Below, one piece after another: positions 1 to 64,000 of a stretch of 64,000 nucleotides of DNA. Each line of letters begins with the position of its first letter. Positions within the stretch are counted from its first letter, which is position 1. Origin of the DNA: Candidatus Pacearchaeota archaeon (GTDB taxonomy: Archaea; Nanobdellota; Nanobdellia; Pacearchaeales; GW2011-AR1); contig JAGVWZ010000016.1 in the NCBI GenBank assembly GCA_018304045.1, forward strand, positions 18,063 through 82,062, in the 5' to 3' direction. The translations under genes and the position numbers were made by a program. The notes below the pieces were generated by a model. That model was not told the DNA's origin, made no database searches, and saw only the letters and a list, made by a program, of their open reading frames with translations.

Positions 1-285
1 ATCCATCACACTTTTTAAACTAGGAGGAACATAGCACCATCTTCTATTAGAAGTTAATAATGTAATTTCACTTTTTCTTACATAAAAAACATCAAACACC
101 ATGATTGCATGTGCTTTAATCAATGCATGAACAAGTCTGTCTCTAGAAGTTCCATCATATTGATGCAATTTATTATTAGCAAGTCTTTTCATTGCTTCCC
201 TAGTTTCCTGAAATTCTTGAAAAAATGTTTCTGTTCTTTCAACTCCAAATACTCCAAGCAAAGATTCAAGCATTGTTTTTTTCAT
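1..285 (-). CDS. hypothetical protein, 5' part only (continues past window start)
   Basis: Minus-strand reading frame open from the ATG at 285..283 to position 1 with no stop (MKKTMLESLLGVFGVERTETFF...); not in the ORF track because no stop lies within the window; it explains the antisense ORF 109..351. Confidence 0.3.
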   Translation of the reverse strand, partial: MKKTMLESLLGVFGVERTETFFQEFQETREAMKRLANNKLHQYDGTSRDRLVHALIKAHAIMVFDVFYVRKSEITLLTSNRRWCYVPPSLKSVMD

Positions 286-340
286 ACAAATCAACTAATA
301 AATTCAGTTTATAAGAATTATTGTAATAAAATAACTTTTT

Positions 341-2881
341 TCAGCATCTAGTATAGGTGCATTTAGAACACTTTTCACAACCTTCTTCACGAATCATTGG
401 ACTCTGGCAACTAGGACATAAGTTTGAACTTTTTCTTATTCTTGCTTTAGGAGATTCTTCACTATTTCCATTTGTATGGTTTCCATTATATCCTGCATTA
501 TATGGAGGCCCTTTTTCCAATGCTGTTCTTATAGCTTTTGCAAATGCATCGGGAAGTGATTTTACTTTATTTTCTCCAATTCCAGTTTGATTTTCTCCGC
601 CAATATCTTCTAATTGTTCAACTATTAATCTAGGATCAACACCAGCTTTTATTGCAAGAGACATTAATCTTCCACCCATTTCAGCTAAAGCAGGCAAATC
701 TCCTCCTGCTTTTCCAACAGCAACAAAACTTTCATATGGATGTGGAGCTTGTCCATCTTCAAAAGCCCAATTAAATGTTACAAATGCAGTATGGCCATAA
801 GGAGTTTTAACAGCAACAGTCCTTCCAAAAACATCTCCAGGTCTTGGTTTTTTTAATTCAGACCTAACCAATTGTTCAAGTTCCCCCCTCATATTCCTAT
901 TTGTCTTTCCATCAGATCTTGCTTCAGTATCTAATACCTGTGTTTCTAAACTTCCATCAACATAAACAGTTATTCCTTTACAACCTTTTTTATGCGCAAG
1001 AACATAAGCATCAAGAATATTTTCAACAGTTGCACCTGAACTAAAATTAATTGTTTTACTTATTGCATTATCAACATTTCTTTGGAATACTGCCTGCATT
1101 TCTATATGATGTTTATAATCTATATCCATTGAAGTCTTGAAAACATCCTGTATTTCCTTAGGAATTTCTTTAATACCCTGACAACTTCCTTTATTAGCCC
1201 TGACTTTTTCAATTATTTTATCGACATCAAGACCAGCTTCTTTTATTGCTTCAACAAAAGGAGGAACAATTACTTCAACACTATCTCCACCCCTCATTTC
1301 TTTATAGTATGTTAATGCATAATAAGGTTCAATTCCAGAATTTACACCAGCAACCATTGCAATAGAACCAGTAGGAGCAATTGTTGTTCTTGCAAGATTT
1401 CTAACTCTTTCATTAGGATTTTCTTTATCATAATCACTTTGATCAAATGCAGGAAAAACCCCTTTTTCAACACCAAGTTTAACAGATTCTTCTTTAGCAA
1501 CTTTGTTTATAACACCCATTACTCTATCAGCAAGTTCATATGCTTCAGGACTATCATAACCTATTTTCATTTTCATCAACATATCAGCCCACCCCATTAC
1601 ACCTAATCCAATTCTTCTATGTCTTCTAATTGTTTGTTCAATTTTTGGAATAGGTCCTTCATTTAAATCATTGACATTATCCATAAACCTTACAGCATGT
1701 CTTACTGTTTGTTCCAATCTAGAAAAATCAACTCCTTTATTGCTAACCATATTCGAAAGATTAACACTTCCAAGATTACATGCATCATAGGGATGAAGAG
1801 GTTGTTCACCACAAGGATTTGTAGCATCAAGTAAACCATCTGCCCTCAATAAATTATCTCTTTCAATTGTATCTAAAAATATTATTCCAGGATCCCCTCT
1901 TTTATGAGCATAGGCTGCAATTAAACCTAAAACTTTTTTTGTATCTATCTTAACAATGCCATGTTCATCAACTCTTCCAACAACTTCTTGTTTAGTTAAC
2001 ACATCTTGACCTTTTTCACCACTATATTGAATCATTCCAAGTTCATCAAGTACAGGATAACAATTAACAACATCTTGTCCTCTGATTAACAATGAAGCAG
2101 GTATTGGTTTTTTACCAACTTCAGATCCTGCTTTTGCAGTCATTATATTTATTTCTACATTTTCAAGATCTCTTGCAGTAATGTCTCTTCCATCAAATCT
2201 TAATGTATATTCTTCTCCTCTTTCATAGGCTTCCATAAATCTATTGCTCATTCCAACAGAAATATTAAAATTTCTTAAAACTCCATACATATCCTTTGCT
2301 CTTATAAAATCAAAAATATCCGGATGTTCAACATTAAGCACACCCATATTTGCACCTCTCCTATTTCCGGAATTAATTACTTCTGTTTCTTTATCAAATT
2401 GCCCTGCAAATGATATAGGGCCTGATGCAACACCTTTTTTTACTTTAAATCCACGAGGTCTTAATCTAGAAAAATTATAACCAGTTCCACCACCATTTTT
2501 ATGAACAAGTGCAGCTTCAGCAACAGCTTGATATATTTGTCCAAGATCATCTGGAACAGGCAATACATAACAATTAGCAAGAGCTTTTACTTCTGTTCCC
2601 AAATTTGCCAGAACTCTTCCTCCAGGAAGAAAATCTAGGGAAGACATCATTTCATAAAATTTTTTAGCATAACTTTCAACCTGTTTGGCATCAGCACCAT
2701 ATTTTACTTCAGCTCTTGCAGCTTCTGAAGAAATAGTGTATAATCTTTCTGCAGGAGTTTGAACTCTACCACTGTCAGTTGTAAGATATTTTTTTTCCAT
2801 AATACCTACTCCTGATTCTCCAAGCCTATCCTCAAGCATGTTTGGATTTACATAATCTGGCATTTGTAGTGTTGTAGTCAT
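341..2881 (-). CDS. nrdJ: ribonucleotide reductase, class II (adenosylcobalamin-dependent), with C-terminal Cys4 zinc ribbon
   Basis: 859-aa ORF with RNR-like conserved blocks (VLPVPDDLGQI, NPCGEQPLHPYDACNLGS, GIGLGVMGWADML) and a C-terminal CPSCQSP...CEKCSKC zinc ribbon. The ORF track starts at a GTG (2920); the ATG at 2881 (MTTTLQ...) is preceded by a GGAGAT Shine-Dalgarno-like sequence and is the more likely start. Confidence 0.9.
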   Translation of the reverse strand: MTTTLQMPDYVNPNMLEDRLGESGVGIMEKKYLTTDSGRVQTPAERLYTISSEAARAEVKYGADAKQVESYAKKFYEMMSSLDFLPGGRVLANLGTEVKALANCYVLPVPDDLGQIYQAVAEAALVHKNGGGTGYNFSRLRPRGFKVKKGVASGPISFAGQFDKETEVINSGNRRGANMGVLNVEHPDIFDFIRAKDMYGVLRNFNISVGMSNRFMEAYERGEEYTLRFDGRDITARDLENVEINIMTAKAGSEVGKKPIPASLLIRGQDVVNCYPVLDELGMIQYSGEKGQDVLTKQEVVGRVDEHGIVKIDTKKVLGLIAAYAHKRGDPGIIFLDTIERDNLLRADGLLDATNPCGEQPLHPYDACNLGSVNLSNMVSNKGVDFSRLEQTVRHAVRFMDNVNDLNEGPIPKIEQTIRRHRRIGLGVMGWADMLMKMKIGYDSPEAYELADRVMGVINKVAKEESVKLGVEKGVFPAFDQSDYDKENPNERVRNLARTTIAPTGSIAMVAGVNSGIEPYYALTYYKEMRGGDSVEVIVPPFVEAIKEAGLDVDKIIEKVRANKGSCQGIKEIPKEIQDVFKTSMDIDYKHHIEMQAVFQRNVDNAISKTINFSSGATVENILDAYVLAHKKGCKGITVYVDGSLETQVLDTEARSDGKTNRNMRGELEQLVRSELKKPRPGDVFGRTVAVKTPYGHTAFVTFNWAFEDGQAPHPYESFVAVGKAGGDLPALAEMGGRLMSLAIKAGVDPRLIVEQLEDIGGENQTGIGENKVKSLPDAFAKAIRTALEKGPPYNAGYNGNHTNGNSEESPKARIRKSSNLCPSCQSPMIREEGCEKCSKCTYTRC

Positions 2882-2918
2882 TTTATCTCCTTTTTTGTTT
2901 ATGTCAGGAATTAAAACC

Positions 2919-2934
2919 ACATTCTTTAGAATGT
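2919..2934. promoter_or_regulatory. NrdR-box-like 16-bp palindrome (acattctttagaatgt) in the nrdJ leader
   Basis: Perfect inverted repeat ACATTCT-TT-AGAATGT lying between nrdR and nrdJ; it matches the ACA...TGT palindrome class bound by NrdR in bacteria. Confidence 0.45.
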
Positions 2935-2995
2935 GGTAGTAATTTAACAGGTTTTAATTCCTGAACATCCTAAAAACAAGTGCCTGTCGCAAACC

Positions 2996-3011
2996 ACACA
3001 CTAAAGTGTGT
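2996..3011. promoter_or_regulatory. NrdR-box-like 16-bp palindrome (acacactaaagtgtgt) in the nrdJ leader
   Basis: ACAC-N8-GTGT palindrome agreeing at most positions with the bacterial NrdR-box consensus acaCwAtATaTwGtgt; second box ~77 bp from the first. Confidence 0.5.
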
Positions 3012-3142
3012 TGTGGCATATTGTTTTTTTGATTTTATGTTTACTATTTTTTTAATCAACCTCTTTCATTGCTTTCTTGAAAACTTCAAATCGTTAGATT
3101 TGAATGTTGCCAAAAATTTAAAAATTTTTTAGCATTAAGATT

Positions 3143-3577
3143 TTAATCAACTTCCTTCATTGCTTTTTTAAAATCTTTTAAATCATTAAAGTTCATATAG
3201 ACACTTGCAAACCTTATGAATGCAACATCATCTAATTTTTTTAATTTGTTCATCACCATTCTTCCTATTATTTCAGTTTTTACTTCTTTTCCCTTCTTCT
3301 TTAAATTTTCTTCAATTTCTTCAACTATCTCATCTATTTTTTCAATAGACACTGGCCTTTTTTCACAAGCTCTTATTATACCATTTTTTATTTTCTCTTT
3401 GGAAAAAGCTTCTCTTCTTCCATCTTTTTTTACAACAATAATATTTCCCTGTTCTGCTTTTTCATAGGTTGTAAATCTTTTTTTGCATTTTAGACACTCT
3501 CTTCTCCTTCTCGTACCATCAGGAGACTCACGTTTATCAGTGACATGAGTTTCTAGACCACAAAATATACATTTCAT
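3143..3577 (-). CDS. nrdR: transcriptional repressor NrdR (zinc ribbon + ATP-cone)
   Basis: N-terminal CxxC...CxxC zinc ribbon (MKCIFCGLETHV...CLKCKKRFTTYE) followed by an ATP-cone-like region (VVKKDGRREAFSKEKI...); located directly upstream of nrdJ on the same strand. Confidence 0.85.
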   Translation of the reverse strand: MKCIFCGLETHVTDKRESPDGTRRRRECLKCKKRFTTYEKAEQGNIIVVKKDGRREAFSKEKIKNGIIRACEKRPVSIEKIDEIVEEIEENLKKKGKEVKTEIIGRMVMNKLKKLDDVAFIRFASVYMNFNDLKDFKKAMKEVD

Positions 3578-3675
3578 TTATTTTTTATAGTTCTATATCG
3601 TGTAAACTAGGAGATTTTTAATCTCCTCCCTAACCCTGACGATATACAACCTATTGTATACCTCCTTTTTCTAAA

Positions 3676-3691
3676 ACACAACTACTTGTGT
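3676..3691. promoter_or_regulatory. NrdR-box-like palindrome (acacaactacttgtgt) upstream of nrdR
   Basis: ACAC-N8-GTGT palindrome ~100 bp upstream of the nrdR start, consistent with autoregulation; the neighbouring hairpin ggagatttttaatctcc is also present. Confidence 0.35.
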
Positions 3692-3812
3692 TTTGTAGTA
3701 TTCTAATAAAACAGTACTTTATAAATATTTCTGTAATTAACTACATACAATTTTTTTTCCGACGATAAATTTAAATCTAAAGATTTATAAATTAAGATAA
3801 ATTATTAACAAT

Positions 3813-4091
3813 ATGGTAGGTGAAGAACTTTTTTCAGCAAATCCAACTGCATTACTAAGCAGTTCACTTGGAATTTCAAACAATTTTGCAATAGCAATAA
3901 TTTTTATTATTACCATTTGGTCTTTAGCATGGAAAGGATTTGCATTATGGAAATCTGCCATGAAAAAAAATAAAGTATGGTTTGTAATACTATTAATTGT
4001 GAATACAATCGGAATCCTAGAAATTCTTTACATCTATGTATTTTCAGAAATGAATTTTAATAAAAAATATAATAAAATAAAGAAAAAATAA
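3813..4091 (+). CDS. small membrane protein (2 predicted TM helices), paralog of 16916..17347
   Basis: Shares the motif KGFALWKSAMKKNKVWFVILLIVNTIGIL with KGFAMWRASKKNSKLWFWILLIVSTFGIL in the 16916..17347 ORF. Confidence 0.5.
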   Translation: MVGEELFSANPTALLSSSLGISNNFAIAIIFIITIWSLAWKGFALWKSAMKKNKVWFVILLIVNTIGILEILYIYVFSEMNFNKKYNKIKKK

Positions 4092-4141
4092 TTAATTACT
4101 TTTTTTATGAAGGTTCGTAAGAACCGAATAATAGAAAAATT

Positions 4142-4201
4142 CTAATTTTTCTTTTTAGCTTTTTTCTTAGCCTTTGATTTACAACAACATCCACATGGCA
4201 T
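4142..4201 (-). CDS. 19-aa Cys-rich mini-ORF (MPCGCCCKSKAKKKAKKKN) downstream of iscU
   Basis: ATG at 4201..4199, stop at 4144..4142; five Cys within positions 3-7 followed by a Lys-rich tail; same strand and immediately 3' of the Fe-S scaffold gene; below the length cut-off of the ORF track. Confidence 0.2.
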   Translation of the reverse strand: MPCGCCCKSKAKKKAKKKN

Positions 4202-4252
4202 TTTGTTTTTACCTCTTTCTATAATAATTAAAAATATTAGAATTATATAAAT

Positions 4253-4741
4253 CTAATGATGTTCCCCATTAGCTTCTTTATCTAATTTTTCCAATTCTTT
4301 TTTATATAGTTTTTCTCCGAGGTCTTTTTTAAAAGAGCTCTTTCCATGTTTCATTTCATAATCTAAAATAGCTTTTTTTAATCCACTTGAACCAAGCACA
4401 GAGCAATGAACTTTAACAGAAGGCAATCCTTCAAGTTTATCAACAATCTTCTGATTTGATATCTTCTTTGCTTGTTCAATTGTTTTCCCTTTTGCAATTT
4501 CACATAATGCTTCAGAACTTGCAATTGCACTAACACATCCGAATGTTTGAAACTTAATATCTTTTATCTTGTTGTCCTTAACCTTAAGATAAATTTTCAT
4601 AATGTCCCCACATTGAGGATTTCCAACTTGCCCAACCCCATCTGGATTTTTTATTTCTCCAAAATGTTGAGGATTTGTAAATCTCTTCAAGACTGCCTTT
4701 GTATACGCATTAAAATTATTTTTTTCTTGTTTTTTTACCAT
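4253..4741 (-). CDS. iscU: Fe-S cluster assembly scaffold IscU/NifU-like
   Basis: Three conserved scaffold cysteines in context (NPQCGD, FGCVSA, HCSVLG) plus a Lys/Glu-rich C-terminal extension. Confidence 0.8.
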   Translation of the reverse strand: MVKKQEKNNFNAYTKAVLKRFTNPQHFGEIKNPDGVGQVGNPQCGDIMKIYLKVKDNKIKDIKFQTFGCVSAIASSEALCEIAKGKTIEQAKKISNQKIVDKLEGLPSVKVHCSVLGSSGLKKAILDYEMKHGKSSFKKDLGEKLYKKELEKLDKEANGEHH

Positions 4742-4838
4742 TTTGTTTATTATTAGTAATATTTAATTAAACTTAGATTACCTATTAGCTTAAACTCATA
4801 TACTTTCTCATTTTTGTTATTATACATTAACGATATTT

Positions 4839-5147
4839 TCATTTTCTTTTAATTTTCTTCTTTTCCTTTAATTTATTCTCTCCATTAAGTTCTTTCACAA
4901 GTTCATCAACATCAATTCCATGAACCAATGCACCTTGTTCCAATGTTTCAAATCCAGCCATACCGCAGCCAATGCAATGCATTCCTTTTTCAAATAATAT
5001 CATGATTGCATCTGGATTTTTTTCAATTATTTCATTGAATGTCATTTCTTTAGTTATCTTTATTTTCAAATCTTTCTTTGTTTCTGAAGATTTGGAAAGA
5101 CTGAAATTGTTAGTTTCAGACAATTTCTTTATTTTTTGTTTTTTCAT
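4839..5147 (-). CDS. DUF1858-like redox-disulfide domain protein
   Basis: C-terminal segment EIIEKNPDAIMILFEKGMHCIGCGMAGFETLEQGALVHGIDVDEL matches the DUF1858 (hybrid-cluster-protein-associated) CxxC pattern; sits between iscS and iscU. Confidence 0.5.
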   Translation of the reverse strand: MKKQKIKKLSETNNFSLSKSSETKKDLKIKITKEMTFNEIIEKNPDAIMILFEKGMHCIGCGMAGFETLEQGALVHGIDVDELVKELNGENKLKEKKKIKRK

Positions 5148-5256
5148 GATATTTTTTATTAATGTTTATAGAGTTTATTAGTTATGCAGTTTAGTCTAAT
5201 CAGCTTAGATACTCACTTTATTGTTGTTTAACATTAACAGTATGTCACCTTTTTGT

Positions 5257-6438
5257 TTATTGTATCGGACTCATTTTTCTTAATTTTTCAACAATTCCAG
5301 GTAATATTCCTAAAACATAATCTATTTCTTCTTCTGTATTAAATTTTCCAAGACTTAGTCTTATTGAACTATTTATTTGCATATGAGAAAGTCCAATAGC
5401 AGTAAGCACATGGCTTTTTTCAAGTGAATGTGACGCACAAGCACTTCCTGTTGAACTACTTATTCCATAGGAATCTAAAAATCCACCAATTGCTTCACCT
5501 TCAATATTATTGAATCTTATGTTAATATTATTTGCAAGTCTTTTACTTCCACTAGGCCCATTTAAATTTGTATTCGGAATTTTTAAGATTCCTTCAATTA
5601 ATTTATCTCTTAATCTTCCAATTTCCTTTACATCTTTGTGACCCATAAGTTTCACAGCCTTTGCAAAACCAACAATTCCAGAAACATTTTCAGTTGAACT
5701 TCTTAATTTGAATTCATGTCCACCTCCATGAAATAAAGGAGTTATTTTGTTCTTAACATCCTTGTTTATATACAATCCCCCAACTCCCTTAGGCCCATGA
5801 ATTTTATGAGAATTCAAAGTTAAAAAATCAAGATTCATTTTATTAACGTCAATGTCTATCTTAGTATAGCTTTGGCAAGCATCTGAATGAAAATAAACAT
5901 TATTTTTCTTACAAATTTTTCCAATTGCTTCTAAGTTCTGTATTGTTCCTATTTCATTATTGCCATGTATAACACTTACAACAAGAGTTTTATCAGTAAT
6001 AGCTTCTTCTAGTTCTTTTAAATCAATAAAACCTTCAGAATCAACATTAAGATAAGTTATTTTAGCTCCAAGTGTTTCAAGCCATTTACAACTATTCAAA
6101 ATACAATCATGTTCTATTTTTGTAGTAATAATATGATTCTTTTCTTTTCCAAAAGAAAAAAACAATCCTTTTAATGTAAAATTATTGCTTTCTGTTCCTC
6201 CAGAAGTGAATATTATTTCTTCTCTTTTTGCACCAATTGATTTTGCAATTACATCCCTAGAATCTTCAAGAGCTCTTTTTGCTTCCTGCCCAATAAAATG
6301 CTGAGAGCTAGCATTTCCAAATTTTTCAGTAAAATAAGGCAACATCTCTTTAACAACTTCATCATCAACCCTAGTTGTTGCAGCATTATCTAGGTAAACT
6401 TTTTCAACTTTTGTTTTGTTTTTATTAAATATTCCCAT
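5257..6438 (-). CDS. iscS: cysteine desulfurase (class V aminotransferase, IscS/NifS type)
   Basis: Conserved desulfurase blocks (SHKIHGPKGVGGLYI) and the active-site loop SSGSACAS. Confidence 0.9.
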   Translation of the reverse strand: MGIFNKNKTKVEKVYLDNAATTRVDDEVVKEMLPYFTEKFGNASSQHFIGQEAKRALEDSRDVIAKSIGAKREEIIFTSGGTESNNFTLKGLFFSFGKEKNHIITTKIEHDCILNSCKWLETLGAKITYLNVDSEGFIDLKELEEAITDKTLVVSVIHGNNEIGTIQNLEAIGKICKKNNVYFHSDACQSYTKIDIDVNKMNLDFLTLNSHKIHGPKGVGGLYINKDVKNKITPLFHGGGHEFKLRSSTENVSGIVGFAKAVKLMGHKDVKEIGRLRDKLIEGILKIPNTNLNGPSGSKRLANNINIRFNNIEGEAIGGFLDSYGISSSTGSACASHSLEKSHVLTAIGLSHMQINSSIRLSLGKFNTEEEIDYVLGILPGIVEKLRKMSPIQ

Positions 6439-6440
6439 AT

Positions 6441-6472
6441 TATTATTATTATTATTATTATTAATTTATTCA
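6441..6472. repeat. (ATT)n trinucleotide microsatellite immediately upstream of the iscS start codon
   Basis: Nine or more tandem att units in the 5' leader or promoter of iscS. Confidence 0.8.
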
Positions 6473-6556
6473 GAAGATGTTTAAGTAGCAAGATTAATAT
6501 TTTATGCTCAACTTACTTATCTTACATACATTACTGATTTATATTTTTCCTCCATT

Positions 6557-6883
6557 TCATTTTATTCCTTTAGCTAAGCATTTCTTACAATATTTACTTT
6601 CATGCTGGTCTAATATTTCAAGCATAGGAAGGATAGTTTCTTTATTCAAATGATAAATTCTTTGCTTACCTTTTTGTTTCATCTGAACAATAGCACAATT
6701 CTTCAAAGATTTTAATGCATGGCTTATTTTTGATTGTTCTTCTTTTAATTCCTTTGCTAAGTCTAGAACACTCATTTCTTTTTCCTTAAGCATTCCAACA
6801 ATTCTAATTTTAAGGGGATTTGCAAGATTTCCAAAAAAAGGATAGTATTTTATATTCTCCATTGTATATTTCTTAGTATTCAT
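6557..6883 (-). CDS. ArsR/SmtB-family winged-helix transcriptional regulator
   Basis: HTH signature LANPLKIRIVGMLKEKEMSVLDLAKELKEEQSKISHALKSL; heads the iscS-iscU strand block. Confidence 0.6.
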   Translation of the reverse strand: MNTKKYTMENIKYYPFFGNLANPLKIRIVGMLKEKEMSVLDLAKELKEEQSKISHALKSLKNCAIVQMKQKGKQRIYHLNKETILPMLEILDQHESKYCKKCLAKGIK

Positions 6884-7070
6884 ATGAACTAAGGTTCATA
6901 TATAAATGTTTCTATGATACAAAATAATCATTATCCTTACTAACAATAATGCATTTAAACTCCAATTAATCAATATAAAAGAAAAGGATGGATGTTAAAC
7001 AATAACTTATCTAACCAAGCTTACCACTTACTAAACCAAGTTTTACATTAGCTAATAATATAAATATAAA

Positions 7071-8042
7071 ATGGTAAATCATAAATGCTCAATTATTGCA
7101 GATCCAGATAGTCCTGGATGGGAATTTGCAGAAAAAATTTATCATGAGCTTAGGATGAAAAGTGATTTATTTGAACTGAACAAAATTAACATTAAAAGAT
7201 TTAGAGATAATGAAATAAAACCAAAAATAGAGCTAAATGTAAGAGAAAGATATTGTTTTTTTATCCATAATTCAAATTCAAAACCAAGTGACTGGTTTTT
7301 AGAACTTGCCTTGATAAATCAAGCCCTTGTTAATTCCTCAGCCTATAAAGTGATTAATGTTCTTCCATATTTAAAATTCAGTAGGCAAGATAGAAAAGAT
7401 GAATCAAGAGTTCCAATATCTGCAAAGGCAATAGCAGATGTAATTAGTTTATATGCAAATAGGGTTCTTACCTTAGATGTACATAATCTAGCTATCCAAG
7501 GATTCTATGATACTAAGGTTATTTTTGATAGTCTTTATTCTTTTCCAACAGTTATTAATTATTTAAAAAAACACCATCCAGAAATAATCAATAATCTTGT
7601 AATAATGTCTACAGATGCAGGAGGAGCTCAAAGAGCAAAAATGTTTGCAAAATGTTTAGGAATAAAAGATATTGCAGTTGGTTATAAAACAAGGGAAAAA
7701 ACAGGAGAAGTTGAGGACTTAAAAATACTTGGAGATGTTAAAGATAAAGATGTATTAATAATTGATGATATTGTTGATTCAGGTGGAACTTTAATAAAAG
7801 CAGCAGAAGCATTGAGAAAAGAAGGTGCAAATAAAGTATATGTTTATGCAACTCATGGAATATTTACAAAAGGATATAAAGAAGTTACAGACTGCTTTGA
7901 TAAATTATTCATAGGAGATACAATAAAACAGCCAGAGGACATTAATGCCGAAATAATTTCCTTCATACCATTATTTGCAGAAGCTATCTATAGAATCAGT
8001 GAAGGTGAAAGTCTAAGTGAATTATTCAAGGATGGATATTAA
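7071..8042 (+). CDS. prs: ribose-phosphate pyrophosphokinase (PRPP synthetase)
   Basis: PRPP-binding motif VLIIDDIVDSGGTL and overall Prs-like architecture. Confidence 0.85.
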   Translation: MVNHKCSIIADPDSPGWEFAEKIYHELRMKSDLFELNKINIKRFRDNEIKPKIELNVRERYCFFIHNSNSKPSDWFLELALINQALVNSSAYKVINVLPYLKFSRQDRKDESRVPISAKAIADVISLYANRVLTLDVHNLAIQGFYDTKVIFDSLYSFPTVINYLKKHHPEIINNLVIMSTDAGGAQRAKMFAKCLGIKDIAVGYKTREKTGEVEDLKILGDVKDKDVLIIDDIVDSGGTLIKAAEALRKEGANKVYVYATHGIFTKGYKEVTDCFDKLFIGDTIKQPEDINAEIISFIPLFAEAIYRISEGESLSELFKDGY

Positions 8043-8046
8043 ATAT

Positions 8047-9774
8047 CTATTGTCTAGCTAGTATGAATTTCTTCATTAATTCCAGAATTTCTTCTTGTTT
8101 ATTAGGCAAAAATGTAATTGAACCTGCATTTTTATGCCCGCCACCTTCAACAAAAGAATTTGGAGTGTGTTTATTCAAATAGGAAATAAGTTCATGCATT
8201 GAAAAATTAGAATCATCAGTTGCACGAATAGTTATTGCAGTCCTCATTAAACCAGCAGTGACTAAATTGTTTACACCATGGGTTTTTTGCAAATCATCAT
8301 GCACCATTCCAACACACTTTCCAGGTTTAGGATAAAATCCAAATCCAGGAAAAGTATTTTCAATATCTAGTAATTGTAAAGTTGTCTTTCCAATTTTTTC
8401 AACATCTGTATTTGACTTAGCAATAAGAAGTCCTTTTTCTTCTAATCCAATAATATAAGGTGCCATTAAACTAACAAGTTCTTTTTGTTTATGTCTTGGT
8501 TCTCCGAATATAACTCCAATATATTCTCTAACTTCCATAAATCTTACTTTTGCAGAAACAAAATCAATAACTTTTGAAATATTAACAAGCAATTCTTTTG
8601 TATAACCTTCTTTTTCAGCAATTTTTACATATTCTTTTATCAGTTCTGGATTTGTAATATCAACCCTATCTGCTAAGCCTGCAATAGCAGGAAGCACTTC
8701 TAAACCCTGAACATTATTGATAAATCTAGCTAATTCAGCACCCAACATTCCAGCAGAAAATTTGCTTCCATCTTCACCAACCAAGAAAGGATTTACATGA
8801 GTTAATACTTCTCTAGAAATAACATCATGATGTTCAAATTTTTGATTTCCTTTTTGATTTGAACAGACAGAAGATATATTATCTTCTGTATCAAAAAAAT
8901 GATGATCAATAACAATAAATTCAATTCCATGAACTTTTCCCTGTTTTATTCCAAATAAATCTTCAGGAGTAGAACCATTATCAGTTATAATAACCAAAGG
9001 CATTTTATTTGAGAATTTAGCTACATTTCTAAGAGAATTAGCAGTATCTCTAATAGAATCATCAATTTCATAAAAAGGAGCCTGACAAGGACTTCTCATA
9101 AAAAATTCATAACCTGCTTTTTCACTTCCATGTTCTTTCTCAATTAATGGTAAGATTGCTTTTTCAAGAGCATAACCAGCACAATACCCATCTGTATCAT
9201 TATGATGTCTTATTATAATTGGCCTATTCTGTATAATTGCAAGCCTGATTTCAAAAGCAGCTTTAATAATTAGTGGTTTTAATTTTTCAATAATTTCACT
9301 TTTAACTAAAAAATCAATTTCTTTAACTTCAGCTCTTTTTTTCTGTAAATGAATTATTTTTTCAAGATAAACCTTATGCTCTTCAGGATTTAATTTTTCT
9401 ATTTTTTCTATTTCCCCTTCCAACTCACCATTATATTCATTGATTGTAACAACAGCCTTTATTGTATCACCCATATCAATTTCAGGATAAGCTCTTTGAC
9501 CCTGGCCAACAAATCCTTTTAGTGCAAGAGTAGCTGTTCCATCAGAAACAACAAATATAGTTGGCCCACCAGTTTGTGTAACCTGTTCAATCAATCCAGA
9601 AACTTCAACATTTTGATTAAAAAAATCCTGATTAATATCTTTTATTTCAACACTTTCAGCTGCTTTATTCACAAACTTTTCAAATTTAGAGAATTTGTCT
9701 GATTTTTCAAATTTTCCCTTTGAAAAACCTTTCTTCTGAAATTTATTATTAAACCGATTGTTTTTGTTTCCCAT
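8047..9774 (-). CDS. DHH-family RecJ-like nuclease (archaeal RecJ/Cdc45/GAN type) with N-terminal OB-fold
   Basis: DHH motif I (HNDTDGYCAG), motif III (ITDNGST) and IVIDHHF; N-terminal OB-like region; C-terminal DHHA1-like GGGHKNAG. Confidence 0.65.
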   Translation of the reverse strand: MGNKNNRFNNKFQKKGFSKGKFEKSDKFSKFEKFVNKAAESVEIKDINQDFFNQNVEVSGLIEQVTQTGGPTIFVVSDGTATLALKGFVGQGQRAYPEIDMGDTIKAVVTINEYNGELEGEIEKIEKLNPEEHKVYLEKIIHLQKKRAEVKEIDFLVKSEIIEKLKPLIIKAAFEIRLAIIQNRPIIIRHHNDTDGYCAGYALEKAILPLIEKEHGSEKAGYEFFMRSPCQAPFYEIDDSIRDTANSLRNVAKFSNKMPLVIITDNGSTPEDLFGIKQGKVHGIEFIVIDHHFFDTEDNISSVCSNQKGNQKFEHHDVISREVLTHVNPFLVGEDGSKFSAGMLGAELARFINNVQGLEVLPAIAGLADRVDITNPELIKEYVKIAEKEGYTKELLVNISKVIDFVSAKVRFMEVREYIGVIFGEPRHKQKELVSLMAPYIIGLEEKGLLIAKSNTDVEKIGKTTLQLLDIENTFPGFGFYPKPGKCVGMVHDDLQKTHGVNNLVTAGLMRTAITIRATDDSNFSMHELISYLNKHTPNSFVEGGGHKNAGSITFLPNKQEEILELMKKFILARQ

Positions 9775-9993
9775 TTTAATAAAATAATTTATCCAAAACT
9801 CTCCTTTTTATATAATTAGATATAATCAGGGTTTTTAAATTATGCTTCATTTCTAAATCATATGAATATTTACCTGTTTTTTAATACTTTTTTAATAGAT
9901 GCACTTACTTAATCCAAAGATTTAGAGTTATATGCAGATATCAATATAAATTAGAAAGATGTTTAACCTCTATTTTTTATTTTAAGACGTTTG

Positions 9994-10566
9994 TTATATC
10001 AGTTCATGTATTCCCTTTGCAATCATTTCAATTGCAACAGCAGTTAAGAACAGTCCAAGAACCCTTGAGGTGATATCTATCACCTTTACATTTATTTTAG
10101 CTATTGTAAAAGAGAAGAATATGAATATTATTGCAACAAATATAAATGCTACAAAGATATTGGATATCATTGAAAAACTTCCAATTTCATAGGCCTTTAA
10201 AGTAATAAATGCAATTGTTGAAGGTCCTGTAAGCAAAGGAGTTGCAATTATGGATACAAGAGCATCTGTTTCCTTTATATTTTTTTTATCATCCTGCTTT
10301 GCTCTTATTTTATCTAACCCTAAAAGCAAGAGTACAACTCCTCCAGCAACTCTAAAAGAATCTATTGATATTTTAAACAAATTAAACAAAGAAGGTCCAA
10401 CAATAGCAATAATCACTGCAACAATAAATGCTACAATAACAGCACTAACTGCAATCTTCTTAACATTCATTTTGCTTTTGTATGCAGAAAGCAACACTGG
10501 GAATGAAGAAAGTGGATTTATTAGTATAAATAATTGAACAATTAATGCATAATCAAAAAGATTCAT
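9994..10566 (-). CDS. MarC-family (UPF0056) integral membrane protein
   Basis: Six predicted TM helices; N-terminal FILINPLSSFPVLLS motif typical of MarC. Confidence 0.5.
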   Translation of the reverse strand: MNLFDYALIVQLFILINPLSSFPVLLSAYKSKMNVKKIAVSAVIVAFIVAVIIAIVGPSLFNLFKISIDSFRVAGGVVLLLLGLDKIRAKQDDKKNIKETDALVSIIATPLLTGPSTIAFITLKAYEIGSFSMISNIFVAFIFVAIIFIFFSFTIAKINVKVIDITSRVLGLFLTAVAIEMIAKGIHELI

Positions 10567-10682
10567 TTTTACCTCTCAATTAATTAATCCAGTTTAGGTA
10601 TTTAAATTTATTTAATCAATAATCTTCATCTAAGGAATAGATTTTAAAATACTGAATTATTAATATTCTAAAGAGGAATAAT

Positions 10683-11297
10683 ATGAATTTTACAAATTTT
10701 GATCAAGTTCTGAATTTTATACAAGTTCAAGGATATATTGTAATTTTAATCCTAATGATTATTGAAGGCCCAATAGTTACAACAGCAGCTGCATTTGCAG
10801 CTTCTTTTGGTATTTTTAATATTTTTATTATATTCTTCTTGTCAATTGCAGGGGATTTGATTGGAGATATTATTTATTTTGAAGTAGGAAAAAAAGTAAG
10901 AGGAAATTTTATTGAAAAATATAGCAAGAGAATAGGTGTAGAAAATAAAACTCTAAAAAATATTGAGTCTATGCTTCATAATAATTTAATGAAAGCAATG
11001 GTTTTTATTAAATTTACACCTGTATTAGCAAGTATAGGCCTTCTTTTAAGCGGAGCACTAAGAACTCCCAGAAGAAAGTTTATCATTGCCTCATTATTAA
11101 TAACAATCCCAAGAGCAATATTCTTTACAGTGGTTGGATATTATTTTGGATTAGCAATAAAACCAATATTAAAATACTATAACTTAACAGGATACATATT
11201 TTTTATAATTGTGGTATTAATGCTTATTTTTTATATCTTTTACAAATGGTTCATTGAAAAATTAATCCTTTCTTACACTAAAGAAATAAGTAAATAA
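10683..11297 (+). CDS. DedA/VTT-family membrane protein
   Basis: GYIVILILMIIEGPIVTTAAAFAASFG ... AGDLIGDIIYF pattern of DedA (SNARE-associated Golgi protein) family. Confidence 0.5.
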   Translation: MNFTNFDQVLNFIQVQGYIVILILMIIEGPIVTTAAAFAASFGIFNIFIIFFLSIAGDLIGDIIYFEVGKKVRGNFIEKYSKRIGVENKTLKNIESMLHNNLMKAMVFIKFTPVLASIGLLLSGALRTPRRKFIIASLLITIPRAIFFTVVGYYFGLAIKPILKYYNLTGYIFFIIVVLMLIFYIFYKWFIEKLILSYTKEISK

Positions 11298-12098
11298 TTT
11301 TCTTGTGTTCTTAACAATAAAATAGTGCACAGGTTTTACTTTATTATGACACTTACCATATCCAAAATTTTTAATACACCTAAAAAAATCACCTGCATTA
11401 TGAACAATAGGAATTATCTTTCCATTACTAAGAAACATTCCATTTTTTATTTTAAATTTTCTATTGAATATTGTTATAATAAAATTATAATCACTACCTA
11501 TTTCAAAAAAACCATGTCTATAGAAATAAATATTAACTAAAAACTGGTCAGGTCCAAAAACCTTTTTGTTTATTAGATTATCTTCAATAAACTTACAAAG
11601 CATAATGAATTTATCAGTTGGAGCAACAATAAATCCAGCATTTAATGATTTTTTATTATTTAGAATTTGGATTATTTCTTTTTTCAGATGTTTGCTAAAA
11701 AGATTTCTCCTTAGTATCTGTTTCATAAAAGGATCTTTCAATTCTTCTGCAACAATCCTAAAATCATTTTTATTTTTAAAAAATAGATGGGTTATATCTT
11801 TTTGAAATATAATATCTCCACTATCACAGGAAATTATTTGTTCATACTTATTTTTTTCTAAAAATTTTCTTAAATCCCTAAATCGAATATTTACAACATG
11901 CCCATCTCTATTACATTTTATAACAATAACTTCTTTAGATAAGAGTCTTTCTTTTTGTTCATTTGTAAGTCCATAGTCTAAAACAACAATATCCACCAAG
12001 TTTCTGTCTATATTCATTAAAAGTGATTTTAACCAATGATTAACTAAGAAATTTCCATACTTAGAATCACAGGCAGTTATAATTGCAAATTTCTTCAT
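11262..12098 (-). CDS. hypothetical protein, possibly nucleotide-diphospho-sugar transferase fold
   Basis: N-terminal IITACDSKYGNFL...VDIVVLDYG resembles Rossmann-like glycosyltransferase starts; weak. Confidence 0.3.
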   Translation of the reverse strand: MKKFAIITACDSKYGNFLVNHWLKSLLMNIDRNLVDIVVLDYGLTNEQKERLLSKEVIVIKCNRDGHVVNIRFRDLRKFLEKNKYEQIISCDSGDIIFQKDITHLFFKNKNDFRIVAEELKDPFMKQILRRNLFSKHLKKEIIQILNNKKSLNAGFIVAPTDKFIMLCKFIEDNLINKKVFGPDQFLVNIYFYRHGFFEIGSDYNFIITIFNRKFKIKNGMFLSNGKIIPIVHNAGDFFRCIKNFGYGKCHNKVKPVHYFIVKNTRKLFTYFFSVRKD

Positions 12099-12138
12099 AG
12101 AATTACATTCTATCTTTCTTTATAAATTTTAAGATATT

Positions 12139-12666
12139 CTATTTTTTCCAATCATGAGTTAACTTGCTACAGGTATCAATTGTTAAGGACTCATTATCCT
12201 CTTGAATTTCATTTAAAAATTCTTTTCTAGCTTCTGAAATCTTCTTTTTAACATTCATCTCATCTCCATTACCTTCATCCCCACTAAATTCCGACTCATC
12301 ACCCCTATTATTATTATTATTATTATTTCGATTATTCCAACTTACACCACCATAACTTTTTCCATTATTAAACCCATTCTGTTCACTATGGCTCTCTCCT
12401 TCACCCACACTTCCAAACACCTCCACAGTTCCACATTCTCTAGTCTTAAACCTATCTCGAAGAATGTTTGCATTTGCCGCCCCATCAATCTCATTAGAGT
12501 CCTCTCGGATATATTTGCTAATATAGTCAATTTCCTTGATAGAATTAGGTAGTTTAGAAATTGGCTTATTAGAGAATCCTTCTTTGGAAGTAATCTTATT
12601 CGAAGGATTGTCTATAAATCTATAATCTTCAGAAGAATTTTCATCAACCTCAATTGCCATAGGCAA
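12139..12666 (-). CDS. hypothetical low-complexity protein (Asn-run)
   Basis: ORF contains NNRNNNNNNNRGDE, encoded by an (ATT/AAT)n tract at ~12306..12332. Confidence 0.3.
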   Translation of the reverse strand: MPMAIEVDENSSEDYRFIDNPSNKITSKEGFSNKPISKLPNSIKEIDYISKYIREDSNEIDGAANANILRDRFKTRECGTVEVFGSVGEGESHSEQNGFNNGKSYGGVSWNNRNNNNNNNRGDESEFSGDEGNGDEMNVKKKISEARKEFLNEIQEDNESLTIDTCSKLTHDWKK

Positions 12667-12704
12667 TTAAGCAGAGCATAGTTTATAAAATAATATATAA
12701 TACA

Positions 12705-12714
12705 CGCCCGCGCC
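12705..12714. repeat. att-like copy of the tRNA-Asp 3' end (cgcccgcgcc), distal boundary of cassette array
   Basis: 10-bp all-GC match to the tRNA-Asp acceptor or T-stem 3' strand in ~30% GC DNA; one of four copies spaced 0.1-1.2 kb apart. Confidence 0.6.
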
Positions 12715-12745
12715 AAACTCTCGATAAAAGTGTCTCAGTTGAGCC

Positions 12746-13792
12746 TCACAAGAATATATTCCAGTAACTTTCAATCATCTCACTAGCAATAAACTGTACT
12801 AATTCAAAATAATCTTCAATTTTTACCTTAAACAAATCAGAATTATCAGCTTTTCTCATAGCTTTAAGATATTTTTCACGATTTTTATTTCTAATGACTA
12901 TTGGCGGATAATTATTTTTAATTAAAATATAATTTAGTAACATTCTTCCAGTTCTTCCATTTCCATCCATAAACGGATGGATTTTTTCAAACTTATGCTG
13001 AAAAATAATAGCTAAAACTAATGGATGAAGCTTTTCCTTATTTTCTTTATCTGAAGATTGCTTTGCAATCGAAGATTTGAGAACTCGGTTCTCATTATAC
13101 CATTTTAATAATAAATCCATATCTGTTTTTACATAAGGGGCAGGTGTTGATTTAAAATTAGCTTTTATAACCCTAACATCTTGAGTTCTATAGCCTATTC
13201 TTTTATCAATATTATCTAAAAGATTTTTGTGAATATTTATTATAAAATCATGAGTAATTTCTTCTTTACTTTCAATTACTTCAGAAAATACTTTTTCTGT
13301 ATTCTGCAAATCATAAATTTCTCTAAGTGTTCTGTTTTTAGGTGTTTTTCCATCTTCCAATAGTTTTTTTGCTTCTGCAAGTTTTATTGTATTTCCTTCA
13401 ATTGAAGTAGTATTATAAGCAAATTCTATTAGAAAATTCTTTAGAATTTCCCTGCGAGTCAAAGAATCATGTTTTTGAAATTCTCTTAAATAATGAAGTT
13501 TGCAAGCCTCAACTTCACTAAGTTTTTCTCCTAAAAATAAATCTTGTTTTAATTTTAACTTTTTGACTTCATCAACAAGCCTATTTGATTCTAGAAAATT
13601 ATGAATAGTCTTATATGCCTTTCTTATTTCATTTTTATATTTTGGAAGGTTTTCAAGTGATTTTTTTACATCTTCAGTATTACTTCCAAGATATGCTAAA
13701 TCTTTAGTAACAAGCTTATCTTCTTTTTTTTCAGATGCCCTTAAGTAATAATATTCTTTCTTTCCAATAGTTTTCTTATAGATATATGCCAT
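12746..13792 (-). CDS. Fic/DOC family protein (cassette gene)
   Basis: Fic motif HPFMDGNGRTGR. Confidence 0.85.
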   Translation of the reverse strand: MAYIYKKTIGKKEYYYLRASEKKEDKLVTKDLAYLGSNTEDVKKSLENLPKYKNEIRKAYKTIHNFLESNRLVDEVKKLKLKQDLFLGEKLSEVEACKLHYLREFQKHDSLTRREILKNFLIEFAYNTTSIEGNTIKLAEAKKLLEDGKTPKNRTLREIYDLQNTEKVFSEVIESKEEITHDFIINIHKNLLDNIDKRIGYRTQDVRVIKANFKSTPAPYVKTDMDLLLKWYNENRVLKSSIAKQSSDKENKEKLHPLVLAIIFQHKFEKIHPFMDGNGRTGRMLLNYILIKNNYPPIVIRNKNREKYLKAMRKADNSDLFKVKIEDYFELVQFIASEMIESYWNIFL

Positions 13793-13861
13793 AGGAAATC
13801 TAAGAAAGCCTAGTTTATAAATCTTACCCTTTATTTATAAAATTATATTATAAAGGGTAAA

Positions 13862-13871
13862 CGCCCGCGCC
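13862..13871. repeat. att-like copy of the tRNA-Asp 3' end (cgcccgcgcc)
   Basis: Same core as 12705, 15795 and the tRNA itself; followed by the conserved cassette-end motif caaaaggacttttagtaaat. Confidence 0.6.
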
Positions 13872-13960
13872 GAACAAAAGGACTTTTAGTAAATATTAAT
13901 AAAATTGGAAAGAACTTTTGTGAATAGAACTCTGGATAAAAGTGTCTCAGTTAGAAGAAA

Positions 13961-14209
13961 TTATTGTTCTTTTTTATGATATAAATTTAATATGATTACT
14001 CTTTCCTCATGTTTTATATAGCAATAAGAAAGTCTAAATGGAGATACATATAATTCTCTTGTTCCTCTTCGGTCATACATCATAGGTTTTCCAATTTCAG
14101 GATTATTTTTTATTTTTTCAATTTGTTTGATTACTCTTTCCTTTAAATTATTATCCTTAATTTTTGAAAATGTTTCTCTAAATTTATCATCAAAATTAAC
14201 TCTTGTCAT
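13961..14209 (-). CDS. RelE/ParE-family type II toxin (cassette gene)
   Basis: 82 aa; close paralog of 39767..40015 (shared KIKDNNLKERV...NPEIGKPM...GTRELYVSPFRLSY); RelE-like size and basic character. Confidence 0.6.
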   Translation of the reverse strand: MTRVNFDDKFRETFSKIKDNNLKERVIKQIEKIKNNPEIGKPMMYDRRGTRELYVSPFRLSYCYIKHEERVIILNLYHKKEQ

Positions 14210-14250
14210 TTTAACCTCTTTTTTATTATAATCTGAGAAATAGAATTAAA

Positions 14251-14520
14251 TCACCATTTCTTCATTTCTTCTATAAAATTGTCAAATCCCATTTCTTTAA
14301 ATTCCCCTCTTTCATACCTTTTATATGCCTCTTCAGTTCTTCTTGCAAATTCTAAATCTTCCTCAAGAGTTTTACTAAATTCATCAGCTTTTTTTAATAT
14401 TATCTGACTATCATTTTTAATTATAACAAGTTTATCTCCTTCTTTCAAATCTCCTCTCATCTCTAAAGGTATAACTATTTGTCCTTTAGAGCTTATTCTT
14501 GTTATTGATATATTTTCCAT
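14251..14520 (-). CDS. AbrB/MazE/SpoVT-type antitoxin
   Basis: Swapped-hairpin motif ISSKGQIVIPLEMR; immediately upstream of the toxin on the same strand; C-terminus similar to 39579..39773. Confidence 0.6.
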   Translation of the reverse strand: MENISITRISSKGQIVIPLEMRGDLKEGDKLVIIKNDSQIILKKADEFSKTLEEDLEFARRTEEAYKRYERGEFKEMGFDNFIEEMKKW

Positions 14521-14654
14521 GTTAAATTTTTAAATTTAATCAGACAGAAAATTCTTAATTTTCTGTATATGTAAGATTAGTCTTACTAGTATATAAATAT
14601 TTCTATGAACAAATCTTACTCTCTACAAATGATATTTGTATTGTAAGGGGTAAC

Positions 14655-14664
14655 CGCCCATGCC
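14655..14664. repeat. degenerate att-like copy (cgcccatgcc) of the tRNA-Asp 3' end
   Basis: gggtaaCCGCCCATGCCAga versus gggtaaACGCCCGCGCCGaa at 13856; it separates the toxin-antitoxin cassette from the Fic-2 cassette. Confidence 0.45.
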
Positions 14665-14812
14665 AGACACCCATCATCTGGGTATATCTTAGTGTTTTTA
14701 TAAGAATTACTTAATCTATTGAATTTATAAGAGCTGTCGAGATAAAATATATCTATTTGACTTACCCCTACATAATAGGAAGATTTAAATATGTGTAGGG
14801 GTATAAATAATT

Positions 14813-15763
14813 ATGGTAAGTGTTAAATATAAAACTATTAATGGAAAGAAATATCTTTATGCAGAACATTCTTTTAGATTGCCTAATGGCAAAATCAAAA
14901 AAATATCTAAATTAATACAAAACAAAGAAGAAGAAAAGAATAGGGGGATAAAAGATTATTTCTTAAAAAAACAAATGGAATCTTATCAGGATTATGCATT
15001 AGAAACCTATAAACCAGATAGTATACTTAATGAAGAACAGATAAAAAAATTAGAACAGATAAAAGTAGAATATAAAGAAATAATGAAATCTTTTACTAAA
15101 AATCAAATAAAAGACATTTTAGACAGATTTACTGTTAATTTTACTTATGAATCTAATGCTATTGAAGGCAATTCTTTAACTCTAAAGGATGTAACTCTTA
15201 TACTTGGGGAAAATGTTGTTCCAAAAAACAAGGATTTAAGAGAAGTTTATGAAACAAGAAATACAAGAGAAGCCCATGAATTATTATTCAAAAATAAAGT
15301 AAAAATAAATATCAAAGATATAATTAATATTCACTCTATTCTTGTAAAGGATACAGGTGTTCAATTAGGATTTAAGAAACTTCCAAATTATCTTTTAATG
15401 AGGGATTTAAAAACAACTCCTCCTGAAAAAGTTGAAGAAGAAATGAACAAACTAATCCTTTGGTATAAAGCGAGTAAAAATAAAATTCATCCATTAAGAC
15501 TCGTGAGCGAATTTCATGCAAGATTTGAAAGTATCCATCCATTTGATGATGGAAATGGAAGAACTGGAAGAATTTTGTTAAATGCTATACTTTTTGAACA
15601 TAATTATCCTCCTTTAATTATAAGAAAAACAGCAAGAATTGCATATTTTTCTTCATTAGAAGCTTTTGATAAAGGATATAAAAATAAACTAGAAAGATTT
15701 TTGCTCGATAAGATAAAAGATACCTTTGAAAAATTTTTTAAGATTTATGTTAAATATCTTTAA
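14813..15763 (+). CDS. Fic/DOC family protein (cassette gene)
   Basis: Fic motif HPFDDGNGRTGR. Confidence 0.85.
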   Translation: MVSVKYKTINGKKYLYAEHSFRLPNGKIKKISKLIQNKEEEKNRGIKDYFLKKQMESYQDYALETYKPDSILNEEQIKKLEQIKVEYKEIMKSFTKNQIKDILDRFTVNFTYESNAIEGNSLTLKDVTLILGENVVPKNKDLREVYETRNTREAHELLFKNKVKINIKDIINIHSILVKDTGVQLGFKKLPNYLLMRDLKTTPPEKVEEEMNKLILWYKASKNKIHPLRLVSEFHARFESIHPFDDGNGRTGRILLNAILFEHNYPPLIIRKTARIAYFSSLEAFDKGYKNKLERFLLDKIKDTFEKFFKIYVKYL

Positions 15764-15794
15764 ATATAAGGACCAGAATAGGATATAACAAATC

Positions 15795-15804
15795 CGCCCG
15801 CGCC
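15795..15804. repeat. att-like copy of the tRNA-Asp 3' end (cgcccgcgcc)
   Basis: Exact 10-bp copy 108 bp from the tRNA 3' end. Confidence 0.6.
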
Positions 15805-15911
15805 TGTTTAAATTCCCATTTCTTTATTATTAATCTTACCAAAATGATAATTTAAAACTCAAACATCGGGTTCCCCGAGTTCATAGTCTCGGTTAAAATT
15901 ATAAGAGAAAG

Positions 15912-15983
15912 CGCCCGCGCCGAGACTCGAACTCGGGTTGCATCCGTGACAGGGATGAGTGCTAACCACTACACTACGCGGGC
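15912..15983 (-). tRNA. tRNA-Asp (anticodon GTC)
   Basis: Manual fold: acceptor GCCCGCG/CGCGGGC; anticodon stem CATCC/GGATG with loop CTGTCAC; T-arm CCGAG-TTCGAGT-CTCGG; discriminator G; no encoded CCA. Confidence 0.8.
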
Positions 15984-16087
15984 AAGTTTAAGCTAAGTCA
16001 AATATCTGCTTTAATAGCTAGATTGAACTTGACCTAGGCATGATTATTTTACAATTTTAAGATTTTTAAACCTTAGTATTTATAGAA

Positions 16088-16480
16088 TTATCTCTTTCTC
16101 TTTTTCATCCAATTAAGAATAAACATTACACCAATAATAATAGCAGGTAATGCAATTATCATTGACCAACTAAGTGCAATATACCATTGTGGCCACAATC
16201 TTATGGCTGTTGATATAAAATAAAGCACGCCCAATCCAATAAATATAATTCCTCCAACTAGATTATATCTCCATGCAATTAGCAGAACAATTATTAATAA
16301 AAAACTAGGAATCAAATGCATAAATAGCCCTAAGATTGTTCCCCAAAAACCAAGATTCGAATCAAAAATATCCAATGCAAATAAACTAATAAACATTACA
16401 AATAATATGGCTAATATTCTGGGAGTCCAAAACAACCATTTATTGACTTTCTTATTCTTTTTTAAAATTATTTTTTTCAT
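16088..16480 (-). CDS. small integral membrane protein
   Basis: Four hydrophobic segments; no recognisable domain. Confidence 0.4.
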   Translation of the reverse strand: MKKIILKKNKKVNKWLFWTPRILAILFVMFISLFALDIFDSNLGFWGTILGLFMHLIPSFLLIIVLLIAWRYNLVGGIIFIGLGVLYFISTAIRLWPQWYIALSWSMIIALPAIIIGVMFILNWMKKRKR

Positions 16481-16750
16481 ATATAGCTAATGAATTAGAA
16501 GTATTTATATCCTGTTATCAATAATTTATTTCAGCAAGAGGAAAGTATCTCTAACTTCTAAACTAACAAATTCTTAAGAGGCTGAACATGAGAAGACTCA
16601 AACAAATTTTAACATTAATAATAAGACCCAATTAATCAACCTAAGAACTATTTCTTCAATAATATAATAAACCTACTAAGTTTTGCATGACTAATTAATA
16701 TAAACACTACCAATAGAAAAGATTTTGGTTAGACTTATCTTCCAAAATTA

Positions 16751-16890
16751 GGCTCTGTCCGGAATAAATTAATCTAGTCTTATATTGAATAATAAATCTC
16801 TTCATTTTTCTTTCACGCCCTCAATTATTAGGGGCGCGTAAATAAAAATAAGTTTAATTCTAATAAGTATAAAGAACTCCGGACAAAGCC
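16751..16890. mobile_element. MITE-like element, copy 1 (~140 bp, 12-bp perfect TIR GCTCTGTCCGGA, internal hairpin)
   Basis: Terminal inverted repeats ggctctgtccgga ... tccggacaaagcc; flanked by a direct repeat ccaaaatta (possible target-site duplication); second copy at 25043..25192. Confidence 0.55.
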
Positions 16891-16915
16891 CAAAATTAAA
16901 ACCCTAATAAAAACA

Positions 16916-17347
16916 TTATTTCTTCCTATGAGCTTCGCCCTTCTCAACCCTTTTTGTGAATATTAAATAACAAACAGGTAATATTCCAAAAGTGCTTACT
17001 ATTAATAATATCCAAAACCAAAGTTTAGAATTTTTCTTAGAAGCTCTCCACATTGCAAATCCTTTCATAATCATATCAAATATAGTAAGCAACATTATTC
17101 CAAAAATAACAGCTAAGGACTTTATAACTTCCTTTCTAACATCAGGATTAGTTTTTATAGCATTTATAAGAGCTTCCTTAGGATTAGGCGGGCTTATTCC
17201 ATTCTGAAGATAATTCATCTGATTATTTGCTATTTGCTGTTGAATTGAACCCTGCACAGTATTAGCACTAACAAAACTAAAAATATTAATTAAAAATATT
17301 AATCCAAAAATTAAAGCTAATTGTTTTTTCATTTCCTCTTTTTCCAA
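16916..17347 (-). CDS. membrane protein, paralog of 3813..4091 (N-terminal signal or TM, Gln-rich segment, two C-terminal TM helices)
   Basis: Shared KGFA(L/M)W...KKN.K(V/L)WF.ILLIV.T.GIL motif. Confidence 0.45.
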   Translation of the reverse strand: MEKEEMKKQLALIFGLIFLINIFSFVSANTVQGSIQQQIANNQMNYLQNGISPPNPKEALINAIKTNPDVRKEVIKSLAVIFGIMLLTIFDMIMKGFAMWRASKKNSKLWFWILLIVSTFGILPVCYLIFTKRVEKGEAHRKK

Positions 17348-17666
17348 TTTATAATTAATATAAAAATTAGGAGTTTATAAATTATACGAATTTATAACAG
17401 ATCTCAATTAGTCTCTACTTATCTTTCTAAATCTATTAATCAAAAAAATGATCCTTGACAAAGTCAGGTTATTTTTTTCCCAAGAATTTTATTAGTCTTA
17501 GGACCTATCAGCTATTTGATTAATTAAGTTATAACTTACTTCCCTATGCTAGATTATATTGTTTTACATACGATACCTATACTTTAAGATATTCTGCTTT
17601 ACAATTATAAGGGAATATTCAATTAACAATATTTAAAAATCCTTATGGCTATGTTTTAATATCACA

Positions 17667-18659
17667 ATGAACAACAATGATGAAACAGGGGGAGTACTTC
17701 AGAGTATATTATACTTTTTTATACTAATTTTATTATTAGTTCTACTAAGTGTATCTATTTATGCAGGATATATTATATATAGGGATTTGCCAAGAGAACC
17801 AGAAAATTTAAATGTAGTATTAAATCCTGAGGCCAATGATTCTACAAATTATGATTCTGATGTTAATCAGTTTAATAAAAACATGAAGTTTAATCATAAT
17901 AATATTTCCTATAGATTTTTTGATTGCAACTATGAGCAAGAAATAAGAGTGTTAAATGCATTTGAAATTCTGTCCAATGAAACAGGATTAATAACCTTTG
18001 TTAAATCATTAGGATTTCCAGACATTGAAATTTTATGTTCTGAAACTAGCAAGCAGACACAAGAACTAGGATCAGAGTATTTTATAGCAGGAGAAGGAGG
18101 AGCAAAAGAAATAATTCAAACAATCAAGTATAATATTATAACCTCTGGTTCTATATTGCTCTATGATTCTCCAACAGGTTCTTTAAAATGTAATTCTCCT
18201 GAAATAGAATTACATGAATTACTTCATGTCTTTGGTTTTGACCATTCTTCAAATAAGAATAGTTTAATGAACCCCTATCTAAGTTCCTGTAAGCAAAAGA
18301 TTGATGTTTCAATAATCAATGAATTAAAAAGATTGTATGCAGAAACAAATCTTCCAGACTTGTATTTTGAAACTTTTTCCCAACCAATTAAAAAAGGAAG
18401 ATATTTGGATTTGAATTTTACAATAAAAAATTCAGGAACAGTAGATGCAGAAAATGCAAGTTTTTCAATCATTGAAGAAGGAAAAATTTTAGAGACCCAT
18501 AGCCTAGCAGATATAAATTTTGGGGCAGGAGTATTAATGAAAATGGAAAATATAAAATTAAGAAGTTCAGACCCAAAACAAATTTCAATAATAATTGATT
18601 ACAATCAGAATATACCAGAACTAGATAAAGAGAATAATATAGCGGAGATAACTTTCTAA
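17667..18659 (+). CDS. membrane-anchored metzincin-type zinc metalloprotease with C-terminal CARDB-like domain
   Basis: HELLHVFGFDHS (HExxHxxGxxH) plus a downstream Met-turn candidate (SLMNP); N-terminal TM helix; C-terminal region resembles CARDB adhesion domain. Confidence 0.65.
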   Translation: MNNNDETGGVLQSILYFFILILLLVLLSVSIYAGYIIYRDLPREPENLNVVLNPEANDSTNYDSDVNQFNKNMKFNHNNISYRFFDCNYEQEIRVLNAFEILSNETGLITFVKSLGFPDIEILCSETSKQTQELGSEYFIAGEGGAKEIIQTIKYNIITSGSILLYDSPTGSLKCNSPEIELHELLHVFGFDHSSNKNSLMNPYLSSCKQKIDVSIINELKRLYAETNLPDLYFETFSQPIKKGRYLDLNFTIKNSGTVDAENASFSIIEEGKILETHSLADINFGAGVLMKMENIKLRSSDPKQISIIIDYNQNIPELDKENNIAEITF

Positions 18660-18700
18660 AAAATATACAAATAGTTATTCATTAAATTTTAAATATGTTA

Positions 18701-18925
18701 ATGTCAGAAATTAAACCACATCTTTTAAGATGTGGATGTTTACTTGTTTTAATTTCTGAGCCATCAAAATATTTTAAATATTTTGTGGCGCCTAAAACTT
18801 CTGAAAGTTTTAGTGCGCATCCTAAAAACAAGTGCCTGTCACAAACCACACATGTCAGAAATCTTTTATGGATTTCTGAGCACTATTGAGAATTAAAAAT
18901 TCTCAAAGCTTTAGTGTGTTAAGTA
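18701..18925. ncRNA. copy B of the nrdJ-leader element family (orphan copy between convergent genes)
   Basis: atgtcagaaattaaaccacatcttttaagatgtgg...gttttaatttctga ... cctaaaaacaagtgcctgtcacaaaccacaca aligns with 2901..3016; outer stem shows compensatory changes (ggaattaaaac/gttttaattcc versus agaaattaaac/gttttaatttct); extra 9-bp perfect hairpin ctaaaacttctgaaagttttag. Confidence 0.4.
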
Positions 18926-18986
18926 AATTATAATTGGCTTAAAAGAAATTATACAAAATTACTATAAAAAATAAAAAATAAAAAAT

Positions 18987-19112
18987 CTAGTCAGGAGAAA
19001 TTTCTTCTTCCTCTTCATCATCTTCAGATTCATCATCTAAATCTTCATCAAATTCTTCATCGTCTAGATCTTCATCATCAGATTCTTCAATTTCTTCTTT
19101 TTCTTCTATCAT
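18987..19112 (-). CDS. 41-aa hyper-acidic mini-protein (MIEEKEEIEESDDEDLDDEEFDEDLDDESEDDEEEEEISPD)
   Basis: Clean ATG to stop ORF below the ORF-track cutoff; ~75% Asp/Glu. Confidence 0.3.
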   Translation of the reverse strand: MIEEKEEIEESDDEDLDDEEFDEDLDDESEDDEEEEEISPD

Positions 19113-19321
19113 CTTTTTGATTGTATAAATTTAATTAAAATAAGTTGTTTTTTTCTGTTTTTAAACCTTTTCAATAAAAGACTATTTTAATTTTTGATGA
19201 CAAAGCTTTATTAATAGGCTGTAATCACGAAATTTTAAATTTTTATAATTAATATTATATTTAGTTATTACTATTAAATTACACTAAATAGCAATCTTTA
19301 AAAAGCTATTTTCTATCATAT

Positions 19322-20287
19322 ATGATACATACAATGCAATCTAAACAAAGTAATCTTTTAGTAATTGTACTTACAATTTCAATACTATCAATCATAATTA
19401 TAACAGGCCCTGCAAAAGCCTTTGTTTTAAACCTAACATCTGACAAATCTAGTGTAACAATAGGGGATTCATTAGTATTTAATGCATCAATTAGCATAGT
19501 AGACGAAAGTTTGCCAATTGAAAAGATAATTCTAGAACTAGAGGGTCCTGAAAATATATCCTGTGAATTTCAACCAGATTCAACAATTTTAACAGGTTGT
19601 AAGGGAATTTCAATTAAAAAAATAACAGGAGATTCTTCTGAATATGGCTATAACTATGGATATAATGAAGGTTATAGCTATGATTTTGGCTATGGCTATG
19701 GTTATCTAGGGGATTTAACCTATGAAATAACTCTTTCAACTGCAGATTATCTAACAGGAGAATACAAAACAAAACTAGTAGTCCCAATGGATAATAAGAA
19801 TTTTACAAAAGATGGGCCAACTTTAAACATAAACGCAGTTGTTGTTTCCACAACACCGAATAGACATAATTCTACAACAAGAACTGTTATATGTACATCA
19901 GCTAATTGGCAATGCACTGATTGGAGTCAATGTATAAACGGCTATGAAACAAGAATATGTACTAATTCTAATGATAATTGTTTACTATATCTAATACCTA
20001 ATCAAACAAGAACCTGTTTAATTGAAAACAACAATACAAACTCAAATAATCTGGGAAATTTGAACGAGAATATAACAAACTCTACAACAGAAAATCTTTT
20101 TCAAACCAATAGACTTTCAGGAATAACAGGAGCTGTTATTGGAAGCCTAGGAAGCACTCCTGGAAAAATAATCATATTCCTAATAATCACAATCTTAATA
20201 CTTTTATCAATAGTATTTGGAGCAATATCTTTCCTAAGGTATAAAAGATTTAAAACAACAAATACTCTAAAATTAGAAACTCAATAA
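19322..20287 (+). CDS. secreted or surface protein with Gly/Tyr repeats, Cys-rich module and C-terminal TM anchor
   Basis: N-terminal signal-like segment, GYNYGYNEGYSYDFGYGYGY repeat, CxxxxWQCTDWSQC...C module, C-terminal hydrophobic helix followed by RYKRFK. Confidence 0.5.
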   Translation: MIHTMQSKQSNLLVIVLTISILSIIIITGPAKAFVLNLTSDKSSVTIGDSLVFNASISIVDESLPIEKIILELEGPENISCEFQPDSTILTGCKGISIKKITGDSSEYGYNYGYNEGYSYDFGYGYGYLGDLTYEITLSTADYLTGEYKTKLVVPMDNKNFTKDGPTLNINAVVVSTTPNRHNSTTRTVICTSANWQCTDWSQCINGYETRICTNSNDNCLLYLIPNQTRTCLIENNNTNSNNLGNLNENITNSTTENLFQTNRLSGITGAVIGSLGSTPGKIIIFLIITILILLSIVFGAISFLRYKRFKTTNTLKLETQ

Positions 20288-20304
20288 TTCTTAATCAAAC
20301 CGAA

Positions 20305-20898
20305 TCAAGCTAAAGAATATACTCCATCTCTTGCTTTATATACAACAGCCCCTCTAAGGTATCCCTGTTCATGGTTCATTGGAAGTGCTAAATTCATTAT
20401 ATGAACTAATTCTTCTGCAGCATCCTCATTTGTATGTCCTGGAAATCTAGCTCTTAAGGAGTATTTTAAGCCAGATAAAGCCCTTGCCTCAGGTTCAATA
20501 CTTCCTCTATTTTCATGCTCAACATTGATTCTATAGTCATCAGGATAGGCTAATAATTCTCTTAATTTAGGATCAAGTTGTAATTCAGCACTTCCTTCAG
20601 ATAACACAAGTTCAAGTCCCTCAGGAGTTTGAGCATCTCTTTTAATATATGGTAAACTTTTCTCAATTCCCCCTTTACTTACAGCACAATCAAAAAAAGC
20701 ATAGGCTTCTCCAACATCAGTTTCACCAGCATTTCCGCACTTTCGTCTAAGAAAATCAGTTCTACTAGGCACAACTTTTCTTTCTTGCCTGTCGATAAAT
20801 GACATGTCTCTAGGGTATACTTCTTTATTTGCCATAGGATATAATAGCTTCACAACTATATAAACCTTATCATTAGTGTAACTTAAAAGTAATAACAA
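20305..20898 (-). CDS. hypothetical protein (compositionally GC-richer than its surroundings)
   Basis: No recognised motif; likely start at MANKEVYPRD; elevated GC suggests horizontal acquisition. Confidence 0.35.
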   Translation of the reverse strand: MLLLLSYTNDKVYIVVKLLYPMANKEVYPRDMSFIDRQERKVVPSRTDFLRRKCGNAGETDVGEAYAFFDCAVSKGGIEKSLPYIKRDAQTPEGLELVLSEGSAELQLDPKLRELLAYPDDYRINVEHENRGSIEPEARALSGLKYSLRARFPGHTNEDAAEELVHIMNLALPMNHEQGYLRGAVVYKARDGVYSLA

Positions 20899-20907
20899 TA
20901 TAATTGA

Positions 20908-21018
20908 TTATTTTTTTGTTCCTTTTTCTTTGCATTTATTACAAAATCTTTGATGAACCCTTTTAGGAATAAACTCCTTTTTGCATAAGTCACATACCCT
21001 TGATTCTCGTTTTTCCAT
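20908..21018 (-). CDS. 36-aa zinc-ribbon mini-protein (MEKRESRVCDLCKKEFIPKRVHQRFCNKCKEKGTKK)
   Basis: CxxC...CxxC; paralog of the 52-aa protein at 38445..38603 (MEKQIKCKDCGKDF...YCDKCSKK). Confidence 0.35.
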   Translation of the reverse strand: MEKRESRVCDLCKKEFIPKRVHQRFCNKCKEKGTKK

Positions 21019-21075
21019 AGTTAATTAAGGATTTTGAACATTATAAACTAATCACTTTGCTCTAGAAGGGATAAA

Positions 21076-21090
21076 TCCCAGGGAGAGAGC
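21076..21090. repeat. att-like copy of the tRNA-Tyr 3' end (tcccagggagagagc)
   Basis: Matches tRNA-Tyr 3' terminal sequence tccccagggagagag (22260..22274); distal boundary of the array. Confidence 0.55.
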
Positions 21091-21172
21091 GATATTACTC
21101 CCTACTTTTCAGAATTAGATATATAGGCACTGTATTAATAAAATTTATAAGTATTTTAATTCTTAATAATCT

Positions 21173-21487
21173 ATGTATAGAGTTTTTCGTTCTGGAAAAT
21201 ATGAAAAGAGGCTAAATAAATTAGATAAATCCGAATCAGATAGAGTTGTTGATTTTGAACAATCCTTAAAAATTGAGCCTTATAATGGAAAACCTTTAGG
21301 ATATGAATTTTTTAGGGAGAAAAAATTCAATGGAAATAGAATTATATTCTTAATTTATGAACAACATAAATGTGTTTTCCTTGTAGTTATAACTAATAAG
21401 AAAATACAACAACAAGAAATTAATCTGATAAAAGCAAATCTTGATGTTTACAAAGAGGAAATAGAAAAAAGAATAAAAGAACTTTAA
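21173..21487 (+). CDS. RelE/ParE-superfamily toxin-like protein (cassette gene)
   Basis: 104 aa; GKPLGYEFFREKKFNGNRIIFLIYEQHKCVFLVVI resembles the RelE/StbE core. Confidence 0.45.
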   Translation: MYRVFRSGKYEKRLNKLDKSESDRVVDFEQSLKIEPYNGKPLGYEFFREKKFNGNRIIFLIYEQHKCVFLVVITNKKIQQQEINLIKANLDVYKEEIEKRIKEL

Positions 21488-21702
21488 ATTTCTTTTATAT
21501 TTCCCTGAATTATATCTTTTATACCTTCCGCTATCTCTTTAATAAGTTCTCCATCTACTTCTTTACATTTTATTAATTCTTCATATTCTTCTCTTGAAAT
21601 AGTTATTGTCTCTTCCATGATAATTTTAGTATTTTTAGGTTTAAATAATTGTTGGTTATAGCTAAATAATATCCCCTGGGAGAGAGCAAAACAAAAGTTC
21701 AT
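21484..21702 (-). CDS. small hypothetical protein (probable start at MEETITISREEYEEL, ~44 aa)
   Basis: Convergent with and 4 bp overlapping the toxin-like gene; helical acidic peptide. Confidence 0.25.
   Translation of the reverse strand: MNFCFALSQGILFSYNQQLFKPKNTKIIMEETITISREEYEELIKCKEVDGELIKEIAEGIKDIIQGNIKEI
21672..21687. repeat. att-like copy of the tRNA-Tyr 3' end (tcccctgggagagagc)
   Basis: Second copy separating two cassettes. Confidence 0.55.
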
Positions 21703-21713
21703 TCCCTCTGATT

Positions 21714-22196
21714 TTAATCGGATTTATAAAAATCATAAACCTGTTCATCAGCCCATACTCTTTCAGAGTCAGGAACTTCTGTATCCACAGCCCATTTTCT
21801 TTTGTTTTTGGGTGTTGCATTAAGAACATTATTCATAAATTCTAATTTTCTTTCTTTAACTGTTTTTTTATCAGTATCTTCTAATCTCCATCCATTTAAT
21901 ACAAATTCTACAAACCTCATGTGGTCTGGATGTCTCATATAGGCTAACATTTCATCTTCTGAGTCAAATGTGATGTTCATTCCAACATCAAATCTATATA
22001 CTTGAACTGCCCTTCCAGAATCATATCTTGGAGCAACTAAAAAATCTCTAACTCCAGGTATTTGAGCTAGATATCTATTTGCATTATCAATAATTTGCTG
22101 TACAGCTTGAGGATTATTAGGATTAGTTTGATATAAGACTATGTGGCTAAATCCATTACCTAATATTTTTTCTAAATCTACATTCTCAGTTACCAT
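21714..22196 (-). CDS. hypothetical protein, possible Dabb/stress-responsive alpha-beta barrel domain (cassette gene)
   Basis: N-terminal FSHIVLYQT...resembles Dabb starts; otherwise unassigned. Confidence 0.3.
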   Translation of the reverse strand: MVTENVDLEKILGNGFSHIVLYQTNPNNPQAVQQIIDNANRYLAQIPGVRDFLVAPRYDSGRAVQVYRFDVGMNITFDSEDEMLAYMRHPDHMRFVEFVLNGWRLEDTDKKTVKERKLEFMNNVLNATPKNKRKWAVDTEVPDSERVWADEQVYDFYKSD

Positions 22197-22259
22197 AAAT
22201 TTATCAGAATTCTCTAATTTAAAAATCTTTCCATTTTGTAATAACTATATAGTAACAAA

Positions 22260-22331
22260 AATATAAACATCCCCAGGGAGAGAGTCGAACTCCCGTCATC
22301 CGGTCTACAGCCGAAGGTAATAACCGTTATA
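22260..22331 (-). tRNA. tRNA-Tyr (anticodon GTA), archaeal-type C1:G72
   Basis: Manual fold: acceptor CCCCAGG/CCTGGGG; anticodon stem TTCGG/CCGGA with loop CTGTAGA; T-arm GGGAG-TTCGACT-CTCTC; discriminator A. Confidence 0.7.
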
Positions 22332-22476
22332 CGACCTGGGGATCTGATTTTGCCATATATTCCTCCATTCCTCTGAAATCAGGTCCACAGGGAATTGGGA
22401 TAAACATACTAAAAAGTTACTATATTTAAAGATTTGTTTTGAATAAGTTTAAATAATATATATTTTACTGCAGTTT

Positions 22477-22794
22477 ATGGCAAGTACTCATATAAAATCA
22501 GGAAGTCTTGAATGGGAAGTATTAAAACAGGGAATATGTAGAAAGATTCTTTTTAGAGAAGATTCAAGAAATCTTGAAATAGATTTGATAAGATTAGAAC
22601 CTAGTGCACAATCTCCAATTCATACACACAAAGGGGATGAATGGGTCTATGTTTTAGAAGGTTCAATGAGTGATCAAACAGGAACTTATAATCAAGGAGA
22701 TTTTTTAATAAACCAAAAAGGGACAGAACATCAGGTTACTGCCGGAAGAGATGGATGCTTAATCCTTGCATTATATTCTGAAAAACCATATTAA
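22477..22794 (+). CDS. cupin-domain protein
   Basis: PIHTHKGDEWVYVLEGS...GTEHQV two-motif cupin signature. Confidence 0.55.
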   Translation: MASTHIKSGSLEWEVLKQGICRKILFREDSRNLEIDLIRLEPSAQSPIHTHKGDEWVYVLEGSMSDQTGTYNQGDFLINQKGTEHQVTAGRDGCLILALYSEKPY

Positions 22795-22797
22795 TAT

Positions 22798-23004
22798 TTA
22801 TTCTTTACCAACAACAATCTTCTTGATTATATCAACTTTTTTAATAGCATCAAAATTAACAAAACCCTTTTCTCTATAACCATTGACATTTTCTTCATCT
22901 AATTCAATAACCCTAATAATCCTTGAGGAATAATCAATAACACCTACAAAAAATTCAACACTATTATCTAGATAATAGATTTTAACATAATAAATATCAT
23001 CCAT
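22798..23004 (-). CDS. hypothetical protein
   Basis: ORF only. Confidence 0.25.
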   Translation of the reverse strand: MDDIYYVKIYYLDNSVEFFVGVIDYSSRIIRVIELDEENVNGYREKGFVNFDAIKKVDIIKKIVVGKE

Positions 23005-23005
23005 T

Positions 23006-24391
23006 TTACATTAGATTATGTTTAAGTCTGTTAATAAAAAAAGATTTGTTTGATAAACTAGTTTTTACTTCCCCATTTTTTTTATATACTGCTTTTGCAG
23101 AAGGAAGTTCAAATCTACCTACAATTCCAATCTTAGAGTATATTATATAAGAAAAAACCCTTTCTTCTCCTGGATTTAAAACTTCTAGATTCCATTCAAT
23201 TCTTTTATTGACCAAGTCTATATTATCAGGAGATATTGCGCCAAATTTATCATATAAAGTCACTAAAGGAGGTAGTCTATCAACTAAGTTTATTTTTTCA
23301 ACAAATTTCTTTGCTTTAACTTTTAAATGTACTCTTAATGCAAATTCTCCCCCCCTTGTCCTAACATAATAAACTTTCTTTTTCAAGATTAAATCAGTTC
23401 CCAAATATTTTTTAACAAGAAATATTAGAACAATAATCAATATTAATGCAATAATAGGATAAAACCAATTAGTCCTAATAATAATTTTTAATTCTTGACC
23501 AGGAGTTAATTCTTTCTCCCAAAGATAATATTTATTTACACCATAAATTTGACTTCTAGTTGGAGAAACACTTAAAGATGTAAATAAAGAAGATATTAAG
23601 TTTTTTTGAGCTTCAACACTCACAATTTTTTTAGTATTCCCAATATTTTTTCTCACTATTTCAGTTCTCCTTATAAAAAATCCTTCTGTCAGGCTACTTT
23701 GTTCAATATTGTCCTCTTCTAAAAATTTTAAAACAATTTCTTTTTGACCCATTTTATTATTTAATTTTATTTGGGTATTTACTATATACTGACCAGCATT
23801 TAAGTTTCTCAATTTATCTATATTCAAAGGAATTTCAATTATTTTTTCTTCATTAGGCTTAATTGAAAGTTCTGTTTCATAATCAAAAAAAGGAGAATTC
23901 ATTTTTATTTGAACATTATTAAAATCCTTATTAAGAAGGTTCTTAATGGTTATTCCAACTTTATCTGATTTAGTTGTTATATCTCCAGATTGAATAAAAA
24001 AAGAATCAATTAAACTTATTATATTAATCCCTAACTTATCTACAACAATTTCTCCAGCAGAATTTTGAATTATATACTCAAATATCAAAACCCCTTTATT
24101 TTGTATTAAAGAATTATATGGAGTTGCATTTATTCTCAGGGTTTTAGATTGACCTTTTTCTATAAAAAAGACATCAGCAGGCATTATGTCAATTCCAGCT
24201 GCAGAATATATTCTAAAACTATCTGAACTATCTTTATTTTTAATAGTTACATCAAAAAAAACAGGGTCATTGAATTCAGTTATAAAGCTATTTTGTATGG
24301 TTTTTGAACTAACCTCTAAATCAATTGCACTCAAAAGATTTATTGAAATTAATAAACTCAACACAGCTAACCAGATAACTCTTTTTTCCAT
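23006..24391 (-). CDS. secreted or membrane protein (signal peptide, large ectodomain, one TM helix near residue 300)
   Basis: N-terminal hydrophobic leader, C-proximal WFYPIIALILIIVLIFLV helix. Confidence 0.4.
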   Translation of the reverse strand: MEKRVIWLAVLSLLISINLLSAIDLEVSSKTIQNSFITEFNDPVFFDVTIKNKDSSDSFRIYSAAGIDIMPADVFFIEKGQSKTLRINATPYNSLIQNKGVLIFEYIIQNSAGEIVVDKLGINIISLIDSFFIQSGDITTKSDKVGITIKNLLNKDFNNVQIKMNSPFFDYETELSIKPNEEKIIEIPLNIDKLRNLNAGQYIVNTQIKLNNKMGQKEIVLKFLEEDNIEQSSLTEGFFIRRTEIVRKNIGNTKKIVSVEAQKNLISSLFTSLSVSPTRSQIYGVNKYYLWEKELTPGQELKIIIRTNWFYPIIALILIIVLIFLVKKYLGTDLILKKKVYYVRTRGGEFALRVHLKVKAKKFVEKINLVDRLPPLVTLYDKFGAISPDNIDLVNKRIEWNLEVLNPGEERVFSYIIYSKIGIVGRFELPSAKAVYKKNGEVKTSLSNKSFFINRLKHNLM

Positions 24392-24460
24392 TTTAAAATC
24401 AATAATTTATGTGTTAATTATATAATAACTGGCATATATAAAGATTTTTATGAATCAACA

Positions 24461-24961
24461 CTAATGTCGCGCTTCTATTGCTAAGAAGGATTTACACTGA
24501 CTAACCATATCTTCTACTTCTTCAATCAGCTTAATTTGGTATTCATCAATTCTACTTTTAATCACATATCTGTCATAAATACCCCTCATAAACTTCCAAA
24601 AAGGCTGATTTTCCCATCTATCTTCATAATCTTTAAGAAGAACTCCCTTAAATTTGACTTCTAATGAACCAGAATCCATCTTAATTTTTTTATCTTCTTT
24701 TTGAACATCCACTGATTTCATACCAAGTATTTGCCATTCTACTTTTATCTGGAATTTAAAATAATCAGAAACCTCTTTAGCAGCTTCCCAGGTTATTTCA
24801 ATCTGTTTTGAGTCTCCAGAAATTTTTTCAGAATAGGACTTTTCTACTATATCATATCCTTCTTCTTTTAACCAGCTATATAAAAAAGCATAAAGGTCTT
24901 TAAAACTAAAGATTCCAGATTGTTTGACTTTTCCTTGATAAACTTTGTCTTTTTCACTCAT
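24461..24961 (-). CDS. hypothetical protein
   Basis: ORF only. Confidence 0.3.
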   Translation of the reverse strand: MSEKDKVYQGKVKQSGIFSFKDLYAFLYSWLKEEGYDIVEKSYSEKISGDSKQIEITWEAAKEVSDYFKFQIKVEWQILGMKSVDVQKEDKKIKMDSGSLEVKFKGVLLKDYEDRWENQPFWKFMRGIYDRYVIKSRIDEYQIKLIEEVEDMVSQCKSFLAIEARH

Positions 24962-25042
24962 TCTGCTTATAATAAACCTCTTTTACGTAATTCCTAATTA
25001 ATTGTTCTTTAAAAAATCTTCGTTTTTGGAATATTCTAAAAA

Positions 25043-25192
25043 TGCTCTGTCCGGAATTAAATCTCCTAACTTCGAATATTCTAAAAAATCACTTATTTTT
25101 CTTTATCCCCCTCATTAATTAGGGGGGAGTAAATAAAAATAAGACAATAATAGATTAACTTTTATTAAAAATAAAGGACTCCGGACAGAGCA
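25043..25192. mobile_element. MITE-like element, copy 2
   Basis: TIR tgctctgtccgga ... tccggacagagca (perfect 13 bp); internal hairpin tccccctcattaattaggggggag corresponds to cgccctcaattattaggggcg in copy 1 (compensatory G:C to C:G swaps); conserved core ttttctttNNcNccctcaattattaggggNgNgtaaataaaaataag. Confidence 0.55.
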
Positions 25193-25235
25193 TTTAAAAA
25201 GTAAGATTTAAATATGGTTTTCAATTAATTAAACA

Positions 25236-25571
25236 ATGACAAAAGAAGGTGTGAGAATAAAAATATTAAGAAGAGATTTTATTTGGGACAGCGTAAGAAT
25301 AAGTTTTTATTTAATGATTGGATTTTGGATAATATTTACAATGTTAGACACAATGATTTTAAAAAAAAATCCAGGACTTTTAATAATTTTATTATCGTTC
25401 CTATGGGTGATTATAACGATTTTTAATTTTGTAACTTCAATAATTCATCTTACAAAATATAGGCAAAGAACATTTGCCATAGTTTCTCTAGTCTTTTCAT
25501 CAATATTCCTATTATTATTTCTCATAGGAATAGGAATTGGAATAGCTCGTCAGATAATTATCCTAGAATAA
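25236..25571 (+). CDS. small membrane protein
   Basis: Three hydrophobic helices. Confidence 0.35.
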   Translation: MTKEGVRIKILRRDFIWDSVRISFYLMIGFWIIFTMLDTMILKKNPGLLIILLSFLWVIITIFNFVTSIIHLTKYRQRTFAIVSLVFSSIFLLLFLIGIGIGIARQIIILE

Positions 25572-26135
25572 TTAAATTTCATCCATGCAGCTTTCACACA
25601 TTAATTTTCCATTTTCTAAATATAATATATCATAATTGCCACATTCTTCACAAATTCCTTCTTTTATAGCCTCTCCAGGCCTTTCTGCATTTTTTTTATC
25701 CAAGGGCCAGTTTAGATTATACCCCTCTCTTGCAATTTCAAATAATTCAGGTTGTATTTTTAAAATTTCTTTTAAAGTCAAAAATCCAATAACTTTTTTA
25801 TTTACAGCAACAGGAAGTCTTCTAAACTTTTTCTTTTTCATAAGAACAATTGCATCATAAATATCAGCAGAAGGTTTTATTGTTGTTATTTTCCTAGTAC
25901 AAATATCCCCTGCAATTACATTTGAAAGATCTTTTTTCTTTGAAAGTGCCCACATAATGTCTTTTTCAGTCAATATCCCCTTTAAAAAACCATTTTCTTC
26001 AAGAATCAGACTGCCAACTCTTTTCTTAACCATTAATCTAACAGCAGAAAGTACAGGAATATCAGGTCTTGCAGAAACAAAACTCCGAGTCATAATATCT
26101 CCAACCATAATACCTATTTTCATATGAAGGCACAC
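25572..26135 (-). CDS. CBS-pair domain protein with C-terminal zinc ribbon
   Basis: Two CBS-like repeats (IMTRSFVSARPD...; ICTRKITTIKPS...) and C-terminal CEECGN...CESC. Confidence 0.65.
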   Translation of the reverse strand: MCLHMKIGIMVGDIMTRSFVSARPDIPVLSAVRLMVKKRVGSLILEENGFLKGILTEKDIMWALSKKKDLSNVIAGDICTRKITTIKPSADIYDAIVLMKKKKFRRLPVAVNKKVIGFLTLKEILKIQPELFEIAREGYNLNWPLDKKNAERPGEAIKEGICEECGNYDILYLENGKLMCESCMDEI

Positions 26136-26335
26136 CTCCCGTGCCGAAGAGCCTGAAAATTCCCAATTTTCTGGATACGAAGTTTCGCGAGAAACGAGGT
26201 TTTCATAAAAAAATTAAGAATAGGAATTATATAATAAATATCAACATATAATATATACATTCTAGTATATATTTCATTCTTTATTAAAATATAAATACCT
26301 TAATTATAATTTAGAAATAATAAAAGGGAGATAAA

Positions 26336-27955
26336 ATGTCAGATAAACAACCAATTTATATTATGCCTGAAAATACTGAAAGAACAATTGGCAGAGATGC
26401 CCAAAGAAACAATATTCTAGCTGCAAAACTAGTTGCAGAAGCAATTAAAACAACCCTCGGTCCAAAAGGTATGGATAAAATGCTTGTAGATTCTTTAGGA
26501 GACATTACAGTTACAAATGATGGAGTAACTATTCTAGAAAAAATGGACATAGAACATCCTGCTGCAAAAATGATGGTTGAAATTGCAAAGACTCAAGAAA
26601 GTGAAGTTGGAGATGGAACAACAACTGCTGTAATGTTAGCAGGAAAATTATTAGAAAATGCAGAAAAATTGCTTGATTTGAAAATACATCCAACAGTCAT
26701 AACAAAAGGATATAAATTAGCATCTGAAAAAGCAAAAGAAATCCTGAATAGAGAATCAATAGAAATAACATTGGATAATGAAGAACTTTTAATAAATATT
26801 GTTAAAACCGCAATGACAGGAAAAGGTGCAGAATCTGAAAAAGAAAAATTTTCAAAAATAATTGTTACTGCAATAAGCCAAATTGAAGAAAATAACAATG
26901 TTAATCTAAATAATATAAAAATAATAAAAAATAAATCTTCTGGCATAGAAGATACAGAACTAATAAGAGGAATTATAATTGATAAAGAGAGAGTTTCAAT
27001 AGACATGCCTCAAAAAATTGAAAATGCAAGAATTGCATTGATAAGTGAGCCATTGGAAGTTAAAAATCCCTCTCAAGAAGCAAAAATTTCAATTTCAACA
27101 CCAAGTCAATTGCAGGATTTCATAAACAGAGAAGAGCAAATGTTAAAACAGATTGTTGAAAAAATTAAACTATCAGGAGCAAATGTTATTTTTTGTCAAA
27201 AAGGAATTGATGATATTGTCCAGTATTATCTTGCAAAAGAAAATATCTATGCAACAAGAAGAGTCCCAAAATCAGACATGGAATCACTTTCTTCTGCAAC
27301 AGGTGCAAGAATAATAAGCAATTTAAATGAATTATCTCCATCAGAACTTGGAAGAGCAAAAATTGTAGAAGAAGTAAAACATGGAGATGAAGCAATGACT
27401 TATGTAAGAGGATGTGAAAATCCAAAAACACTAACAATTTTAATCCATGGCGGAAGTGAACATGTTTTAGATGAAATAGAAAGAGCATTTAAAGATGGTT
27501 TAGGGGATGTTGCCACAGTCATTAAAGATAGAACAATAGTTGCAGGTGCAGGAGCAATTGAAATGGAACTTTCAAAACAATTAAAAGAATTTTCTCAAAC
27601 ACTTTCAGGAAGAGAGCAGCTTGCTGTAAATGAATTTGCAAATTCACTGGAATTTATTCCCTCAACACTAGCTGAAAATGCAGGACTTGACCCAATAGAT
27701 GTTTTAACAGAATTAAAACAAAAACATGATGCAGGAGAAAAATATGCAGGAATAAATATTTTCACAAATAAAGTTGAAGATGTAGTTGAAAAAGGAATTC
27801 TAGAGCCTTCAAGAATAAAAAAACAAGCCATATCCTCTGCAACAGAAGTTGCCATAATGATTCTTAGAATAGATGATGTTCTTGCATCAAAAACAAGTCC
27901 AAGATCAAGCCCATCCATGGGCAGAGGAATGCCTGACATGTCAGGCATGGATTAA
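26336..27955 (+). CDS. ths: thermosome subunit (group II chaperonin)
   Basis: [32 protein letters not shown]-terminal GMPDMSGMD tail; preceded by GGGAGA RBS and AT-rich TATA-like tract. Confidence 0.95.
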
Positions 27956-28299
27956 TACTTCCCAATATAATAATGTTTAAAAAGAAGTTTAATTAAATAT
28001 AATTATATCAACAGGTCTAGATCCAAATTTAGGATGTAAAACACTTTATGTTTATGGAAATCCTGATGATAAAACAAAACCTAATCCTTGTGTAGAATAT
28101 CTTACTTCCCCCCAGCAGGAGAGCTAGGTAATCAAGGAGTAGGAGATTTAAACTCACTTCTTCCAACTTTTAGAAAACTAATTAATGCAGGTTATAAACT
28201 TCATATAGGTAAACCCAACTCTAGCCCCTCTTGTTTAGATGAAAGAACTTTAAAATTTCTTTTAGAATTTACTCAAAGCAAATAGAAAAATTATAATTT

Positions 28300-28509
28300 T
28301 TATTCCCCACACATTAATTCAGAATATCCTTCAAATAATGGTGCAGGTCCAAGTTCTCTAGCAGGACTTTTTCTAGATGTCTTAACAGCAGGAACAGAAA
28401 TAATTCTTTTAGCTAATCCTCCACAATCACACTTATCTCTATCTCTTAATTCTCTTTGAATTCTTTCATACACCCCACATTTAGTACATTGATATTCATA
28501 GATTGGCAT
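28300..28509 (-). CDS. FmdB-family zinc-ribbon protein
   Basis: MPIYEYQCTKCG...CDCGG pattern (MPIYEY(R/Q)C..C start typical of FmdB-family regulatory zinc ribbons). Confidence 0.55.
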   Translation of the reverse strand: MPIYEYQCTKCGVYERIQRELRDRDKCDCGGLAKRIISVPAVKTSRKSPARELGPAPLFEGYSELMCGE

Positions 28510-28613
28510 GAATAATTAATTAAAAATCAATTTATAAAAATATAGGTAAAAAATTATATAATCTTATATCATAATACAATAATACTTATAAATCAATAAA
28601 ACATAGAATAAAA

Positions 28614-29135
28614 ATGCTTACTGAATTAGACACATCAGAAGGAAAAAGATATACACCAATTCCTAAACCAGATGTAGACGAATTTAACAGATTATATAAT
28701 GCTCTTCCACACCAAAATTTACCAAATCCAAGGAGAATTCTTGCATTAGATATGGGATCAAGACTCTATATTGAAATGTGTTTAGAAGGTATAAGACCGC
28801 ATATATATGAAAAAACAACAGAAATTTATGACTTATTTGTTAGAGATGAAACTCATTTAGAATTAGTAAGAAGCGGTTGTCCATGGGATCATGCCTCAAA
28901 TCAATTTACAAGCCTATCTGCAGAACAATACAAACAAACAAGAGACAAAGTCCTCGCAGGACTTGCATTAAGGGCAATTGAATTATTCACAGACTGGGAA
29001 GGAAAAATAAGCCCGCCAGGTAGGCGAGATGAACAACAAAACTATGTCCATGATGATAAAAGAAATCTAAGGGCTGACCTAAGAGATTACATAGCAAGAG
29101 CAGAACAATTATTACAACAACCTCAAGCAGCCTAA
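28614..29135 (+). CDS. hypothetical protein, paralog of 29182..29664
   Basis: Shared blocks RLYIEMCLEG...YDLFVRDETHLELVRSG / RIYIEWCLEQ...YEKFIADETIYELERST and C-terminal NLRADLRDYIARAEQLLQQPQAA / NLRCDLKPFLERMHQQTAA; GC-richer than neighbours. Confidence 0.45.
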   Translation: MLTELDTSEGKRYTPIPKPDVDEFNRLYNALPHQNLPNPRRILALDMGSRLYIEMCLEGIRPHIYEKTTEIYDLFVRDETHLELVRSGCPWDHASNQFTSLSAEQYKQTRDKVLAGLALRAIELFTDWEGKISPPGRRDEQQNYVHDDKRNLRADLRDYIARAEQLLQQPQAA

Positions 29136-29181
29136 GCTTAATAACAACAATATTTAAAAATAAACAAGAATTATATAAAAA

Positions 29182-29664
29182 ATGAGATTATATAATTGTC
29201 TTTTGCAACAATCCTGGTTTGAAGGATTGCCAGAAGCAAGAATTCCCTATGGCGATGAAGATAAAATTAGAGAATATTTTGATTCTTCTGAACTTTCAAA
29301 AGAAATATCCCCAGATGATTTTTTATTTGTTATAAGAAAAAGAATTTATATTGAATGGTGTTTAGAACAAGAATCAAAAGGCCTTAAAACTGGAGAAGGA
29401 AGGGATTTTGATTATAGGGTCTATGAAAAATTCATAGCAGATGAAACTATTTATGAATTAGAAAGATCAACTGCTCCTGAAGAAAGAAGTGATAGGGGAG
29501 TTTACTATGGGGCAAGACATAGAGTTTTAGAAGCATTTGTTCAAAATGCAGCACTTTTTTTAAAAGAAAATCAAGGTATTGATGGAAAGGATGGTAACCA
29601 TAGAAATTTAAGATGTGATCTAAAACCTTTCTTAGAAAGAATGCATCAACAAACCGCAGCATAA
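29182..29664 (+). CDS. hypothetical protein, paralog of 28614..29135
   Basis: See 28614..29135. Confidence 0.45.
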   Translation: MRLYNCLLQQSWFEGLPEARIPYGDEDKIREYFDSSELSKEISPDDFLFVIRKRIYIEWCLEQESKGLKTGEGRDFDYRVYEKFIADETIYELERSTAPEERSDRGVYYGARHRVLEAFVQNAALFLKENQGIDGKDGNHRNLRCDLKPFLERMHQQTAA

Positions 29665-29709
29665 AATATAATTAATTTACAATTAGCATCAATTTTTATC
29701 TACTTATCT

Positions 29710-29967
29710 TTAATATTCTATTTCAACCTTTGTTCCTTTAGGAACCGCTAGAACTAAAAGAGGAACTCCGCTACACAAAGGACAACCAGAACTATAATCT
29801 GCTTTTCCAGGCTTTGAACTTCCTATTAAAGGTTTTGCAGGAACACTTAAAACTCTTTCAGCAAGTCCGCCACAATCAATACATGATTGGGTTTTAGAAG
29901 CAGTGCTAGGTTCAAGTTGATCATATAATCTATCACATTGGTTACATCGATATTCATAGATTGGCAT
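29710..29967 (-). CDS. FmdB-family zinc-ribbon protein (second copy)
   Basis: MPIYEYRCNQCD...CIDCGG. Confidence 0.55.
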   Translation of the reverse strand: MPIYEYRCNQCDRLYDQLEPSTASKTQSCIDCGGLAERVLSVPAKPLIGSSKPGKADYSSGCPLCSGVPLLVLAVPKGTKVEIEY

Positions 29968-30315
29968 GAAAAAACAAAGAAATAGGTGCTTTAAAAATCT
30001 TTGGATTGAGTTTAGTAGTTGAACATTTGTCTAACAAGCTGAAATAAGTATAGCCATAATTTATCTGAGAAAGTCTTTTATGAAAAGATTTCCATACAGT
30101 TTAGATGAAAGAAGTTATAGATATTCTACAGAATCAATAAAACTACTGCTTTACTATAAAAACTAAACAAGTTCTTAGAAAAACGAATCTATGAGTTTTA
30201 AAATACTTTTGTAGATACTGATTATTATTTATTAAATATCTGCGAATAAACAATAACAATAGCAGATATAATCTCATACACAAATCCTTAAAAACCACTG
30301 AGAATTAAAATAAAA

Positions 30316-30858
30316 ATGCAAGAAGATGATTTTCATTCAGCAACAATCTATGTTTGGGAAAATGGTGCTTCTATAGATATTTCTAATATGCTTTCTGTTT
30401 TAGGTGGCAGATTAGCTCCAACAATGAGAGAATTAGAAATTAAGATGTTAATACAACCTTGTGTTCCTCTCCACATCACAAGAGATTTCAAAATTTATCA
30501 AGTAACAGGACAAATGAATGAAAAGAATCAACGATTAAAAACAACATTAAGTAATTCACTTGCATATATTGCAGATCACAGAAGTCCTGGTTTTTCAACT
30601 GTCCTTCTTGAAGAAAGATTAGCAAAGTTAGGTTTAGTATTGCCAGATCATGAGCTTAGATTTCTTCCAAGAACAGAACAAGGAGCAATGCCAAACTATG
30701 AAAAAGTTTCTCAAGTTGCAGCCTATCTTGAATTAAGGGGTCAACCAAGTTTAGAAGTTCTAGCAGTTCCAGGCACAAATATAGAAGATGAGCAACTTTA
30801 TGCTTCAAGAGAAATTGCTAGAAAATTAGGCATGCCTCTGGAAATAACATCTGCATAA
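30316..30858 (+). CDS. hypothetical protein
   Basis: ORF only; elevated GC. Confidence 0.35.
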   Translation: MQEDDFHSATIYVWENGASIDISNMLSVLGGRLAPTMRELEIKMLIQPCVPLHITRDFKIYQVTGQMNEKNQRLKTTLSNSLAYIADHRSPGFSTVLLEERLAKLGLVLPDHELRFLPRTEQGAMPNYEKVSQVAAYLELRGQPSLEVLAVPGTNIEDEQLYASREIARKLGMPLEITSA

Positions 30859-30863
30859 TAATT

Positions 30864-32372
30864 CTAAACTCTAAAATCAGTAGGCTTAAAACAATCAACA
30901 CAAACCTTCTTTTTTAATTTAAAATCAATTTTACTACATCTGCTGCACATTTCCTTGCCACAAATACCACATCTAAAAAAGTTAGCTTTGTTTGAAAACT
31001 TATTGCATATGGAACAATATTTTGCGCAATGATTGCAAATATGTCTTCCAGTTAAATTATCTAAACACATATCAGAAGAACAAGCATATTTATTGCATAT
31101 AGAACATCTTGCTCCACATTTAATACAAACACCTCTTCCACAAATATTGCAACTAAGCTTTTCACATTTTTCACAGGTTTCAGTTCCACATACACATCTA
31201 TTGCCACAACCTTCACAGTAAATATGATTTGAATGACAAATATTTACCTTAGCAAGTTTTTCCCCACAATTTTCACAATTTAAAGAACTTAATTCTTTTT
31301 TAACAGGATTAAAAACAAGATTGATATGTTTTACATGCTTATTCTTATTGAGAAGAGAAACATCAATATTATAAATAGGATAATAAATAATAGAAGTATT
31401 GATTAATTTATTATTTACATTTAAACTATGTTTGCTTTTTTCATCATTTATATAAACATCCCTTTCTTTTTCAACCCTATTCATATCATCAGAATTCTTT
31501 ATCTTTTCAATATTTGATTTTAATCTTTTTATTTTTTCTTCAGCTCCAACAACATCTTTTTCAATTCCCTTCCTAATTCTTTCTTTCAATGAAAGAATAT
31601 TTTCTTCATTTCTTTTTATCTCAGAATTAAACTCATCCATTTGATGAAGATAATGTGATTTTATTCTATTCATAGCACTTTCAAGTGAAAAATTAAGTTT
31701 GTCAACTATTTCCTTTGTTTTTTCATTAATATTTTCCTTTAACTTTTTCTTAGAAATAATATATTCTTCATTTATATCTTTAATATTAATCTCTTCTTTT
31801 TTACCTTCAACAGAATCAAAATCTTCAACATCAAATTTATCTAATATTTTTTTATCCTTGATATAAATAGAACTTGTTATCTGCTCCCTTTCATTTAAAT
31901 ACTGAAAGTTTGTAAGAAAAATAAATCTTATTATATAATCATAATTTATCTTATCATCAATACCTTTCAGAACATAGCCATTTAAATCAATTTCTTTTAA
32001 AACCAAATCTTTCAGATTAGGATTAAAATTAAGTCTCAATAATGTTGTCTGTCCTCTTTCTTCAAGGTAATTAGCTATTATTTTTAATAAAACACTTCCC
32101 CTTGCAACCAATTCAGAATTTTCATGTTTGTCATAGTCTTCTCTGTTAAAAACTAAAAAATAAGGTCCTTTTTTTCCAAAATCTTTTTCAAAATCCTCAG
32201 GAACATTATTAATAACTAAAACTTTGCCATCCCAATTAATTTTACATTTTAGATTTTTAAAAAAACCCTCTGCAAGTTTCATTATATTTTCTTCTTCTTT
32301 AGCCATTTTATGAATCAAGTATCTCCTCATTATATTTTTTTGAATTACTATAGGCTTCCATGCCTTCTTCAA
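30864..32372 (-). CDS. coiled-coil protein with C-terminal cluster of ~8 CxxC zinc-ribbon motifs; partner of SNF2 helicase
   Basis: C-terminal 130 aa contain ~14 CxxC/CxxxC pairs (CENCGEK...CEGCGNRC...CEKCEK...CNICGRG...CIKCGARC...CNHCAKYC...CGICGKEMCSRC...CVDC); central Lys/Glu coiled coil; overlaps the upstream helicase gene by 65 nt. Confidence 0.5.
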   Translation of the reverse strand: MKKAWKPIVIQKNIMRRYLIHKMAKEEENIMKLAEGFFKNLKCKINWDGKVLVINNVPEDFEKDFGKKGPYFLVFNREDYDKHENSELVARGSVLLKIIANYLEERGQTTLLRLNFNPNLKDLVLKEIDLNGYVLKGIDDKINYDYIIRFIFLTNFQYLNEREQITSSIYIKDKKILDKFDVEDFDSVEGKKEEINIKDINEEYIISKKKLKENINEKTKEIVDKLNFSLESAMNRIKSHYLHQMDEFNSEIKRNEENILSLKERIRKGIEKDVVGAEEKIKRLKSNIEKIKNSDDMNRVEKERDVYINDEKSKHSLNVNNKLINTSIIYYPIYNIDVSLLNKNKHVKHINLVFNPVKKELSSLNCENCGEKLAKVNICHSNHIYCEGCGNRCVCGTETCEKCEKLSCNICGRGVCIKCGARCSICNKYACSSDMCLDNLTGRHICNHCAKYCSICNKFSNKANFFRCGICGKEMCSRCSKIDFKLKKKVCVDCFKPTDFRV

Positions 32373-34086
32373 TCATTTGAGCTATTTCCTCAACACCTTT
32401 TGAAAATATTTCTAGATTATTTTTTGAGTCTATAAATTTATTCATAAGCATTTCTTCAATCTTATTATAACCATTTTCGCTTTTACCATCTAAACCAAGA
32501 TTAAATAAAATTATTGGAAGTTCACCAATAACAAGTCCAATACAGCACATTTTATTTATTATTAAATCAACAACATGTTCTTCCATTGTTCCCTTAGTTG
32601 CAAGGCTAAAAATATTCATGTCGTGATTCTGCCCAATTCTATCAATTCTTCCGATTCTTTGTTCAACAGACATTGGATTCCATGGTAAATCATAGTTAAT
32701 AATATTATGGCAGAATTGAAAATTTAATCCTTCACATCCTGTTTCAGTTGAAATCAATATATTTGCACTTTCTTTAAACTCTTTTATTATAGCTGTCTTA
32801 CCTTCCCTATCAATTCCACCCATGAATTCTAATACCTTAAGATTATAGGGTTTTAGTTTCTCAGAAATATATCTTAAAGTAGTAGGATGTTTAGTATAAA
32901 TAAGAATCTTCTGATTTCTGTCTTCCTTTAACAACTCATCAACAATTTCAATTAATTTTTCAATTTTTGAATCTTTTTTCAAATTTTTATATTTTTCAAC
33001 TATTCCAAGTGCAAATTGCTTTGTATCATTATGATACTTTTCATTATTAGAAATATTAGTCAAAGTCTCAATTGCAGATATTGAAGAACTAGTTATCTTA
33101 GGAAGTATAGCATAAATAGCCAGTTTTCCATTAATCTTATCACCATTAACTCCAAAATATCTCGTTTTCAACAACTCACAAATATCCTCATATATCTCTG
33201 TTTCTTCCTTAGATAGTTCAACACTGACAATCCTAGGAATCCTTTTCATATAGCTCACAGTTGTTTCAGATCTCTTTCTTCTGACCATAACTTCATCTAA
33301 TTTTCTTTTCAAGTCCCTAGGATTTATAGGAATTCTTTTATTACCCCGATCTAAAAACTGTCCCTTAAACTGGTTTACAGTGCCAAGATGCCCTCTTTTT
33401 AATAAATGTAGAAGATTATACAGCTCAATTAAATCATTTTGAAAAGGAGTTGCAGTAAGAATCAAAAATCTTTTTTTCTGTATTTTATCAACAAACTTCC
33501 ATCTTGTTGTTCGCCTATCTTTTAATTTATGAGCCTCATCAACAATTAATAAATCCCAGGAAATATTATGGCATTGTTCATGTTTAAATTTTTTATTCTC
33601 TCTGTCATAGGACTTGACTCTATCAATAGAAGCTATAGCAAGATTATACTTTTCCCAATCATTTTCATTTTCTATTATTCCAAAATCAATTTCAAACTTT
33701 TCTTTTAGTTCAGCAACCCACTGATCAACTAAAGATGGAGGAGTAAGTATTAATACTCTTTTTACAAATCCTCTTTCAATACATTCCTTTAATATTAAAC
33801 CCGTTGTTATTGTTTTTCCAAGTCCAACCTCATCCGCAAGCAATGCATTACCATTGAATTCTCTCAATATTCTTAAAGCACCTTCTGGCTGATGAGGCAG
33901 TTCATAGACAAGATTTTTCTTTATAGAAGGATAAGTAATTAATTCATTTATTTCATTTTCCCTAGATATTTCATTAGCTTCAATTTTAAGATTTAAAAGT
34001 TCCTCTGAATCAAAATTAATCTTCTTTATATTCCCAAATAGGTCTTCATAATCTGAAAAACTTTCATTTATTATAATATCTTCCAT
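32308..34086 (-). CDS. SNF2/SWI2-family helicase core (592 aa)
   Basis: Motif I DEVGLGKT, motif II LLIVDEAHKLK, motif III LILTATPFQN, helicase-C block ETGCEGLNFQ...NYDLPWNP...QRIGRIDRIGQ. Confidence 0.85.
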   Translation of the reverse strand: MEDIIINESFSDYEDLFGNIKKINFDSEELLNLKIEANEISRENEINELITYPSIKKNLVYELPHQPEGALRILREFNGNALLADEVGLGKTITTGLILKECIERGFVKRVLILTPPSLVDQWVAELKEKFEIDFGIIENENDWEKYNLAIASIDRVKSYDRENKKFKHEQCHNISWDLLIVDEAHKLKDRRTTRWKFVDKIQKKRFLILTATPFQNDLIELYNLLHLLKRGHLGTVNQFKGQFLDRGNKRIPINPRDLKRKLDEVMVRRKRSETTVSYMKRIPRIVSVELSKEETEIYEDICELLKTRYFGVNGDKINGKLAIYAILPKITSSSISAIETLTNISNNEKYHNDTKQFALGIVEKYKNLKKDSKIEKLIEIVDELLKEDRNQKILIYTKHPTTLRYISEKLKPYNLKVLEFMGGIDREGKTAIIKEFKESANILISTETGCEGLNFQFCHNIINYDLPWNPMSVEQRIGRIDRIGQNHDMNIFSLATKGTMEEHVVDLIINKMCCIGLVIGELPIILFNLGLDGKSENGYNKIEEMLMNKFIDSKNNLEIFSKGVEEIAQMIEEGMEAYSNSKKYNEEILDS

Positions 34087-34213
34087 AAATCACCTTTAAA
34101 TAGTATTTCATAATGAGAATTAGACTATTTAATTTTAATTATTATATGAGCTGTCAAATTAACGTCAGGTGATTTAAAGCAAAGTTTTTAAATTAGTCAA
34201 AGTTAGATTTAAA

Positions 34214-34687
34214 ATGCTAAAAAAAGGTTTAGGGCTTATAGGTCTTGTAGTTACAATTTTAATATTCTTTAGTGGAGGATTGTTTAGTTTTTACTTTTTT
34301 GATATTAAGACAAGTATTCCATTACTTAATGCACTTATTATAACAATAAAACCGTTTATACTCCCAATTGCTATTTTTTGTGTTATACCTTTAATTGTGT
34401 TTATAATCTGCGTATTGAGAGCAAAACCCAATACTAATATAGATGAGATATTCTTTTGGAAAATATTGAATTTAATTACTCATCTTATATTATTAATTTT
34501 AATATTATTTATTATTGGTTGGTTTTGGGCATTGATGATGATAGGATTAATGATAATTTCAAATAATATTAATATTTCATTAATAATCCCCTGCATCATA
34601 GTAATTGTTTCTATATTTGTAATAGATGCATTAGTACAAAAACATTTTAAGATTAGATATTATAATATACTTCATTGGCTTAAATAG
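34214..34687 (+). CDS. integral membrane protein
   Basis: Four to five TM helices. Confidence 0.35.
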   Translation: MLKKGLGLIGLVVTILIFFSGGLFSFYFFDIKTSIPLLNALIITIKPFILPIAIFCVIPLIVFIICVLRAKPNTNIDEIFFWKILNLITHLILLILILFIIGWFWALMMIGLMIISNNINISLIIPCIIVIVSIFVIDALVQKHFKIRYYNILHWLK

Positions 34688-35549
34688 AAGCCATTTTAAT
34701 TAATCCCAACCATCTATTTTCTCCTAAATCTAAATCTTGACCTGCAAGAGAACAAGGAACTTGTTTAGTTGTGGTATGTTCTTCTATAAAATTATGTTGT
34801 ATGGTTAGACCTGCCATGATTATTGGAGCAGACCAAAGGGCTTTCAATCCTCTAAAATCATCAACTCTATCTTTAATCTTCATAAAAACAGTTTCTATTT
34901 TATAATTATGAATATGAGTTTTATGATAATTTTGTATTTTATGCTCTACTTCATAACCACCACCAAAACCTAATTTATTATTGTAAAACATTTTTTTAAA
35001 TGCCTTAGGATAGAAAACTCCTGCATCTGTTTGAATAAACTTGGGTTTTCCTTTGCTTATTGCTTTCTCTAAGAATATTTTTGCTTGATTAGGATTTGTA
35101 GCTGTGCTATAATGTATTCCAGTAATCATTCTAGTATTCCAGTCAACACAACACCAATATTTATCTAAATGCCCACTTCTATTGATTACTGTTTCATCAG
35201 CATAAAATGAATTACCTAGATTATAACCTAATTTTTCAACAAAGTTATAAACCTTTAGAGCATACTTGTAAACCCAGTTTAAAATAGTTTGATGGCTTAC
35301 TTTAAAATTGAAATGTCTTTTTAATTGGTTTCTCATTTTTCTGCTTGAAAGGTTTGATAAGTACATATCAATGGACATAGCAATAGTTCTATTATCAGTT
35401 CTCATCCTATAAAAGCCATTGTCAGCAGTAAAGTATTTCTTACAATCAGAACAATAGTATTTCTGAATCTTACCTCTATTTTCAGTTTTTCTGTATCCTT
35501 GCTTTGAAAAGTTGATACTTCCACAATGCTTACATTTTATTTCTTGTTT
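34680..35549 (-). CDS. IS6-like DDE transposase with N-terminal zinc finger
   Basis: N-terminal CKHCGS...CSDCKKYF zinc finger; DDE candidates ADETVIN / IQTDAGVFYPKAFK / NFIEEHTTTK resemble the IS6/IS26 DETY...TDKAPAY...IEQ spacing; probable start at MKQEIKCKHCG. Confidence 0.5.
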   Translation of the reverse strand, partial: KQEIKCKHCGSINFSKQGYRKTENRGKIQKYYCSDCKKYFTADNGFYRMRTDNRTIAMSIDMYLSNLSSRKMRNQLKRHFNFKVSHQTILNWVYKYALKVYNFVEKLGYNLGNSFYADETVINRSGHLDKYWCCVDWNTRMITGIHYSTATNPNQAKIFLEKAISKGKPKFIQTDAGVFYPKAFKKMFYNNKLGFGGGYEVEHKIQNYHKTHIHNYKIETVFMKIKDRVDDFRGLKALWSAPIIMAGLTIQHNFIEEHTTTKQVPCSLAGQDLDLGENRWLGLIKMASI

Positions 35550-35680
35550 CATAATATATTCATGTACCTGAACTATATAAATGTTTCGGTACATGAAAAA
35601 GATATTTAAATACAAAAAAGCTTATAAACTGATAAAAAGAAGAGAAGAAAAGGTAATTGTGATATAACCAAGATTTAAAA

Positions 35681-35944
35681 ATGACTTTTAATAATAACAC
35701 TATGGATGAAAATTTATCTCATGATTTAGAAAGATTTCAAGAAGATATTTTATATTTTGAAAATAAAAAAGAGGAATTAAGAGCAGAATTCTTAAATAAA
35801 TTTGTTGCAATAAAAAATAAGAGGATTATAGATTCTGGTAACTCCATAGAAGAGCTAAGGAACCGATTAGAAAACAATAATCAAGACCCTGCAAGAATAA
35901 TAATAGAATTTGTACCAGAAGAAGAAACTATAATGATTTTATAA
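35681..35944 (+). CDS. hypothetical coiled-coil protein
   Basis: ORF only; adjacent to the aspartic protease gene with a 1-bp gap. Confidence 0.3.
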   Translation: MTFNNNTMDENLSHDLERFQEDILYFENKKEELRAEFLNKFVAIKNKRIIDSGNSIEELRNRLENNNQDPARIIIEFVPEEETIMIL

Positions 35945-36382
35945 ATGACAAAAATTCCTTTGTTTATGGGTAAGAGTCTTGGTTTTGATAGATATATGGT
36001 TTCAATGTCTGTTAAATATTGTAATTTACCCTGTTTTTTTACTAAAGCTATTGTGGATACTGGATGCCCTTATACAATTATAAGCGAGAGTACATTAAAA
36101 AAGACAAGGATACCTTATAATGATAAACCATTTAAATGCCAAGTTCAATTAGGAAATATTCCTTTAGAATTAAAAGAACTAGGTATTTGTGAACTTCAAT
36201 TTAGAGATGAAAATGGGAATATTATAAAATTTAAACAAGAAATTTATGTTGGAATTCCTATAATGAAGGGGTATCTCGCCCAAGAACTTCCAAGTTTTAT
36301 CGGGAAAGATTTAATGGATACAAATTTTATATCGGTAATAAATAAAAAAGATGGTTCTAGTCATTTATATTTAGATGATTAA
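35945..36382 (+). CDS. retropepsin-like (clan AA) aspartic peptidase
   Basis: Active-site motif AIVDTGCPYTIIS (D-T-G) in a ~145-aa protein, as in archaeal AF_0612-type aspartic proteases. Confidence 0.5.
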   Translation: MTKIPLFMGKSLGFDRYMVSMSVKYCNLPCFFTKAIVDTGCPYTIISESTLKKTRIPYNDKPFKCQVQLGNIPLELKELGICELQFRDENGNIIKFKQEIYVGIPIMKGYLAQELPSFIGKDLMDTNFISVINKKDGSSHLYLDD

Positions 36383-36599
36383 ATTAATAATTTATTCTTT
36401 TTCAATTAAAATTTTTCCATCATTCAATGATGCTTTAAGTTCTTTTCCTAATAACTTAGATTCTTTTACGACATCCTTAGGTAAAATTAAAATATATCTA
36501 TTATAAGTAACATCACCTATTTTCTTGTCTAATACTTCACGAATTTTCATAGAATAAACAGGTACATGAAGTATTTAAAACTTTAGGTACATGAAAGAA

Positions 36600-37394
36600 T
36601 TATTTTAATATCTCTTTTAAATCAAGATTAATAGATTCAAAATATTTAACTGGGCTATTTTTTTTCAAATTCTTTGTTGTTTTACCTTCTTTAAATAAAT
36701 CAATAAAATTTGATAAACCTTTTTTATATTTTTCTTTTATTTTAGGAAGAAGTTTTTCCTTAGCCTGATTTAAACAATTCTTGCTACAAAAATTTCTAGT
36801 TATTTTATTCTCTTTAAAATTAATGAATCTATTGTTATGTTCTTTTCCACAAACAATACAAATATCTTTCTCATCAGTTATTCTTTGTCTAAAAGAATAA
36901 CCATATTTATTAATATAACAATCCGCGCATTTAGATGAACAAAAGTCAGCCATATTACTAAACCCTGCATTTGAATGAATTATAAAGCCATCATGTCCTT
37001 TTCCGCACACTATACATTTATACCTAAACTTCATCCCAAATAATCTTTTAAAAAAAAGTTTTGGTTTATGAAACCAAATCCTACCTTGTATAATTTCTCC
37101 TTTTTCAGTATTAGGTTTATTCGGTTTAGAAATAAGTTTTTCTTCTTTAGGTTTAACAACAAAACATTTAATTTTTTGTTTTTCCATTTGCGGCTTAATT
37201 TCTGAAAGATATTCTTGTAATCCTTTAATTTTACTATAATCCGTTTCATCAGTCTTCATTCTTAAAAATAAAGTTCTTTCTATTTTATTATTAATCGTCT
37301 GATTTCCAAATCCTTCTATTTCAAAATAAGCATTTGGAGAGGGTTCGGTAATATTTATTACTTTGTCATGAGTCTTTCTATTTTCCTTTTTCAT
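36600..37394 (-). CDS. protein with two TRASH/zinc-ribbon-like metal-binding modules
   Basis: CIVCGKGHDGFIIH...FCSSKCADCY and CIVCGKEHNNRF...FCSKNC (Cx2C-x19-22-Cx3C TRASH spacing). Confidence 0.45.
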   Translation of the reverse strand: MKKENRKTHDKVINITEPSPNAYFEIEGFGNQTINNKIERTLFLRMKTDETDYSKIKGLQEYLSEIKPQMEKQKIKCFVVKPKEEKLISKPNKPNTEKGEIIQGRIWFHKPKLFFKRLFGMKFRYKCIVCGKGHDGFIIHSNAGFSNMADFCSSKCADCYINKYGYSFRQRITDEKDICIVCGKEHNNRFINFKENKITRNFCSKNCLNQAKEKLLPKIKEKYKKGLSNFIDLFKEGKTTKNLKKNSPVKYFESINLDLKEILK

Positions 37395-37499
37395 TTAATT
37401 ATAACGATTTTACAACTTATAAATATTGCTTTCTTAGAAATGGGAAATTAATAACTGACGTTTACTTTACAACTCATTATTATAGCAAATAACAAAAAT

Positions 37500-38372
37500 C
37501 TAATTAATAACAGTGCTATTGAGTTTTTTAATTGCAATACTATTTATTGTTTCTATAATATAATTGCTTTCAAGAGCAAAACCAATATTTTCTGCATTTG
37601 CCTTAAAATTATTTATACCTATGACTTTTCCATTTGTATTTATTAAAGGTCCACCTGAATTTCCAGGATTAAGAGAAGCATCTGTTTGTATATATCCATT
37701 AATCCCATTATTACCTACTCTATCAATAGCACTTACAATTCCCTCTGAAACAGAAAAACTAAGTCCAAGAGGATTGCCAATTGCAATAACTTTTTCTCCA
37801 ACCCTAATATTGTCAGAATCTTCAAATTCAAAATAATCATAACTTCCATCAATTTTTAATAATGCCAGATCCATTGTATCATTATATCCAATCAATTTCA
37901 TTTTCTTTGTTTCTTGATCACTAGTAATGGCATTGGCATAGCTTCCATCATACAAAACATGGGCATTTGTAATAACATATCCGTCATTGCTTATTATAAA
38001 TCCAGTGCCCTGAGAAACATCTGTTTTTATTGTAACAACTGATTTCTTTGAAGTTTCAATTATATTAGAAAAATCCGAACTAGATTTAGCTTTTATAATT
38101 CCAACCTCTTTAATAAGATTTGTCCTTGTATCAAGAATATCTTTTTCAACACTAGTTATTTGATTTTGAACAGTCAGTTCACTATCATCTATTCGTTGGT
38201 TTATAGAAATATTAAGATTACCAAGTGATTCTAGGTTTAATCTATCTTGATTCTCTAGACCATATATCTTGATTATGGAATATACAATCAAAACACTTTG
38301 AAATATTAAAATCACAACTACAACAATTGAAAATACTTTCAAAGAATTATCATCAAGTTTTTTCATAATCAA
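37500..38372 (-). CDS. membrane-anchored trypsin-like serine protease (HtrA/DegP S1C family, no PDZ)
   Basis: Catalytic-triad contexts VITNAHV, D...LALLKI, GNSGGPLIN; N-terminal TM helix. Confidence 0.8.
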   Translation of the reverse strand: MIMKKLDDNSLKVFSIVVVVILIFQSVLIVYSIIKIYGLENQDRLNLESLGNLNISINQRIDDSELTVQNQITSVEKDILDTRTNLIKEVGIIKAKSSSDFSNIIETSKKSVVTIKTDVSQGTGFIISNDGYVITNAHVLYDGSYANAITSDQETKKMKLIGYNDTMDLALLKIDGSYDYFEFEDSDNIRVGEKVIAIGNPLGLSFSVSEGIVSAIDRVGNNGINGYIQTDASLNPGNSGGPLINTNGKVIGINNFKANAENIGFALESNYIIETINSIAIKKLNSTVIN

Positions 38373-38444
38373 TTATAGATTCTAAAATATATAAGCATTG
38401 TGAATTGCAATTCTTAATCAATCAACTAATCTTCTGCCTTTTCA

Positions 38445-38603
38445 TTAATCTTCGTCACAATCTTCAAATTTTACAGAATGAAGATTTTCGTATTCTTCTT
38501 TTCTTTTTTTACTGCATTTATCACAATATTTTCTTGTGTATCTTCCAGAAACTTTAGCTAAAAAATCCTTTCCGCAATCCTTACATTTTATTTGTTTTTC
38601 CAT
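38445..38603 (-). CDS. 52-aa zinc-ribbon mini-protein (MEKQIKCKDCGKDF...YCDKCSKKRKEE...)
   Basis: CxxC...CxxC; paralog of 20908..21018; directly upstream of tRNA-Gly. Confidence 0.35.
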   Translation of the reverse strand: MEKQIKCKDCGKDFLAKVSGRYTRKYCDKCSKKRKEEYENLHSVKFEDCDED

Positions 38604-38756
38604 GACTAAATCAGGATTTTTAAGAATTTAAACTTTGCTGCCCAGTTTTAATATGGATTAATAAATCTTGCCATACTACTCTATGGTTAAAATGACCTAA
38701 CCTAAACATAAAATCTTTTAAACCCCTTTTTATTGTTATGTTATATTCAAAATATT

Positions 38757-38882
38757 GCGCCGCTAGTTTAGTGGTAGAACATATCGTTGCCAATAAAGAA
38801 ATTAGATTAATTTCTAATTTTTCCTTTCATAAGGAAAGAAAGCAAAAACGATAGGATCCGAGTCCGATTCTCGGGTGGCGCA
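38757..38882 (+). tRNA. tRNA-Gly (anticodon GCC) with ~55-nt intron after position 37
   Basis: Exon 1 GCGCCGC-TA-GTTT-AGTGGTA-GAAC-A-TATCG-TTGCCA; intron aataaagaaatt...gcaaaaa (approximately 38793..38847); exon 2 (A)CGATA-GGAT-CCGAG-TCCGATT-CTCGG-GTGGCGC-A; acceptor 7 bp with one G:U. Confidence 0.7.
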
Positions 38883-39007
38883 TTCATATTTGCAAGGCAA
38901 ATATGTCATCCGGGATGTCGTAAAGAATTCAAACAGTGATAAGGTCTGATTCCGAGCAAAAGGACTTTTAGTAAATTTGATAGAATAAGAAAGCACTTTT
39001 GCGAGTA

Positions 39008-39018
39008 GGGTGGCACAT
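39008..39018. repeat. att-like copy of the tRNA-Gly 3' end (gggtggcacat)
   Basis: tRNA ends cgggtggcgca; the copy is preceded by the conserved cassette-end motif. Confidence 0.55.
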
Positions 39019-39081
39019 TTTATTATTTTCTAGTAGTAACAAAATAGGAAGATTTAAAAATGTTAAAGAATAGTTAATTTT

Positions 39082-39537
39082 ATGGGATATGATTATAAAA
39101 GTTTAGAAGATTTTAAAATGGGTTTTCCATTTCTTCGTAGCTGTAGCAAACTTGGAGATTTTAAACTTTTTATTATAGGTGAAGAAAAAAGTGAAAGATT
39201 AAGGGCTTGTGAATTTACCCAAGGAGTTCTTGAGAGAATGTTGGATGAAGCTAAAAGCTCTGGAGATATTAGAGACTATGAAGTAAAAATCATTGATCTT
39301 GCAACTTCTACTAAAGCTACTCGAATTGATCCATTATATCCAGAAGAATGGGGAAGAATAGGAAATAAAGATGGTTTAGTTTTTCTTCCAATATTTCATA
39401 ATACAGATGGTGAACCATGCTTACCTCAAGTTGCATTTGATGAGCATTTACCGGCGATTTTTTCAGTTTCACAAAAAGGATATAATGCAGTAGTAAATCG
39501 TTCTAAAAGAGATTGTTATGATACTGTAAGAGTTTAG
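39082..39537 (+). CDS. hypothetical protein (cassette gene)
   Basis: ORF only. Confidence 0.3.
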   Translation: MGYDYKSLEDFKMGFPFLRSCSKLGDFKLFIIGEEKSERLRACEFTQGVLERMLDEAKSSGDIRDYEVKIIDLATSTKATRIDPLYPEEWGRIGNKDGLVFLPIFHNTDGEPCLPQVAFDEHLPAIFSVSQKGYNAVVNRSKRDCYDTVRV

Positions 39538-39578
39538 TAAACCAAAAATTTTATAAATAATCATTTACTATAAACTAC

Positions 39579-39773
39579 ATGGAAACACAAACAATAGACA
39601 ATTTGTCAAAAGAAGTAATGCTGTTAAAAAAAGAATTTGCTAAAATGAAAGAATTCATGGAAGAAGATCTTGAATTTGCAAAAAGAACAGAAGAAGCATG
39701 GCAGGAAATTGATGAAGGAAAATGCACTTGTATAAATTCTGAAGACTTTTTAAAAGAAATTAAAAAATGGTAG
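39579..39773 (+). CDS. antitoxin (C-terminally similar to 14251..14520)
   Basis: EEDLEFAKRTEEAWQE...FLKEIKKW versus EEDLEFARRTEEAYKR...FIEEMKKW; immediately precedes and overlaps the toxin gene. Confidence 0.5.
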   Translation: METQTIDNLSKEVMLLKKEFAKMKEFMEEDLEFAKRTEEAWQEIDEGKCTCINSEDFLKEIKKW

Positions 39774-40015
39774 AAATAATCTATGCAGATAGATTCAAAA
39801 GAACATTATCAAAAATTAAGGATAATAATCTTAAAGAGAGGGTAGCAAAACAAATTGCAAAGATTATTGAAAATCCTGAAATAGGCAAACCAATGAGTTA
39901 TAATAGAAAAGGGACAAGAGAACTTTATGTTTCACCATTTAGGCTATCTTATGCTTTTATCTCACATCAAAATACAATTTATTTTTTAGATTTGTATCAT
40001 AAGGATGAACAATAA
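39767..40015 (+). CDS. RelE/ParE-family toxin, paralog of 13961..14209
   Basis: ~70% identical to the tRNA-Asp-array toxin. Confidence 0.6.
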   Translation: MVEIIYADRFKRTLSKIKDNNLKERVAKQIAKIIENPEIGKPMSYNRKGTRELYVSPFRLSYAFISHQNTIYFLDLYHKDEQ

Positions 40016-40060
40016 AAGTTCAATTTCCCATATTGAAAATCGCATTTTGGGTGGGTACCC

Positions 40061-40072
40061 GGGTGGCGCATG
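40061..40072. repeat. att-like copy of the tRNA-Gly 3' end (gggtggcgcatg)
   Basis: Preceded by cccgggtgg as in the tRNA. Confidence 0.55.
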
Positions 40073-40109
40073 CTTTTTTTTATAGAAGAGAAATTAGGGA
40101 ATCGAACTT

Positions 40110-40820
40110 TTAACTTATTTCTATCCTTCTACAGGCTAAACATAAAACATCTTTATAAGCATCTTCTCCTACCAAAACTGCTGTAAAATCATATTCTGCT
40201 ATTTGATTACCAGAAATATTATTTGCAATAACCTGTCCTTTGGCAATATTATCAAAATTATTTATCAAGACATTCTCTTTAGATTTTTTTATTATATTAA
40301 AGACCTCAAATATCTCCATATCCTCATTAATCTTATTTTCAATGATATTTTTTATTAACAAGCTTGCTTCTTCTACATTTTCTTTCCTATTATGTGGACC
40401 TACTTCGATGCTTATGCCACAATCAACAAAATCTATTAATGCTTTTCCACTTGCAAAAAATTCAGGCATTATAACTAATTTTTTTAAACCCAATAGTTTT
40501 GCAAATTCTATTTTTTCATTATTTGGTTTTGTTATTATCCCAAACATAGGGCAGTTATTAGATGAAGAATGAATATCTATTATATAATAAAAATCTTTTA
40601 GTCTTTTAATCAGATTATAGGCCAGTTTTTCCTCATGATTCCCATCTATCTTTCCTGGAAAACATCGGTTTAAATCAGTATCTATAAATCTTTTATTCTC
40701 AATAAATGCTTTTTTATTTGAAAGAAAAAAAGGGAAGAAAGACTGGTTTTTACTAACTTCAAAGCCATATCTTTCATTCCCATGTAAACAACAAACAATT
40801 GCTAAATTTTTCATAGTCAC
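40110..40820 (-). CDS. succinylglutamate desuccinylase/aspartoacylase (AstE/AspA) family zinc hydrolase-like protein
   Basis: Conserved CCLHGNERYG (HGNE) motif and IIDIHSS block. Confidence 0.5.
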   Translation of the reverse strand: MTMKNLAIVCCLHGNERYGFEVSKNQSFFPFFLSNKKAFIENKRFIDTDLNRCFPGKIDGNHEEKLAYNLIKRLKDFYYIIDIHSSSNNCPMFGIITKPNNEKIEFAKLLGLKKLVIMPEFFASGKALIDFVDCGISIEVGPHNRKENVEEASLLIKNIIENKINEDMEIFEVFNIIKKSKENVLINNFDNIAKGQVIANNISGNQIAEYDFTAVLVGEDAYKDVLCLACRRIEIS

Positions 40821-40821
40821 G

Positions 40822-41289
40822 TTATAAGATACCTATTGCAAGAACCGCATCTCCCTTATCTAATGCCATTTTCAAATCTTGTTTAAAGAATCTACTTACT
40901 GAACAATGTTCTGGTTCTCTTCCATAGAAAAGTCCTCCATAATATCCTTTGACTACTCCATTAGAATCAGAATTACAATTAAGATAGACTGCAAACTCTT
41001 CTTGTAGAGTTCTAATTTGCCTAGGCATGCCACTCAATCCTGGAAATGTACTTTGGCAGTAATTCAACAATGCTTTATACATTCTTGGATTTTGAGTCCT
41101 TAAACATATTGCTCTTTCTCCATTGATTGCTTGATTTGTAATCTCTCTAAATATTCCCTTTCCTTGAATAGATGAATCTAGACAAATTCCTTCTACAATT
41201 AGAGAAGGAAATCCTGCAAAAGATCTTCTATTATAACTTGCCATTGCTTTGATTTCTCCATTTCTAAGAAGAAATACTCTTTCTGGCAA
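40822..41289 (-). CDS. GNAT-family N-acetyltransferase-like protein
   Basis: Motif A-like IVEGICLDSSIQGKGIF; adjacent to the AstE/AspA-like gene. Confidence 0.45.
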   Translation of the reverse strand: MPERVFLLRNGEIKAMASYNRRSFAGFPSLIVEGICLDSSIQGKGIFREITNQAINGERAICLRTQNPRMYKALLNYCQSTFPGLSGMPRQIRTLQEEFAVYLNCNSDSNGVVKGYYGGLFYGREPEHCSVSRFFKQDLKMALDKGDAVLAIGIL

Positions 41290-41764
41290 AGTTATATGAT
41301 TATAGATATCTTGAAAATCTAAATCCCTCCCAAATCCATTTCTTACAACACTTACAACTTGTTCTAAATCATCAGGATTTGAATCAAAATGCTTCTTAGG
41401 ATTTGTGATTTCTTCTATGTTGCCAAAGACAGCTAGAAGATTTAATTATTTTATTTACCATTTTACTCCTGACCTCCTTTCAGCCTTTTTCAGAAAGAAT
41501 TTCAAAATAAGAAAGATTAAATTAACAGGGCTATGCCCAGGGATATTGAATTAAAAATTTATTATATAGGGTTTTAACTAGGAAGAATATAATTTTATTG
41601 CCAGAGATAACCTCTAGATTGTATTGTCATATAAATTTGATTATTAATTGCTATTTAAATTTTCCTATTCAATTCCCTCCTTTAAAAAAGCAAAATCCCT
41701 GGCTTCTTGAGTATCTAACCTACCCAACCAAAAATTTTATATAGCTTACTTTCTAAGAATAAAT

Positions 41765-41926
41765 ATGGAAAACGAAGAATTAATTATAAGCAAATTAGAT
41801 GTATTAAAACAAGAAATTGACTTTATTAAAAAACATTTAATAGATGTAACTTTAACTCAAGATGATGTTAAATCTTTATGTGAAGCTGAAGAAGATTTAA
41901 AAAAAGGAAGAACAAAGAGGTTGTAA
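41765..41926 (+). CDS. 53-aa antitoxin-like protein upstream of RelE/ParE toxin
   Basis: MENEELIISKLDVLKQEIDFIKKHL...; stop 1 bp before the toxin start codon; below ORF-track cutoff. Confidence 0.45.
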   Translation: MENEELIISKLDVLKQEIDFIKKHLIDVTLTQDDVKSLCEAEEDLKKGRTKRL

Positions 41927-41927
41927 A

Positions 41928-42188
41928 ATGTATTTTGTAGAGCTATCAGTTAAAGCTCAAGATTTCTTAGAAAAAATTGATAAAGATACTAAAGATAGAA
42001 TAGAAAAAAGATTAAAAAATCTTGAAAGTAATCCTATTCCAAGCGATTCAAAATTTATTGGAAGAGATAATAATGAAATGGTTTTTAGATACAGGATTGG
42101 TAAATTCAGAGCTCTGTATAAAGTTAAAGAAGCTCAAAAGATAATTTTAGTCACTAAAATTGATAAAAGAGACAAAGTTTATGATTAA
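41928..42188 (+). CDS. RelE/ParE-family toxin
   Basis: 86 aa; FRYRIGKFRALYKV...IILVTKIDKRDKVY typical RelE/StbE C-terminal region. Confidence 0.6.
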   Translation: MYFVELSVKAQDFLEKIDKDTKDRIEKRLKNLESNPIPSDSKFIGRDNNEMVFRYRIGKFRALYKVKEAQKIILVTKIDKRDKVYD

Positions 42189-42304
42189 ACTAAATTCCTT
42201 ATAGTAAAACAATAAAATTTTGTGCAAACTGAACTTTTTTCTTGTTTACGAGCAAAAGGACTTTTAGCAAATTCGATGAAATAAGAAAGCACTTTTGCGA
42301 GTAG

Positions 42305-42315
42305 GGTGGCGCATG
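42305..42315. repeat. att-like copy of the tRNA-Gly 3' end (gggtggcgcat)
   Basis: Preceded by the conserved cassette-end motif (42253..42304). Confidence 0.55.
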
Positions 42316-42364
42316 TTTTACTGAACATTATATAGTCCTTAAACTAAAATGTGGTAGCCGAGAA

Positions 42365-42375
42365 GGGTAGCGCAT
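42365..42375. repeat. att-like copy of the tRNA-Gly 3' end (gggtagcgcat), last of the array
   Basis: 50 bp after the previous copy (empty cassette). Confidence 0.45.
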
Positions 42376-42430
42376 TTCTATTATAATTAAGGTTCATAAA
42401 ACATTTAAACTTAATTAAGCTCTTTTTTAC

Positions 42431-43549
42431 ATGGTTTTAAAAGAGCTGATTAAAAACCACTCTGGAAAGATACAAGCATCTCTATCAACGATTATAAAGA
42501 TAATACTTATTTTTTCTATTTTCTATGCCACATACTATCATCTTTGGCATATTTTGTTTGCCAATATTTTTTTATTGTTCTTATTATTTACACCATATTT
42601 TCTAAGAAAAAAATATGAAGTTCATATTCCAAAGGAATTCGAGTTTATTTTTCTTGCATTCATAATAATCTCGTTTTTTCTAGGTGATATAAGGGGAACA
42701 ATTATACAGATTTTTTTTGGAACTGCTATAGCTTTTATTGGATTTACAATAATGCTGATATTGTTTTCAAATAGCAAATTTAAGGCCAATTATCTATTAG
42801 TTATGCTATTTTCATTCAGTTTTTCTGTAACTTTTGGACTTATTGCAGAAATGATAAAATATTATCTAAAAACTTATTTTAATGAAGGAATAGTAAATCT
42901 TAGTGACTATACTTTTGCCATGCAAAATCTTACTTTTGTTGCCATAGGAGCTTTAACTGCATCAGTATTTGGTTTTATTTACATGAAAGGATTTAGAAAC
43001 AAGCTAATGAAAGAATGGGTTGGCAAATTTAAGAAAAGCAATCCAAATTTATTTATTCAAAGAACTGAATCACCTGAAGAAATATTAAAATTAATTAAAA
43101 AAGGTGAGAATGAAAAATTAGAATTCAAATCAACATTAAGGATGAATCTTCATACAGGAGAAAAAGATAGAAAAGTTGAAAATTCAGTTCTTAAAACAAT
43201 TGTTGCATTTTTAAATTCTGAAGGAGGTTGTTTATTAATTGGAATTTCTGATAATAGTGAAATAATTGGTATAGAAAAAGATGGATTTGTTAATAATGAT
43301 ATGTTTAATAGGCATTTTACAAATCTAATAAAAGAAAAAGTTGGAAATGAGTTTTTACCATTTATGAATTTTGAAATAGTATCATTAGATGGAAAAAATA
43401 TCCTTAAGGTAGATTTAGGAAAAAGTGATAAGCCAGTCTTTCTAAAAAATAGCAATGAGGAATTTTACATAAGAGTTGGAGCATCATCAATTCTGTTGAA
43501 TGGAAGTGAATTAATTGAGTATATCAAGAATAAATTTCATATAAGATAA
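42431..43549 (+). CDS. membrane-anchored Schlafen/AlbA_2-domain protein
   Basis: N-terminal ~200 aa with five or six TM helices; C-terminal EKLEFKSTLRMN...VLKTIVAFLNSEGGCLLIGISDNSEIIGIEKD matches the AlbA_2 (divergent AAA / Schlafen) signature. Confidence 0.6.
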   Translation: MVLKELIKNHSGKIQASLSTIIKIILIFSIFYATYYHLWHILFANIFLLFLLFTPYFLRKKYEVHIPKEFEFIFLAFIIISFFLGDIRGTIIQIFFGTAIAFIGFTIMLILFSNSKFKANYLLVMLFSFSFSVTFGLIAEMIKYYLKTYFNEGIVNLSDYTFAMQNLTFVAIGALTASVFGFIYMKGFRNKLMKEWVGKFKKSNPNLFIQRTESPEEILKLIKKGENEKLEFKSTLRMNLHTGEKDRKVENSVLKTIVAFLNSEGGCLLIGISDNSEIIGIEKDGFVNNDMFNRHFTNLIKEKVGNEFLPFMNFEIVSLDGKNILKVDLGKSDKPVFLKNSNEEFYIRVGASSILLNGSELIEYIKNKFHIR

Positions 43550-43601
43550 TAAAAATGTATTATTTGTTATTATTTATAAATTAAACAACCTTAATCAATT
43601 C

Positions 43602-44264
43602 ATGGAAAAAAACATAAAAGTAACAGAAAACGGACCCTATGAAGTCTATGGGAATATTCCATTGGATGAACAAGAAATAAAAACAGATGATAAAGGTTAT
43701 CCTTTAAAATATGAAAAAACAAAAAATCATCCAGCAAGTGAAACTTACTACCTATGCAGATGTGGCCATTCCTCAACAAAACCATTCTGCAGTTGGAATC
43801 ATTTAAAAATAAAATTCAATGGAAAAGAAACAGCACCAAAAAACAAATACATAGATAGGGCAGATGAATTAGAAGGCAAGAATATTATTTTAACAGATGA
43901 TTTTTCACTTTGTTCACAAGCTGGATTTTGTCATGGAAGAGAAGGAGAAACCTGGGATTTAATAAGATCTAAAGACAAAAAAGATAATGAAATTGCAATT
44001 CAACAATGTTTTGATTGCCCATCAGGAAGATTGGTTTTATGGGATGAAAAAACAAAAAAACCAATTGAACCTGATTTTAAACCACATATTTCCATATTAT
44101 ATGAACCTTGGAAAAAAGTAGAAGGTTCTATCTGGGTAAAAGGAAATATTCCAATAGAATCTAGTGATGGATATAAATATGAAGTAAGAAATAGAGTTAC
44201 TCTTTGCAGATGTGGAAAAACAGGAAACATGCCTTTTTGTGATGGAACTCATAGAATAAATTAA
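43602..44264 (+). CDS. CDGSH-type iron-sulfur domain protein (two CDGSH modules)
   Basis: CRCGHSSTKPFCSWNH and CRCGKTGNMPFCDGTH. Confidence 0.7.
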   Translation: MEKNIKVTENGPYEVYGNIPLDEQEIKTDDKGYPLKYEKTKNHPASETYYLCRCGHSSTKPFCSWNHLKIKFNGKETAPKNKYIDRADELEGKNIILTDDFSLCSQAGFCHGREGETWDLIRSKDKKDNEIAIQQCFDCPSGRLVLWDEKTKKPIEPDFKPHISILYEPWKKVEGSIWVKGNIPIESSDGYKYEVRNRVTLCRCGKTGNMPFCDGTHRIN

Positions 44265-44644
44265 ACTTTTTTCTTTTTATTATTAAAATTAATTAAATCT
44301 TTCTTAGAATTAAAAACTCCGGAGTCTTGAAACTCAATAGGACGTTCTTTTCCAGCCCTATAAACAGCTTTTTTACTTCCACTTCTAAAAATACCAAGTT
44401 TTCTTTGATTATCAGAAGCTCCATTTTTTATAATATCAATTATAGCAATTAAAATTCCAATTCCTATTAAGACATAACCAATTAATCTATTATCTCCGAA
44501 TATAATTCCAGCTAAAATAAATGCAAAAGCAAGTCCAAACAAATAATTAAATTTCTTCTTTTTATTGCCCTTAATTACAAATACTAAAATAGCAATTATC
44601 AATAGAACAATTATTGAAATTAAAATATAAAGTGTAGATGCCAT
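44261..44644 (-). CDS. small membrane protein
   Basis: Three TM helices. Confidence 0.35.
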   Translation of the reverse strand: MASTLYILISIIVLLIIAILVFVIKGNKKKKFNYLFGLAFAFILAGIIFGDNRLIGYVLIGIGILIAIIDIIKNGASDNQRKLGIFRSGSKKAVYRAGKERPIEFQDSGVFNSKKDLINFNNKKKKV

Positions 44645-44688
44645 GATTTTAATAAATTTTAAAGCTATTTAAATTTTTAGACAATCCA

Positions 44689-44961
44689 TTATTCTCTAAA
44701 TTGTTCTCCCCTATACCATAAACAATTATCATACCTATCTTTATCTAAACACCATAATTGCATAGAAGCAGAATCACAAATTATTCTTCTTCCAGAAGAT
44801 ATGTTTGAATGAGTATGCTGTCCTTCTGTAAGATCTCTTCCACAATAAGGCCCTATTTCATCAGTGCAAAAATGTGGGCATCTATATTCAACTTTGCTTT
44901 CTCTTAATAATCCTAAAACTAAATGCCCTTCAAGTTCTGCAGGAGCTCTAAAATTTCCCAT
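44689..44961 (-). CDS. small Cys-rich hypothetical protein
   Basis: ORF; seven Cys; GC-richer than flanks. Confidence 0.3.
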   Translation of the reverse strand: MGNFRAPAELEGHLVLGLLRESKVEYRCPHFCTDEIGPYCGRDLTEGQHTHSNISSGRRIICDSASMQLWCLDKDRYDNCLWYRGEQFRE

Positions 44962-45364
44962 ATTAAATTAGAAATATCTTTATTTTTAAATCTTCGCACT
45001 ACTTTTTAGCTACAGCCGCCGAAATAAGTAATTCAAATCCCAAAGGTGCCATTAATTCCTCAAGATTTAGTCCAGAATCAGTTTTTTCAACAACTCTTGA
45101 AATAAGGAAAGGAAATCTATTATCTGTATGTTGTTGATAATTTGTTTTTAATAAAAATTGTGATAAATCCTCTTTTTTATAGAATATATAATTACCATAG
45201 CTAGAAATATTGCCATCTCTATAAATTTTAAATAAAGCATCTCCAGTAACTTTTATTCCATTGGCACATTCTTCTTCATTTCCTATACTGGGTCTATGGA
45301 TGTAATCCACCATGGATTATTCAGATAAATAGGTTTTTTAATAATTATTGTAATAATAACATAC

Positions 45365-45658
45365 TTAATTTTCCATCATTCTCAAAATCTCTTCAAGTTC
45401 AGCTACTTTTTTATTAAGATCAGGATCGTCTCTCAAATAAAACTTTTCTCCACTATCTCTAATAGTGTCTACACAATGTAGGCAAAAGCAGTCTGATTGT
45501 ATCCCTGGGTCAGTAAAATCATCTGAATGATGATAGCAATCTTCAGGGGGCACATGAGTATAAACACAACCTTGACAAACCCTATATGCTCCAGCCATTA
45601 CACCTCTTTCTTTCAAAGCAGGGACTAATCTTTTAGGGTTATAGTACTTAAATTCCAT
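45365..45658 (-). CDS. small Cys/His-rich hypothetical protein
   Basis: CQGC...C..H...CFCLHC pattern. Confidence 0.3.
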   Translation of the reverse strand: MEFKYYNPKRLVPALKERGVMAGAYRVCQGCVYTHVPPEDCYHHSDDFTDPGIQSDCFCLHCVDTIRDSGEKFYLRDDPDLNKKVAELEEILRMMEN

Positions 45659-45938
45659 TAAATAAAATAAATAAAGAAATTTTTAAGTATTTGTATAAAC
45701 TTTAACTTACATTCCCAAGGATTTAAGCAATTCGTATACTAAAAATGCAGGCCAAACAAGAGCTTTCAAAACACCTAAAACTCCTAGCCAAAAGCTTCCA
45801 GCAGTAGTTACATAGTAAACAGCTGCACCAATAAATCCAAGGCCATAGACCGCTCCGCCGCAACCAGATCCGCAATTTTTTAGGTTACATTTCATATCTT
45901 TTTTATTCATTTTTTTACCTCCTTTTATGATTTTAAAA

Positions 45939-46421
45939 TCATTTTACTTTTGCAAAAAAAATCATATAATTATTTCCATATTTTTTTACGCATTTTGGAC
46001 AATAGGCATAATGTATATAATAATCCTTAGCAGTTTTTCCTTTTTTTAATAAATATTCTTTCATTTGCTTCATTAATTTAGGAATATCTCCATAATCTCC
46101 TGTAAAAACTCTTGCAATAAATGTTCCAGATATTTTAACATTATTCCTATTAGAAACATTTCCTGTAACAGAGACATATATTTCTGTCCTAAATGCACTT
46201 GGATCATGGAATAATATTAACATTTCATCTTTTTTTGAAGAAACTTTTTTTGATTTTTCTGCAAGATCCATCATTTTAGTTATTCTACTTCCAATCATTG
46301 GAGGAAAAGGTATGTGAAATAGAGTTGGAATAGATTCTTTAATAAAAAATTTATTTTTCCAAACAAAAGTCTTTCCATCCCATTTACTAGGATTAAATTT
46401 TGGGCAGCATTCTTCTTTCAT
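45939..46421 (-). CDS. hypothetical protein
   Basis: ORF only. Confidence 0.3.
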   Translation of the reverse strand: MKEECCPKFNPSKWDGKTFVWKNKFFIKESIPTLFHIPFPPMIGSRITKMMDLAEKSKKVSSKKDEMLILFHDPSAFRTEIYVSVTGNVSNRNNVKISGTFIARVFTGDYGDIPKLMKQMKEYLLKKGKTAKDYYIHYAYCPKCVKKYGNNYMIFFAKVK

Positions 46422-46476
46422 AAAAATAATAGTATTTGATTATATTTAAATTTAATTAGTGTTTTTTATCTTTCAT

Positions 46477-47070
46477 TCAAACAAGAGATATAACTTTTCT
46501 CTCTGAATCCGCATACAAAACATATCCAACTCCATTATTCATACCAATTGAATATTCTCCTCTATTAAAACCATAATATTCTTCTGCAGATTGAATACTT
46601 TCTCCCATCCTAGTAAAACTCCTATCCAAAATAATATTTCTAATCAAACTAGGTTTTACCATGCAATAAACTAAGCCTTTTTTACTGGTTCTTTTTTCCA
46701 TATTAAAAACCTGATGCATAATCCTACTAGAAATAAAATACGTTTCAACAATATCCATATGTTTTTCAAGATATCTTTGTCTTCCCAGCTCTGTTCTTTG
46801 ATTTAATCTTCTTATGGCATCATGAAGATTATGCATTCCAAAAGCATAAACAACAGGTTCTTGAAAACCTTTAATCTGAGCTAACTGATATTCTTTTATT
46901 CTACCTCCCCAAAGAACATTACCTGCTTTTGCCTCAATCCAAAAACCAGATGGATGATAAAAGTCAGGAACATTTTCATCTCCAGCAGTAGACTGCAAAA
47001 CAGGATATCTTTCTTGTAATATTCTTTCCCATCGCAATCCAATACTATTTTGAACAACTCCCATGAACAT
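46477..47070 (-). CDS. hypothetical protein with PD-(D/E)xK-like motif
   Basis: VPDF...WIEAKAG arrangement compatible with a restriction-endonuclease-like fold. Confidence 0.3.
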   Translation of the reverse strand: MFMGVVQNSIGLRWERILQERYPVLQSTAGDENVPDFYHPSGFWIEAKAGNVLWGGRIKEYQLAQIKGFQEPVVYAFGMHNLHDAIRRLNQRTELGRQRYLEKHMDIVETYFISSRIMHQVFNMEKRTSKKGLVYCMVKPSLIRNIILDRSFTRMGESIQSAEEYYGFNRGEYSIGMNNGVGYVLYADSERKVISLV

Positions 47071-47231
47071 CTTTTATAAAAAGAAGTTATAAGGATTATT
47101 GTTCTAGATGAATCTCAAAAATATGGGCCCACGCGGCCCTAGAATCGCGGAGAGCTCGGTGTAAAAAATAAGAACCTTTTTGTATCCAAAAGAATAATAA
47201 TATTTATAAACTGTACAGTTTATTATATTGT

Positions 47232-48497
47232 ATGTACAAAGATAGATACATTAGAAGAAAAGGGGAATTTTTGGATAATAAGGATATTAATCCTAAAAAT
47301 AGGAAGGTTACTGAAAAGTTCTTTGAATTTGAAGAATACAAACTAAAGAGGAAGCAAGGATTAGCAGAGGTTGATGAAAAATCCTACAAAACACTTTATT
47401 TCTATGTTGGTAGATTGATTAATTTGAATAATTGGTTTAAGAATAAAGATTGGTCTAAATTAACTGAAGAAGAAATAAAAAAATTAATTGATGATTTAGA
47501 AGACGGAAAAATAACAACTCATAAAGGGACAAGATTTACAGACAGGAGTTTGTATTATCAAATGATAAAAGGAAAATTATTTGATTTAGTTGGTAAGAGT
47601 TTTATTGCAACACAAATCCTAAAAGAGTTCTCAATAAAAGGAAGAGAGTTTAGAGATGAAGTAAGATATATTGAAGAAGAGTCTTTTAGAAAAATTGTTG
47701 ATTGTGCTCCAAAGTCAGAACATAAGTGTTTGATGTGGTTAGCTTTTGATATAGGTGAGAATATTGGAACTCTCTTAGAATTGACTAGAGAAGATTTCCA
47801 AAGACAAATCAATCCAGACACTAATGAACCAGAATATTTAGTTATGCTAACTAAAGATAGGATTAAGAGGAGTAGAACTGCAAGAGGTGAAACTACCAAT
47901 CATCAGGAAACTGTAAAATATTTAGATATAATTCTTAGAAACCTAAAACCAGCATCACCAAAAACTTCCACTAGCCGGTATCGCAGGTCACTTAAAACTT
48001 TAAATGAACTACATCCAGAAAACAAACTATTCAAGTTTGGCCACAAAGCATCTGTAAAGTTTTTTGACAGAGCAGTTGTAAGAGCAGGAGTAAAATGTTT
48101 ACCTGGTGGTCAAAAAGTTACATGGAAAGATTTGAGAAGTTCTATGGCTTGTAATTTATTGAGAAAAGAGTGGTCCAGAGACGAGGTAAATGCTAGACTT
48201 GGACATAAGCCTTCTAGTCGTATCATAGATTCTTACATCAACTATCTTTCATTAGATAGAAGAAAACCACAAAAGAAAGTTTATGAAAGCAGTTTAAAAA
48301 AGATTGAAGCTGATTTTGAAAAACAAAAAGAAGTTTCAAAATTACAGGGATTAAAAATTGAAAATCTAAGAGAGGATATAAAACAAATCAAAACAGACTT
48401 TAAATTAGCAATGGAAAAACAAAGAAAACAATTAATTGAAATTGTTATGGAATTAAAGAAGGGACAAGTAAAACCTATTGTTGTTAAGAGTCATTAA
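47232..48497 (+). CDS. tyrosine recombinase/integrase
   Basis: C-terminal catalytic region with R...LGHKPSSRIIDSYINY (H-x-x-R, Y); preceded by GC-rich palindrome gggcccacgcggccc at 47124..47138. Confidence 0.65.
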   Translation: MYKDRYIRRKGEFLDNKDINPKNRKVTEKFFEFEEYKLKRKQGLAEVDEKSYKTLYFYVGRLINLNNWFKNKDWSKLTEEEIKKLIDDLEDGKITTHKGTRFTDRSLYYQMIKGKLFDLVGKSFIATQILKEFSIKGREFRDEVRYIEEESFRKIVDCAPKSEHKCLMWLAFDIGENIGTLLELTREDFQRQINPDTNEPEYLVMLTKDRIKRSRTARGETTNHQETVKYLDIILRNLKPASPKTSTSRYRRSLKTLNELHPENKLFKFGHKASVKFFDRAVVRAGVKCLPGGQKVTWKDLRSSMACNLLRKEWSRDEVNARLGHKPSSRIIDSYINYLSLDRRKPQKKVYESSLKKIEADFEKQKEVSKLQGLKIENLREDIKQIKTDFKLAMEKQRKQLIEIVMELKKGQVKPIVVKSH

Positions 48498-49066
48498 AGT
48501 CTTCTGGGCATTTCAAATAATTTTATCATCTTCTCATCTAACTTCTTTTTAAAATCGTCAGGTCTACCTTTTTGTTTAATAATATAATAGATAACATAAA
48601 ACTTTATTGCAGAGATAAAAATATTTTCTCCAGCATTAAGTTCACATATAACTTCTCTTGCTTCAGGATTATCATATATTTCATTTAAGAATTTCTTTTC
48701 TCTTTGATTTAATTTAATATGCAATTCATCAAATGAATCAAATATAAATTTTATTTTAATTTTATGAACAGGGCTTCTTTGAGTATATTTTGTTCCATTG
48801 AAGTTTGTTTTATTTATTGCATCTGTTCCTTCTTCAATATAATCTGCTTCTTTGAGTTTATCAAATACTTTTGTCACAGCTCCAATACTTTTTACATCTT
48901 TTTTAGTATTTGGATATAATTTTCTCGTAACTTCTCCATGTGTAACAAACTTTCTAAAATATTCTAAAGCGACTTTGTTTTCTCCTATCCCTTTTATCAA
49001 TGGGGGTCTTACAGCAGGATAAACTATTATTGGTTCATCATCTAAAGTTTTTTTTCCTTTCTTCAT
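48494..49066 (-). CDS. hypothetical protein (mobile-element gene)
   Basis: ORF only. Confidence 0.3.
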   Translation of the reverse strand: MKKGKKTLDDEPIIVYPAVRPPLIKGIGENKVALEYFRKFVTHGEVTRKLYPNTKKDVKSIGAVTKVFDKLKEADYIEEGTDAINKTNFNGTKYTQRSPVHKIKIKFIFDSFDELHIKLNQREKKFLNEIYDNPEAREVICELNAGENIFISAIKFYVIYYIIKQKGRPDDFKKKLDEKMIKLFEMPRRL

Positions 49067-49115
49067 TTTAGGGTACCATTAACAGGTATATTAAGTATTT
49101 ATACTTTATTATAAA

Positions 49116-49259
49116 ATGGAACTACAAAAACCAATAAAATGTGAATGCAAGAAGTGCGGCTGGTGCTGGTATTCTACACTTGGCAGAAAACCAAAAGTCT
49201 GCGTCAGGTGCAAGAGGTATGACTGGCAGGAGGAGAAAGATGAGCGAAAACAGCAATGA
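49116..49259 (+). CDS. 47-aa zinc-ribbon protein (MELQKPIKCECKKCGWCWYSTLGRKPKVCVRCKRYDW...)
   Basis: CxCxxC...CxxC; alternative frame to the listed ORF 49141..49395, whose N-terminus (MNARSAAGAG...) looks non-genuine. Confidence 0.35.
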   Translation: MELQKPIKCECKKCGWCWYSTLGRKPKVCVRCKRYDWQEEKDERKQQ

Positions 49260-49521
49260 TTCTATTCTCCTCCAAAAAGAGTCCTTAGACAGAGTCTTTG
49301 ATATAATTGATGAAATGCAGGGCGATATTATTGGTTTAGAGTCAAAATGGTTAAAAGAGGTGCAAGAGGATGACAGAGAACAACAGAGTGATTGATATGA
49401 ACCTATCTGAACCTAATAGCCAATACTTCTCACCACTAGATGATATAATATATGGTGGTCTTATTTTTCTTATATTCTTCCGGAAGAAAAGATTGATTGA
49501 AAGGAGGTTCCGAACTACAAA

Positions 49522-52500
49522 ATGATACCACCTATTCAACTTAGAAAACCCCAATTTAAGTTTATACTGTTGGGTAGGTGGAATCAATATAAAGATAGTA
49601 ATAAAACAATCCATATTTTTGAACCAAAAACGAAGGAAGAATTTGATTCTATAAAAGAGCAGGGTTTTGCCTCCATTGGAAAAGCTCCTATTGAATCTGG
49701 CTGGACTAAGAATTCAGACTATATTTATGCAGACCCAAAACTACTTAGCCATATCTCTGCAGGATATAATTATGGTGTAAAATGTGGACCTGGAAGATTA
49801 AGTATCCTTGATGTTGATGACACATCCATTATCCCAGAGTTAGATAAGATGGTTCCAGAAACCCTAACCATTGAAACAGGAAGTGGAAAACAGCATAGGT
49901 ATTTCCTAGTTCCTGTAGGAACTCCTAAAATAATTTTAGAAAAGAATAAAGTCCATTATGGAGAACTGCAAGGTCCTGGTTCTCAATGTGTTGGGGCAGG
50001 TTCAAAACATCCAATTGGCGGAAAAGAGTATAATGTTATAAAAGATGTGGATATTACAGAACTTTCACAGGAGATTATAGATAAAATTAAAGATAACTAC
50101 ACAGACTTTAATAATGACCCTATAAAAGTCATTTCTCCAGATTGGAATCAGTATAATAAGACAAATATAAGTGACTTATTATCAATAACCACTTTAGTTA
50201 ATTTAGGTAGTATGAAGAAAACTGGTGGAGAGTATTTTGGTTCCCATCCAGTTCATGGCTCACAGACAGGTATGAATTTTTTTATTAATCCATCTAAAAA
50301 TCTCTGGCATTGTTTCAGGTGTGATTCTGGAGGAGATTCTTTATCCCTCTTAGCAGTCAATGAAGGTATTTGCGGATGTAGCGACTTTTCAAGAAGTGGA
50401 AAGAAACTAAGGGGAGAAGATTTTATCAAAGTGAAAAAAATTGTTGAAGAGAAATATAACATCAAGATTCCTCAAAAAGAACTAGAATTAACTCCTTTAA
50501 AGAATATCAAAGTAGAGTTAGGTAGGCGTGTTAAAACAATCGTTTCTGTTTTAGATATGACTCCGGGAGTTAGTATGGTTGTAGGGTATGAAGCAACTTG
50601 TCCACAATGCCTTAGAAATACAATTTTATACCACAAAAATCCTACCTCTTGCTCAATAGCTTTTGCAGAAGAATTAAAAAATGAAAATAAAGCCGGTTGT
50701 CTTGATAGTGCTAATAAACCTATAAAAGTAGATATCAAACCAATACATGAAACAGGTTATTTATTGAGTGTATTTGACCCAAAAGATACTGGAAATAATA
50801 TGCAAATAACTCCAATTTTTATAAAGAATGATTTAATACCTAAAGATTACAAATCTAAAAAAGATTGGGAAGGAGATTTATTAATAAAACCCCTTATTTT
50901 AGAAGGTAAAATCGGAGTTTTTCAATCTTTTAAAAAAAAGTTTGAGGATTGGTTTATTCATGTGGAGAATTATGAGTTTGAGGTGAAAAAAGAAGATGTT
51001 AACTACACACTTTTAAGAAAGTTTGGAGATATCGAGAGGGGTAAGAATTTTTTTGCAGAAAATTTCGCTCCAAGAATCTATGATAGAACACTAGCTAAAA
51101 AGATGTACACATTAACATTACTTTCACCAATAAAAATAAATTTACCTAATGATGAAATTGATTATGGAATAATAAATACGATAGATATGGGTGATGCTGG
51201 ACAAAGCAAAACAAAGCTTAGTAAAGAAACCTTAAAATGTGCAAAGGGGACCAACTCTAAATTTATCAGTGTTGAGAATTCTACAAATAGGGGATTACTA
51301 GGTTCAGTAGTAAAAAGTCAGAATTCTGAATCATGGACAGTTAAGGTTGGAGAGATACCTAAAGCAAGTAATGGATTAGTTTGTTTAGATGGTTATTCAA
51401 AGTTGTCACCTGACGACATGACTCAATTTAGAGGGATTTTAGAGGAGAAAGAGTTTCAGATTACAAAAGCAGGTGGAGTGCAAAAAGAATGTCCTGTTAG
51501 AATTATAATGTTAGGAAATATCGTAAAACCAATAGGGCAATACTCCACCAAACATCAAGCAAGTTTTAATATGGGTGCAACAGAGTCTGATGAAACAAAT
51601 AAATTTTCGGGTCCAGACAGAAGAAGAATTCATCATGTGTCTATTGTTGCTGATTCTGATACCAATGCTAGGGATATTGATATGCATTTATCAAAAAAAT
51701 ATGATAAAGAAAAAATAAGAGAATTGGAAAATTATTGGTCTAATTTAAGAGCTTTCTCTTGGACAAGAAAAGCTGGAGATTTTATCTGGGAAAGTGGTAT
51801 TATAGAATATGTTCAAACAAAAATAGACAGTCTTAGAAAGAAATATCCCAGGTTCTCAATGCAATATGGTGTCTTATCTAAAGGAGGGTCAAAGATGTTT
51901 ACAATCCAGTTACCCACAGTAGCAATGTTACATGAATCAATTGATGACAGTCACAAAGTCGTTATCAGGAAGGACCATGTTGATTGGTTATACCATATGT
52001 ACTTAGAGGAATTTAATGAGTTAGGATTGGGGGCTGAAAATGAAGTATATAGTATTCATAAATTGCATGCTATAGCTATTAGTCGTAATTGTTCAAAGGA
52101 AGTAAAGGAGATATTATTACTTTTACAGAGATATGGGGGAAATCAAACTGCAATTGAAAATGCAGGAGTTGTAAGTCGTATGCACATTAGTCGAATGTTG
52201 AGCAATCCAATAGAGTATGAACTAAAACACATCAGTGGTATAAAACCTCATTGGTATAAACTTAATGAAGGTTCTGGCGAACCAAAAGAAACAAGAGAGG
52301 GTATTAAATTTTTCCCTGATGACGATTTACCATCTATAACAAAAAGGGGCACAGGTTCTTTTACAGATTTTGGTAAAATCTTAATTCAAGAAATATTAAG
52401 GTTAAAAAATGAGGAACTTCAAAAGGATAAGATAATAGGAATCCCCGATTTAGAAGATGTTACATCTGTTACAGGCAGGAATGAAAGTTTAGATAACTAT

Positions 52501-52761
52501 GCAGTTGGCGGCGTTACATCTGTTACAGGTGTTACACCAAAAGAGGATATATCAAATAAAAATATAGAAAAAGTAGGAGAAGTAATACAAAGTAATACTA
52601 GTTCTATTGAAATTAAGAAAAAGAATATACTTGATATTAAAAATAGTGTAACAGATGTAACGAGTGTAACAAAAGATATATTGAATCTCAATAATACTAT
52701 AGGGGATAGTGTAATAGATGTAACAGAAGAACCTGAGTATGAAACGGAGGATTTAACATGA
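49522..52761 (+). CDS. replication protein: primase-polymerase-like N-terminal region + SF3 (D5-type) helicase, C-terminal VTSVTG repeats
   Basis: N-terminal SILDVDDTS / HCFRCDSGGDS (prim-pol and zinc-binding-like); Walker A-like MGDAGQSKT; Walker B VCLDGYSKL; 1079 aa. Confidence 0.6.
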   Translation: MIPPIQLRKPQFKFILLGRWNQYKDSNKTIHIFEPKTKEEFDSIKEQGFASIGKAPIESGWTKNSDYIYADPKLLSHISAGYNYGVKCGPGRLSILDVDDTSIIPELDKMVPETLTIETGSGKQHRYFLVPVGTPKIILEKNKVHYGELQGPGSQCVGAGSKHPIGGKEYNVIKDVDITELSQEIIDKIKDNYTDFNNDPIKVISPDWNQYNKTNISDLLSITTLVNLGSMKKTGGEYFGSHPVHGSQTGMNFFINPSKNLWHCFRCDSGGDSLSLLAVNEGICGCSDFSRSGKKLRGEDFIKVKKIVEEKYNIKIPQKELELTPLKNIKVELGRRVKTIVSVLDMTPGVSMVVGYEATCPQCLRNTILYHKNPTSCSIAFAEELKNENKAGCLDSANKPIKVDIKPIHETGYLLSVFDPKDTGNNMQITPIFIKNDLIPKDYKSKKDWEGDLLIKPLILEGKIGVFQSFKKKFEDWFIHVENYEFEVKKEDVNYTLLRKFGDIERGKNFFAENFAPRIYDRTLAKKMYTLTLLSPIKINLPNDEIDYGIINTIDMGDAGQSKTKLSKETLKCAKGTNSKFISVENSTNRGLLGSVVKSQNSESWTVKVGEIPKASNGLVCLDGYSKLSPDDMTQFRGILEEKEFQITKAGGVQKECPVRIIMLGNIVKPIGQYSTKHQASFNMGATESDETNKFSGPDRRRIHHVSIVADSDTNARDIDMHLSKKYDKEKIRELENYWSNLRAFSWTRKAGDFIWESGIIEYVQTKIDSLRKKYPRFSMQYGVLSKGGSKMFTIQLPTVAMLHESIDDSHKVVIRKDHVDWLYHMYLEEFNELGLGAENEVYSIHKLHAIAISRNCSKEVKEILLLLQRYGGNQTAIENAGVVSRMHISRMLSNPIEYELKHISGIKPHWYKLNEGSGEPKETREGIKFFPDDDLPSITKRGTGSFTDFGKILIQEILRLKNEELQKDKIIGIPDLEDVTSVTGRNESLDNYAVGGVTSVTGVTPKEDISNKNIEKVGEVIQSNTSSIEIKKKNILDIKNSVTDVTSVTKDILNLNNTIGDSVIDVTEEPEYETEDLT
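52459..52728. repeat. iteron-like repeats GTTACATCTGTTACAGG (x2 direct) and GTAACAGATGTAAC (x2 inverted) inside the 3' end of the rep gene
   Basis: Copies at 52459..52475, 52513..52529 (+) and 52647..52660, 52714..52727 (reverse complement); also encodes the VTSVTG peptide repeats. Confidence 0.55.
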
Positions 52762-53012
52762 GTAAACAAATAGATTATAACATAGAATTTTTCGGACTTG
52801 TTCCTTTCAAATGTAAAAAATGTAAAACTAAATTAAAAATGGGTCATATTCCATATAAGGATAAAAGAATTACCATCCCACTACTTTTTTGTCAAAAGTG
52901 TAATGAAATCTTGGAACTGCAAGTATTCTATCATGATGATTGTCCTGCATCAAAAGCAAAAAAGATTAGGGATAAATTTGCTAAAAACTATGGATTAAGA
53001 ATTATTAATTAA
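52758..53012 (+). CDS. zinc-ribbon protein
   Basis: CKKCKTK...CQKCNE. Confidence 0.4.
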   Translation: MSKQIDYNIEFFGLVPFKCKKCKTKLKMGHIPYKDKRITIPLLFCQKCNEILELQVFYHDDCPASKAKKIRDKFAKNYGLRIIN

Positions 53013-53063
53013 TTTTTCCGTCGACAAAGGGATAGTATTTAAACTTTAACTCATTAGAGATAT

Positions 53064-53528
53064 ATGAGGAAAGATAAAGTAAGATTTGGTGCAGTTGTCT
53101 TTATGGTTTTATTTGTTGGTTTGTTAGTTGCAGGATTGTTCTATTTAAGTTATGGAATTGAACAAACTTCTTTTAAATTAAATGAAAAGAAAACAGGAGT
53201 GCAAGAAGATAATATAAAATTCACGGATGCAACATGGCACTTAGTAGATTTTTCTTCCTGCGAAAATGCTTATGATGAAAACAGGGCAATGCAGGAAATT
53301 GGTTTAATATATACTATTCCTTATTATGGAAATGATTATAACTGCAATCTTCAGATAACAACATACTATGATGATGGAAAGGTAAGCACACCTCAATCTA
53401 AAAGATTAGATGAAACAATTCATACCTTTAGTGGATTTAATGTGTTTGACAGCTATAAGTTTACTATTTGTTGCACAGATAATTTTGATACTGCATGTAA
53501 ATCAAAGATGGTTGAAAGTTATTGCTAG
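53064..53528 (+). CDS. membrane-anchored Cys-containing protein
   Basis: N-terminal TM helix; six or more Cys. Confidence 0.35.
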   Translation: MRKDKVRFGAVVFMVLFVGLLVAGLFYLSYGIEQTSFKLNEKKTGVQEDNIKFTDATWHLVDFSSCENAYDENRAMQEIGLIYTIPYYGNDYNCNLQITTYYDDGKVSTPQSKRLDETIHTFSGFNVFDSYKFTICCTDNFDTACKSKMVESYC

Positions 53529-53680
53529 GGGTTGCTTATATCAATTAGTTCGGAGTTCAATTCTATTCAGACCCATTTTTATGAATACAGGATAAACAAT
53601 ATCTTAATCTTGTTGTATGGTCTGATACTCTGCTTGTTTATATACTTCTCCTTATGATTAAATAAATATTAAAGAATAAG

Positions 53681-54058
53681 ATGACAAAGTTAAAAGAGAA
53701 TGTAAATAGATTAAACGCCTTGCTTAAAGAAGGCAAAATTGCGGAGGCTTTTGAAAAATATTACAATCTGGATGTAACTATACATATTGATGGAAATCCG
53801 CCTATAACTGGGAAAGAACAAAAAAGAGAAATGATTTTTCTTCAAGAAATAGAAAAATTAAACAATGCCGAAATAAAGTTAGTTGCTTTTGGAGGAACTG
53901 ATAATGATGTTTCAGTAACAGAATGGGAAATAAATATTGAAAATAAAGAAGGAGTTAAAAAAATAATTTATCGTGTAAATATTCAACATTGGAAAGAAGA
54001 TAAAATTATTAATGAAAAGATATATTTTTGTGGTGACCAAAAATTCAAAGTAGAGTAA
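53681..54058 (+). CDS. SnoaL/NTF2-like fold protein
   Basis: Size and alternating pattern resemble the SnoaL-like polyketide cyclase/NTF2 superfamily; weak. Confidence 0.35.
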   Translation: MTKLKENVNRLNALLKEGKIAEAFEKYYNLDVTIHIDGNPPITGKEQKREMIFLQEIEKLNNAEIKLVAFGGTDNDVSVTEWEINIENKEGVKKIIYRVNIQHWKEDKIINEKIYFCGDQKFKVE

Positions 54059-54343
54059 ATATATATTTTTATAGTTGTAATCAAATCATCTGGATAAATA
54101 CCAGTTTATTAATCCAAGCTGATTAATTAGAGCATAAGCTGTTAAAAAGACTGCAATAAACAAACATATGTACTTTGCATATTTCAGAATATCTTTCTTT
54201 TCTTTTGGAATTGCAATACTAAGAGTAAAGAAAATTGCTATTAAAAGAGGCATTAAGACTTTTTCTGTGTATCCTTGTATCATTTTACTATCTGGTAACT
54301 ATGTGGTAAATATACTATTTAAGTATTATGGTAACTAAGTTAT

Positions 54344-54613
54344 ATGAAAAAGGTAACCAAATGGGACTTAGTTAGTTATGTGCTTGCTAGTTCTTATAGG
54401 AAGAAAGTATTGTCTGCTTTATCAACCCCTAAGACTCCATCAGCTATAAGCAAAGAGATAAGCATAAACAAAACTCACATAAGCAGAGCATTAGCAGAGT
54501 TAGAAGATAAAGGTTTGATTAAGTGTTTAACTCCAAACTCAAAGAAAGGTAAGATATACTCAATCCAAGACTTAGGTAAAGAGACACTAACAGAAGTCAA
54601 TAAGCTAAAGTAA
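54344..54613 (+). CDS. winged-helix transcriptional regulator
   Basis: SAISKEISINKTHISRALAELEDKGLI HTH; followed by an 8-bp-stem hairpin aaagccca...tgggcttt (terminator-like). Confidence 0.5.
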   Translation: MKKVTKWDLVSYVLASSYRKKVLSALSTPKTPSAISKEISINKTHISRALAELEDKGLIKCLTPNSKKGKIYSIQDLGKETLTEVNKLK

Positions 54614-55120
54614 GCCAAAAGCCCATGTCGTTCTATGCCCGAGTAGTTGTGGGCTTTAAAAGAACTGTTAAACCCAAACAATTTAAACAGTTTAATTATA
54701 CCCTTTTATTAGTATATTATTTAACAATTTAATATACTCTGTGGGCACAGCAGGGCTACAGCACCATAACCAAACTAACTAAAAGGGTTAGTCTGACTAT
54801 ATTAAATTACTTTAATATACTAAATAAGTGTGCTAAAGATTTTAAGATGATTTGTCAGCTTAACTCTGATTAATTTTATGTGTTTGTTTTAATGGTTCAT
54901 TTAATCTTTTATGCTAAAAGATTTAACTTCTCAGATAAATAAAGGTAATGACTCTGAATTTATTTTTATATAAATTAAAATTTTTATATAAATTTTCATC
55001 CGGCGTCTCCGGCCTACGCGTATATATATATAATAAAATAGATAGCAGAACTAATAAACAGTTGTATGCGCATGATTGTGTGCATTAAAAGATAAAAGAT
55101 TAAGGATGGATTGATGTTAA

Positions 55121-56005
55121 TTAGTGAACTTCGACTAACATTTTTTGTTGTTGTGGAACTTGAAAGCTTGTTAAGGAAACATTTCGTTTGAATATTTTTG
55201 AAGTAGAGTTATTGTATTTCCTTTTAGTTCCATATTTGATATGGTACTTAATTCCCCTTTCTTTACAAAAGGTTTCTACTACATCTGCTTGATCTTCATA
55301 GAATTGTTCATTGTTAGGGTAATTACTTGAATGGCAATTATAATTTAATTTTCCAAAGATGATATTATCAACAAAAGATACTTTCTCTAAAATGTCTATT
55401 AAATCCTGTTCAACTAAATTGGGTGTTGGATATGGTTCCATACTAACCCAAGTTTTAAGTCCAGCATCATGTAATAGCTTTAAAGCTTTAATTCTACCCA
55501 TATAAGGAGAGCTACCTGGTTCAAATTGTTTCTTAAAGTTTTCATTTAAAGAGACTAATGTAATTCCATATTCATTCTTATCACTATATTTATTTGTATT
55601 TCTTAGTTCCTTAGGATATATTCCTTTTGTTAGAATGGTACACTTTATCCCATTAGAGTTCAACTTATTTATAATCTTAAGAGTCATATCTGCGACTTCA
55701 GGATACAGATACATAAAAGGGTCAGTCATAAAACAAAGATGAACAAACTTAATATCCTTTTTATATTTTGGAATTTCTTTGTCTAATAATTCAAGAGCAT
55801 TTTTCACAAGTTTAGGTTTACACCAATCTTCATAAGATTTTACCTTTCCAAATCTTCTTGACATCATAAAAGCATAACAAGGAAACTTACAACCATGAGC
55901 ACAGCCAATAACATGATTAATACAATAATCTGCATACTCTACTTTGCTTTTATACAACAAAGAATTACGATTAACATATCTCATTTTTATCATCTCCTTC
56001 TTCAT
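55121..56005 (-). CDS. Cys-motif protein (GCAHGCKFPCY), possible divergent radical-SAM-like DNA modification enzyme
   Basis: Three-Cys cluster CxxxCxxxC near the N-terminus; co-operonic with a methyltransferase-like gene. Confidence 0.35.
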   Translation of the reverse strand: MKKEMIKMRYVNRNSLLYKSKVEYADYCINHVIGCAHGCKFPCYAFMMSRRFGKVKSYEDWCKPKLVKNALELLDKEIPKYKKDIKFVHLCFMTDPFMYLYPEVADMTLKIINKLNSNGIKCTILTKGIYPKELRNTNKYSDKNEYGITLVSLNENFKKQFEPGSSPYMGRIKALKLLHDAGLKTWVSMEPYPTPNLVEQDLIDILEKVSFVDNIIFGKLNYNCHSSNYPNNEQFYEDQADVVETFCKERGIKYHIKYGTKRKYNNSTSKIFKRNVSLTSFQVPQQQKMLVEVH

Positions 56006-56062
56006 AATTAAATAATGTTTTTGGTATATATAAGTGTTACCACCACTTCAAAAATAAGAAAT

Positions 56063-57016
56063 TCAAAATAGAGTTCTTTGTCTCTTAGTTACCAGTTCTA
56101 ATGCCATTTCAACGGATTTATCAGAATTAGATTCTATTTCTTTTTTTGCCTTTTCTAATGCTTTTAACCAAGAGGAATCATTTTTTGTTTTATGTGTAAT
56201 AAATAACATATGATATACAAAATTAAATTTTTTTGATTGTATTTTTATATCTTTAACAATACAATCCCCTTTTTCTTTCACAATATTTTCACTATAAACT
56301 TTTACTAAATCGTCAACATCATCTATAGATTTCCAAGACTCATCTCCAAAAAAAACATTTAATCCTTCTCCAGCACATTCTTTATATTTTTTAGCTAACT
56401 GAACTGTTCTTATTATCTGTCCACTCATTAATGTAAAAACAATATCACTCCTTAAGTTAAGAACTTTTTTCATTGATCCCCAATCAAATTCCATACAATG
56501 AGGATCAATGAAAAAGAAAGAATAACCTTGATCTTTATTAATCTCTCTTATAATATCATCTAGACATTCATTACAATTTTTTGAAAAAGTTAATAATTTC
56601 TGTTCTTTAAAATAATCTAGTCTTTCTTTTAATGAGTCAAAAAGAGATAAATCACTTTCACAGAAAAATAGTTTTGTAAATTTATTTCTGTATCTTAATG
56701 TAGCAATTAATGGAGAACCTATAAGAAAATCTTTTTTGTTCTTCATCTTATTTATCCCAGAACCGGCAAATAAATCCACATAATATTTGTTATCAAAATA
56801 TTTGTTGATTATGATAGTGCAGACGTCTAATGCATAATTTAGAAAGACTAATTTAAGTGGTGTCCATTCATTAAATTCATTATAAACCTCTGGTTGTATT
56901 TTTATTATTTCATCTATATCTTTCTTAAACTGAGAGTTTGTAACTTCTAGGGGTTGTATATGTTTCTTTAACCAGTCCATTCCTGTAATCTTTTCCATAC
57001 TAAACAAATAAAACAA
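56063..57016 (-). CDS. methyltransferase-like protein (DxFxGxG motif)
   Basis: VDLFAGSGI matches SAM-binding motif I of DNA methyltransferases; no clear motif IV. Confidence 0.4.
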   Translation of the reverse strand: MFYLFSMEKITGMDWLKKHIQPLEVTNSQFKKDIDEIIKIQPEVYNEFNEWTPLKLVFLNYALDVCTIIINKYFDNKYYVDLFAGSGINKMKNKKDFLIGSPLIATLRYRNKFTKLFFCESDLSLFDSLKERLDYFKEQKLLTFSKNCNECLDDIIREINKDQGYSFFFIDPHCMEFDWGSMKKVLNLRSDIVFTLMSGQIIRTVQLAKKYKECAGEGLNVFFGDESWKSIDDVDDLVKVYSENIVKEKGDCIVKDIKIQSKKFNFVYHMLFITHKTKNDSSWLKALEKAKKEIESNSDKSVEMALELVTKRQRTLF

Positions 57017-57018
57017 GA

Positions 57019-57423
57019 CTATTTAGGATTTATGTTTTTCACAAAAATCCTAACATCACTAAGTTTTGGATTAACAGTATCTTCATCTAACTTATCATCA
57101 TATCTAAATTGAATGAGTTTTAATCCATTTTCTTTACACTTGATAACCCTTAATTCATCATATCTCTTTCTTTGTTCTGTTCTTCCTTCTCTCCTATCCA
57201 TCAGTTTGTTTGGTTTAAAATGTTGTTTTCCCATATATTCAACAACTAACTTATAATCAGGAAAGTAAGCATCAACAGGAAGTTTAGATTGTTTATTTGT
57301 TTTTTTACTTACATCTCCCAAAAGAAAAGGAAATCTGTGTTGCAGGAGAACATTATCTGTTTTGAGAACTTTCTTAAAAAAATTTATACAATTCATTTCT
57401 CCTATTTTCTTTATTGATACCAT
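57019..57423 (-). CDS. hypothetical protein, possible PD-(D/E)xK nuclease fold
   Basis: VDAYFPDYKLVVEYMGKQH; first gene of the three-gene strand block. Confidence 0.3.
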   Translation of the reverse strand: MVSIKKIGEMNCINFFKKVLKTDNVLLQHRFPFLLGDVSKKTNKQSKLPVDAYFPDYKLVVEYMGKQHFKPNKLMDRREGRTEQRKRYDELRVIKCKENGLKLIQFRYDDKLDEDTVNPKLSDVRIFVKNINPK

Positions 57424-57549
57424 TTTTATAGTAAATCTTAAACTGGTTATTATTTATTAATTTCTATTATTAACTATTCAGTTTAACACTAAAAACCTTT
57501 AAAAGGCATAGGTTTATTATTATTTTAAGATTAATTAATAATCTTAAAT

Positions 57550-57620
57550 GGGCTATTAGGCTAGTGGCAAACCGATTCCTTTACACGGAATATTCACCAG
57601 TTCGATTCTGGTATGGCCCA
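57550..57620 (+). tRNA. tRNA-Val (anticodon TAC)
   Basis: Acceptor GGGCTAT/ATGGCCC (one G:U); anticodon stem ATTCC/GGAAT with loop TTTACAC; T-arm ACCAG-TTCGATT-CTGGT; discriminator A; D-stem imperfect. Confidence 0.6.
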
Positions 57621-58075
57621 TATAAATAAAATGAAGACCTCCATAAAAATACTTTTAATTGTAGTATATTTAATTGGTTTTACATTGTTATTACCTTTCT
57701 TTTTTAGTATGCTTGACAAACTTCCTGATTCTTATGCTTTGGGAGTTATCGCTGTCTTGATTATTGTTTTTATGTATTGTTTTATTCCATATAAAATCTG
57801 GAAGTTGAAAAAATGAGTTCATCAGTTTTATACACTAGAGGAATACCAATATTGATTGGGGTTATAATATCTTTTATACTCTATCTACTCTCACAATGGC
57901 TTTTGAACAGAAAAAAATGAGATTGTTTACACAAAAAATTCACTAGTTTGATTTTGACATAATTTCACATGTTTTTTTATAGATTTTTTGTTTTAGAAAA
58001 GTTTATAAGTTTACAATATGGAAAAATATATAGGGGTGAGAAGCACCTCAGGAGCTTATTCTGAGAAGATTTAAG

Positions 58076-59803
58076 ATGGAAAGAAAATCAGAATTTGGTG
58101 GAAAGGGAAATGGATTAGTTTGGCTTGCACAAAATACAGATTTAGGATATGATGTTCCTCAATTTGAAATTATAGACACTTCCTTCTATGAGCAATTTAA
58201 AGGGCAATCTCAAACTCCTCAAAGGTTAGAAGAAAAGTGTAGAGAACTTTCACAAAAATTTAGTGGTAGAGCAGTTTCAGTTAGAAGTTCAGGAGTTGTT
58301 TCTGAAGATAATGATAGATTTTCAGGAGCAGGAATTTATGAGACTTTCTTTTTAGAATCAATGCAATTAACTCCTCAAAGTCTTCATGATTCAGTTTTAA
58401 AGGTTTATTCATCAGTTGATTCAGAAAGAGCAGTTCAATATAGAAAAGAAGCTGGATTGGGAAATGAAAAAATGGCTGTTGTTGTACAAGAAATTGCTGA
58501 TGGGGAGAATGGAGTTTTTATGTCAAGATTACCTGCAAGAGCAGGAATAATTCCTGCTTCTTGGTCAAGAACAATTGGGGCAGTTGTTCAAGGAGATACA
58601 GAATCAGAAGTCCATAGAGCATTTTTTGCATTAACTAAAGATGGTTATAAATTAATGTTTTTAGATGAAAGCTCACCTTATACTGAAGCTACAAATCTAG
58701 GAAATAGATTAGTTCCTTTAACTCAAAGATTAAAAGAAAGATATGGTAAAGAATTTGAAGCAGAATTTTCATATAATCCTAAAAATGAAAAATTGTCTAT
58801 GTTACAAATAAGACCCTTAACAAATGTTCAAGATAAAGAAGTAAAGTTTCCTGATAAAGAACCAATTTTCACAGCAGAATTATGTATGGGTGTTGGAGAA
58901 TATATTGGTCTCATGGTTACTCCTGGAGGTAACACAAATCCTGTTAGAAAATTTTGGGATGAACCAAATCATTATGCTTTTGTTACACCAAGATTAGAAA
59001 AAACTATTCAAAGAGGTTTTGGAGGTTTAGGTTCTTTACTTGGTAAAGGTGATGATTTTGCTTTAGATTATGACCTATTAACTCCTGGTAAAAAAGCTAT
59101 TGTTTTAACACATCAAGCACTTCCAGGTATGCATGCTATGACTGTAGCAAATGAAAAAGGAATACTCTGTTTAGCAAGAGAATGTAATAAATTAGGTGAT
59201 GATGAATTAATTCATAGATATGGAGTAGATAGAGGTTATATAATGGAAATGTTGGGTGGAAGCACTTTATTAGATTCTCCAAAATTTGATATTCCTCTTG
59301 AAGAAGTTGGAAAATATATTCATGTGGTTTCAGACGGATTAAGAGGTCATGTTTATAGAGCAACAGAAGAAGAAGCAAGAGAATTTGAAAAAAGAATGTT
59401 GGGAGATGAAAGATTTGTAGTTTCAGAGATAAGCAGTCCATACGGTGGGGAACTTGCAGATAAGTTTTGGGATTGGGAATTTAAAATAAAACCTCAAACA
59501 GCATTAGTATCTTATCAAACAGTTTGCCAAGATTTTGTTGAACATATGAGAAGAGTATCAGGAAAAAGATTTAGATTAAATGTCTCTCCAGCAAATAATT
59601 CTTATGAACTCACTCATCCATCTAGTGAGTTTGAAGTATTTTATGCTCATTTTGACCCAGAAAAAAGAGATGAAGGAATTTTCTTTGCAACAGGAAGAGG
59701 AGTTTCAGATATATCTGATAAAGAAACAACAAGACAATGGTTTCAACAATTTGTAGACAGAGTTAAAAATCCAGATTATAAACCTCAAGTTGAAGAATAT
59801 TAA
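58076..59803 (+). CDS. PEP-utilising-enzyme N-terminal (PPDK_N, ATP-grasp-like nucleotide-binding) domain protein
   Basis: N-terminal FGGKGNGLVWL as in PEP synthase or rifampin phosphotransferase GGKxxxL motif; GC-richer than genome average. Confidence 0.55.
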   Translation: MERKSEFGGKGNGLVWLAQNTDLGYDVPQFEIIDTSFYEQFKGQSQTPQRLEEKCRELSQKFSGRAVSVRSSGVVSEDNDRFSGAGIYETFFLESMQLTPQSLHDSVLKVYSSVDSERAVQYRKEAGLGNEKMAVVVQEIADGENGVFMSRLPARAGIIPASWSRTIGAVVQGDTESEVHRAFFALTKDGYKLMFLDESSPYTEATNLGNRLVPLTQRLKERYGKEFEAEFSYNPKNEKLSMLQIRPLTNVQDKEVKFPDKEPIFTAELCMGVGEYIGLMVTPGGNTNPVRKFWDEPNHYAFVTPRLEKTIQRGFGGLGSLLGKGDDFALDYDLLTPGKKAIVLTHQALPGMHAMTVANEKGILCLARECNKLGDDELIHRYGVDRGYIMEMLGGSTLLDSPKFDIPLEEVGKYIHVVSDGLRGHVYRATEEEAREFEKRMLGDERFVVSEISSPYGGELADKFWDWEFKIKPQTALVSYQTVCQDFVEHMRRVSGKRFRLNVSPANNSYELTHPSSEFEVFYAHFDPEKRDEGIFFATGRGVSDISDKETTRQWFQQFVDRVKNPDYKPQVEEY

Positions 59804-61097
59804 CATGTTACCAAAAACAGAAATAGATAGATACGGAGGAAAAGCAGCAATCTTGAATCATATTAGAGACAACACGGATTTACCTATTCCACCTTATGTT
59901 GTCGTGCAGGCAGGTCAAGAGATGAGTTCAATAAATGGAGATTTTGATTCTATGAAAAAACCAGTAATTGTAAGGTCGTCTTCACCTTATGAGTATGGAG
60001 ATTTTGAAGGAATTTTTGAATCTGTAAGAGATGTAACTAATAGAGCTCAACTTGAAATGGCTGTAAGAGATGTTCAAGAAAGTGCAAGAAGTGAAAGAGC
60101 AAAACAATATGCAGAACAACATGGATTTAAAATTAGAGAAAATATTCATTTGATTGTTCAAGAACAAACTCCTTCTTTAAGTGGAGGAATGTTAAGACAT
60201 CCAAATAATCCAGATTTAGTATTTATTACATATTTTGAAGGAAGAGGGAAATACAATCAACATTATCACACTTTCCTTTTTGATGAAACAACAGGTGATG
60301 AAAGATATTGTAGAGGATTTACCTCTCATGGAATAGAAAGAAAAGATGCACAATTTTTAGTTGAACAGTATAAAAAGATTGAAGGACTTGAGCAAATTGC
60401 AGATGATTCTACATTATTTGTAGAATTTGGATTTAATCCATTTGCAGTTTATCAAGCAAGACCATTTATGAAAAAACAAATTGCAGACTTTAAATTACCT
60501 GATAATGATTCCGAAAATGATTTAAGAACTGATTTTGTTTTAGGAGTAACCCCTCCTGAAGGTGTATGTTTACCTATTGTAAAAAGTGTTGGATATGACT
60601 TTGCTTTAGCAGCAGTTAATGATGCTGGTAGATTAATGGCAGATGATAGAATGTATCGAGGATTAGATGAAATATTAAAACATGGTCTTGTAACAGTTGG
60701 AATGGTAAGGCAATTTGGAGGACAAATTAACGAGATGGAAGCAACAACTTCCAAAATGAGGGAACTTTATTATGATGCAGAACAACATTTTGAAGGTAAG
60801 CCTTATGGTTTATTAATGAGTAATGCAGAAAGAGACCCATATGATTTAGATTTAATGGTACCAAATATGAGGGGTCTTGTTATAGGCCAAACAGATAGAT
60901 TTTTAGTTCATAATCTAATGAGATTATTCAAGAGAGCAGATGTTACATTAGGAATTGGTCCAAATTTATTTCATACTGAATTTTATAAAAATAGAAATGC
61001 TCAATCTTTTTCTGGAAGGGTTAGGTTATATAGTAATGGAAAAGAAGGAGTTGCTACATTAGAAGAACTTCCTAAAGAAGATGATTGGGAAAATTAA
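59790..61097 (+). CDS. second PPDK_N-domain protein (tandem paralog)
   Basis: YGGKAAILNHI motif; overlaps the upstream gene by 14 nt. Confidence 0.5.
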   Translation: MKNINMLPKTEIDRYGGKAAILNHIRDNTDLPIPPYVVVQAGQEMSSINGDFDSMKKPVIVRSSSPYEYGDFEGIFESVRDVTNRAQLEMAVRDVQESARSERAKQYAEQHGFKIRENIHLIVQEQTPSLSGGMLRHPNNPDLVFITYFEGRGKYNQHYHTFLFDETTGDERYCRGFTSHGIERKDAQFLVEQYKKIEGLEQIADDSTLFVEFGFNPFAVYQARPFMKKQIADFKLPDNDSENDLRTDFVLGVTPPEGVCLPIVKSVGYDFALAAVNDAGRLMADDRMYRGLDEILKHGLVTVGMVRQFGGQINEMEATTSKMRELYYDAEQHFEGKPYGLLMSNAERDPYDLDLMVPNMRGLVIGQTDRFLVHNLMRLFKRADVTLGIGPNLFHTEFYKNRNAQSFSGRVRLYSNGKEGVATLEELPKEDDWEN

Positions 61098-61170
61098 ATA
61101 ATATACAAATAGATTCTAAACATTATTACTAAAAAAGGAACAAAAAGGTTCATATTGGTGTAAACGAGGT

Positions 61171-61224
61171 GGTTTGCCACTAGCCTAATCGCCCATTAGA
61201 TTATTATTCATAATCTTAAAATAA
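61171..61224 (-). pseudogene. inverted partial copy of tRNA-Val (promoter + positions 1-26, then divergent anticodon stem with the same TTTACAC loop)
   Basis: Reverse complement reads tattttaagattatgaataataatctaat-GGGCGATTAGGCTAGTGGCAAACC-ACCTCGTTTACACC, versus ttattttaagattaattaataatcttaaat-GGGCTATTAGGCTAGTGGCAAACC-GATTCCTTTACACGGAAT at 57521..57590. Confidence 0.45.
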
Positions 61225-61344
61225 CTAAAAGTTAAGCATTTAAAAAGCTTACCTGCTTGAAAATAAAGGTTTTGACAACATCTTTAAAAGTTTCTGAATA
61301 AGATTTTACATAATATATTTAAGCAATCATAAAATAAAAATAAG

Positions 61345-61860
61345 ATGAGATTATTAAAAAGTTCAATGTTAGCACTTGCAGTATTAGGATTTGCAGGATG
61401 TCATGAATCAGCAATTCAACAAACAACACAAACATCAACTCTAAGAAAAATAGATATTGATATAAGGACAGGAGATGATTTCTTATATTTATTGAAGTTT
61501 CAGTATGGTATTAATATTTCAGAAGAACAAAGACAATCAATAAAAGAATCCTGGAAAAGAATAGATCCAAGTGAAAAAGCTTTTTTAGCAAAAACATATC
61601 AAAATCCTTTTTCATTAATTGATTCTTTTGATAAAGAGGATCTTGAGTTTTATACATCTGCCAATCCAGATACTCTTTCTGATAAAGAAAAACAAGATTT
61701 TTTAAAATACTACCCTTGGATGGATTTTAAAAATCCATCTAAACTAGATAAGACAAAAAATCCTTTTCAATATCAAAGAAGAATTGCAGACAAGATAATA
61801 ATCATTCATGAGAAAACTCTTGAGGCAATTGCAGAAAGCGGAATATTAGCATTCCCTTAG
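61345..61860 (+). CDS. lipoprotein-like secreted protein
   Basis: Signal peptide with lipobox-like LGFAGC. Confidence 0.4.
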   Translation: MRLLKSSMLALAVLGFAGCHESAIQQTTQTSTLRKIDIDIRTGDDFLYLLKFQYGINISEEQRQSIKESWKRIDPSEKAFLAKTYQNPFSLIDSFDKEDLEFYTSANPDTLSDKEKQDFLKYYPWMDFKNPSKLDKTKNPFQYQRRIADKIIIIHEKTLEAIAESGILAFP

Positions 61861-61869
61861 TCTATTCTA

Positions 61870-64000
61870 TTAACAAATATTCTCAAATAATTGTATTTCA
61901 TTAATATGCCTATTATCCCCACCACCATTAATTTCTATTCCAATATTTCTAACTCTATCAATCTTTGGAAAAAATTCAGTACCATTTATATATGAAGCAC
62001 AGGAATAGTTTTTGCTTCCAAGTAATCCTAAATTCACATCATAGAATTTAATTGTTCCAAAATTACCAATTCCCCCTTCACATATGAAATTATATGCAGC
62101 AATAGAATAATCTCTTGTAAAACCAATATAATAATTTACATCTTGGCTATCACCTGAATTCCATGAACTTCCAGGATTTCCATCAACAGCAGAGCGAGTA
62201 TAACTTCCTGAAGCTGTCTTTGTTGCATCTGTTGCTTGGCCAATTGCAATATTTTGAGCTGTACATTTTTTCTGGCAGTTCAAACAATTCAATTGAGGTA
62301 TGCATCCAAATACCTTGAATTCTTGAACATTTCCTGAATCATACCTATTCTCTCCTCTTTCTCCGATTTTAACACTTACTTTATTTGCAAAAACATTGTT
62401 TAAGGCATAAGAGTTTCTTGCTATTTGACCATATTTGCACTGATATGTATAATTAGATGTTTTTCCTTTTGAATCAATAAAATAGATTGTTCCATAATTT
62501 CCTTGCACACCTTCACACTGAAGTTCATATGTATTTATTTTATATTCAAGAGGATAGGTTATATTTAAGTATTGGACTCCAAGTGCCCCTGAATTCCACG
62601 ATGTTCCATAATTATTATCAATCGCAAGGTTTGGATCGCTAAGAGATGGATTTGTATAAGCTATTGCAGATTTTTCAGGTAGCTCAACTGAACCACTACA
62701 ATCCCCACTACATCCGCAGTTTATTGTAGCTCCACACCCATCACTCCATTCTCCACAAGTTTTTCCAAGGCTTTGGCATGTAGCTCTTTTACAAATACAT
62801 TTTTTATTATTGCATTCATATCCAGGAAGACAATTCTCTTGACAAGAACCATCATAAAATCCATACATCTCAAACTCAGCTATATTCCTTTCACCAGTCC
62901 CACCAGAAGCTTCAATAACAACTTTTTTAACACCTTCAACAGGCTCAATAATCTGCTCTTGAAATACTAAGAACTGTTTACACAAATATGTTTTTGAATA
63001 TTTAAGATTACTCAATGCATCATAAAGATATACAGTACCTGTATTTCCATTACCACTACCATCACATTTTATAGAATAATCTAAAATAGTATAACTATCA
63101 AGAAGATCAATTGATAATGTTGCTGTTCCAGTATTTATTTTAGATTTCCAGGAATTATATGTAGTTCCATCAACAGCCAAAAGAGCAGACCACCAATCTC
63201 CATGAGAAGCATTTACAGGCTTTTTCAAAGCAACATTTTCTATATTATCTGGAGCTAATGCTTCAGCAGAGGACAAGACTTCTGACACTTGATCCATCTC
63301 ATCAGTCTGGCCAGGAATATAACAACCAGATAGATTATATTGGACTAATGTGAATTTAACATTAGTTTTCAGAGCATTCTTTGGTATAGTCATAGTGAAT
63401 TCACCATAATTTATTTTTCCACCTTTTTTTCCAATAGTCACAGAAACAGTTTTTAATGCTTTTTTAGAAGTGCAAGCAGCTAATATGCCATCATGGTCAG
63501 TGTATTTGTATGTCTCTATTTTTGTAGTATCAGGATATTTTGAATAGCTCATTGAAACATTAGCAGCAATACTAAAATTTACATGAGGTTTTATAATATA
63601 AGCAATACCATCTAATATCATATTATCTTTCTCTCTTATCATATAAACAGAAGTTGTTGCTGTTTGAGAATTTCCCCCAACCCTGTCTGCTTTATTATAA
63701 CATACAGGAACACCATTTGGATTTGTTGAACCAATCTCTGTAGCAGTATTACAACATCTTTGGATTGTCATGCCTTCTTCAGTTGTTGAAAAGACAGGTC
63801 CAACTCCTTTAATTGGTTCAAATCCAGTAGGACATAACTGTGGAATGCATAATGGAAGTCTAATTGTTAGAGGTAACATTCCGCCTAGCTTAGTCTTTTT
63901 TACTATGTTTCCACATTTCTCATCCTTAGTACAGCAATATTCTCCCTTGGTTAAATATGGGTTCTTGCAATTAGTTTCTCCAGCAGCGAGATTACATTGT
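61870..64000 (-). CDS. secreted Cys-rich protein with three discoidin (F5/8 type C)-like domains and EGF-like linkers; N-terminus beyond window end
   Basis: Repeated N(I/V/L)A..K......AVDG....SW.S blocks; Cys-rich CQENCLPGYECNNKKCICKRATC linker; the frame remains open upstream of the listed start to position 64000. Confidence 0.5.
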   Translation of the reverse strand, partial: QCNLAAGETNCKNPYLTKGEYCCTKDEKCGNIVKKTKLGGMLPLTIRLPLCIPQLCPTGFEPIKGVGPVFSTTEEGMTIQRCCNTATEIGSTNPNGVPVCYNKADRVGGNSQTATTSVYMIREKDNMILDGIAYIIKPHVNFSIAANVSMSYSKYPDTTKIETYKYTDHDGILAACTSKKALKTVSVTIGKKGGKINYGEFTMTIPKNALKTNVKFTLVQYNLSGCYIPGQTDEMDQVSEVLSSAEALAPDNIENVALKKPVNASHGDWWSALLAVDGTTYNSWKSKINTGTATLSIDLLDSYTILDYSIKCDGSGNGNTGTVYLYDALSNLKYSKTYLCKQFLVFQEQIIEPVEGVKKVVIEASGGTGERNIAEFEMYGFYDGSCQENCLPGYECNNKKCICKRATCQSLGKTCGEWSDGCGATINCGCSGDCSGSVELPEKSAIAYTNPSLSDPNLAIDNNYGTSWNSGALGVQYLNITYPLEYKINTYELQCEGVQGNYGTIYFIDSKGKTSNYTYQCKYGQIARNSYALNNVFANKVSVKIGERGENRYDSGNVQEFKVFGCIPQLNCLNCQKKCTAQNIAIGQATDATKTASGSYTRSAVDGNPGSSWNSGDSQDVNYYIGFTRDYSIAAYNFICEGGIGNFGTIKFYDVNLGLLGSKNYSCASYINGTEFFPKIDRVRNIGIEINGGGDNRHINEIQLFENIC

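Follow-up and report, generated by a model that had tools for sequence, protein, structure and literature searches.

Introduction

PATEs are non-autonomous derivatives of insertion sequences (ISs) of the IS200/IS605 family and come from haloarchaea and cyanobacteria, and the REP/BIME elements of bacteria go together with RAYT (TnpA-REP) transposases. REP loops are themselves insertion sites of IS1397 and ISKpn1. Other modular hairpin repeats are pneumococcal BOX, the Correia elements of Neisseria and enterobacterial ERIC; the last two end in inverted repeats, and Correia elements have a TA duplication as well. Genomes of Pacearchaeota and Woesearchaeota, about 1 Mb in size, are usually regarded as streamlined. 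In a MITE census, a Woesearchaea genome was listed as MITE-dense, with nothing more said on it (PMC11602168).

Here we analysed a stretch of 64,000 nt (the window) from a Candidatus Pacearchaeota archaeon and found that two of its loci, A and B, belong to one intergenic repeat family of DPANN archaea, which is dispersed and modular and forms hairpins. The repeat family appears to be undescribed so far: full-text searches with sequence strings or descriptive terms returned no published description, and Rfam held no match. An earlier note on this DNA had hedged among four readings of the two loci, namely a riboswitch or 5′-UTR regulator of nrdJ, a family of small RNAs, a protein-binding structured DNA and a mini mobile element; of these, the mini mobile element or structured DNA is what the evidence now favours.

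Results

Two homologous copies in the window

The shared sequence ascribed to loci A and B was confirmed. The window contains the 20-mer CCTAAAAACAAGTGCCTGTC at two positions and no others (2969 and 18821), where shuffled sequences give an expectation of zero, and a block of 35 nt is 97% identical between the loci. The compensatory change quoted for the outer stem was likewise found, with CAGGAATTAAAA/TTTTAATTCCTG in A against CAGAAATTAAA/TTTAATTTCTG in B, and the apical stem proved compensatory as well (CCACATTC/GAATGTGG in A against CCACATCTT/AAGATGTGG in B). Both loci were far more stable than shuffled sequences on folding (z = -6.6 for A, z = -8.1 for B). A (2901-3033) and B (18701-18919) are homologous, their stems differing by compensatory changes, and a CM R1 search of the window returned these two copies and no third. 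Copy A is made up as follows.

2901..3033, + strand: copy A, a nearly complete canonical unit of 133 nt, in antisense orientation to nrdR and nrdJ; 18 nt separate its 5′ end from the nrdJ start codon
2901..2966, + strand: hairpin I, from the consensus fold and covariation
2901-2915 with about 2952-2968: outer stem of hairpin I, ATGT-CAGGAATTAAAA paired with TTTTAATTCCTG-A-ACAT
2916-2937: apical TTTA-loop hairpin of hairpin I, where a perfect 9-bp hairpin was found
2938-2951: variable 3′ bulge of hairpin I
2967..3033, + strand: hairpin II, in which RNAalifold pairs the A-run with the T-run
2967-2984: basal 5′ arm of hairpin II, ATCCTAAAAACAAGTGCC
2985-2992: conserved internal loop of hairpin II, TGTCGCAA
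2993-3014: apical hairpin of hairpin II, ACCACACAC-TAAA-GTGTGTTGT
3015-3033: 3′ arm of hairpin II, GGCAT-A-TTGTTTTTTT-GAT

Pfam identified the flanking genes as nrdJ and nrdR, in agreement with the earlier reading. Copy A scored 142.7 bits with CM R1, covered the full model and could be aligned over its entire length with 13 copies found in other genomes. Its end had been placed at 3016, which was not borne out, as the homologues set the unit at 2901-3033 with a 3′ arm (GGCATATTGTTTTTTTGAT) that pairs back to 2967-2984. Four substitutions in copy A lie at positions that are invariant in the other 13 copies of alignment A2, and two of these weaken stems (C.T at 2995/3012 and G.T at 2980/3019).

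Copy B is built from the same parts with modules added.

18701..18919, + strand: copy B, 3′-truncated and module-expanded, between a peptidase/CARDB gene (17667-18659, + strand) and a small acidic ORF (18987-19112, - strand)
18701..18761, + strand: hairpin I, with outer stem CAGAAATTAAA/TTTAATTTCTG and apical hairpin at 18716-18735
18762..18818, + strand: two extra hairpin modules at the junction of hairpins I and II, predicted from the fold, CATCAAAATATTTTAAATATTTTGTG (about 18762-18787) and GCGCCTAAAACTTCTGAAAGTTTTAGTGCGC (18788-18818)
18819..18852, + strand: 5′ arm and internal loop of hairpin II and 5′ arm of its apical hairpin (ATCCTAAAAACAAGTGCCTGTCACAAACCACACA)
18853..18908, + strand: nested module of two hairpins directly 5′ of the apical loop, predicted from the fold, TGTCAGAAATCTTTTATGGATTTCTGAGCA (18853-18882) and CTATTGAGAATTAAAAATTCTCAAAG (18883-18908)
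18909..18919, + strand: remainder of the apical hairpin of hairpin II, with its loop and 3′ arm (CTTTAGTGTGT), where the element stops, the basal 3′ arm being missing

Hairpin I of copy B gave a CM match of 58.4 bits, and the core 20-mer occupies 18821-18840. Instead of the one extra 9-bp hairpin reported for B, four additional hairpin modules were found: one pair stands between hairpins I and II, and another pair is nested within the apical hairpin of II. B is without the last ~22 nt of the unit, GGTGGCACATTGTTTTTTTGAT. Over 218 nt it is 87% identical to a copy of the same variant at locus L023, which is cut by an IS. The junction pair of B recurs at the same junction in L020 and L029, and a different pair stands there in L008, L014, L023 and L024. 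At the nested site, a similar two-hairpin module was found in L023, L128 and L060, and a second module type in L026, L029 and L021 and also in the right-end (RE) hairpin of an IS200-like IS in L129.

A dispersed intergenic repeat of DPANN archaea

The family comprises more than 140 copies in DPANN archaeal MAGs and metagenome contigs, with hosts labelled Pacearchaeota, Woesearchaeota and Nanoarchaeota. Many of the loci come from the Hainich groundwater samples H43/H51, and the window's own population is present in the groundwater metagenome PRJNA292723. An 18-mer core retrieved 24 true copies from 12 species-level DPANN MAGs, after 9 remaining matches had been left out as bare chance matches; the copies were spread over as many as 6 contigs of one MAG and frequently stood at a contig end. 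A 19-mer from the 3′ arm was found in more than 119 metagenome stretches among the matches listed, and CM R1 recognised 63 copies on the 80 of these loci that were searched; further, diverged copies lay on the same contigs. No copy was found in IMG/VR, INPHARED phages or PLSDB plasmids.

When the loci were aligned with the window, the element alone aligned and the flanks never did. All copies are intergenic, in either orientation and several per genome, and truncated, internally deleted and nested copies occur. The flanking genes were both co-oriented with the element in 21 cases, both opposed in 22, convergent in 11 and divergent in 9, and the commonest neighbouring gene family accounted for 7 of ~134 loci. 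About 40 nt of the core are identical between species whose flanking DNA no longer aligns, which fits a host-level function as well as recognition by a transposase or horizontal spread. Flank-to-flank BLAST among all loci returned filled/filled pairs only, among them the orthologous pair L147/L167, in which both members keep the element; there was no pair of an empty and a filled allele, so that transposition and the exact ends are putative.

A covarying double hairpin of fixed polarity

The canonical unit of ~130 nt is a double hairpin of fixed polarity, whose bulges never change arms. In hairpin I the sequence varies freely and the shape is retained, and the stem covaries strongly. In hairpin II, a basal stem, wAAAAACAAGTGCC...GGCAC-A-TTGTTTTTTT (A-run against T-run, with a bulged A), encloses a conserved internal loop containing CAAAC and a covarying TTTA-loop hairpin. 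The basal stem is almost invariant across species and its variants compensate, as in L121 (GGGGC/GCCCC) and likewise in L002:154-283 and L031:7352-7541, which are diverged relatives. Where extra two-hairpin modules occur, they are nested in the unit at fixed points.

Among 61 distinct copies, double changes were found in 16 of the 17 pairs of helices 1 and 2 (hairpin I) and in 7 of the 9 pairs of the apical helix of hairpin II. Over the whole alignment, 97% of cells were paired, 30 of 42 pairs showed double changes and the covariation score was 0.337 (slid controls <= 0.066); an alignment by MAFFT only gave the same picture (16/42 pairs, score 0.329). The earlier note was right to read the compensatory change as selection for secondary structure, and the covariation is strong across the aligned copies. 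Mismatches in the stems comprised 28 G.T and 27 A.C, and with the two equally frequent neither strand looks favoured as RNA. The clean covariation of the repeat is a warning that an RNA gene cannot be recognised from compensatory changes only.

Hairpins I and II each have an apical hairpin that reads AAA-CC..-TTTA-..GG on the + strand; the first stands 15 nt in from the 5′ end and the second 20 nt in from the 3′ end, so that the unit has subterminal hairpins near both ends on the same strand. The unit begins with ATGTCAG... and ends with ...GGCACATTGTTTTTTTGAT. It has no terminal inverted repeats: compared with the reverse complement of the 3′ end, ATCAAAAAAACAATG, the 5′ end, ATGTCAGAAATTAAA, shows low-complexity matches only. 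No copy-specific target duplication of 2-5 bp was found in any register among 74 complete copies, the flank identity being that expected from shuffling. The only recurrence in this test was that of the invariant AT...AT termini. The left flank is enriched in T at -5 (74% of copies), -2 (83%) and -1 (65%), giving TnnTT and no sharp tetranucleotide, and the right flank is T-rich too, at +2.

Hairpins resembling the end hairpins of an IS200-like element

A Y1 (HUH) transposase gene was found on two of the contigs that bear the element. One, at L007:3202-3657, matches PF01797 (E = 6e-26) and lies about 1.4 kb from an element copy; the other, in L129, is a frameshifted homologue that ends ~15 nt from a short element copy (~60 nt from the ORF stop), on one side only. 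The transposase gene was thus seen in 2 of ~170 loci, and there is none in the window. These Y1 genes are on short, repeat-length contigs and have many cluster members, as for an IS; roughly 900 TnpA homologues were retrieved.

In about 0.85 Mb we counted 155 hairpins that contain GC and have TTTA or TAAA as their loop, of which 130 belong to canonical copies, about 7 to diverged relatives and 10 to IS200-like ends. The RE hairpin of L129 is colinear with hairpin II of L026, L029 and L021 and shares with it the two-hairpin module nested immediately 5′ of the CCTTTAGG loop. The outermost 12-20 nt are different, the sampled IS200-like ends reading ATAATTGTTTCTAAGAT... and ...GGATGTCATTT against ATGTCAG... 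and ...GGCACATTGTTTTTTTGAT in the element, and CM R1 for the whole element found no match on the IS200-like loci or ends. The outer stems that enclose the apical hairpins are also without counterpart in classical IS200/IS605 ends.

An IS200/IS605-type mechanism is the most likely one, because the TTTA-loop hairpins are like, and in one case colinear with, the IS200-like end hairpins on some of the same contigs. We consider it likely that the repeat is a modular double-hairpin element, non-autonomous and related to IS200/IS605 (PATE- or REP-like), which is mobilised in trans by a Y1 transposase. In this model, the Y1 transposase would act in trans on the repeat folded as single-stranded DNA, binding and cutting its hairpins, and the stem covariation would reflect the need to keep the hairpins rather than an RNA function.

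Other explanations of the repeat

Could the element instead be a multi-copy family of structured sRNA genes, read from the + strand of the unit and ending at the T7 run, with the invariant core of ~40 nt as its functional part? Three strongly covarying helices beside an invariant core would suit such a family, and so would the fixed polarity with bulges always on the same arm; yet the near-equal G.T and A.C counts favour neither strand. Oligo-T is the kind of signal at which archaeal RNA polymerase terminates, and such a run stands at the 3′ end of the unit, but it is itself part of a stem. Upstream there is no conserved promoter signal: among 92 copies, no TATA/BRE element at a fixed distance was seen between -50 and about -6 (<= 0.11 bit), and TATA-like words occurred in 10/92 against 11/92 in a control interval. 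The identity of the core in species with non-aligning flanks also agrees with the sRNA reading, which has against it that truncation, internal deletion, nesting or interruption by an IS affects many copies, that the element is absent from orthologous sites and that Rfam has no match. Taken together, this makes sRNA genes unlikely.

It is distinctly improbable that the element is a module of DNA or RNA retained by the host, such as a bidirectional terminator or insulator or a recombination site, either alongside selfish spread or in its place. Invariant T-runs adjoin hairpin II, T7 on the + strand and T5-6 on the - strand, but stem pairing explains these runs. Many copies lie 0-20 nt from a stop codon, yet convergent gene ends are not enriched (11/63) and gene starts are equally common neighbours. 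The extreme conservation of the core, and the position of copy A at a locus with a replaced reductase gene and a duplicated nrdR 3′ end, speak for host retention; decayed copies, which are common, speak against it.

A conventional MITE mobilised by a DDE transposase, for example by the IS1182-like IS on the same contigs, is very unlikely. The two ends of the repeat are not inverted repeats of each other, a copy-specific target duplication is absent, and the ends of the IS1182-like IS (CAGGCTGTCCCATAATTAG) are unrelated to those of the unit (ATGTCAG... and ...TTTTTTTGAT). The repeat is small, non-coding, intergenic, multi-copy and assembly-breaking, as a MITE would be, and a DDE transposon (DUF772 + DDE_Tnp_1) does co-occur and is physically associated with copies. 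This IS was found in TTTA loops of copies at four loci (L004, L006, L023 and L094, with both ends seen in L094). It sits there with its own TTTA duplication, so the repeat is its target and not its derivative.

Several further candidates were tried and rejected. Rfam scans at gathering and permissive thresholds gave no known RNA family beyond three tRNAs. Inspection by eye for C/D-box, H/ACA and K-turn RNAs found the conserved positions without box motifs or tandem G.A pairs. An ATG opens the unit, yet 1-nt indels between copies shift the frame of any small ORF. For a TnpB omega-RNA or an integron attC site, there was no consistently adjacent protein gene (the largest family at 7/~134 loci) and there were no cassette arrays. 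The two palindromes are not NrdR operator boxes, as they recur at many loci that have nothing to do with nrd genes and their stems are freely variable, with compensation.

Copy A at the nrdR-nrdJ locus

Copy A had been likened to a structured nrdJ leader or riboswitch, a reading that fails on three counts: it has no Rfam match, the element is absent at the sites of relatives, and it occurs in many unrelated contexts. At gathering thresholds Rfam found 3 tRNAs only in the window, and the scan that the note had proposed, cobalamin model included, gave no match on either strand; a permissive scan of 2850-3090 returned sub-threshold chance matches, none of them to RF00174.

The element was absent from the nrdR-reductase site in seven distinct relatives' loci (L044-L049, L176-L179). 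Six of these loci have nrdR either overlapping the reductase gene or 1-51 nt away from it, and in the seventh, L176, just 135 nt upstream of nrdJ are present. Relatives whose NrdR is 84-89% identical have nrdR overlapping, or 1-51 nt from, the reductase gene, without the element; one relative has a copy elsewhere (L049:14428-14558). The window nrdJ is only 29% identical to the reductase adjoining nrdR in L048, so the junction is not a clean empty site, and orthologues of the same nrdJ type were therefore checked; these, at three loci (72%, 59% and 57% identical), had no element upstream.

Next to copy A, on the side of the nrdR stop, lies one further feature.

3040..3142, - strand: spacer separating copy A from the nrdR stop; by pairwise alignment, a degenerate duplicate of the nrdR 3′ end (last ~100 nt)

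Over the last ~33 nt, stop codon included, 28/33 positions are identical to the nrdR end. Judged by its sequence, this spacer is a recombination scar outside the repeat unit. At this locus the reductase gene has been replaced, and the duplicated nrdR 3′ end marks recombination.

That copy A is a cis-regulatory leader, for example a riboswitch, of the adenosylcobalamin-dependent reductase gene nrdJ is extremely unlikely: its strong fold and its position between nrdR and nrdJ, 18 nt from the nrdJ start, would suit one, but cobalamin and other riboswitch models do not match on either strand, the element is missing from seven relatives' loci (three with the same type of nrdJ, six without a spacer able to hold it), and more than 140 copies lie in unrelated contexts. 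Copy A is not a conserved regulator of nrdJ. Its presence here is lineage-specific, and it would have arrived between nrdR and nrdJ in this lineage only. Given the T-runs on both strands and the 18 nt to the nrdJ start, copy A may, as a by-product, alter read-through between nrdR and nrdJ or supply an nrdJ promoter.

Discussion

The repeat has probably spread by means of an IS200-type transposase. The family is abundant in Pacearchaeota and Woesearchaeota, whose genomes usually pass for streamlined; it breaks MAG assemblies, marks sites of gene replacement and is the target of another IS. It offers a concrete substrate for asking whether archaeal Y1 transposases mobilise hairpin repeats in trans. 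A false lead is also removed, as there is no new riboswitch ahead of the B12-dependent ribonucleotide reductase here.

A bolder and rather doubtful extension would make the repeat an archaeal counterpart of the REP/BIME-RAYT system, with double hairpins derived from IS200 ends as the dominant repeat of small DPANN genomes, a core used by the host and loops that serve as an IS landing pad. If true, use by the host would keep the core almost invariant; the repeat could, for instance, act as a bidirectional terminator that is portable, or provide recombination sites for swapping cassettes such as the reductase gene beside nrdR.

Among known systems, the cobalamin riboswitch (RF00174) resembles the repeat only in the place of copy A upstream of a B12-dependent reductase gene; the repeat has no match to that model, is not conserved upstream of orthologues and is multi-copy in unrelated contexts. 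BOX, Correia and ERIC elements are likewise strings of stable hairpins with few module types and variable module number, intergenic and with possible side effects on transcription. Hairpin-forming repetitive elements of sponge mitochondria, in the part of their description considered here, are also strings of stable hairpins made from few module types (PMC2800124). All of these have other hosts and no sequence similarity to the repeat, which, unlike Correia elements and ERIC, is also without inverted-repeat ends and without a duplication.

With REP/BIME elements the repeat shares dispersed extragenic palindromes with covarying stems, an often mosaic or modular make-up, a probable relation to IS200/IS605 end hairpins and the role of specific target of other ISs. 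It differs in having no GTAG-type 5′ tetranucleotide (none in the alignments), a unit of about 130 nt against 20-40 nt, an archaeal host, and an associated Y1 gene that resembles a multi-copy IS and not a single-copy RAYT flanked by REPs. From PATEs it differs in terminal sequences unlike the sampled IS ends, in apical hairpins set inside long outer stems, in a hairpin II basal stem that is invariant across species and in two-hairpin modules nested in the unit. Like PATEs, it is short, non-coding, multi-copy and intergenic, has subterminal hairpins on one strand with neither terminal inverted repeats nor target duplication, and has a T-rich left flank that may reflect a sequence preference; and on two element-bearing contigs there is a Y1 transposase gene of an IS whose end hairpins its own hairpins resemble.

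Results

Two copies of a structured repeat

Loci A and B share a 35-nt block with 97% identity, and a search of the 64 kb for the 20-mer CCTAAAAACAAGTGCCTGTC gave exactly two matches, compared with no occurrence in 100 shuffles. Folding is far more stable at both loci than in shuffled sequence, and the compensatory stem differences between them quoted in the earlier note are present. A covariance-model search of the window found these two copies only. The duplicated structured element described from sequence alone is real, but its coordinates, and the description of B, required correction: in place of one extra 9-bp hairpin, B carries two junction modules and two nested modules, and its 3' end is missing. 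Locus A lies between the nrdJ-type reductase gene and nrdR.

Features at loci A and B (window coordinates)
341-2881, minus strand: class II ribonucleotide reductase gene (nrdJ), 846 aa; Pfam Ribonuc_red_lgC, E = 3e-123, and TSCPD domain
2901-3033: copy A, canonical unit
3143-3577, minus strand: nrdR; Pfam Zn_ribbon_NrdR and ATP-cone
17667-18659, plus strand: peptidase/CARDB gene, precedes locus B
18701-18761: copy B, hairpin I
18762-18818: copy B, two junction modules
18819-18852: copy B, 5' half of hairpin II
18853-18908: copy B, two nested modules
18909-18919: copy B, apical loop and 3' arm of hairpin II

Copy B, a modular variant of the family, stops after 18919 and lacks the final ~22 nt of the unit. 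Copy A has four substitutions at sites invariant in the other 13 copies of its alignment, all from other genomes; two of them weaken stems.

The canonical unit is a covarying double hairpin

The canonical unit is ~130 nt long and consists of two hairpins.

Parts of the canonical unit, in order
Hairpin I: ATGT-CAGAAATTAAA; apical hairpin CCACnnnn-TTTA-nnnnGTGG; variable 11-15-nt bulge; TTTAATTTCTG-A-GCAT
Hairpin II, basal 5' arm: ATCC-wAAAAACAA-GTGCC
Hairpin II, internal loop: TGTCACAA, or AATCAA and similar; with the next stem it always ends CAAAC
Hairpin II, apical hairpin: loop TTTA or TAAA
Hairpin II, 3' arm: GGCAC-A-TTGTTTTTTT-GAT

The 3' T-run of hairpin II is thus paired with its A-run. 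In every case the single bulge lies on the 3' arm, which gives the unit polarity. In a MAFFT alignment, 97.6% of cells were paired and double changes occurred in 16 of 42 pairs, with a covariation score of 0.329 against at most 0.092 when partners were slid. In a second alignment, of 61 distinct metagenome copies fitted to the covariance model, double changes occurred in 30/42 pairs (score 0.337 versus ≤0.066). Quite different paired sequences can substitute in the hairpin I outer stem, for example CGAAGTGTTTG.../...AACACTTCG. The hairpin II basal stem is nearly invariant; its rare variants compensate (GGGGC/GCCCC in locus L121), also in diverged relatives (L002:154-283, L031:7352-7541). Loops flip between TTTA and TAAA among copies. 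The family is modular, as pairs of small hairpins are inserted at the hairpin I/II junction or just 5' of the hairpin II apical loop, and minimal forms exist without one apical hairpin.

The repeat is dispersed among DPANN archaea

Scanning a species-representative genome collection with an 18-mer core gave 33 loci, 24 with the whole element and 9 that were bare 18-mer coincidences. All 24 lay in MAGs labelled Pacearchaeota, Woesearchaeota or Nanoarchaeota (12 different MAGs, each with up to six element-bearing contigs), and contig ends were a frequent position. A metagenome scan with a 3'-arm 19-mer yielded at least 119 stretches; the covariance model, built from 14 copies, identified 63 copies on the 80 of these loci searched and further diverged copies on genome loci. 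BLASTN of all loci against the window aligned the element and never its flanks, and no copy was present in IMG/VR, a phage collection or a plasmid collection. The window NrdR is 100% identical to a protein named by NCBI from Candidatus Pacearchaeota. These results indicate that A and B belong to a dispersed family whose host is a DPANN archaeon. The element is very probably a dispersed repeat of hairpins, as opposed to a locus-specific regulator or RNA gene at nrdJ-nrdR.

Several features of the copies argue against a family of expressed small RNA genes. The orientation of the repeat relative to neighbouring genes is random (21 with both neighbours co-oriented, 22 both opposed, 11 convergent, 9 divergent). 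Upstream of 92 independent 5' ends, no positional signal appeared between -50 and -7, and TATA-like words were not enriched (10/92 versus 11/92 in a control interval). Stem mismatches comprised 28 G.T and 27 A.C, an equality expected of unselected transitions and not of mismatches tolerated by an RNA read from one strand. Truncated, internally deleted, nested and IS-cut copies were common. For a dispersed repeat, covariation would be best explained by a need to keep the hairpins in propagating copies, with a possible contribution from intrastrand correction.

The earlier proposal that A is a riboswitch or 5'-UTR regulator of nrdJ was rejected: an Rfam scan including the cobalamin riboswitch model matched no riboswitch on either strand, and the element is absent from the corresponding junctions of relatives. 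Contigs of the same population always carry it, three of them breaking inside it. Among the closest relatives, whose NrdR is 84-89% identical, the reductase gene either overlaps nrdR or is separated from it by 1-51 nt, and the model detects no element there. Identity between the window nrdJ and the reductase beside nrdR in L048, the one relative compared, is just 29%, and orthologues of the window's nrdJ type were therefore also examined. In two of these, 59% and 57% identical and sharing the DUF5652-nrdR-nrdJ synteny, nrdR and nrdJ overlap or abut; in a third, 72% identical, the 135 nt upstream of nrdJ contain no element. A copy does occur at another position in one relative, following nrdG (L049:14428-14558).

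Rearrangement at the nrdR-nrdJ locus

Between the nrdR stop and copy A, the spacer (3040-3142) is a degenerate duplication of ~100 nt from the 3' end of nrdR: 28 of the final 33 nt are identical, stop codon included, and recombination has therefore rearranged the locus. Taken with the non-orthologous nrdJ, the duplication suggests recombinational replacement of the reductase gene that follows nrdR. Among close relatives (L044-L049 and L177-L179 versus window 341-3577), the gene after nrdR varies between two unrelated nrdJ types and nrdD with nrdG, synteny being otherwise conserved, and the site behaves like a swap site. In two of these lineages, the window and L049, a repeat copy lies at the edge of the reductase block.

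On the nrdR/nrdJ strand, copy A reads hairpin II, TTGTTTTTAGG, hairpin I. Hairpin I stops 18 nt short of the nrdJ start, and this start has a GGAG Shine-Dalgarno-like motif. From this layout, copy A could reduce read-through from nrdR, and the nrdJ promoter would need to be inside the copy. Elsewhere in the family, many copies are ≤45 nt from a start codon or ≤20 nt from a stop codon.

Possible link to IS200-like Y1 transposases

The ends of the unit have no inverted-repeat relation, 74 complete copies showed no copy-specific 2-5 bp duplication in any register, and the sole flank signal was T at -5, -2 and -1. Together, these features characterise IS200/IS605-type elements, as opposed to DDE-type MITEs. 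An IS200 TnpA probe matched a 151-aa ORF in L007 (Pfam Y1_Tnp, E = 6e-26), ~1.4 kb from an element copy. In L129, a frameshifted Y1 homologue adjoins a short copy, ~15 nt from the IS right end (RE) and ~60 nt from the ORF stop. Homologues of the L007 protein were mostly on 0.5-2 kb contigs with many cluster members, as for a multi-copy IS.

At both IS ends, which were defined from five further distinct loci, lie 8-bp hairpins whose loop is TTTA. The RE hairpin is AAA-CCTACACC-TTTA-GGTGTAGG-AGGATGTCATTT, and the repeat's hairpin II apex is AAA-CCACACC-TTTTA-AGGTGTGG-TGGCACATTG. Hairpins of this type are otherwise rare: 155 occur in ~0.85 Mb, of which 130 lie in canonical copies, ~7 in diverged relatives, 10 at the IS200-like ends and ~8 elsewhere. 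Most tellingly, the L129 RE hairpin contains a nested two-hairpin module whose position and layout match the hairpin II module of L026, L029 and L021; the sequences are colinear over ~60 nt.

In two IS200-like ISs of DPANN archaea (L129:1000-1670, L007:3055-3690), the tnpA stop codon lies inside the RE hairpin loop (CCTTTAGG). The left-end hairpin of the L129 IS, whose tnpA is frameshifted, is enclosed by an outer stem, as the hairpins of the repeat are.

Against IS membership, sampled IS copies and the repeat differ over their terminal 12-20 nt, a search of the IS loci with the whole-element model gave no match, and no empty site was found. Because of these points, mobilisation was rated separately from the nature of the repeat: that a Y1 transposase mobilises it in trans as folded single-stranded DNA is, in our judgement, an even call.

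IS1182-like insertions and other features

An IS1182-like transposon (DUF772 with DDE_Tnp_1/DDE_Tnp_1_6; ends CAGGCTGT(C/G)CCA...) interrupts repeat hairpins at four loci, in each case precisely at the TTTA loop.

IS1182-like insertions
L094:8050-9625
L004, ~1-77
L006:5185-end
L023, from ~1492 down (reverse strand)

At L094, the locus where both ends are seen, TTTA is duplicated. The transposon appears to use repeat hairpin loops as a landing site, among loci chosen for containing the repeat. Reverse-transcriptase genes (RVT_1, E = 3e-21) occur on repeat-bearing contigs at 4 of ~134 loci (L006:718-1782 and three others), none adjacent to the repeat.

Elsewhere in the window, a probable intron-containing tRNA-Gly(GCC) at 38757-38885 (+), recognised by eye only (GCGCCGCTAGTTTAGTGGTAGAACATATCGTTGCCAAT, ~55-nt insert, AACGATAGGATCCGAGTCCGATTCTCGGGTGGCGCA), was missed by Rfam and ARAGORN. 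A second, unrelated intergenic repeat of ~75 nt (CCGAGCAAAAGGACTTTTAG...GCACTTTTGCGAGTAGGGTGGC(A/G)CAT) lies at 38947-39021 and 42243-42317 (89% identical), with a partial copy at 13870-13894; parts of it are complementary to each other, and Rfam has no match to it. A 49-nt repeat at 16804-16852 and 25095-25143 (86% identical) contains a GC-rich hairpin (CGCCCCTCAATTATTAGGGGCG-like) between A/T runs; it may represent a further small repeat family or a terminator-like signal common to both sites.

Discussion

The repeat family is described neither in Rfam nor in searchable literature. It is of moderate relevance to DPANN genome biology and archaeal HUH transposases, and is a useful warning that covariation does not by itself prove an RNA gene. 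Its nearest known counterparts are PATEs, non-autonomous IS200/IS605 derivatives, and the bacterial REP/BIME elements; BOX elements, as modular hairpin repeats, offer a structural analogy. Insertion of the IS1182-like transposon in repeat loops parallels the ISs that target REP loops.

Follow-up and report, generated by a model that had tools for sequence, protein, structure and literature searches.

tRNA-Asp locus and array 1

The window, i.e., the whole 64,000-nt stretch analysed here, contains a minus-strand tRNA-Asp gene called by both ARAGORN and Rfam, as the earlier sequence-only reading had proposed. Copies of the tRNA's 3' end GGCGCGGGCG (three exact and one degenerate) follow on its 3' side and bound, in order, an empty 106-bp unit, a Fic gene (Fic2), a MazE-ParE pair and a second Fic gene (Fic1); together they form array 1 (Table 1). 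Pfam searches agreed with the cassette content given in that reading (Fic, toxin-antitoxin, second Fic and one empty unit). The motif HPFxDGNGR was present in both Fic proteins, and homologues of Fic1 in DPANN archaea number more than 3000. Every unit carries a promoter of its own; that of Fic2, which is oriented opposite to tRNA-Asp, is an inverted-repeat/TATA promoter predicted from its sequence at 14772-14808. The empty unit is a decayed homologue of a unit that is located 3' of tRNA-Asp in both L007 and L049 and is made up of a spacer, a partial tRNA copy and a 57-nt element.

The core CGCCCGCGCC occurred exactly at 12705, 13862 and 15795, plus 15912 within tRNA-Asp itself, amounting to four matches against 0.00 expected in dinucleotide-preserving shuffles, whereas the copy at 14655 matched at 8/10 positions. 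These results bear out the claim that such recurrence is unlikely by chance. The copies were all 3' of tRNA-Asp and in the same orientation. The proposed shared boundary required a single correction: the 10-mer recurs, but the repeated boundary is longer than this 10-mer. Junction J4 is followed by the promoter of a conserved flanking gene (12139-12660). Independent assemblies from several samples of the source population contained the same array in at least 14 contigs, with no variation.

Table 1. Features of the three tRNA-anchored arrays in the window.
Feature	Position	Strand	Basis or details
tRNA-Asp(GTC), anchor of array 1	15911-15983	-	ARAGORN; Rfam RF00005, 63.7 bits; CCA not encoded
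Unit 1, empty, without ORF	15805-15910	-	Sequence; homology to L007/L049 unit
Junction J1, tRNA-Asp 3' end copy	15795-15804	-	GGCGCGGGCG on tRNA strand; exact match
Unit 2, Fic2, 316 aa	14813-15763	+	HPFDDGNGR; Pfam PF02661, E=2.3e-20
Junction J2, degenerate copy	14655-14664	-	CGCCCATGCC; 8/10 matching
Unit 3, MazE/AbrB-type antitoxin, 89 aa	14251-14520	-	Pfam PF04014
Unit 3, ParE/RelE-superfamily toxin, 82 aa	13961-14209	-	Pfam PF05016
25-mer unit end	13928-13952	-	AACTGAGACACTTTTATCCAGAGTT on tRNA strand; repeat search, comparison with relatives
57-nt MITE-like element, between 25-mer and J3	13871-13924	+	9-bp terminal inverted repeat CAAAAGGAC/..CTTTTG; flanks CGAA/TGAA
Junction J3, tRNA-Asp 3' end copy, 12 nt	13862-13873	-	CGCCCGCGCCGA; exact match
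Inverted repeat between J3 and Fic1 TATA box	13823-13861	-	TTACCCTTTA..TAAAGGGTAA; sequence comparison
Unit 4, Fic1, 348 aa	12746-13792	-	HPFMDGNGR; Pfam PF02661
Junction J4, tRNA-Asp 3' end copy, last boundary	12705-12714	-	Exact match
tRNA-Tyr(GTA), anchor of array 2	22269-22342	-	ARAGORN, Rfam
Array 2 unit 1, Dabb (stress-responsive A/B barrel) protein, 160 aa	21714-22196	-	Pfam PF07876
tRNA-Tyr 3' end copy, 15/16	21671-21686	-	ATCCCCtGGGAGAGAG on + strand; sequence match
Array 2 unit 2, convergent ORFs	21173-21621		RelE-like ORF (104 aa, 21173-21487, +); 45-aa ORF (21484-21621, -)
tRNA-Tyr 3' end copy, 15 nt, one base deleted	21075-21089	-	Sequence match
tRNA-Gly(GCC), anchor of array 3	38756-38883	+	55-nt intron at 37/38; aragorn -i
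Array 3 empty unit	38884-39018	+	Hairpin, T-arm-like partial tRNA copy, 57-nt element (38953-39005), end copy GGGTGGCaCAT (39008-39018)
Array 3 unit cargo	39082-40015	+	151-aa ORF, 64-aa antitoxin-like ORF, ParE toxin (39767-40015)
tRNA-Gly 3' end copy	40060-40071	+	CGGGTGGCGCAT; sequence match
Array 3 unit	40110-42188		Aspartoacylase-like ORF (40110-40820, -), 155-aa ORF (40822-41289, -)
Further cargo of this unit	41765-42188	+	53-aa ORF with ParE-family toxin
57-nt element and tRNA-Gly 3' end copy	42249-42314	+	Element 42249-42301; copy 42304-42314
Further degenerate tRNA-Gly end copy	42365-42375		

Arrays at other tRNA genes

Three of the window's four tRNAs hold arrays. Two units follow tRNA-Tyr (array 2), and three to four follow the intron-containing tRNA-Gly (array 3), a gene overlooked by default ARAGORN and by Rfam. 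Although a Pfam search of the second unit of array 2 gave no match, the size and arrangement of its ORFs, together with 33% identity to a homologous pair at a tRNA-Asp-derived site in L007, suggest a toxin-antitoxin pair. The ParE toxin at 39767-40015 is a paralogue of that in array 1, and the T-arm-like flank in the empty unit of array 3 had a p value of about 0.001.

Outside the window, arrays were found at tRNA-Leu in the complete genome GW2011_AR20 (CP010426.1) and at tRNA-Gly(CCC) in L011, showing that this repeat architecture recurs at five tRNAs whose cores are unrelated. The Fic1 unit is also located 3' of tRNA-Leu in GW2011_AR20, where it is bounded by tRNA-Leu end copies; its left end is identical at both tRNAs (core plus 0-2 nt, then TTACCCYTTA). 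The restriction to the tRNA 3' side was equally clear: at 33 tRNA loci of related low-GC DPANN archaea, queries with the last 13 nt of each tRNA yielded 17 copies downstream versus 0 upstream, and control queries with the 5' end or the reversed sequence yielded 0 copies.

Variation among relatives

At the tRNA-Asp site of relatives with the same flanking gene, units differed and were present or absent depending on the genome. The tRNA is followed by a 93-aa membrane ORF, a core, Fic1 and another core in L026; by MazE-ParE and a core in L046; by a GNAT gene and a core in L039; by two ORFs and then Fic1, each closed by a decayed core, in L034; and by a 108-aa ORF and a core in L033. The tRNA-Tyr site of L026 is empty. 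Homology blocks began or ended at cores. Positions 13874 to 12746 of the window matched 7918-8999 of L026 (88.5% over 1131 bp), starting exactly at J3, and the MazE-ParE unit (14606 to 13927) matched 2943-3637 of L046 at approximately 86% DNA identity, ending at the L046 core. In addition, the 49 bp next to J2 (14659 to 14611) matched the junction upstream of Fic1 in L026 at 94% identity. Comparison with related genomes, which the sequence-only reading had proposed as a check, demonstrated variable unit content with breakpoints at the copies.

Exchange is nevertheless not always core-to-core. The first units of L026 and L039 agreed over their initial 58 bp and final 87 bp but contained different ORFs, and the toxin-antitoxin unit of the window occupies a Fic1-type frame that is interrupted at the TATA box. 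The tRNA-Asp gene itself was 100% identical among the diverged genomes L026, L039 and L046. Cores were perfect in the window and L026, and had decayed through GC-to-AT changes in L034 and L007, a pattern that fits junctions differing in age or activity.

Unit ends and the recombinase question

Two conserved pieces adjoin core copies, namely the 25-mer and the 57-nt inverted-repeat element. The identical 25-mer is also found at 12716-12740 of the window, as well as 3' of the L046 toxin-antitoxin unit and 3' of Fic1 in L027. The orthologous unit in L046 lacks the 57-nt element, which occurs inside partial tRNA copies (Asp, Gly and Tyr) and showed no folding advantage over shuffled sequence (z between -1.1 and +0.1). 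The inverted repeat upstream of Fic1 was kept 5' of Fic1 homologues in all contexts examined; because these include places without a tRNA, it is probably a promoter or operator rather than a recombination arm.

Many internal tRNA-Asp copies read (G)TTCGGCGCGGGCG(T), whereas the tRNA's own version is TCTCGG. Such a common variant is expected of an attachment site carried by the element, not of fresh target duplication. Copies extended 1-3 nt past the discriminator base without CCA, indicating DNA rather than mature tRNA as their source. Flanking repeats were 10-17 nt long (35 nt in L127), and their left edge ranged from tRNA positions 60 to 64; the cut position is therefore not fixed.

Neither an integrase nor an integrase fragment was found in approximately 15 distinct units, no candidate recombinase was linked to the arrays, and neither Cas1 nor a transposase was found within or beside them. 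The sole tyrosine integrase of the window, at 47232, belongs to a family adjoining a tRNA-Val 5' half that ends in the anticodon loop, and its target thus differs from that of the arrays; the earlier statement that no integrase lies near the tRNA-Asp array was correct. The sole DDE transposase is an IS6-like gene (34680-35615), a family that generates 8-bp target duplications. Junction sequences contained no terminal inverted repeats at unit ends, none of the pairs listed by the repeat search in array 1 was a pair of unit-end arms, and a search of IMG/VR found no related elements.

Origin of the arrays

Of the two models offered by the sequence-only reading, the likeness to integron cassette arrays is only functional because the defining features fail: no intI adjoins any array, palindromic attC-type sites are absent, and units have their own promoters. 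Identity with integrons was accordingly rejected. Serial site-specific insertion at a tRNA attB fared better, given the downstream-only copies, the unit differences with breakpoints at copies, and the recurrence at tRNA-Tyr, tRNA-Gly and tRNA-Leu. We consider it reasonably probable that tRNA 3' ends act as attachment sites for serial integration (tandem accretion) of miniature integrase-less units whose cargo is of the addiction or defence type. In this Pacearchaeota/Woesearchaeota-type DPANN archaeon, small units would insert successively at tRNA 3' ends, each insertion leaving the tRNA intact and creating, at the distal end of the new unit, a second core that repeats the last 10-16 nt of the tRNA. 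Further insertions into existing copies, or replacements at them, would then build up the order tRNA-unit-core-unit-core. The units are 0.1-2.2 kb in length, with their own promoter and one gene or one toxin-antitoxin pair; cargo comprises Fic, ParE/RelE with antitoxin and Dabb, to which relatives add GNAT, small membrane proteins and an SNF2 helicase. The junctions may have been made by a tyrosine-recombinase-type enzyme, which could have been lost, be encoded elsewhere in the genome or be provided by a transient element, and the units might still be able to move. However, Fic1 at Asp and Leu and the 57-nt element at Asp, Gly and Tyr, always with the local core, require extra steps in a sequence-specific attP x attB model. 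The integrase-free units, the different target of the only tyrosine integrase, the exchanges away from cores, the uniform array of the source population and the lack of related elements in IMG/VR also count against accretion.

This same pattern would fit an integron-like capture platform, in which the units never had an integrase and one chromosomal recombinase acts in trans on generic end frames, recognising tRNA 3' ends generally (approximately positions 61-73) rather than one sequence. The absence of integrase from every unit, the unrelated cores at five tRNAs, the end pieces common to units with different ORFs (the 25-mer, the L026/L039 frames and the Fic1-type frame around MazE-ParE) and the perfect cores of the window and L026 despite diverged flanks are all consistent with such a platform. 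We nonetheless regard it as unlikely, as the arrays have no associated candidate recombinase, there is no structured attC-like site (the 57-nt element folds like shuffled sequence), core decay in L034 and L007 indicates that maintenance is not universal, the Fic1 inverted repeat is probably regulatory, and the variable left edge argues against a fixed cut. It is slightly more doubtful that site-specific recombination plays no present part and that an old duplication or integration scar has been reshuffled by homologous or illegitimate recombination, with conserved tRNAs and promoter/terminator frames serving as homology arms that swap genes among related cells, as in 'minimal mobile elements'. 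ORF-only replacement within conserved frames, the chimeric frame around the toxin-antitoxin unit, the identical tRNA-Asp as an ideal homology anchor and the invariant source population favour reshuffling, yet it leaves unexplained the 2-5 tRNA end copies, their downstream-only position, the five tRNAs and the breakpoints exactly at cores, and would at best be an additional process on arrays made in another way.

Target-duplicating transposition, whereby transposase- or casposase-like staggered cuts at the tRNA 3' end are repaired with duplication of 10-16 bp, has precedents in casposons at tRNA or EF-2 3' ends and in CRISPR repeat duplication. It would explain why units, even homologous ones, are invariably flanked by repeats of the local tRNA end, and tandem casposons with a common target-site duplication are known (PMC6563490). 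The variable repeat length, the TTCGG variant of internal Asp copies, the lack of terminal inverted repeats at unit ends in the junction sequences and among the listed repeat pairs of array 1, and the lack of any Cas1 or transposase beside the arrays make this mechanism highly improbable. Chance matches or an assembly artefact, conceivable only in view of the 10-nt cores, were refuted by the shuffles, the 17 versus 0 count and the recurrence in independently assembled contigs, with arrays also present in a finished genome, leaving this explanation a negligible probability.

Comparison with known systems

No description of tRNA-anchored tandem cassette arrays in such archaea was found in the literature searched, consistent with the novelty originally suggested, although the general phenomenon is already known from bacteria and other archaea. 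Between them, tycheposon islands, CIMEs and short archaeal attachment sites provide a precedent for every component of the accretion model. CIMEs, which undergo tandem accretion at tRNA 3' ends in Streptococcus ICE/IME systems, likewise lack integration genes and stack through attachment site re-use, but measure kilobases to tens of kilobases and are recognisably decayed ICEs/IMEs adjoining intact ones (PMC5704250). The present units are 0.1-2.2 kb, single-gene, without a visible intact parent, in a DPANN host and at several tRNAs per genome. Tycheposon islands of Prochlorococcus share the streamlined genome, the variable islands adjoining tRNA genes and the partial tRNAs as sole separators of tandem elements, with further partial tRNAs dispersed in the islands as remnants; in contrast, tycheposons have tyrosine/serine recombinases, replication modules and attachment sites of approximately 40 nt (bioRxiv 10.1101/2020.12.28.424599; Hackl et al.). 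Our arrays have no recombinase, short cores (10-16 nt) and mostly toxin-antitoxin or Fic cargo.

In staphylococci, SCC/SCCmec and tandem SCC-like cassettes lie downstream of rlmH and are mobilised by SCCmec-encoded recombinases (PMC11470126). Repeated attachment sites bound these cassettes too, the anchor is a conserved gene 3' end, and defence genes are enriched. However, their anchor is protein-coding, the cassettes measure 20-70 kb, and their recombinases, the serine enzymes CcrAB/CcrC, have been identified and demonstrated experimentally. Integrons, among them toxin-antitoxin-rich chromosomal superintegrons and the examples reported from Archaea (PMC9668308), resemble the arrays in their tandem one-gene cassettes without recombinase and frequent toxin-antitoxin modules; they differ in having intI, attI and Pc at the array head, a structured attC per cassette and mostly promoterless cassettes, none of which was seen here, where units are bounded by direct copies of a tRNA end. 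Both the integrated mobile elements known from Thaumarchaeota and tandem casposons are archaeal, mainly target tRNA genes and form arrays through re-use of short sites (down to 8 bp, median 17), but they encode integrases or Cas1 and span many kilobases (PMC6563490).

Under tandem accretion, the units would behave as cis-mobilizable remnants or satellites because they lack an integrase, and addictive cargo (toxin-antitoxin pairs and Fic) could explain their persistence despite strong deletion pressure on the genome. The arrays would thus be the scar of repeated site-specific insertion in an unusually small form without an integrase gene.

Tandem Units Behind tRNA Genes

Both ARAGORN and Rfam placed the tRNA-Asp(GTC) gene that anchors the first array (array 1; coordinates of all features are listed in the table below). 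The sequence-only reading, which had named this tRNA and described the positions of the cores (the copies of the tRNA 3' end that bound each unit) and the gene content between them, was right throughout when examined with these programs, shuffled sequences and Pfam. On the plus strand, CGCCCGCGCC is complementary to the 3' end of tRNA-Asp, from the last two bases of the T stem through the 3' strand of the acceptor to the discriminator. It occurs exactly at 12705, 13862 (12 nt) and 15795 as well as within the tRNA gene, and the degenerate copy reads CGCCCATGCC. The claim that such a 10-mer would hardly recur by chance was also borne out, as dinucleotide-preserving shuffles expect 0.00 matches. 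Both Fic proteins contain the Fic domain PF02661 (Pfam, E = 2e-19 and 2.3e-20), and their translations show the family motif HxFx(D/E)GNGRxxR (HPFMDGNGRTGR and HPFDDGNGRTGR).

Searching both ends of every tRNA for copies revealed an array behind tRNA-Tyr, with two downstream copies of its last 16 nt. Its units hold a Dabb-domain gene followed by a convergent pair of small ORFs, RelE-like and resembling a toxin-antitoxin pair. The GC-rich sequence GGGTGGCGCAT, repeated at 39008, 40061, 42304 and 42365, pointed to tRNA-Gly(GCC), which was detected by intron-aware ARAGORN only. This gene was missed by default ARAGORN and by Rfam, which reported three tRNAs and nothing more over the whole window at gathering thresholds. 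The array behind it (array 3) begins with an 'empty' unit, continues with a 151-aa ORF and a ParE pair, and ends with two ORFs and a second ParE-family pair. The array 1 pair, with adjacent PF05016 and PF04014 domains, and the array 3 ParE genes are predicted type II toxin-antitoxin modules (ParE/RelE with MazE/AbrB). Arrays are found behind three of the four tRNAs of the window. In another Woesearchaeota bin, tRNA-Gly(CCC) is followed 82 nt downstream by a 13-nt copy of its 3' end, forming an 'empty' unit similar to those of the window (L011, 577-742; L numbers denote loci or contigs of related DPANN archaea).

Positions of arrays, tRNAs and other features in the window
Feature	Position	Strand	Basis or remark
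Flanking gene past the last array 1 core	12139-12660		
Array 1, Fic1 segment	12715-13861		Pfam
Array 1, MazE/AbrB antitoxin and ParE/RelE toxin segment	13874-14654		Pfam
Toxin gene (PF05016) of this segment	13961-14209		
Antitoxin gene (PF04014) of this segment	14251-14520		
Array 1, degenerate tRNA-Asp end copy	14655-14664		
Array 1, Fic2 segment	14666-15794		Pfam
Array 1, segment without ORF	15805-15910		ORF list and Pfam
tRNA-Asp(GTC)	15911-15983	-	Anchor of array 1
tRNA-Tyr with its two units	21075-22342	-	
tRNA-Tyr end copies	21075-21089; 21671-21686		One base deleted; 15/16
tRNA-Tyr	22269-22342	-	
tRNA-Gly(GCC)	38756-38883	+	55-nt canonical intron
Array 3	38884-42375		Anchor tRNA-Gly(GCC)
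Array 3, ParE-family toxins	39767-40015; 41928-42188		PF05016
57-nt element	13871-13924; 38953-39005; 42249-42301		
Tyrosine recombinase gene	47232-48497	+	PF00589, 23 bits, below cutoff
GC-rich inverted repeat GGGCCcacgcGGCCC	47124-47165		Directly upstream of recombinase gene
IS6-like DDE transposase	34680-35615	-	PF13610
tRNA-Val, intact	57549-57621	+	
tRNA-Val 5'-half copy, inverted	61160-61196	-	Includes anticodon loop
Copy of tRNA-Val upstream flank	61211-61224		14 nt
Inverted repeat GCTCTGTCCGGA...TCCGGACAGAGC	16752-16885; 25043-25192		Arms ~130 bp apart
Direct repeat CATCCTAAAAACAAGTGCCTGTC	2966-2988; 18818-18840		Exact, 23 nt

Exact Fic1 copies were found on 14 Rifle aquifer metagenome contigs, all with an identical array, and the nearest genomes are Pacearchaeota/Woesearchaeota (DPANN) bins. 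One 3287-bp contig from a single Rifle sample (L005) consists of the array alone, from nt 1 of tRNA-Asp to 8 nt past the last core; assembly thus stops at the array edges, probably because the tRNA and core are common to co-occurring species.

To control for chance and direction, the window was combined with non-redundant low-GC loci, 33 tRNA loci in all, with ~128 kb of downstream and ~121 kb of upstream sequence. Copies of the last 13 nt of the tRNA were counted if they had no more than one mismatch or contained 10 or more consecutive exact nucleotides. By this definition there were 17 copies of tRNA 3' ends downstream versus 0 upstream, with at least one downstream copy at 10 of the 33 tRNAs, and the control sequences (the initial 13 nt of the tRNA, and its 3' end reversed) gave 0 copies in either direction at the same loci. 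The direct repeats flanking each unit reproduce the target tRNA's own 3' end and lie only on that side of the gene.

Unit Turnover at the tRNA-Asp Site

The orthologous site in relatives was marked by the flanking gene past the last core and by the DUF7670, DUF5652 and M10/CARDB genes upstream of tRNA-Asp. In L026, tRNA-Asp is followed by a 93-aa membrane ORF, TCGGCGCGGGCGT, Fic1 (91% identical), TCGGCGCGGGCGTT and the flanking gene, with neither Fic2 nor the toxin-antitoxin unit, and tRNA-Tyr in this locus has no array. In L046, tRNA-Asp is followed by MazE-ParE (86% DNA identity to the window unit), a conserved 25-mer and TCGGtGCGGGCGG; MarC and VTT come next, just as they do in the window. 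L039 has a GNAT gene, a core and the flanking gene, and L034 has two ORFs, a decayed core, Fic1, a second decayed core and the flanking gene. The unit is a small membrane ORF in L033 and an SNF2 helicase in L044. A second 'core' in L036 lies inside a helicase ORF and was counted as a chance match. A scan of genome contigs with a RecJ-like gene for synteny (18 loci) found the neighbourhood retained in L007 only, where the tRNA is lost and decayed cores still surround a RelE-like pair; the other loci were uninformative on tRNA-Asp.

The presence or absence of units among relatives breaks at the repeats (L026, L034, L039, L046 and L033 versus the window). In blastn comparisons of the window, homology to L026 starts exactly at the array junction J3 (13874), and homology to L046 stops at the L046 core. 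An exception to breakpoints at cores is an ORF-only swap between L026 (7516-7931) and L039 (tRNA strand, 6406-6953). The first ~58 bp (88% identical) and the last ~87 bp (79%) of their first tRNA-Asp unit are conserved, and the ORF inside encodes a 93-aa membrane protein in L026 and a 137-aa GNAT in L039; the ORF was exchanged within a conserved frame. Some exchanges among relatives have produced chimeric frames.

The Fic1 unit also occurs behind a second kind of tRNA. In GW2011_AR20 (CP010426.1; L119), a finished genome, a tRNA-Leu(CAA) gene with an intron is immediately followed by a Fic1 homologue, and copies of the end of this tRNA (TGTCTCCCACA and TGTCTCCCACAC) bound the Fic1 unit and the two-ORF unit that follows it. 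In all tRNA-linked cases, TTACCCYTTA opens the Fic1 unit 0-2 nt past the core; it is an arm of an inverted repeat extending as far as the Fic1 TATA box. The same inverted repeat precedes homologues without any tRNA (L027, L028, L031, L122 and L127), so it is probably the Fic1 operator or promoter, and a role as a recombination arm is unsupported. In L127, the Fic1 homologue has a defence-island context and is flanked by direct repeats of ~35 nt (~4860-4960 and 6010-6080), which are a GC-rich hairpin-like sequence, GCTCGCCCYTCGGGCTCGCTCCCCGC, and not a tRNA end. The sequence-only reading had named three findings that would speak against it: copies that fail to match the tRNA end, boundaries without variation between strains, and the same genes in relatives without copies. 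On the first two, the copies agree with the tRNA end and relatives differ in the units found at them; the third point is partly touched by the Fic1 homologues away from tRNAs in L027, L028, L031 and L122.

Fine Structure of the Junctions

tRNA-Asp itself reads TCTCGGCGCGGGCG, but the internal copies of its end mostly have (G)TTCGGCGCGGGCG(T). Several different units terminate beside the core in the 25-mer AACTGAGACAYTTTTATC(S)AGAGTT, namely the Fic1 and toxin-antitoxin units of the window, the toxin-antitoxin unit of L046 and the L027 Fic1; a motif related to it occurs in L034. At three places in the window, cores are adjoined by a MITE-like element of 57 nt whose terminal inverted repeats are 9 bp long (CAAAAGGAC/GTCCTTTTG) and which has CGAG repeats on either side; it is also present in L007 (~3565-3620) and L035 (78 nt past tRNA-Tyr). 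It always adjoins a tRNA-end copy, at Asp, Gly and Tyr loci. Its left flank is T-arm-like behind tRNA-Gly in the window, tRNA-Asp in L007 and L049, and tRNA-Tyr in L035 (p ~0.001-0.009), so the element often lies within a more extended partial tRNA copy, with its T-loop part on one side and its acceptor part on the other. T-arm similarity left of every core was significant only for units with the 57-nt element and for L046, and no general claim is made. The 106-bp 'empty' unit of array 1 is a decayed homologue of this partial-tRNA/57-nt-element structure. In L046 no such element separates the 25-mer from the core; its presence there in the window is thus a secondary insertion. The element folds no better than shuffled sequence, arguing against an attC-like hairpin, and a C/D-box RNA was rejected, as no box motifs were apparent on reading and Rfam gave no match.

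Recombinases and Possible Parent Elements

ORF lists and Pfam revealed no recombinase within or beside any of the three arrays, and none of the ~15 distinct units encodes a recombinase or integrase. The sole PF00589 match of the window is separated from the closest array by more than 4 kb, in agreement with the earlier statement that no integrase is near array 1. Its product is a 421-aa tyrosine recombinase whose family (483 matches, 55-65% identical) occurs in Pacearchaeota/Nanoarchaeota. Two members (L052, 6885-8221; L053, 2420-3789) lie directly downstream of a tRNA-Val(TAC) 5' half ending in the anticodon loop, and in L052 the integrase is followed by genes for Prim-Pol, a D5_N/DUF5906 (D5-type) helicase and a resolvase. 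This is an integrated element of plasmid or virus type whose tRNA target is not that of the arrays, and these homologues make the integrase at 47232 an unlikely array recombinase. The GC-rich inverted repeat upstream of its gene is not a recognisable part of a tRNA, and Rfam over 44-50 kb gave no match with E up to 5, this stretch included. The inverted tRNA-Val 5'-half copy (GGGCGATTAGGCTAGTGGCAAACCACCTCGTTTACAC), which lies 3.5 kb from the intact tRNA-Val and beside the copy of the tRNA-Val upstream flank, may be an integration or inversion scar of a tRNA-Val-targeting element.

No parent virus or plasmid of the units was found in IMG/VR. The 25-mer gave one chance match in a coding region, the tRNA-Asp end gave only high-GC chance matches, and the 57-nt element gave none. 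Fic1 had no match as a single protein, and its alignment retrieved only relatives of at most 33% identity in unrelated viruses. As further features of the window, the IS6-like transposase adjoins no array. The GC-rich inverted repeat GCTCTGTCCGGA...TCCGGACAGAGC occurs at two loci, the first of them close to tRNA-Asp, where it separates the genes for DUF7670 and DUF5652, and could be a small structured element or MITE. The two copies of CATCCTAAAAACAAGTGCCTGTC lie 16 kb apart.

Comparison With Known Systems and Mechanism

The sequence-only reading had offered two options, an integron array and serial integration at a tRNA. The arrays are not integrons because none of the three is headed by an intI next to an attI, attC is absent, and no common Pc was found, the units bearing their own TATA-box promoters. 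Their boundaries are direct copies of tRNA 3' ends, the sole recurrent palindromic piece is the 57-nt element, present at some junctions only, and units occur in both orientations, with Fic2 opposite to the others. Downstream-only cores and unit turnover support the second option. The arrays are neither casposon arrays nor tycheposons because the defining enzymes are absent: the ORFs include no Cas1 or PolB, and the arrays contain no tyrosine or large serine recombinase and no replication module. No terminal inverted repeats were seen at unit ends, and the repeats measure 10-17 nt versus the 14-15 bp target-site duplication of casposons. Tycheposon islands share the partial-tRNA architecture, with elements separated by partial tRNAs alone and scattered remnants (bioRxiv 10.1101/2020.12.28.424599). 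With no integrase in any unit and no parent in IMG/VR, an autonomous element was not recognised either. Accretion and integrase-less cis-mobilizable elements (CIMEs) have been described (PMC5704250), archaeal attachment sites can be as short as 8 bp (PMC6563490), and tandem SCC-like defence cassettes are mobilised by SCCmec-encoded recombinases (PMC11470126). The arrays would work in the manner of tandem accretion, with cassettes resembling CIMEs or SCC elements, and each step of such a model has precedent. They are distinctive in their very small units, the complete lack of recombinases, the many tRNAs involved per small genome and the units common to several tRNAs. A literature search found no description of tRNA-anchored cassette arrays in DPANN archaea, consistent with the earlier remark that none were known for this type of archaeon.

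We favour, at somewhat better than an even chance, a model of accretion in which miniature units without an integrase were integrated serially at tRNA 3' ends. A unit would integrate site-specifically into the 3' end of the tRNA gene, and the site would then be re-used. The repeats are read as integration scars because the tRNA is intact and direct repeats of its 3' end lie downstream only, the copies carry trailer bases and lack CCA, and units are gained and lost at them. The variable repeat length (10-17 nt) and the variant shared by internal copies and absent from the tRNA argue for this reading and against target-duplicating transposition, which is very improbable given that the arrays also show no conserved termini and no transposase. 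Priming by mature tRNA in the style of retro-elements was rejected, as the copies are without CCA, include trailer bases and are oriented as the gene.

Two other explanations retain some probability because accretion does not fully account for the absence of integrases, the tRNA-Val association of the family to which the window's only tyrosine recombinase belongs, the units found at different tRNAs, or the ORF-only and chimeric exchanges. One, which we consider unlikely, is integron-like cassette capture in DPANN, in which a trans-acting recombinase would recognise tRNA-gene 3' ends as a class rather than one sequence. Units would be one gene long, integrase-less from the start and equipped with reusable end frames, and would be inserted and removed in trans. 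The recombinase-free units, the duplication of the local tRNA end wherever the Fic1 unit and the 57-nt element occur, and the ORF-only swaps and chimeric frames are consistent with such capture. If true, it would be a functional counterpart of integrons on different sites and would explain why both pieces are found at several tRNAs, each time bounded by a duplicate of the local tRNA end. The other, a contribution of homologous recombination within conserved frames, is quite unlikely and draws its support from the ORF-only replacements and chimeric frames.

Implications for DPANN Archaea

DPANN archaea are host-dependent and have genomes of ~1 Mb. To our knowledge, few mobile elements are known in them, and gene gain and loss there are poorly understood. 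The arrays suggest that each genome has several tRNA genes at which single-gene modules, mainly toxins (Fic, ParE/RelE), enter or recently entered, with unit content turning over between close relatives. They also explain the frequent placing of Fic and toxin-antitoxin genes on short, fragmented contigs in these lineages. Copies of tRNA 3' ends offer a simple marker of variable islands in DPANN metagenome bins, for which intron-aware tRNA calling is required. If the units move via a recombinase in trans, ultra-small cells would have in these arrays a compact means of exchanging genes, and the arrays would supply short, well-defined attachment sites from archaea. Should the units be remnants only, they would show addiction modules outlasting their carriers in streamlined genomes.

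Follow-up and report, generated by a model that had tools for sequence, protein, structure and literature searches.

What kind of element is the partly palindromic sequence of some 55 nt that lies next to copies of tRNA 3' ends in two arrays of small gene cassettes, one headed by a tRNA-Asp and the other by a tRNA-Gly gene? The original prediction took it for a conserved cassette-boundary element similar to the attC sites of integrons, which could be the recombination site or a binding site of the recombinase. Here, we describe its copies in the window, i.e. the whole 64-kb stretch of DNA that was analysed (about 29% G+C, from a contig that recurs in several groundwater metagenomes), and in loci fetched from other genomes. 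A full-text search of the literature retrieved no description of such a module, which is not proof that none exists.

A hairpin module in two tRNA-anchored arrays

The three copies that had been seen at 13875-13928, 38957-39007 and 42253-42304 are real. The 20-mer CAAAAGGACTTTTAGTAAAT starts at 13875, 38957 (exact) and 42253 (one mismatch), each time on the + strand, and since none of 100 dinucleotide shuffles contained three matches to it, the three copies are far beyond chance. This is in line with a covariance model that scored them with 73-77 bits (E about 1e-16) and found no fourth convincing copy in the 64-kb window, the next match (21.5 bits) being located within an ORF. Copy 1 of the Gly array (38951..39007, + strand; 76.5 bits, z -2.4) and copy 2 (42247..42303, + strand; 72.9 bits, z -3.4) are 89% identical over 75 nt, and their right half, AAGAAAGCACTTTTGCGAGTAG, is exactly the same. 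The copy of the Asp array (13869..13926, + strand; 75.7 bits) has both boxes in common with the Gly copies and a different loop. Its outer stem pairs 13874-13880 with 13915-13921, its inner stem 13883-13886 with 13909-13912, and folding as RNA gave z -2.2 for the + strand and -1.9 for the - strand.

The Gly array is headed by tRNA-Gly(GCC) (38757..38882, + strand), which has a 55-nt intron at the canonical position and was called only by ARAGORN with the intron option; the default run and Rfam missed it. With at most one mismatch, GGGTGGCGCA is found in the gene itself (38873) and again at 39008, 40061, 42304 and 42365. Directly after the gene follows a gene-free 'echo' unit of 135 bp (38883..39017, + strand) that contains a hairpin, H1 (38885-38905), a T-loop-like box GGTCTGATTCC (38943-38953), module copy 1 and the core GGGTGGCACA (39008-39017). 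Then come ORF151, an antitoxin and a ParE gene, a cassette closed by a core without the motif (40061..40070, + strand), which is preceded by T-loop-like GTTCAATTTCC and a different insert of 31 nt. The next cassette consists of an AstE/AspA-like gene, ORF155, an antitoxin and a ParE-family toxin gene (41928-42188); it is closed by module copy 2 and, directly after it, the core at 42304..42313 (+ strand). The array ends with a 61-bp remnant and a last, degenerate core, GGGTAGCGCA (42365..42374, + strand), with CCGAGAA before it and no hairpin, after which host genes begin. ORF151 is an orphan protein with one match, 99% identical, and thus gives no trace of cassette mobility. The ParE protein of the window is listed in its sources under Candidatus Pacearchaeota.

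The head of the Asp array is tRNA-Asp(GTC) (15911..15983, - strand). CGCCCGCGCC is present in this gene (15912) and at 15795, 13862 and 12705, so that repeats of the tRNA-end type, as had been proposed, occur in both arrays. Read in the sense of the tRNA, the gene is followed by a gene-free unit of 116 bp without the motif, closed by the core at 15795..15804 (+ strand), and by Fic#2, which a degenerate core CCGCCCATGCC (14653..14663, + strand; read from the sequence) divides from the MazE/ParE cassette. The latter is closed by the module and the core at 13862..13873 (+ strand), whose 12 nt are identical to the tRNA 3' end and abut the module. Just past this core, again in the tRNA sense, is a hairpin TACCCTTTAT..ATAAAGGGTA (13825..13859, + strand), the counterpart of H1. 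Fic#1, closed by the core at 12705..12714 (+ strand), has the same flank as at 13862 and no motif. As predicted, the module of the Asp array and its tRNA point in opposite directions, the tRNA being on the - and the motif on the + strand. The repeat gataaaagtgtctcagtt that had been noticed just inside two Asp cassettes is indeed exact in both, but its positions are 12723..12740 and 13935..13952 (+ strand) and not 12727 and 13943; the first copy overlaps the Fic#1 stop codon, and the repeat is an end common to the two cassettes.

The MazE/ParE and Fic#1 cassettes have homologous ends, which read aactgagacacttttatcSagagtt plus core. Their sole difference is an indel of 54 nt that corresponds to the motif, with GTT microhomology at the junction. 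Judged from the letters of the two ends, the core at 12705 serves as a putative 'empty site' for the indel at 13862, and the existence of a cassette end with and one without the module indicates that the module was gained or lost as a unit. This raises the question whether it is a MITE- or REP-like element with CAAAAG/CTTTTG as terminal inverted repeats that inserts into T-loop-like targets. The indel, whose insert lies in the opposite orientation, is what such an element would leave; the stem resembles terminal inverted repeats, and copies of the same genome are more alike than copies of different genomes. REP elements have a conserved GTAG, which the tetranucleotide at the foot of the hairpin recalls. 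However, in the window and in the fetched loci no copy was found outside split tRNA-end copies, variable target-site duplications are absent, the YGAG flanks being constant, and the module has only 55 nt. The window encodes no Y1/HUH transposase, and the only transposase in it is an IS240-type DDE enzyme. We consider a transposed element very unlikely.

Copies in other genomes and the fold of the module

For a wider search, the gapped pattern CAAAAGGACTTTTAG-N18-30-ACTTTTG was run over species-representative genomes, JGI metagenomes and viral contigs. Copies were retrieved from the Nanoarchaeota MAG DeMMO1_8 (three contigs), the Pacearchaeota MAG RIFOXYC1_FULL_30_12 and about a dozen metagenome contigs, and every copy outside the window is in DNA of the Nanoarchaeota/Pacearchaeota type. 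The 14 further unique copies and the three of the window make up 17 unique canonical copies (alignment A2). From these the covariance model, one of the follow-ups suggested originally, was built; it detected four diverged copies, in L018 (195-267), L008 (2185-2241), L012 (208-263) and L060 (5632-5685). The motif thus recurs at different tRNAs and in other genomes. The pattern search of viral contigs yielded no copy. Matches in bacterial and other records (L002, L003, L006, L007, L009-L011, L015, L016, L020, L021, L023, L025, L028, L029, L031 and L033) have unrelated flanks and were rejected as chance.

The module consists of YGAG, a stem of 11-13 bp, an AU-rich loop that starts with TTAGTAA, the returning stem and again YGAG. 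In alignment A2 the ends of 17/17 canonical copies are given as YGAG-CAAAAGG ... CTTTTG-YGAG, a conservation of the two boxes that is inflated by searching with an exact pattern; the Asp copy of the window reads CGAA-CAAAAGG..CTTTTG-TGAA. When the alignment of 23 copies was fitted to the model, 98.3% of the cells paired and 8 of 11 pairs had changes on both sides, values that hold for an alignment fitted to the structure, with variation from only four diverged copies. None of 500 shuffles reached this pairing and compensation, and sliding the partner columns reduced the pairing to 35-61%. The stem letters flip in the diverged copies, from CAAAAGGAC.. to TGATTTTAT.., CATTTTCAA.. or CAATTTTAT..; the flanking YGAG and the first letters of the loop, TTAGTAA, stay constant. 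The common form has a 2x2 internal loop (GA/YA), which is replaced by a continuous stem of 13 bp in L008, L012 and L060.

This covariation is stronger evidence for a hairpin than the fold energies. Folding with DNA parameters is weak (z -0.4 to -1.1), whereas RNA parameters give z -2.2 to -3.4 for the sense strand and weaker values for the antisense strand. The idea of an attC-like folded strand holds for the hairpin and its compensatory changes but not for the rest, since the fold is weak as DNA and has no conserved bulged bases. The motif strand has eight G-U versus two A-C pairs, a weak hint that it is the strand that folds. Two other explanations of the conservation were discarded. Frame 3 is open in the Gly copies and has two synonymous changes, but a coding region is at odds with lengths of 43-48 nt, whose differences are not multiples of three. 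A pair of separate palindromic operators (AAAAG-NN-CTTTT, twice) does not agree with the diverged copies, which break each palindrome and keep the pairing between the boxes.

The strand preference leads to the main rival of the reading that we favour below, namely that the module is an RNA element in the 3' trailer of the tRNA or in the 3' UTR of the last cassette gene. Its hairpin would serve processing, stability, termination or protein binding, and the tRNA-end copy would be a separate footprint of recombination. The fold of the sense strand and the G-U pairs among the compensatory changes speak for it, as does the orientation: of the 21 orientable copies, 20 run in the direction of the tRNA or of the ORF upstream. 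Behind the core there is often a T-run (L001, L022, L018, L005, window), whereas the intact tRNA is succeeded by a hairpin that has none, and the unit is kept at an orthologous locus. Yet folded DNA tolerates G-T wobbles as well, T-runs are common at 29% G+C and the module of the Asp array lies on the strand opposite to the ParE transcript. No Rfam family matches: at the gathering threshold of Rfam 15 only three tRNAs do, and the sole match in a permissive scan of 38600-42500 was a CRISPR repeat, due to chance (39036-39060, E = 0.69). A 5' strand that could pair with the pseudo 3' end is missing, which leaves no tRNA-like fold for RNase P or RNase Z; indeed, folding whole units as tRNA-like structures found no acceptor-stem partner for this end (p > 0.05 in 12/14 units) and was dropped. 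Finally, an RNA element leaves unexplained why the module is placed exactly between a T-loop-like box and the core. On balance we regard the RNA element as doubtful; should it prove right, the module would be a new conserved structure of tRNA trailers. It is compatible with a role in an attachment site, and the two do not exclude each other.

A split tRNA 3' end as part of a proposed attachment site

For 14 of the 17 canonical copies a matching intact tRNA or another tRNA-end core is present on the same contig, and in all 14 a degenerate copy of that tRNA's 3' end is split by the module. The layout is [T-loop-like box] - YGAG - hairpin - YGAG - [last 10-12 nt of the tRNA], and the diverged copies of L018 and L060 are also placed between such a box and a core. 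On contigs L005, L008/L027 and L013/L030 no tRNA was found; L005 and L008 have a clear T-loop-like box, and L013/L030 is ambiguous. In L001, tRNA-Gln has CCCAGGTTCGAATCC-TGGTGGGGCTA in the gene and CCCAGGGTGAATCC-[CGAG..module..CGGGT]-TGGTGGGGTTA in the copy that follows it; in L004, tRNA-Leu has ATAGGTTCAAATCC-TATCCCCCGCA in the gene and GTAGGTCTCAAATCC-[CGAG..module..CGAGT]-TATCCCCTGCA in the copy after it. The same layout is seen with a second tRNA-Gln, a tRNA-Glu, a tRNA of the Ile/Met type and several unnamed tRNAs. That the motif neighbours a tRNA-end copy in every case, a check that had been proposed from the start, was borne out within the 64-kb window and about 220 kb of fetched loci, where no copy was found outside a split tRNA-end copy. 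The module does abut the core, as first described, but its other side carries the T-loop-like box, so that it splits a partial copy of the tRNA 3' end.

A full unit comprises, in this order, the tRNA end or a core copy, H1, an inverted repeat, the module, the core and often a T-run. H1 is a hairpin of 8-12 bp that is variable in sequence and kept in structure; the inverted repeat is made up of GGAATTYGAACC and a T-loop-like box such as GGTCTCAAATCC. Most units are gene-free, have 115-175 bp and directly follow an intact tRNA or another core (L001, L004, L017/L026, L018, L022, L024, L014, L019, L032 and Gly copy 1 of the window, as well as the diverged copies of L018 and L060). Only a minority closes a gene-bearing cassette (Gly copy 2 and the Asp copy of the window, L008 and L005). 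The view of the module as a cassette-boundary element is thus correct in that it accompanies copies of tRNA ends at the borders of cassettes or arrays, and too narrow in that most copies are in gene-free units. The core is on the 3' side of the module in 20 of 21 orientable copies, the Asp copy of the window being the lone inverted one.

Such echoes are not confined to loci found via the motif. About a third of the tRNAs that were not selected for the motif, namely the tRNA-Glu of L018, the tRNA-Gln of L057 and the tRNA-Asp of the window, have an echo of their 3' end 100-150 nt downstream; the tRNA-Gly of L060, a locus reached via the cassette ParE gene, has one too. An echo after a tRNA-Gly in L055 is inside a gene and was set aside as probably due to chance. 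Upstream of the tRNAs of the fetched loci no convincing echo of the 3' end was found. The orthologous tRNA-Gly locus of L060, from a related Pacearchaeote whose ParE is 90% identical, has the same unit with a stem diverged by compensatory changes, followed by an antitoxin and ParE.

Could the module be the relic of a non-canonical tRNA intron? The split copies would then be original 3' ends with a T-arm intron, displaced by incoming DNA that supplied an intron-less end. The insert is indeed at a fixed place of the T-arm, between positions 62 and 63 (L001, L004), and tRNA introns exist in these archaea. Transposition of tRNA introns has been described in Thermoproteales, and similar sequences at many tRNAs recall it. 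However, 19 intact tRNAs were called in the fetched loci and not one contains the module, and all copies lack a 5' half. A scan for the bulge-helix-bulge found no consistent motif, with a scanner that also missed the relaxed motif of the tRNA-Gly intron used as control, and by hand a helix of 4 bp was seen in some copies only and no full motif could be drawn. Moreover, the Asp copy is inverted and the adjacent core decays while the module does not. The left arm resembles other units and not the local tRNA, from which it follows that the left part is not derived from the host tRNA. An intron relic is accordingly quite improbable.

The arm, i.e. T-loop-like box and module, is more alike across units at different tRNAs (tRNA-Gly, tRNA-Leu, tRNA-Gln and a CGCGTCCA-ended tRNA; alignment A4) than to the neighbouring tRNA, and the cores are mutually unrelated, each matching its local tRNA. 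Attachment sites are built in this way, with an arm specific to the element beside a core specific to the target. Whatever the reading, the split tRNA-end copy is a footprint of recombination, and since the module sits exactly inside this footprint, it appears to belong to the architecture of the site. Also in favour, both arrays are bounded by tRNA-end cores and carry cargo of a mobile type (ParE/MazE pairs, Fic), and, as expected for an attachment site, the inserted DNA has the intact tRNA gene at one end and is delimited by direct repeats of the 3' end of this tRNA.

We therefore favour, tentatively, that the module is the folded accessory part of the attachment site of integrase-less cassettes that target tRNA ends. 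Such a site would consist of the inverted repeat with the T-loop-like box, the module, a core of 10-12 nt that matches the local tRNA, and H1 as second hairpin. The units that carry it would be small pieces of DNA, mostly without an integrase, that accumulate at tRNA 3' ends in DPANN archaea of the Pacearchaeota/Nanoarchaeota type, some of them gene-free and others ParE/MazE or Fic cassettes. We infer that strand exchange takes place within the tRNA-derived core and is carried out by a recombinase that acts in trans. The module may bind this recombinase or an accessory protein, or it may be extruded as single-stranded DNA or cruciform. It is attractive to imagine the hairpin folded out: the T-loop-like box would then abut the core and recreate the T-loop/acceptor arrangement of the target tRNA. 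The original idea of a recombination or recombinase-binding site is thus upheld in so far as a role in recombination explains the data best, but the crossover itself is more likely in the core of 10-12 nt than in the motif. A block that spans the core in the window and in L024 was considered as an intact attP and rejected, since the sequence downstream of the core, AGTAGTWACAWAWTAGGAAGATTTAAA, is present in L060 with no core beside it. This sequence, a shorter form of which precedes Fic#2, was taken for a cassette promoter block and not for part of the site.

Several observations weigh against an attachment site. There is no recombinase in or beside the arrays: in a Pfam scan of about 50 ORFs only a single tyrosine recombinase (47232-48497) was found, about 5 kb beyond the Gly array, and none inside either array or the short units. 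It has no match to integron integrases in NCBIfam and belongs to a large DPANN family (483 matches) whose members directly adjoin 5' halves of tRNA-Val, which stop in the anticodon loop, at the margins of elements with PrimPol and D5 helicase. These half copies are a different kind of site, and we dismissed the enzyme as the actor; homologues were found neither in the motif-bearing loci, whose contigs are short, nor in viral contigs. Moreover, most copies are in gene-free units, where nothing is visibly 'inserted', and the unit at the orthologous tRNA-Gly locus of L060 looks resident and not recently mobile. Unrelated hairpin-forming inserts occupy the same place in other partial copies (the second units of L026 and L018, L057, and 40061 in the window), and this particular sequence is apparently not required. 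The excess of G-U pairs and the co-orientation of 20/21 copies fit an RNA at least as well, and part of the apparent conservation of the two boxes comes from the exact pattern used in the search.

Mobility of a comparable kind was nevertheless encountered at the tRNA-Asp. In a strain variant (L044), the 5' end of this same gene is occupied by an element of 2.7 kb that lacks an integrase, is absent from the other contigs and comes with a 13-bp direct repeat, GCCCGCGTAGTGT; it carries a radical-SAM-like gene and an AsnC-type regulator. This polymorphism indicates that such integrase-less elements move in this population. For the motif-bearing units no presence/absence polymorphism was seen among 19 + 23 contigs of the population, nor was a circular form.

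It is tempting to go further and to see in these loci a gene-capture system of DPANN archaea with an integron-like function, anchored at tRNAs, although we rate this as unlikely. The tRNA, H1, the inverted repeat of T-loop-like boxes, the module and the pseudo 3' end would form a resident platform, an attI-like landing pad that spares the tRNA. Integrase-less cassettes (toxin-antitoxin, Fic and others) would be inserted and shuffled by a recombinase encoded elsewhere, which would read a folded strand that brings the T-loop-like box beside the core; by swapping the core, one arm could be retargeted to many tRNAs and lineages.

DPANN archaea have tiny genomes and their gene exchange is poorly understood. 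If the attachment-site reading is true, a structured 'echo' unit would stand behind a sizeable share of the tRNA genes of DPANN archaea and mark the accumulation of small integrase-less cassettes, and this would be a compact route to the turnover of accessory genes such as toxin-antitoxin and Fic genes. A conserved arm with an exchangeable core of 10-12 nt would be a way for one element family to retarget many tRNA genes. In practical terms, the units would be a source of tRNA-fragment calls and a handy marker for variable regions in Pacearchaeota and Nanoarchaeota bins.

Comparison with known systems

How close, then, is the module to the attC site that was suspected? Both are short, imperfect palindromes with conserved ends and a variable centre whose structure is kept by compensatory changes, and both are found at the boundaries of small, mostly promoter-poor cassettes in arrays that include toxin-antitoxin pairs; even a fixed platform beside which cassettes accumulate, like attI, is conceivable here. 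The differences are more fundamental. The module has none of the R'', L'', L' and R' boxes (no RYYYAAC/GTTRRRY) and no conserved extrahelical bases, and it is conserved in sequence and not only in structure. An integron has one attC per cassette, whereas most array boundaries here (the cores at 12705, 14653, 15795, 40061 and 42365) are without the module. There is no IntI, the array is anchored at a tRNA with a tRNA-end copy at each boundary, and the likely crossover is outside the hairpin. As none of the four defining features that were tested was found, the module is not an integron attC site and the arrays do not belong to the integron family.

With the attP arms of elements that integrate at tRNAs (lambda-type intasomes; archaeal SNJ2- or pNOB8-type integrases) the units share the direct repeat of the tRNA 3' end that bounds the insert and a conserved element-side arm next to a target-specific core. 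Unlike these elements, they have no integrase of their own, are as small as about 115-175 bp and share only 10-12 nt with the tRNA, and the hairpin parts the T-loop-like box from the core; moreover, one arm family serves many tRNAs. Arrays with partial tRNAs that arise by successive insertions at tRNA genes have been described for the tycheposon islands of Prochlorococcus (10.1101/2020.12.28.424599). Tycheposons carry their own integrases (10.1101/2020.12.28.424599), whereas the arrays described here are integrase-less.

Dependence on a recombinase encoded elsewhere is a trait of the Xer-exploiting IMEXs, such as the CTX phage, which like the units discussed here are integrase-less and form arrays at one site. 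In the CTX phage a folded single strand creates the substrate for recombination, as may also be the case for the module. The target, however, is a tRNA end and not dif, and no dif-like 11-6-11 site was recognised. The REP and IS200/IS605-derived palindromes are similar as short hairpins with a conserved tetranucleotide at the foot that occur in either orientation, but REP elements are dispersed, whereas the module is confined to split tRNA-end copies, and no RAYT/TnpA gene was seen. Altogether, the resemblance is a functional one, to the logic of attC and attI, to attP arms and to elements that borrow a host recombinase. Integrative arrays anchored at tRNAs are known as such; what is unusual here is an attachment site, if it is one, that is split by a hairpin and comes without an integrase.

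Tandem and displaced motif units

The hairpin motif (about 55 bases, inside split copies of tRNA 3' ends) also occurs in tandem. On the fetched contig L019, two identical 160-bp units bearing the motif lie side by side (1-260 and 2650-2870 being the relevant stretches of this locus) and are followed by 2.4 kb of cargo and then by a full-length but decayed tRNA-Gln pseudogene that has its own motif unit. Displacement can thus affect whole blocks of tRNA plus unit, and not only 3' ends. In L008, another fetched locus, one diverged and one canonical hairpin module (2185-2241 and 2119-2178) are arranged in tandem at a cassette end, both 5' of one single core, the short copy of the tRNA 3' end.

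tRNA genes and a decayed echo

The tRNA-Gly(GCC) gene at 38757-38882 of the window is interrupted by a 55-nt intron and was called neither by ARAGORN with default settings nor by Rfam at the gathering threshold. The intron of its orthologue in the related Pacearchaeote (L060) has 59 nt. The T arm of tRNA-Val has a degenerate echo at 57938-57960 (ATTCACTAGTTTGATTTTGACA vs ATTCACCAGTTCGATTCTGGTA), about 320 nt 3' of the gene and beyond two tiny membrane-protein ORFs; this may be an old, decayed cassette.

Integrated elements

A plasmid- or virus-like element is integrated at about 47125-54700, the ends of which were not found. It encodes a tyrosine recombinase of 421 aa (47232-48497) and, at 49522-52761, a protein in which PrimPol, zinc ribbon and MCM are joined; an ORF of 190 aa lies on the opposite strand. 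Just upstream, 47125-47165 resembles half a tRNA and terminates with GTGTAAA. This is the reverse complement of TTTACAC, the anticodon loop of tRNA-Val, which is found 5' of homologous integrases in two other loci (L053 and L057), and this relation points to an inversion having taken place at the attachment site.

A second, 2.7-kb element without integrase is inserted at the tRNA-Asp 5' end in L044 (7500-10212), a strain variant of the window (there ~15983); neither the window nor most other contigs of this population have it. It encodes a radical-SAM-like protein (466 aa) alongside an AsnC-type regulator (320 aa), has a 13-bp direct repeat, GCCCGCGTAGTGT, and provides tRNA-Asp with a new upstream region.

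Dispersed repeats and a promoter-like block

An IS240-type DDE transposase gene is located at 34680-35615. A 66-nt repeat (77% identical) lies at its 5' end (35547-35612) and recurs 1 kb on (36545-36610), with two small ORFs in between. The 35-nt repeat CATCCTAAAAACAAGTGCCTGTCRCAAACCACACA (97% identity) is intergenic at two distant sites, 2966-3000 and 18818-18852. A 49-nt repeat (16804-16852 and 25095-25143, 86% identical) includes a GC-rich palindrome of the CGCCCCT..AGGGGCG type, behind which comes an A/T-rich tail, and may be a terminator or regulatory hairpin common to both sites.

Unrelated cassette genes are preceded, about 25 nt upstream, by a conserved promoter-like block, AGTAGTWACAWAWTAGGAAGATTTAAA. 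It was seen at 39032-39058 and 14776-14789 of the window, at 902-915 of L024 and at 6320-6345 of L060; the genes behind it are ORF151, Fic#2, which has a shorter form (TAGGAAGATTTAAA), and ORFs of two other genomes. The block may be a portable cassette promoter.
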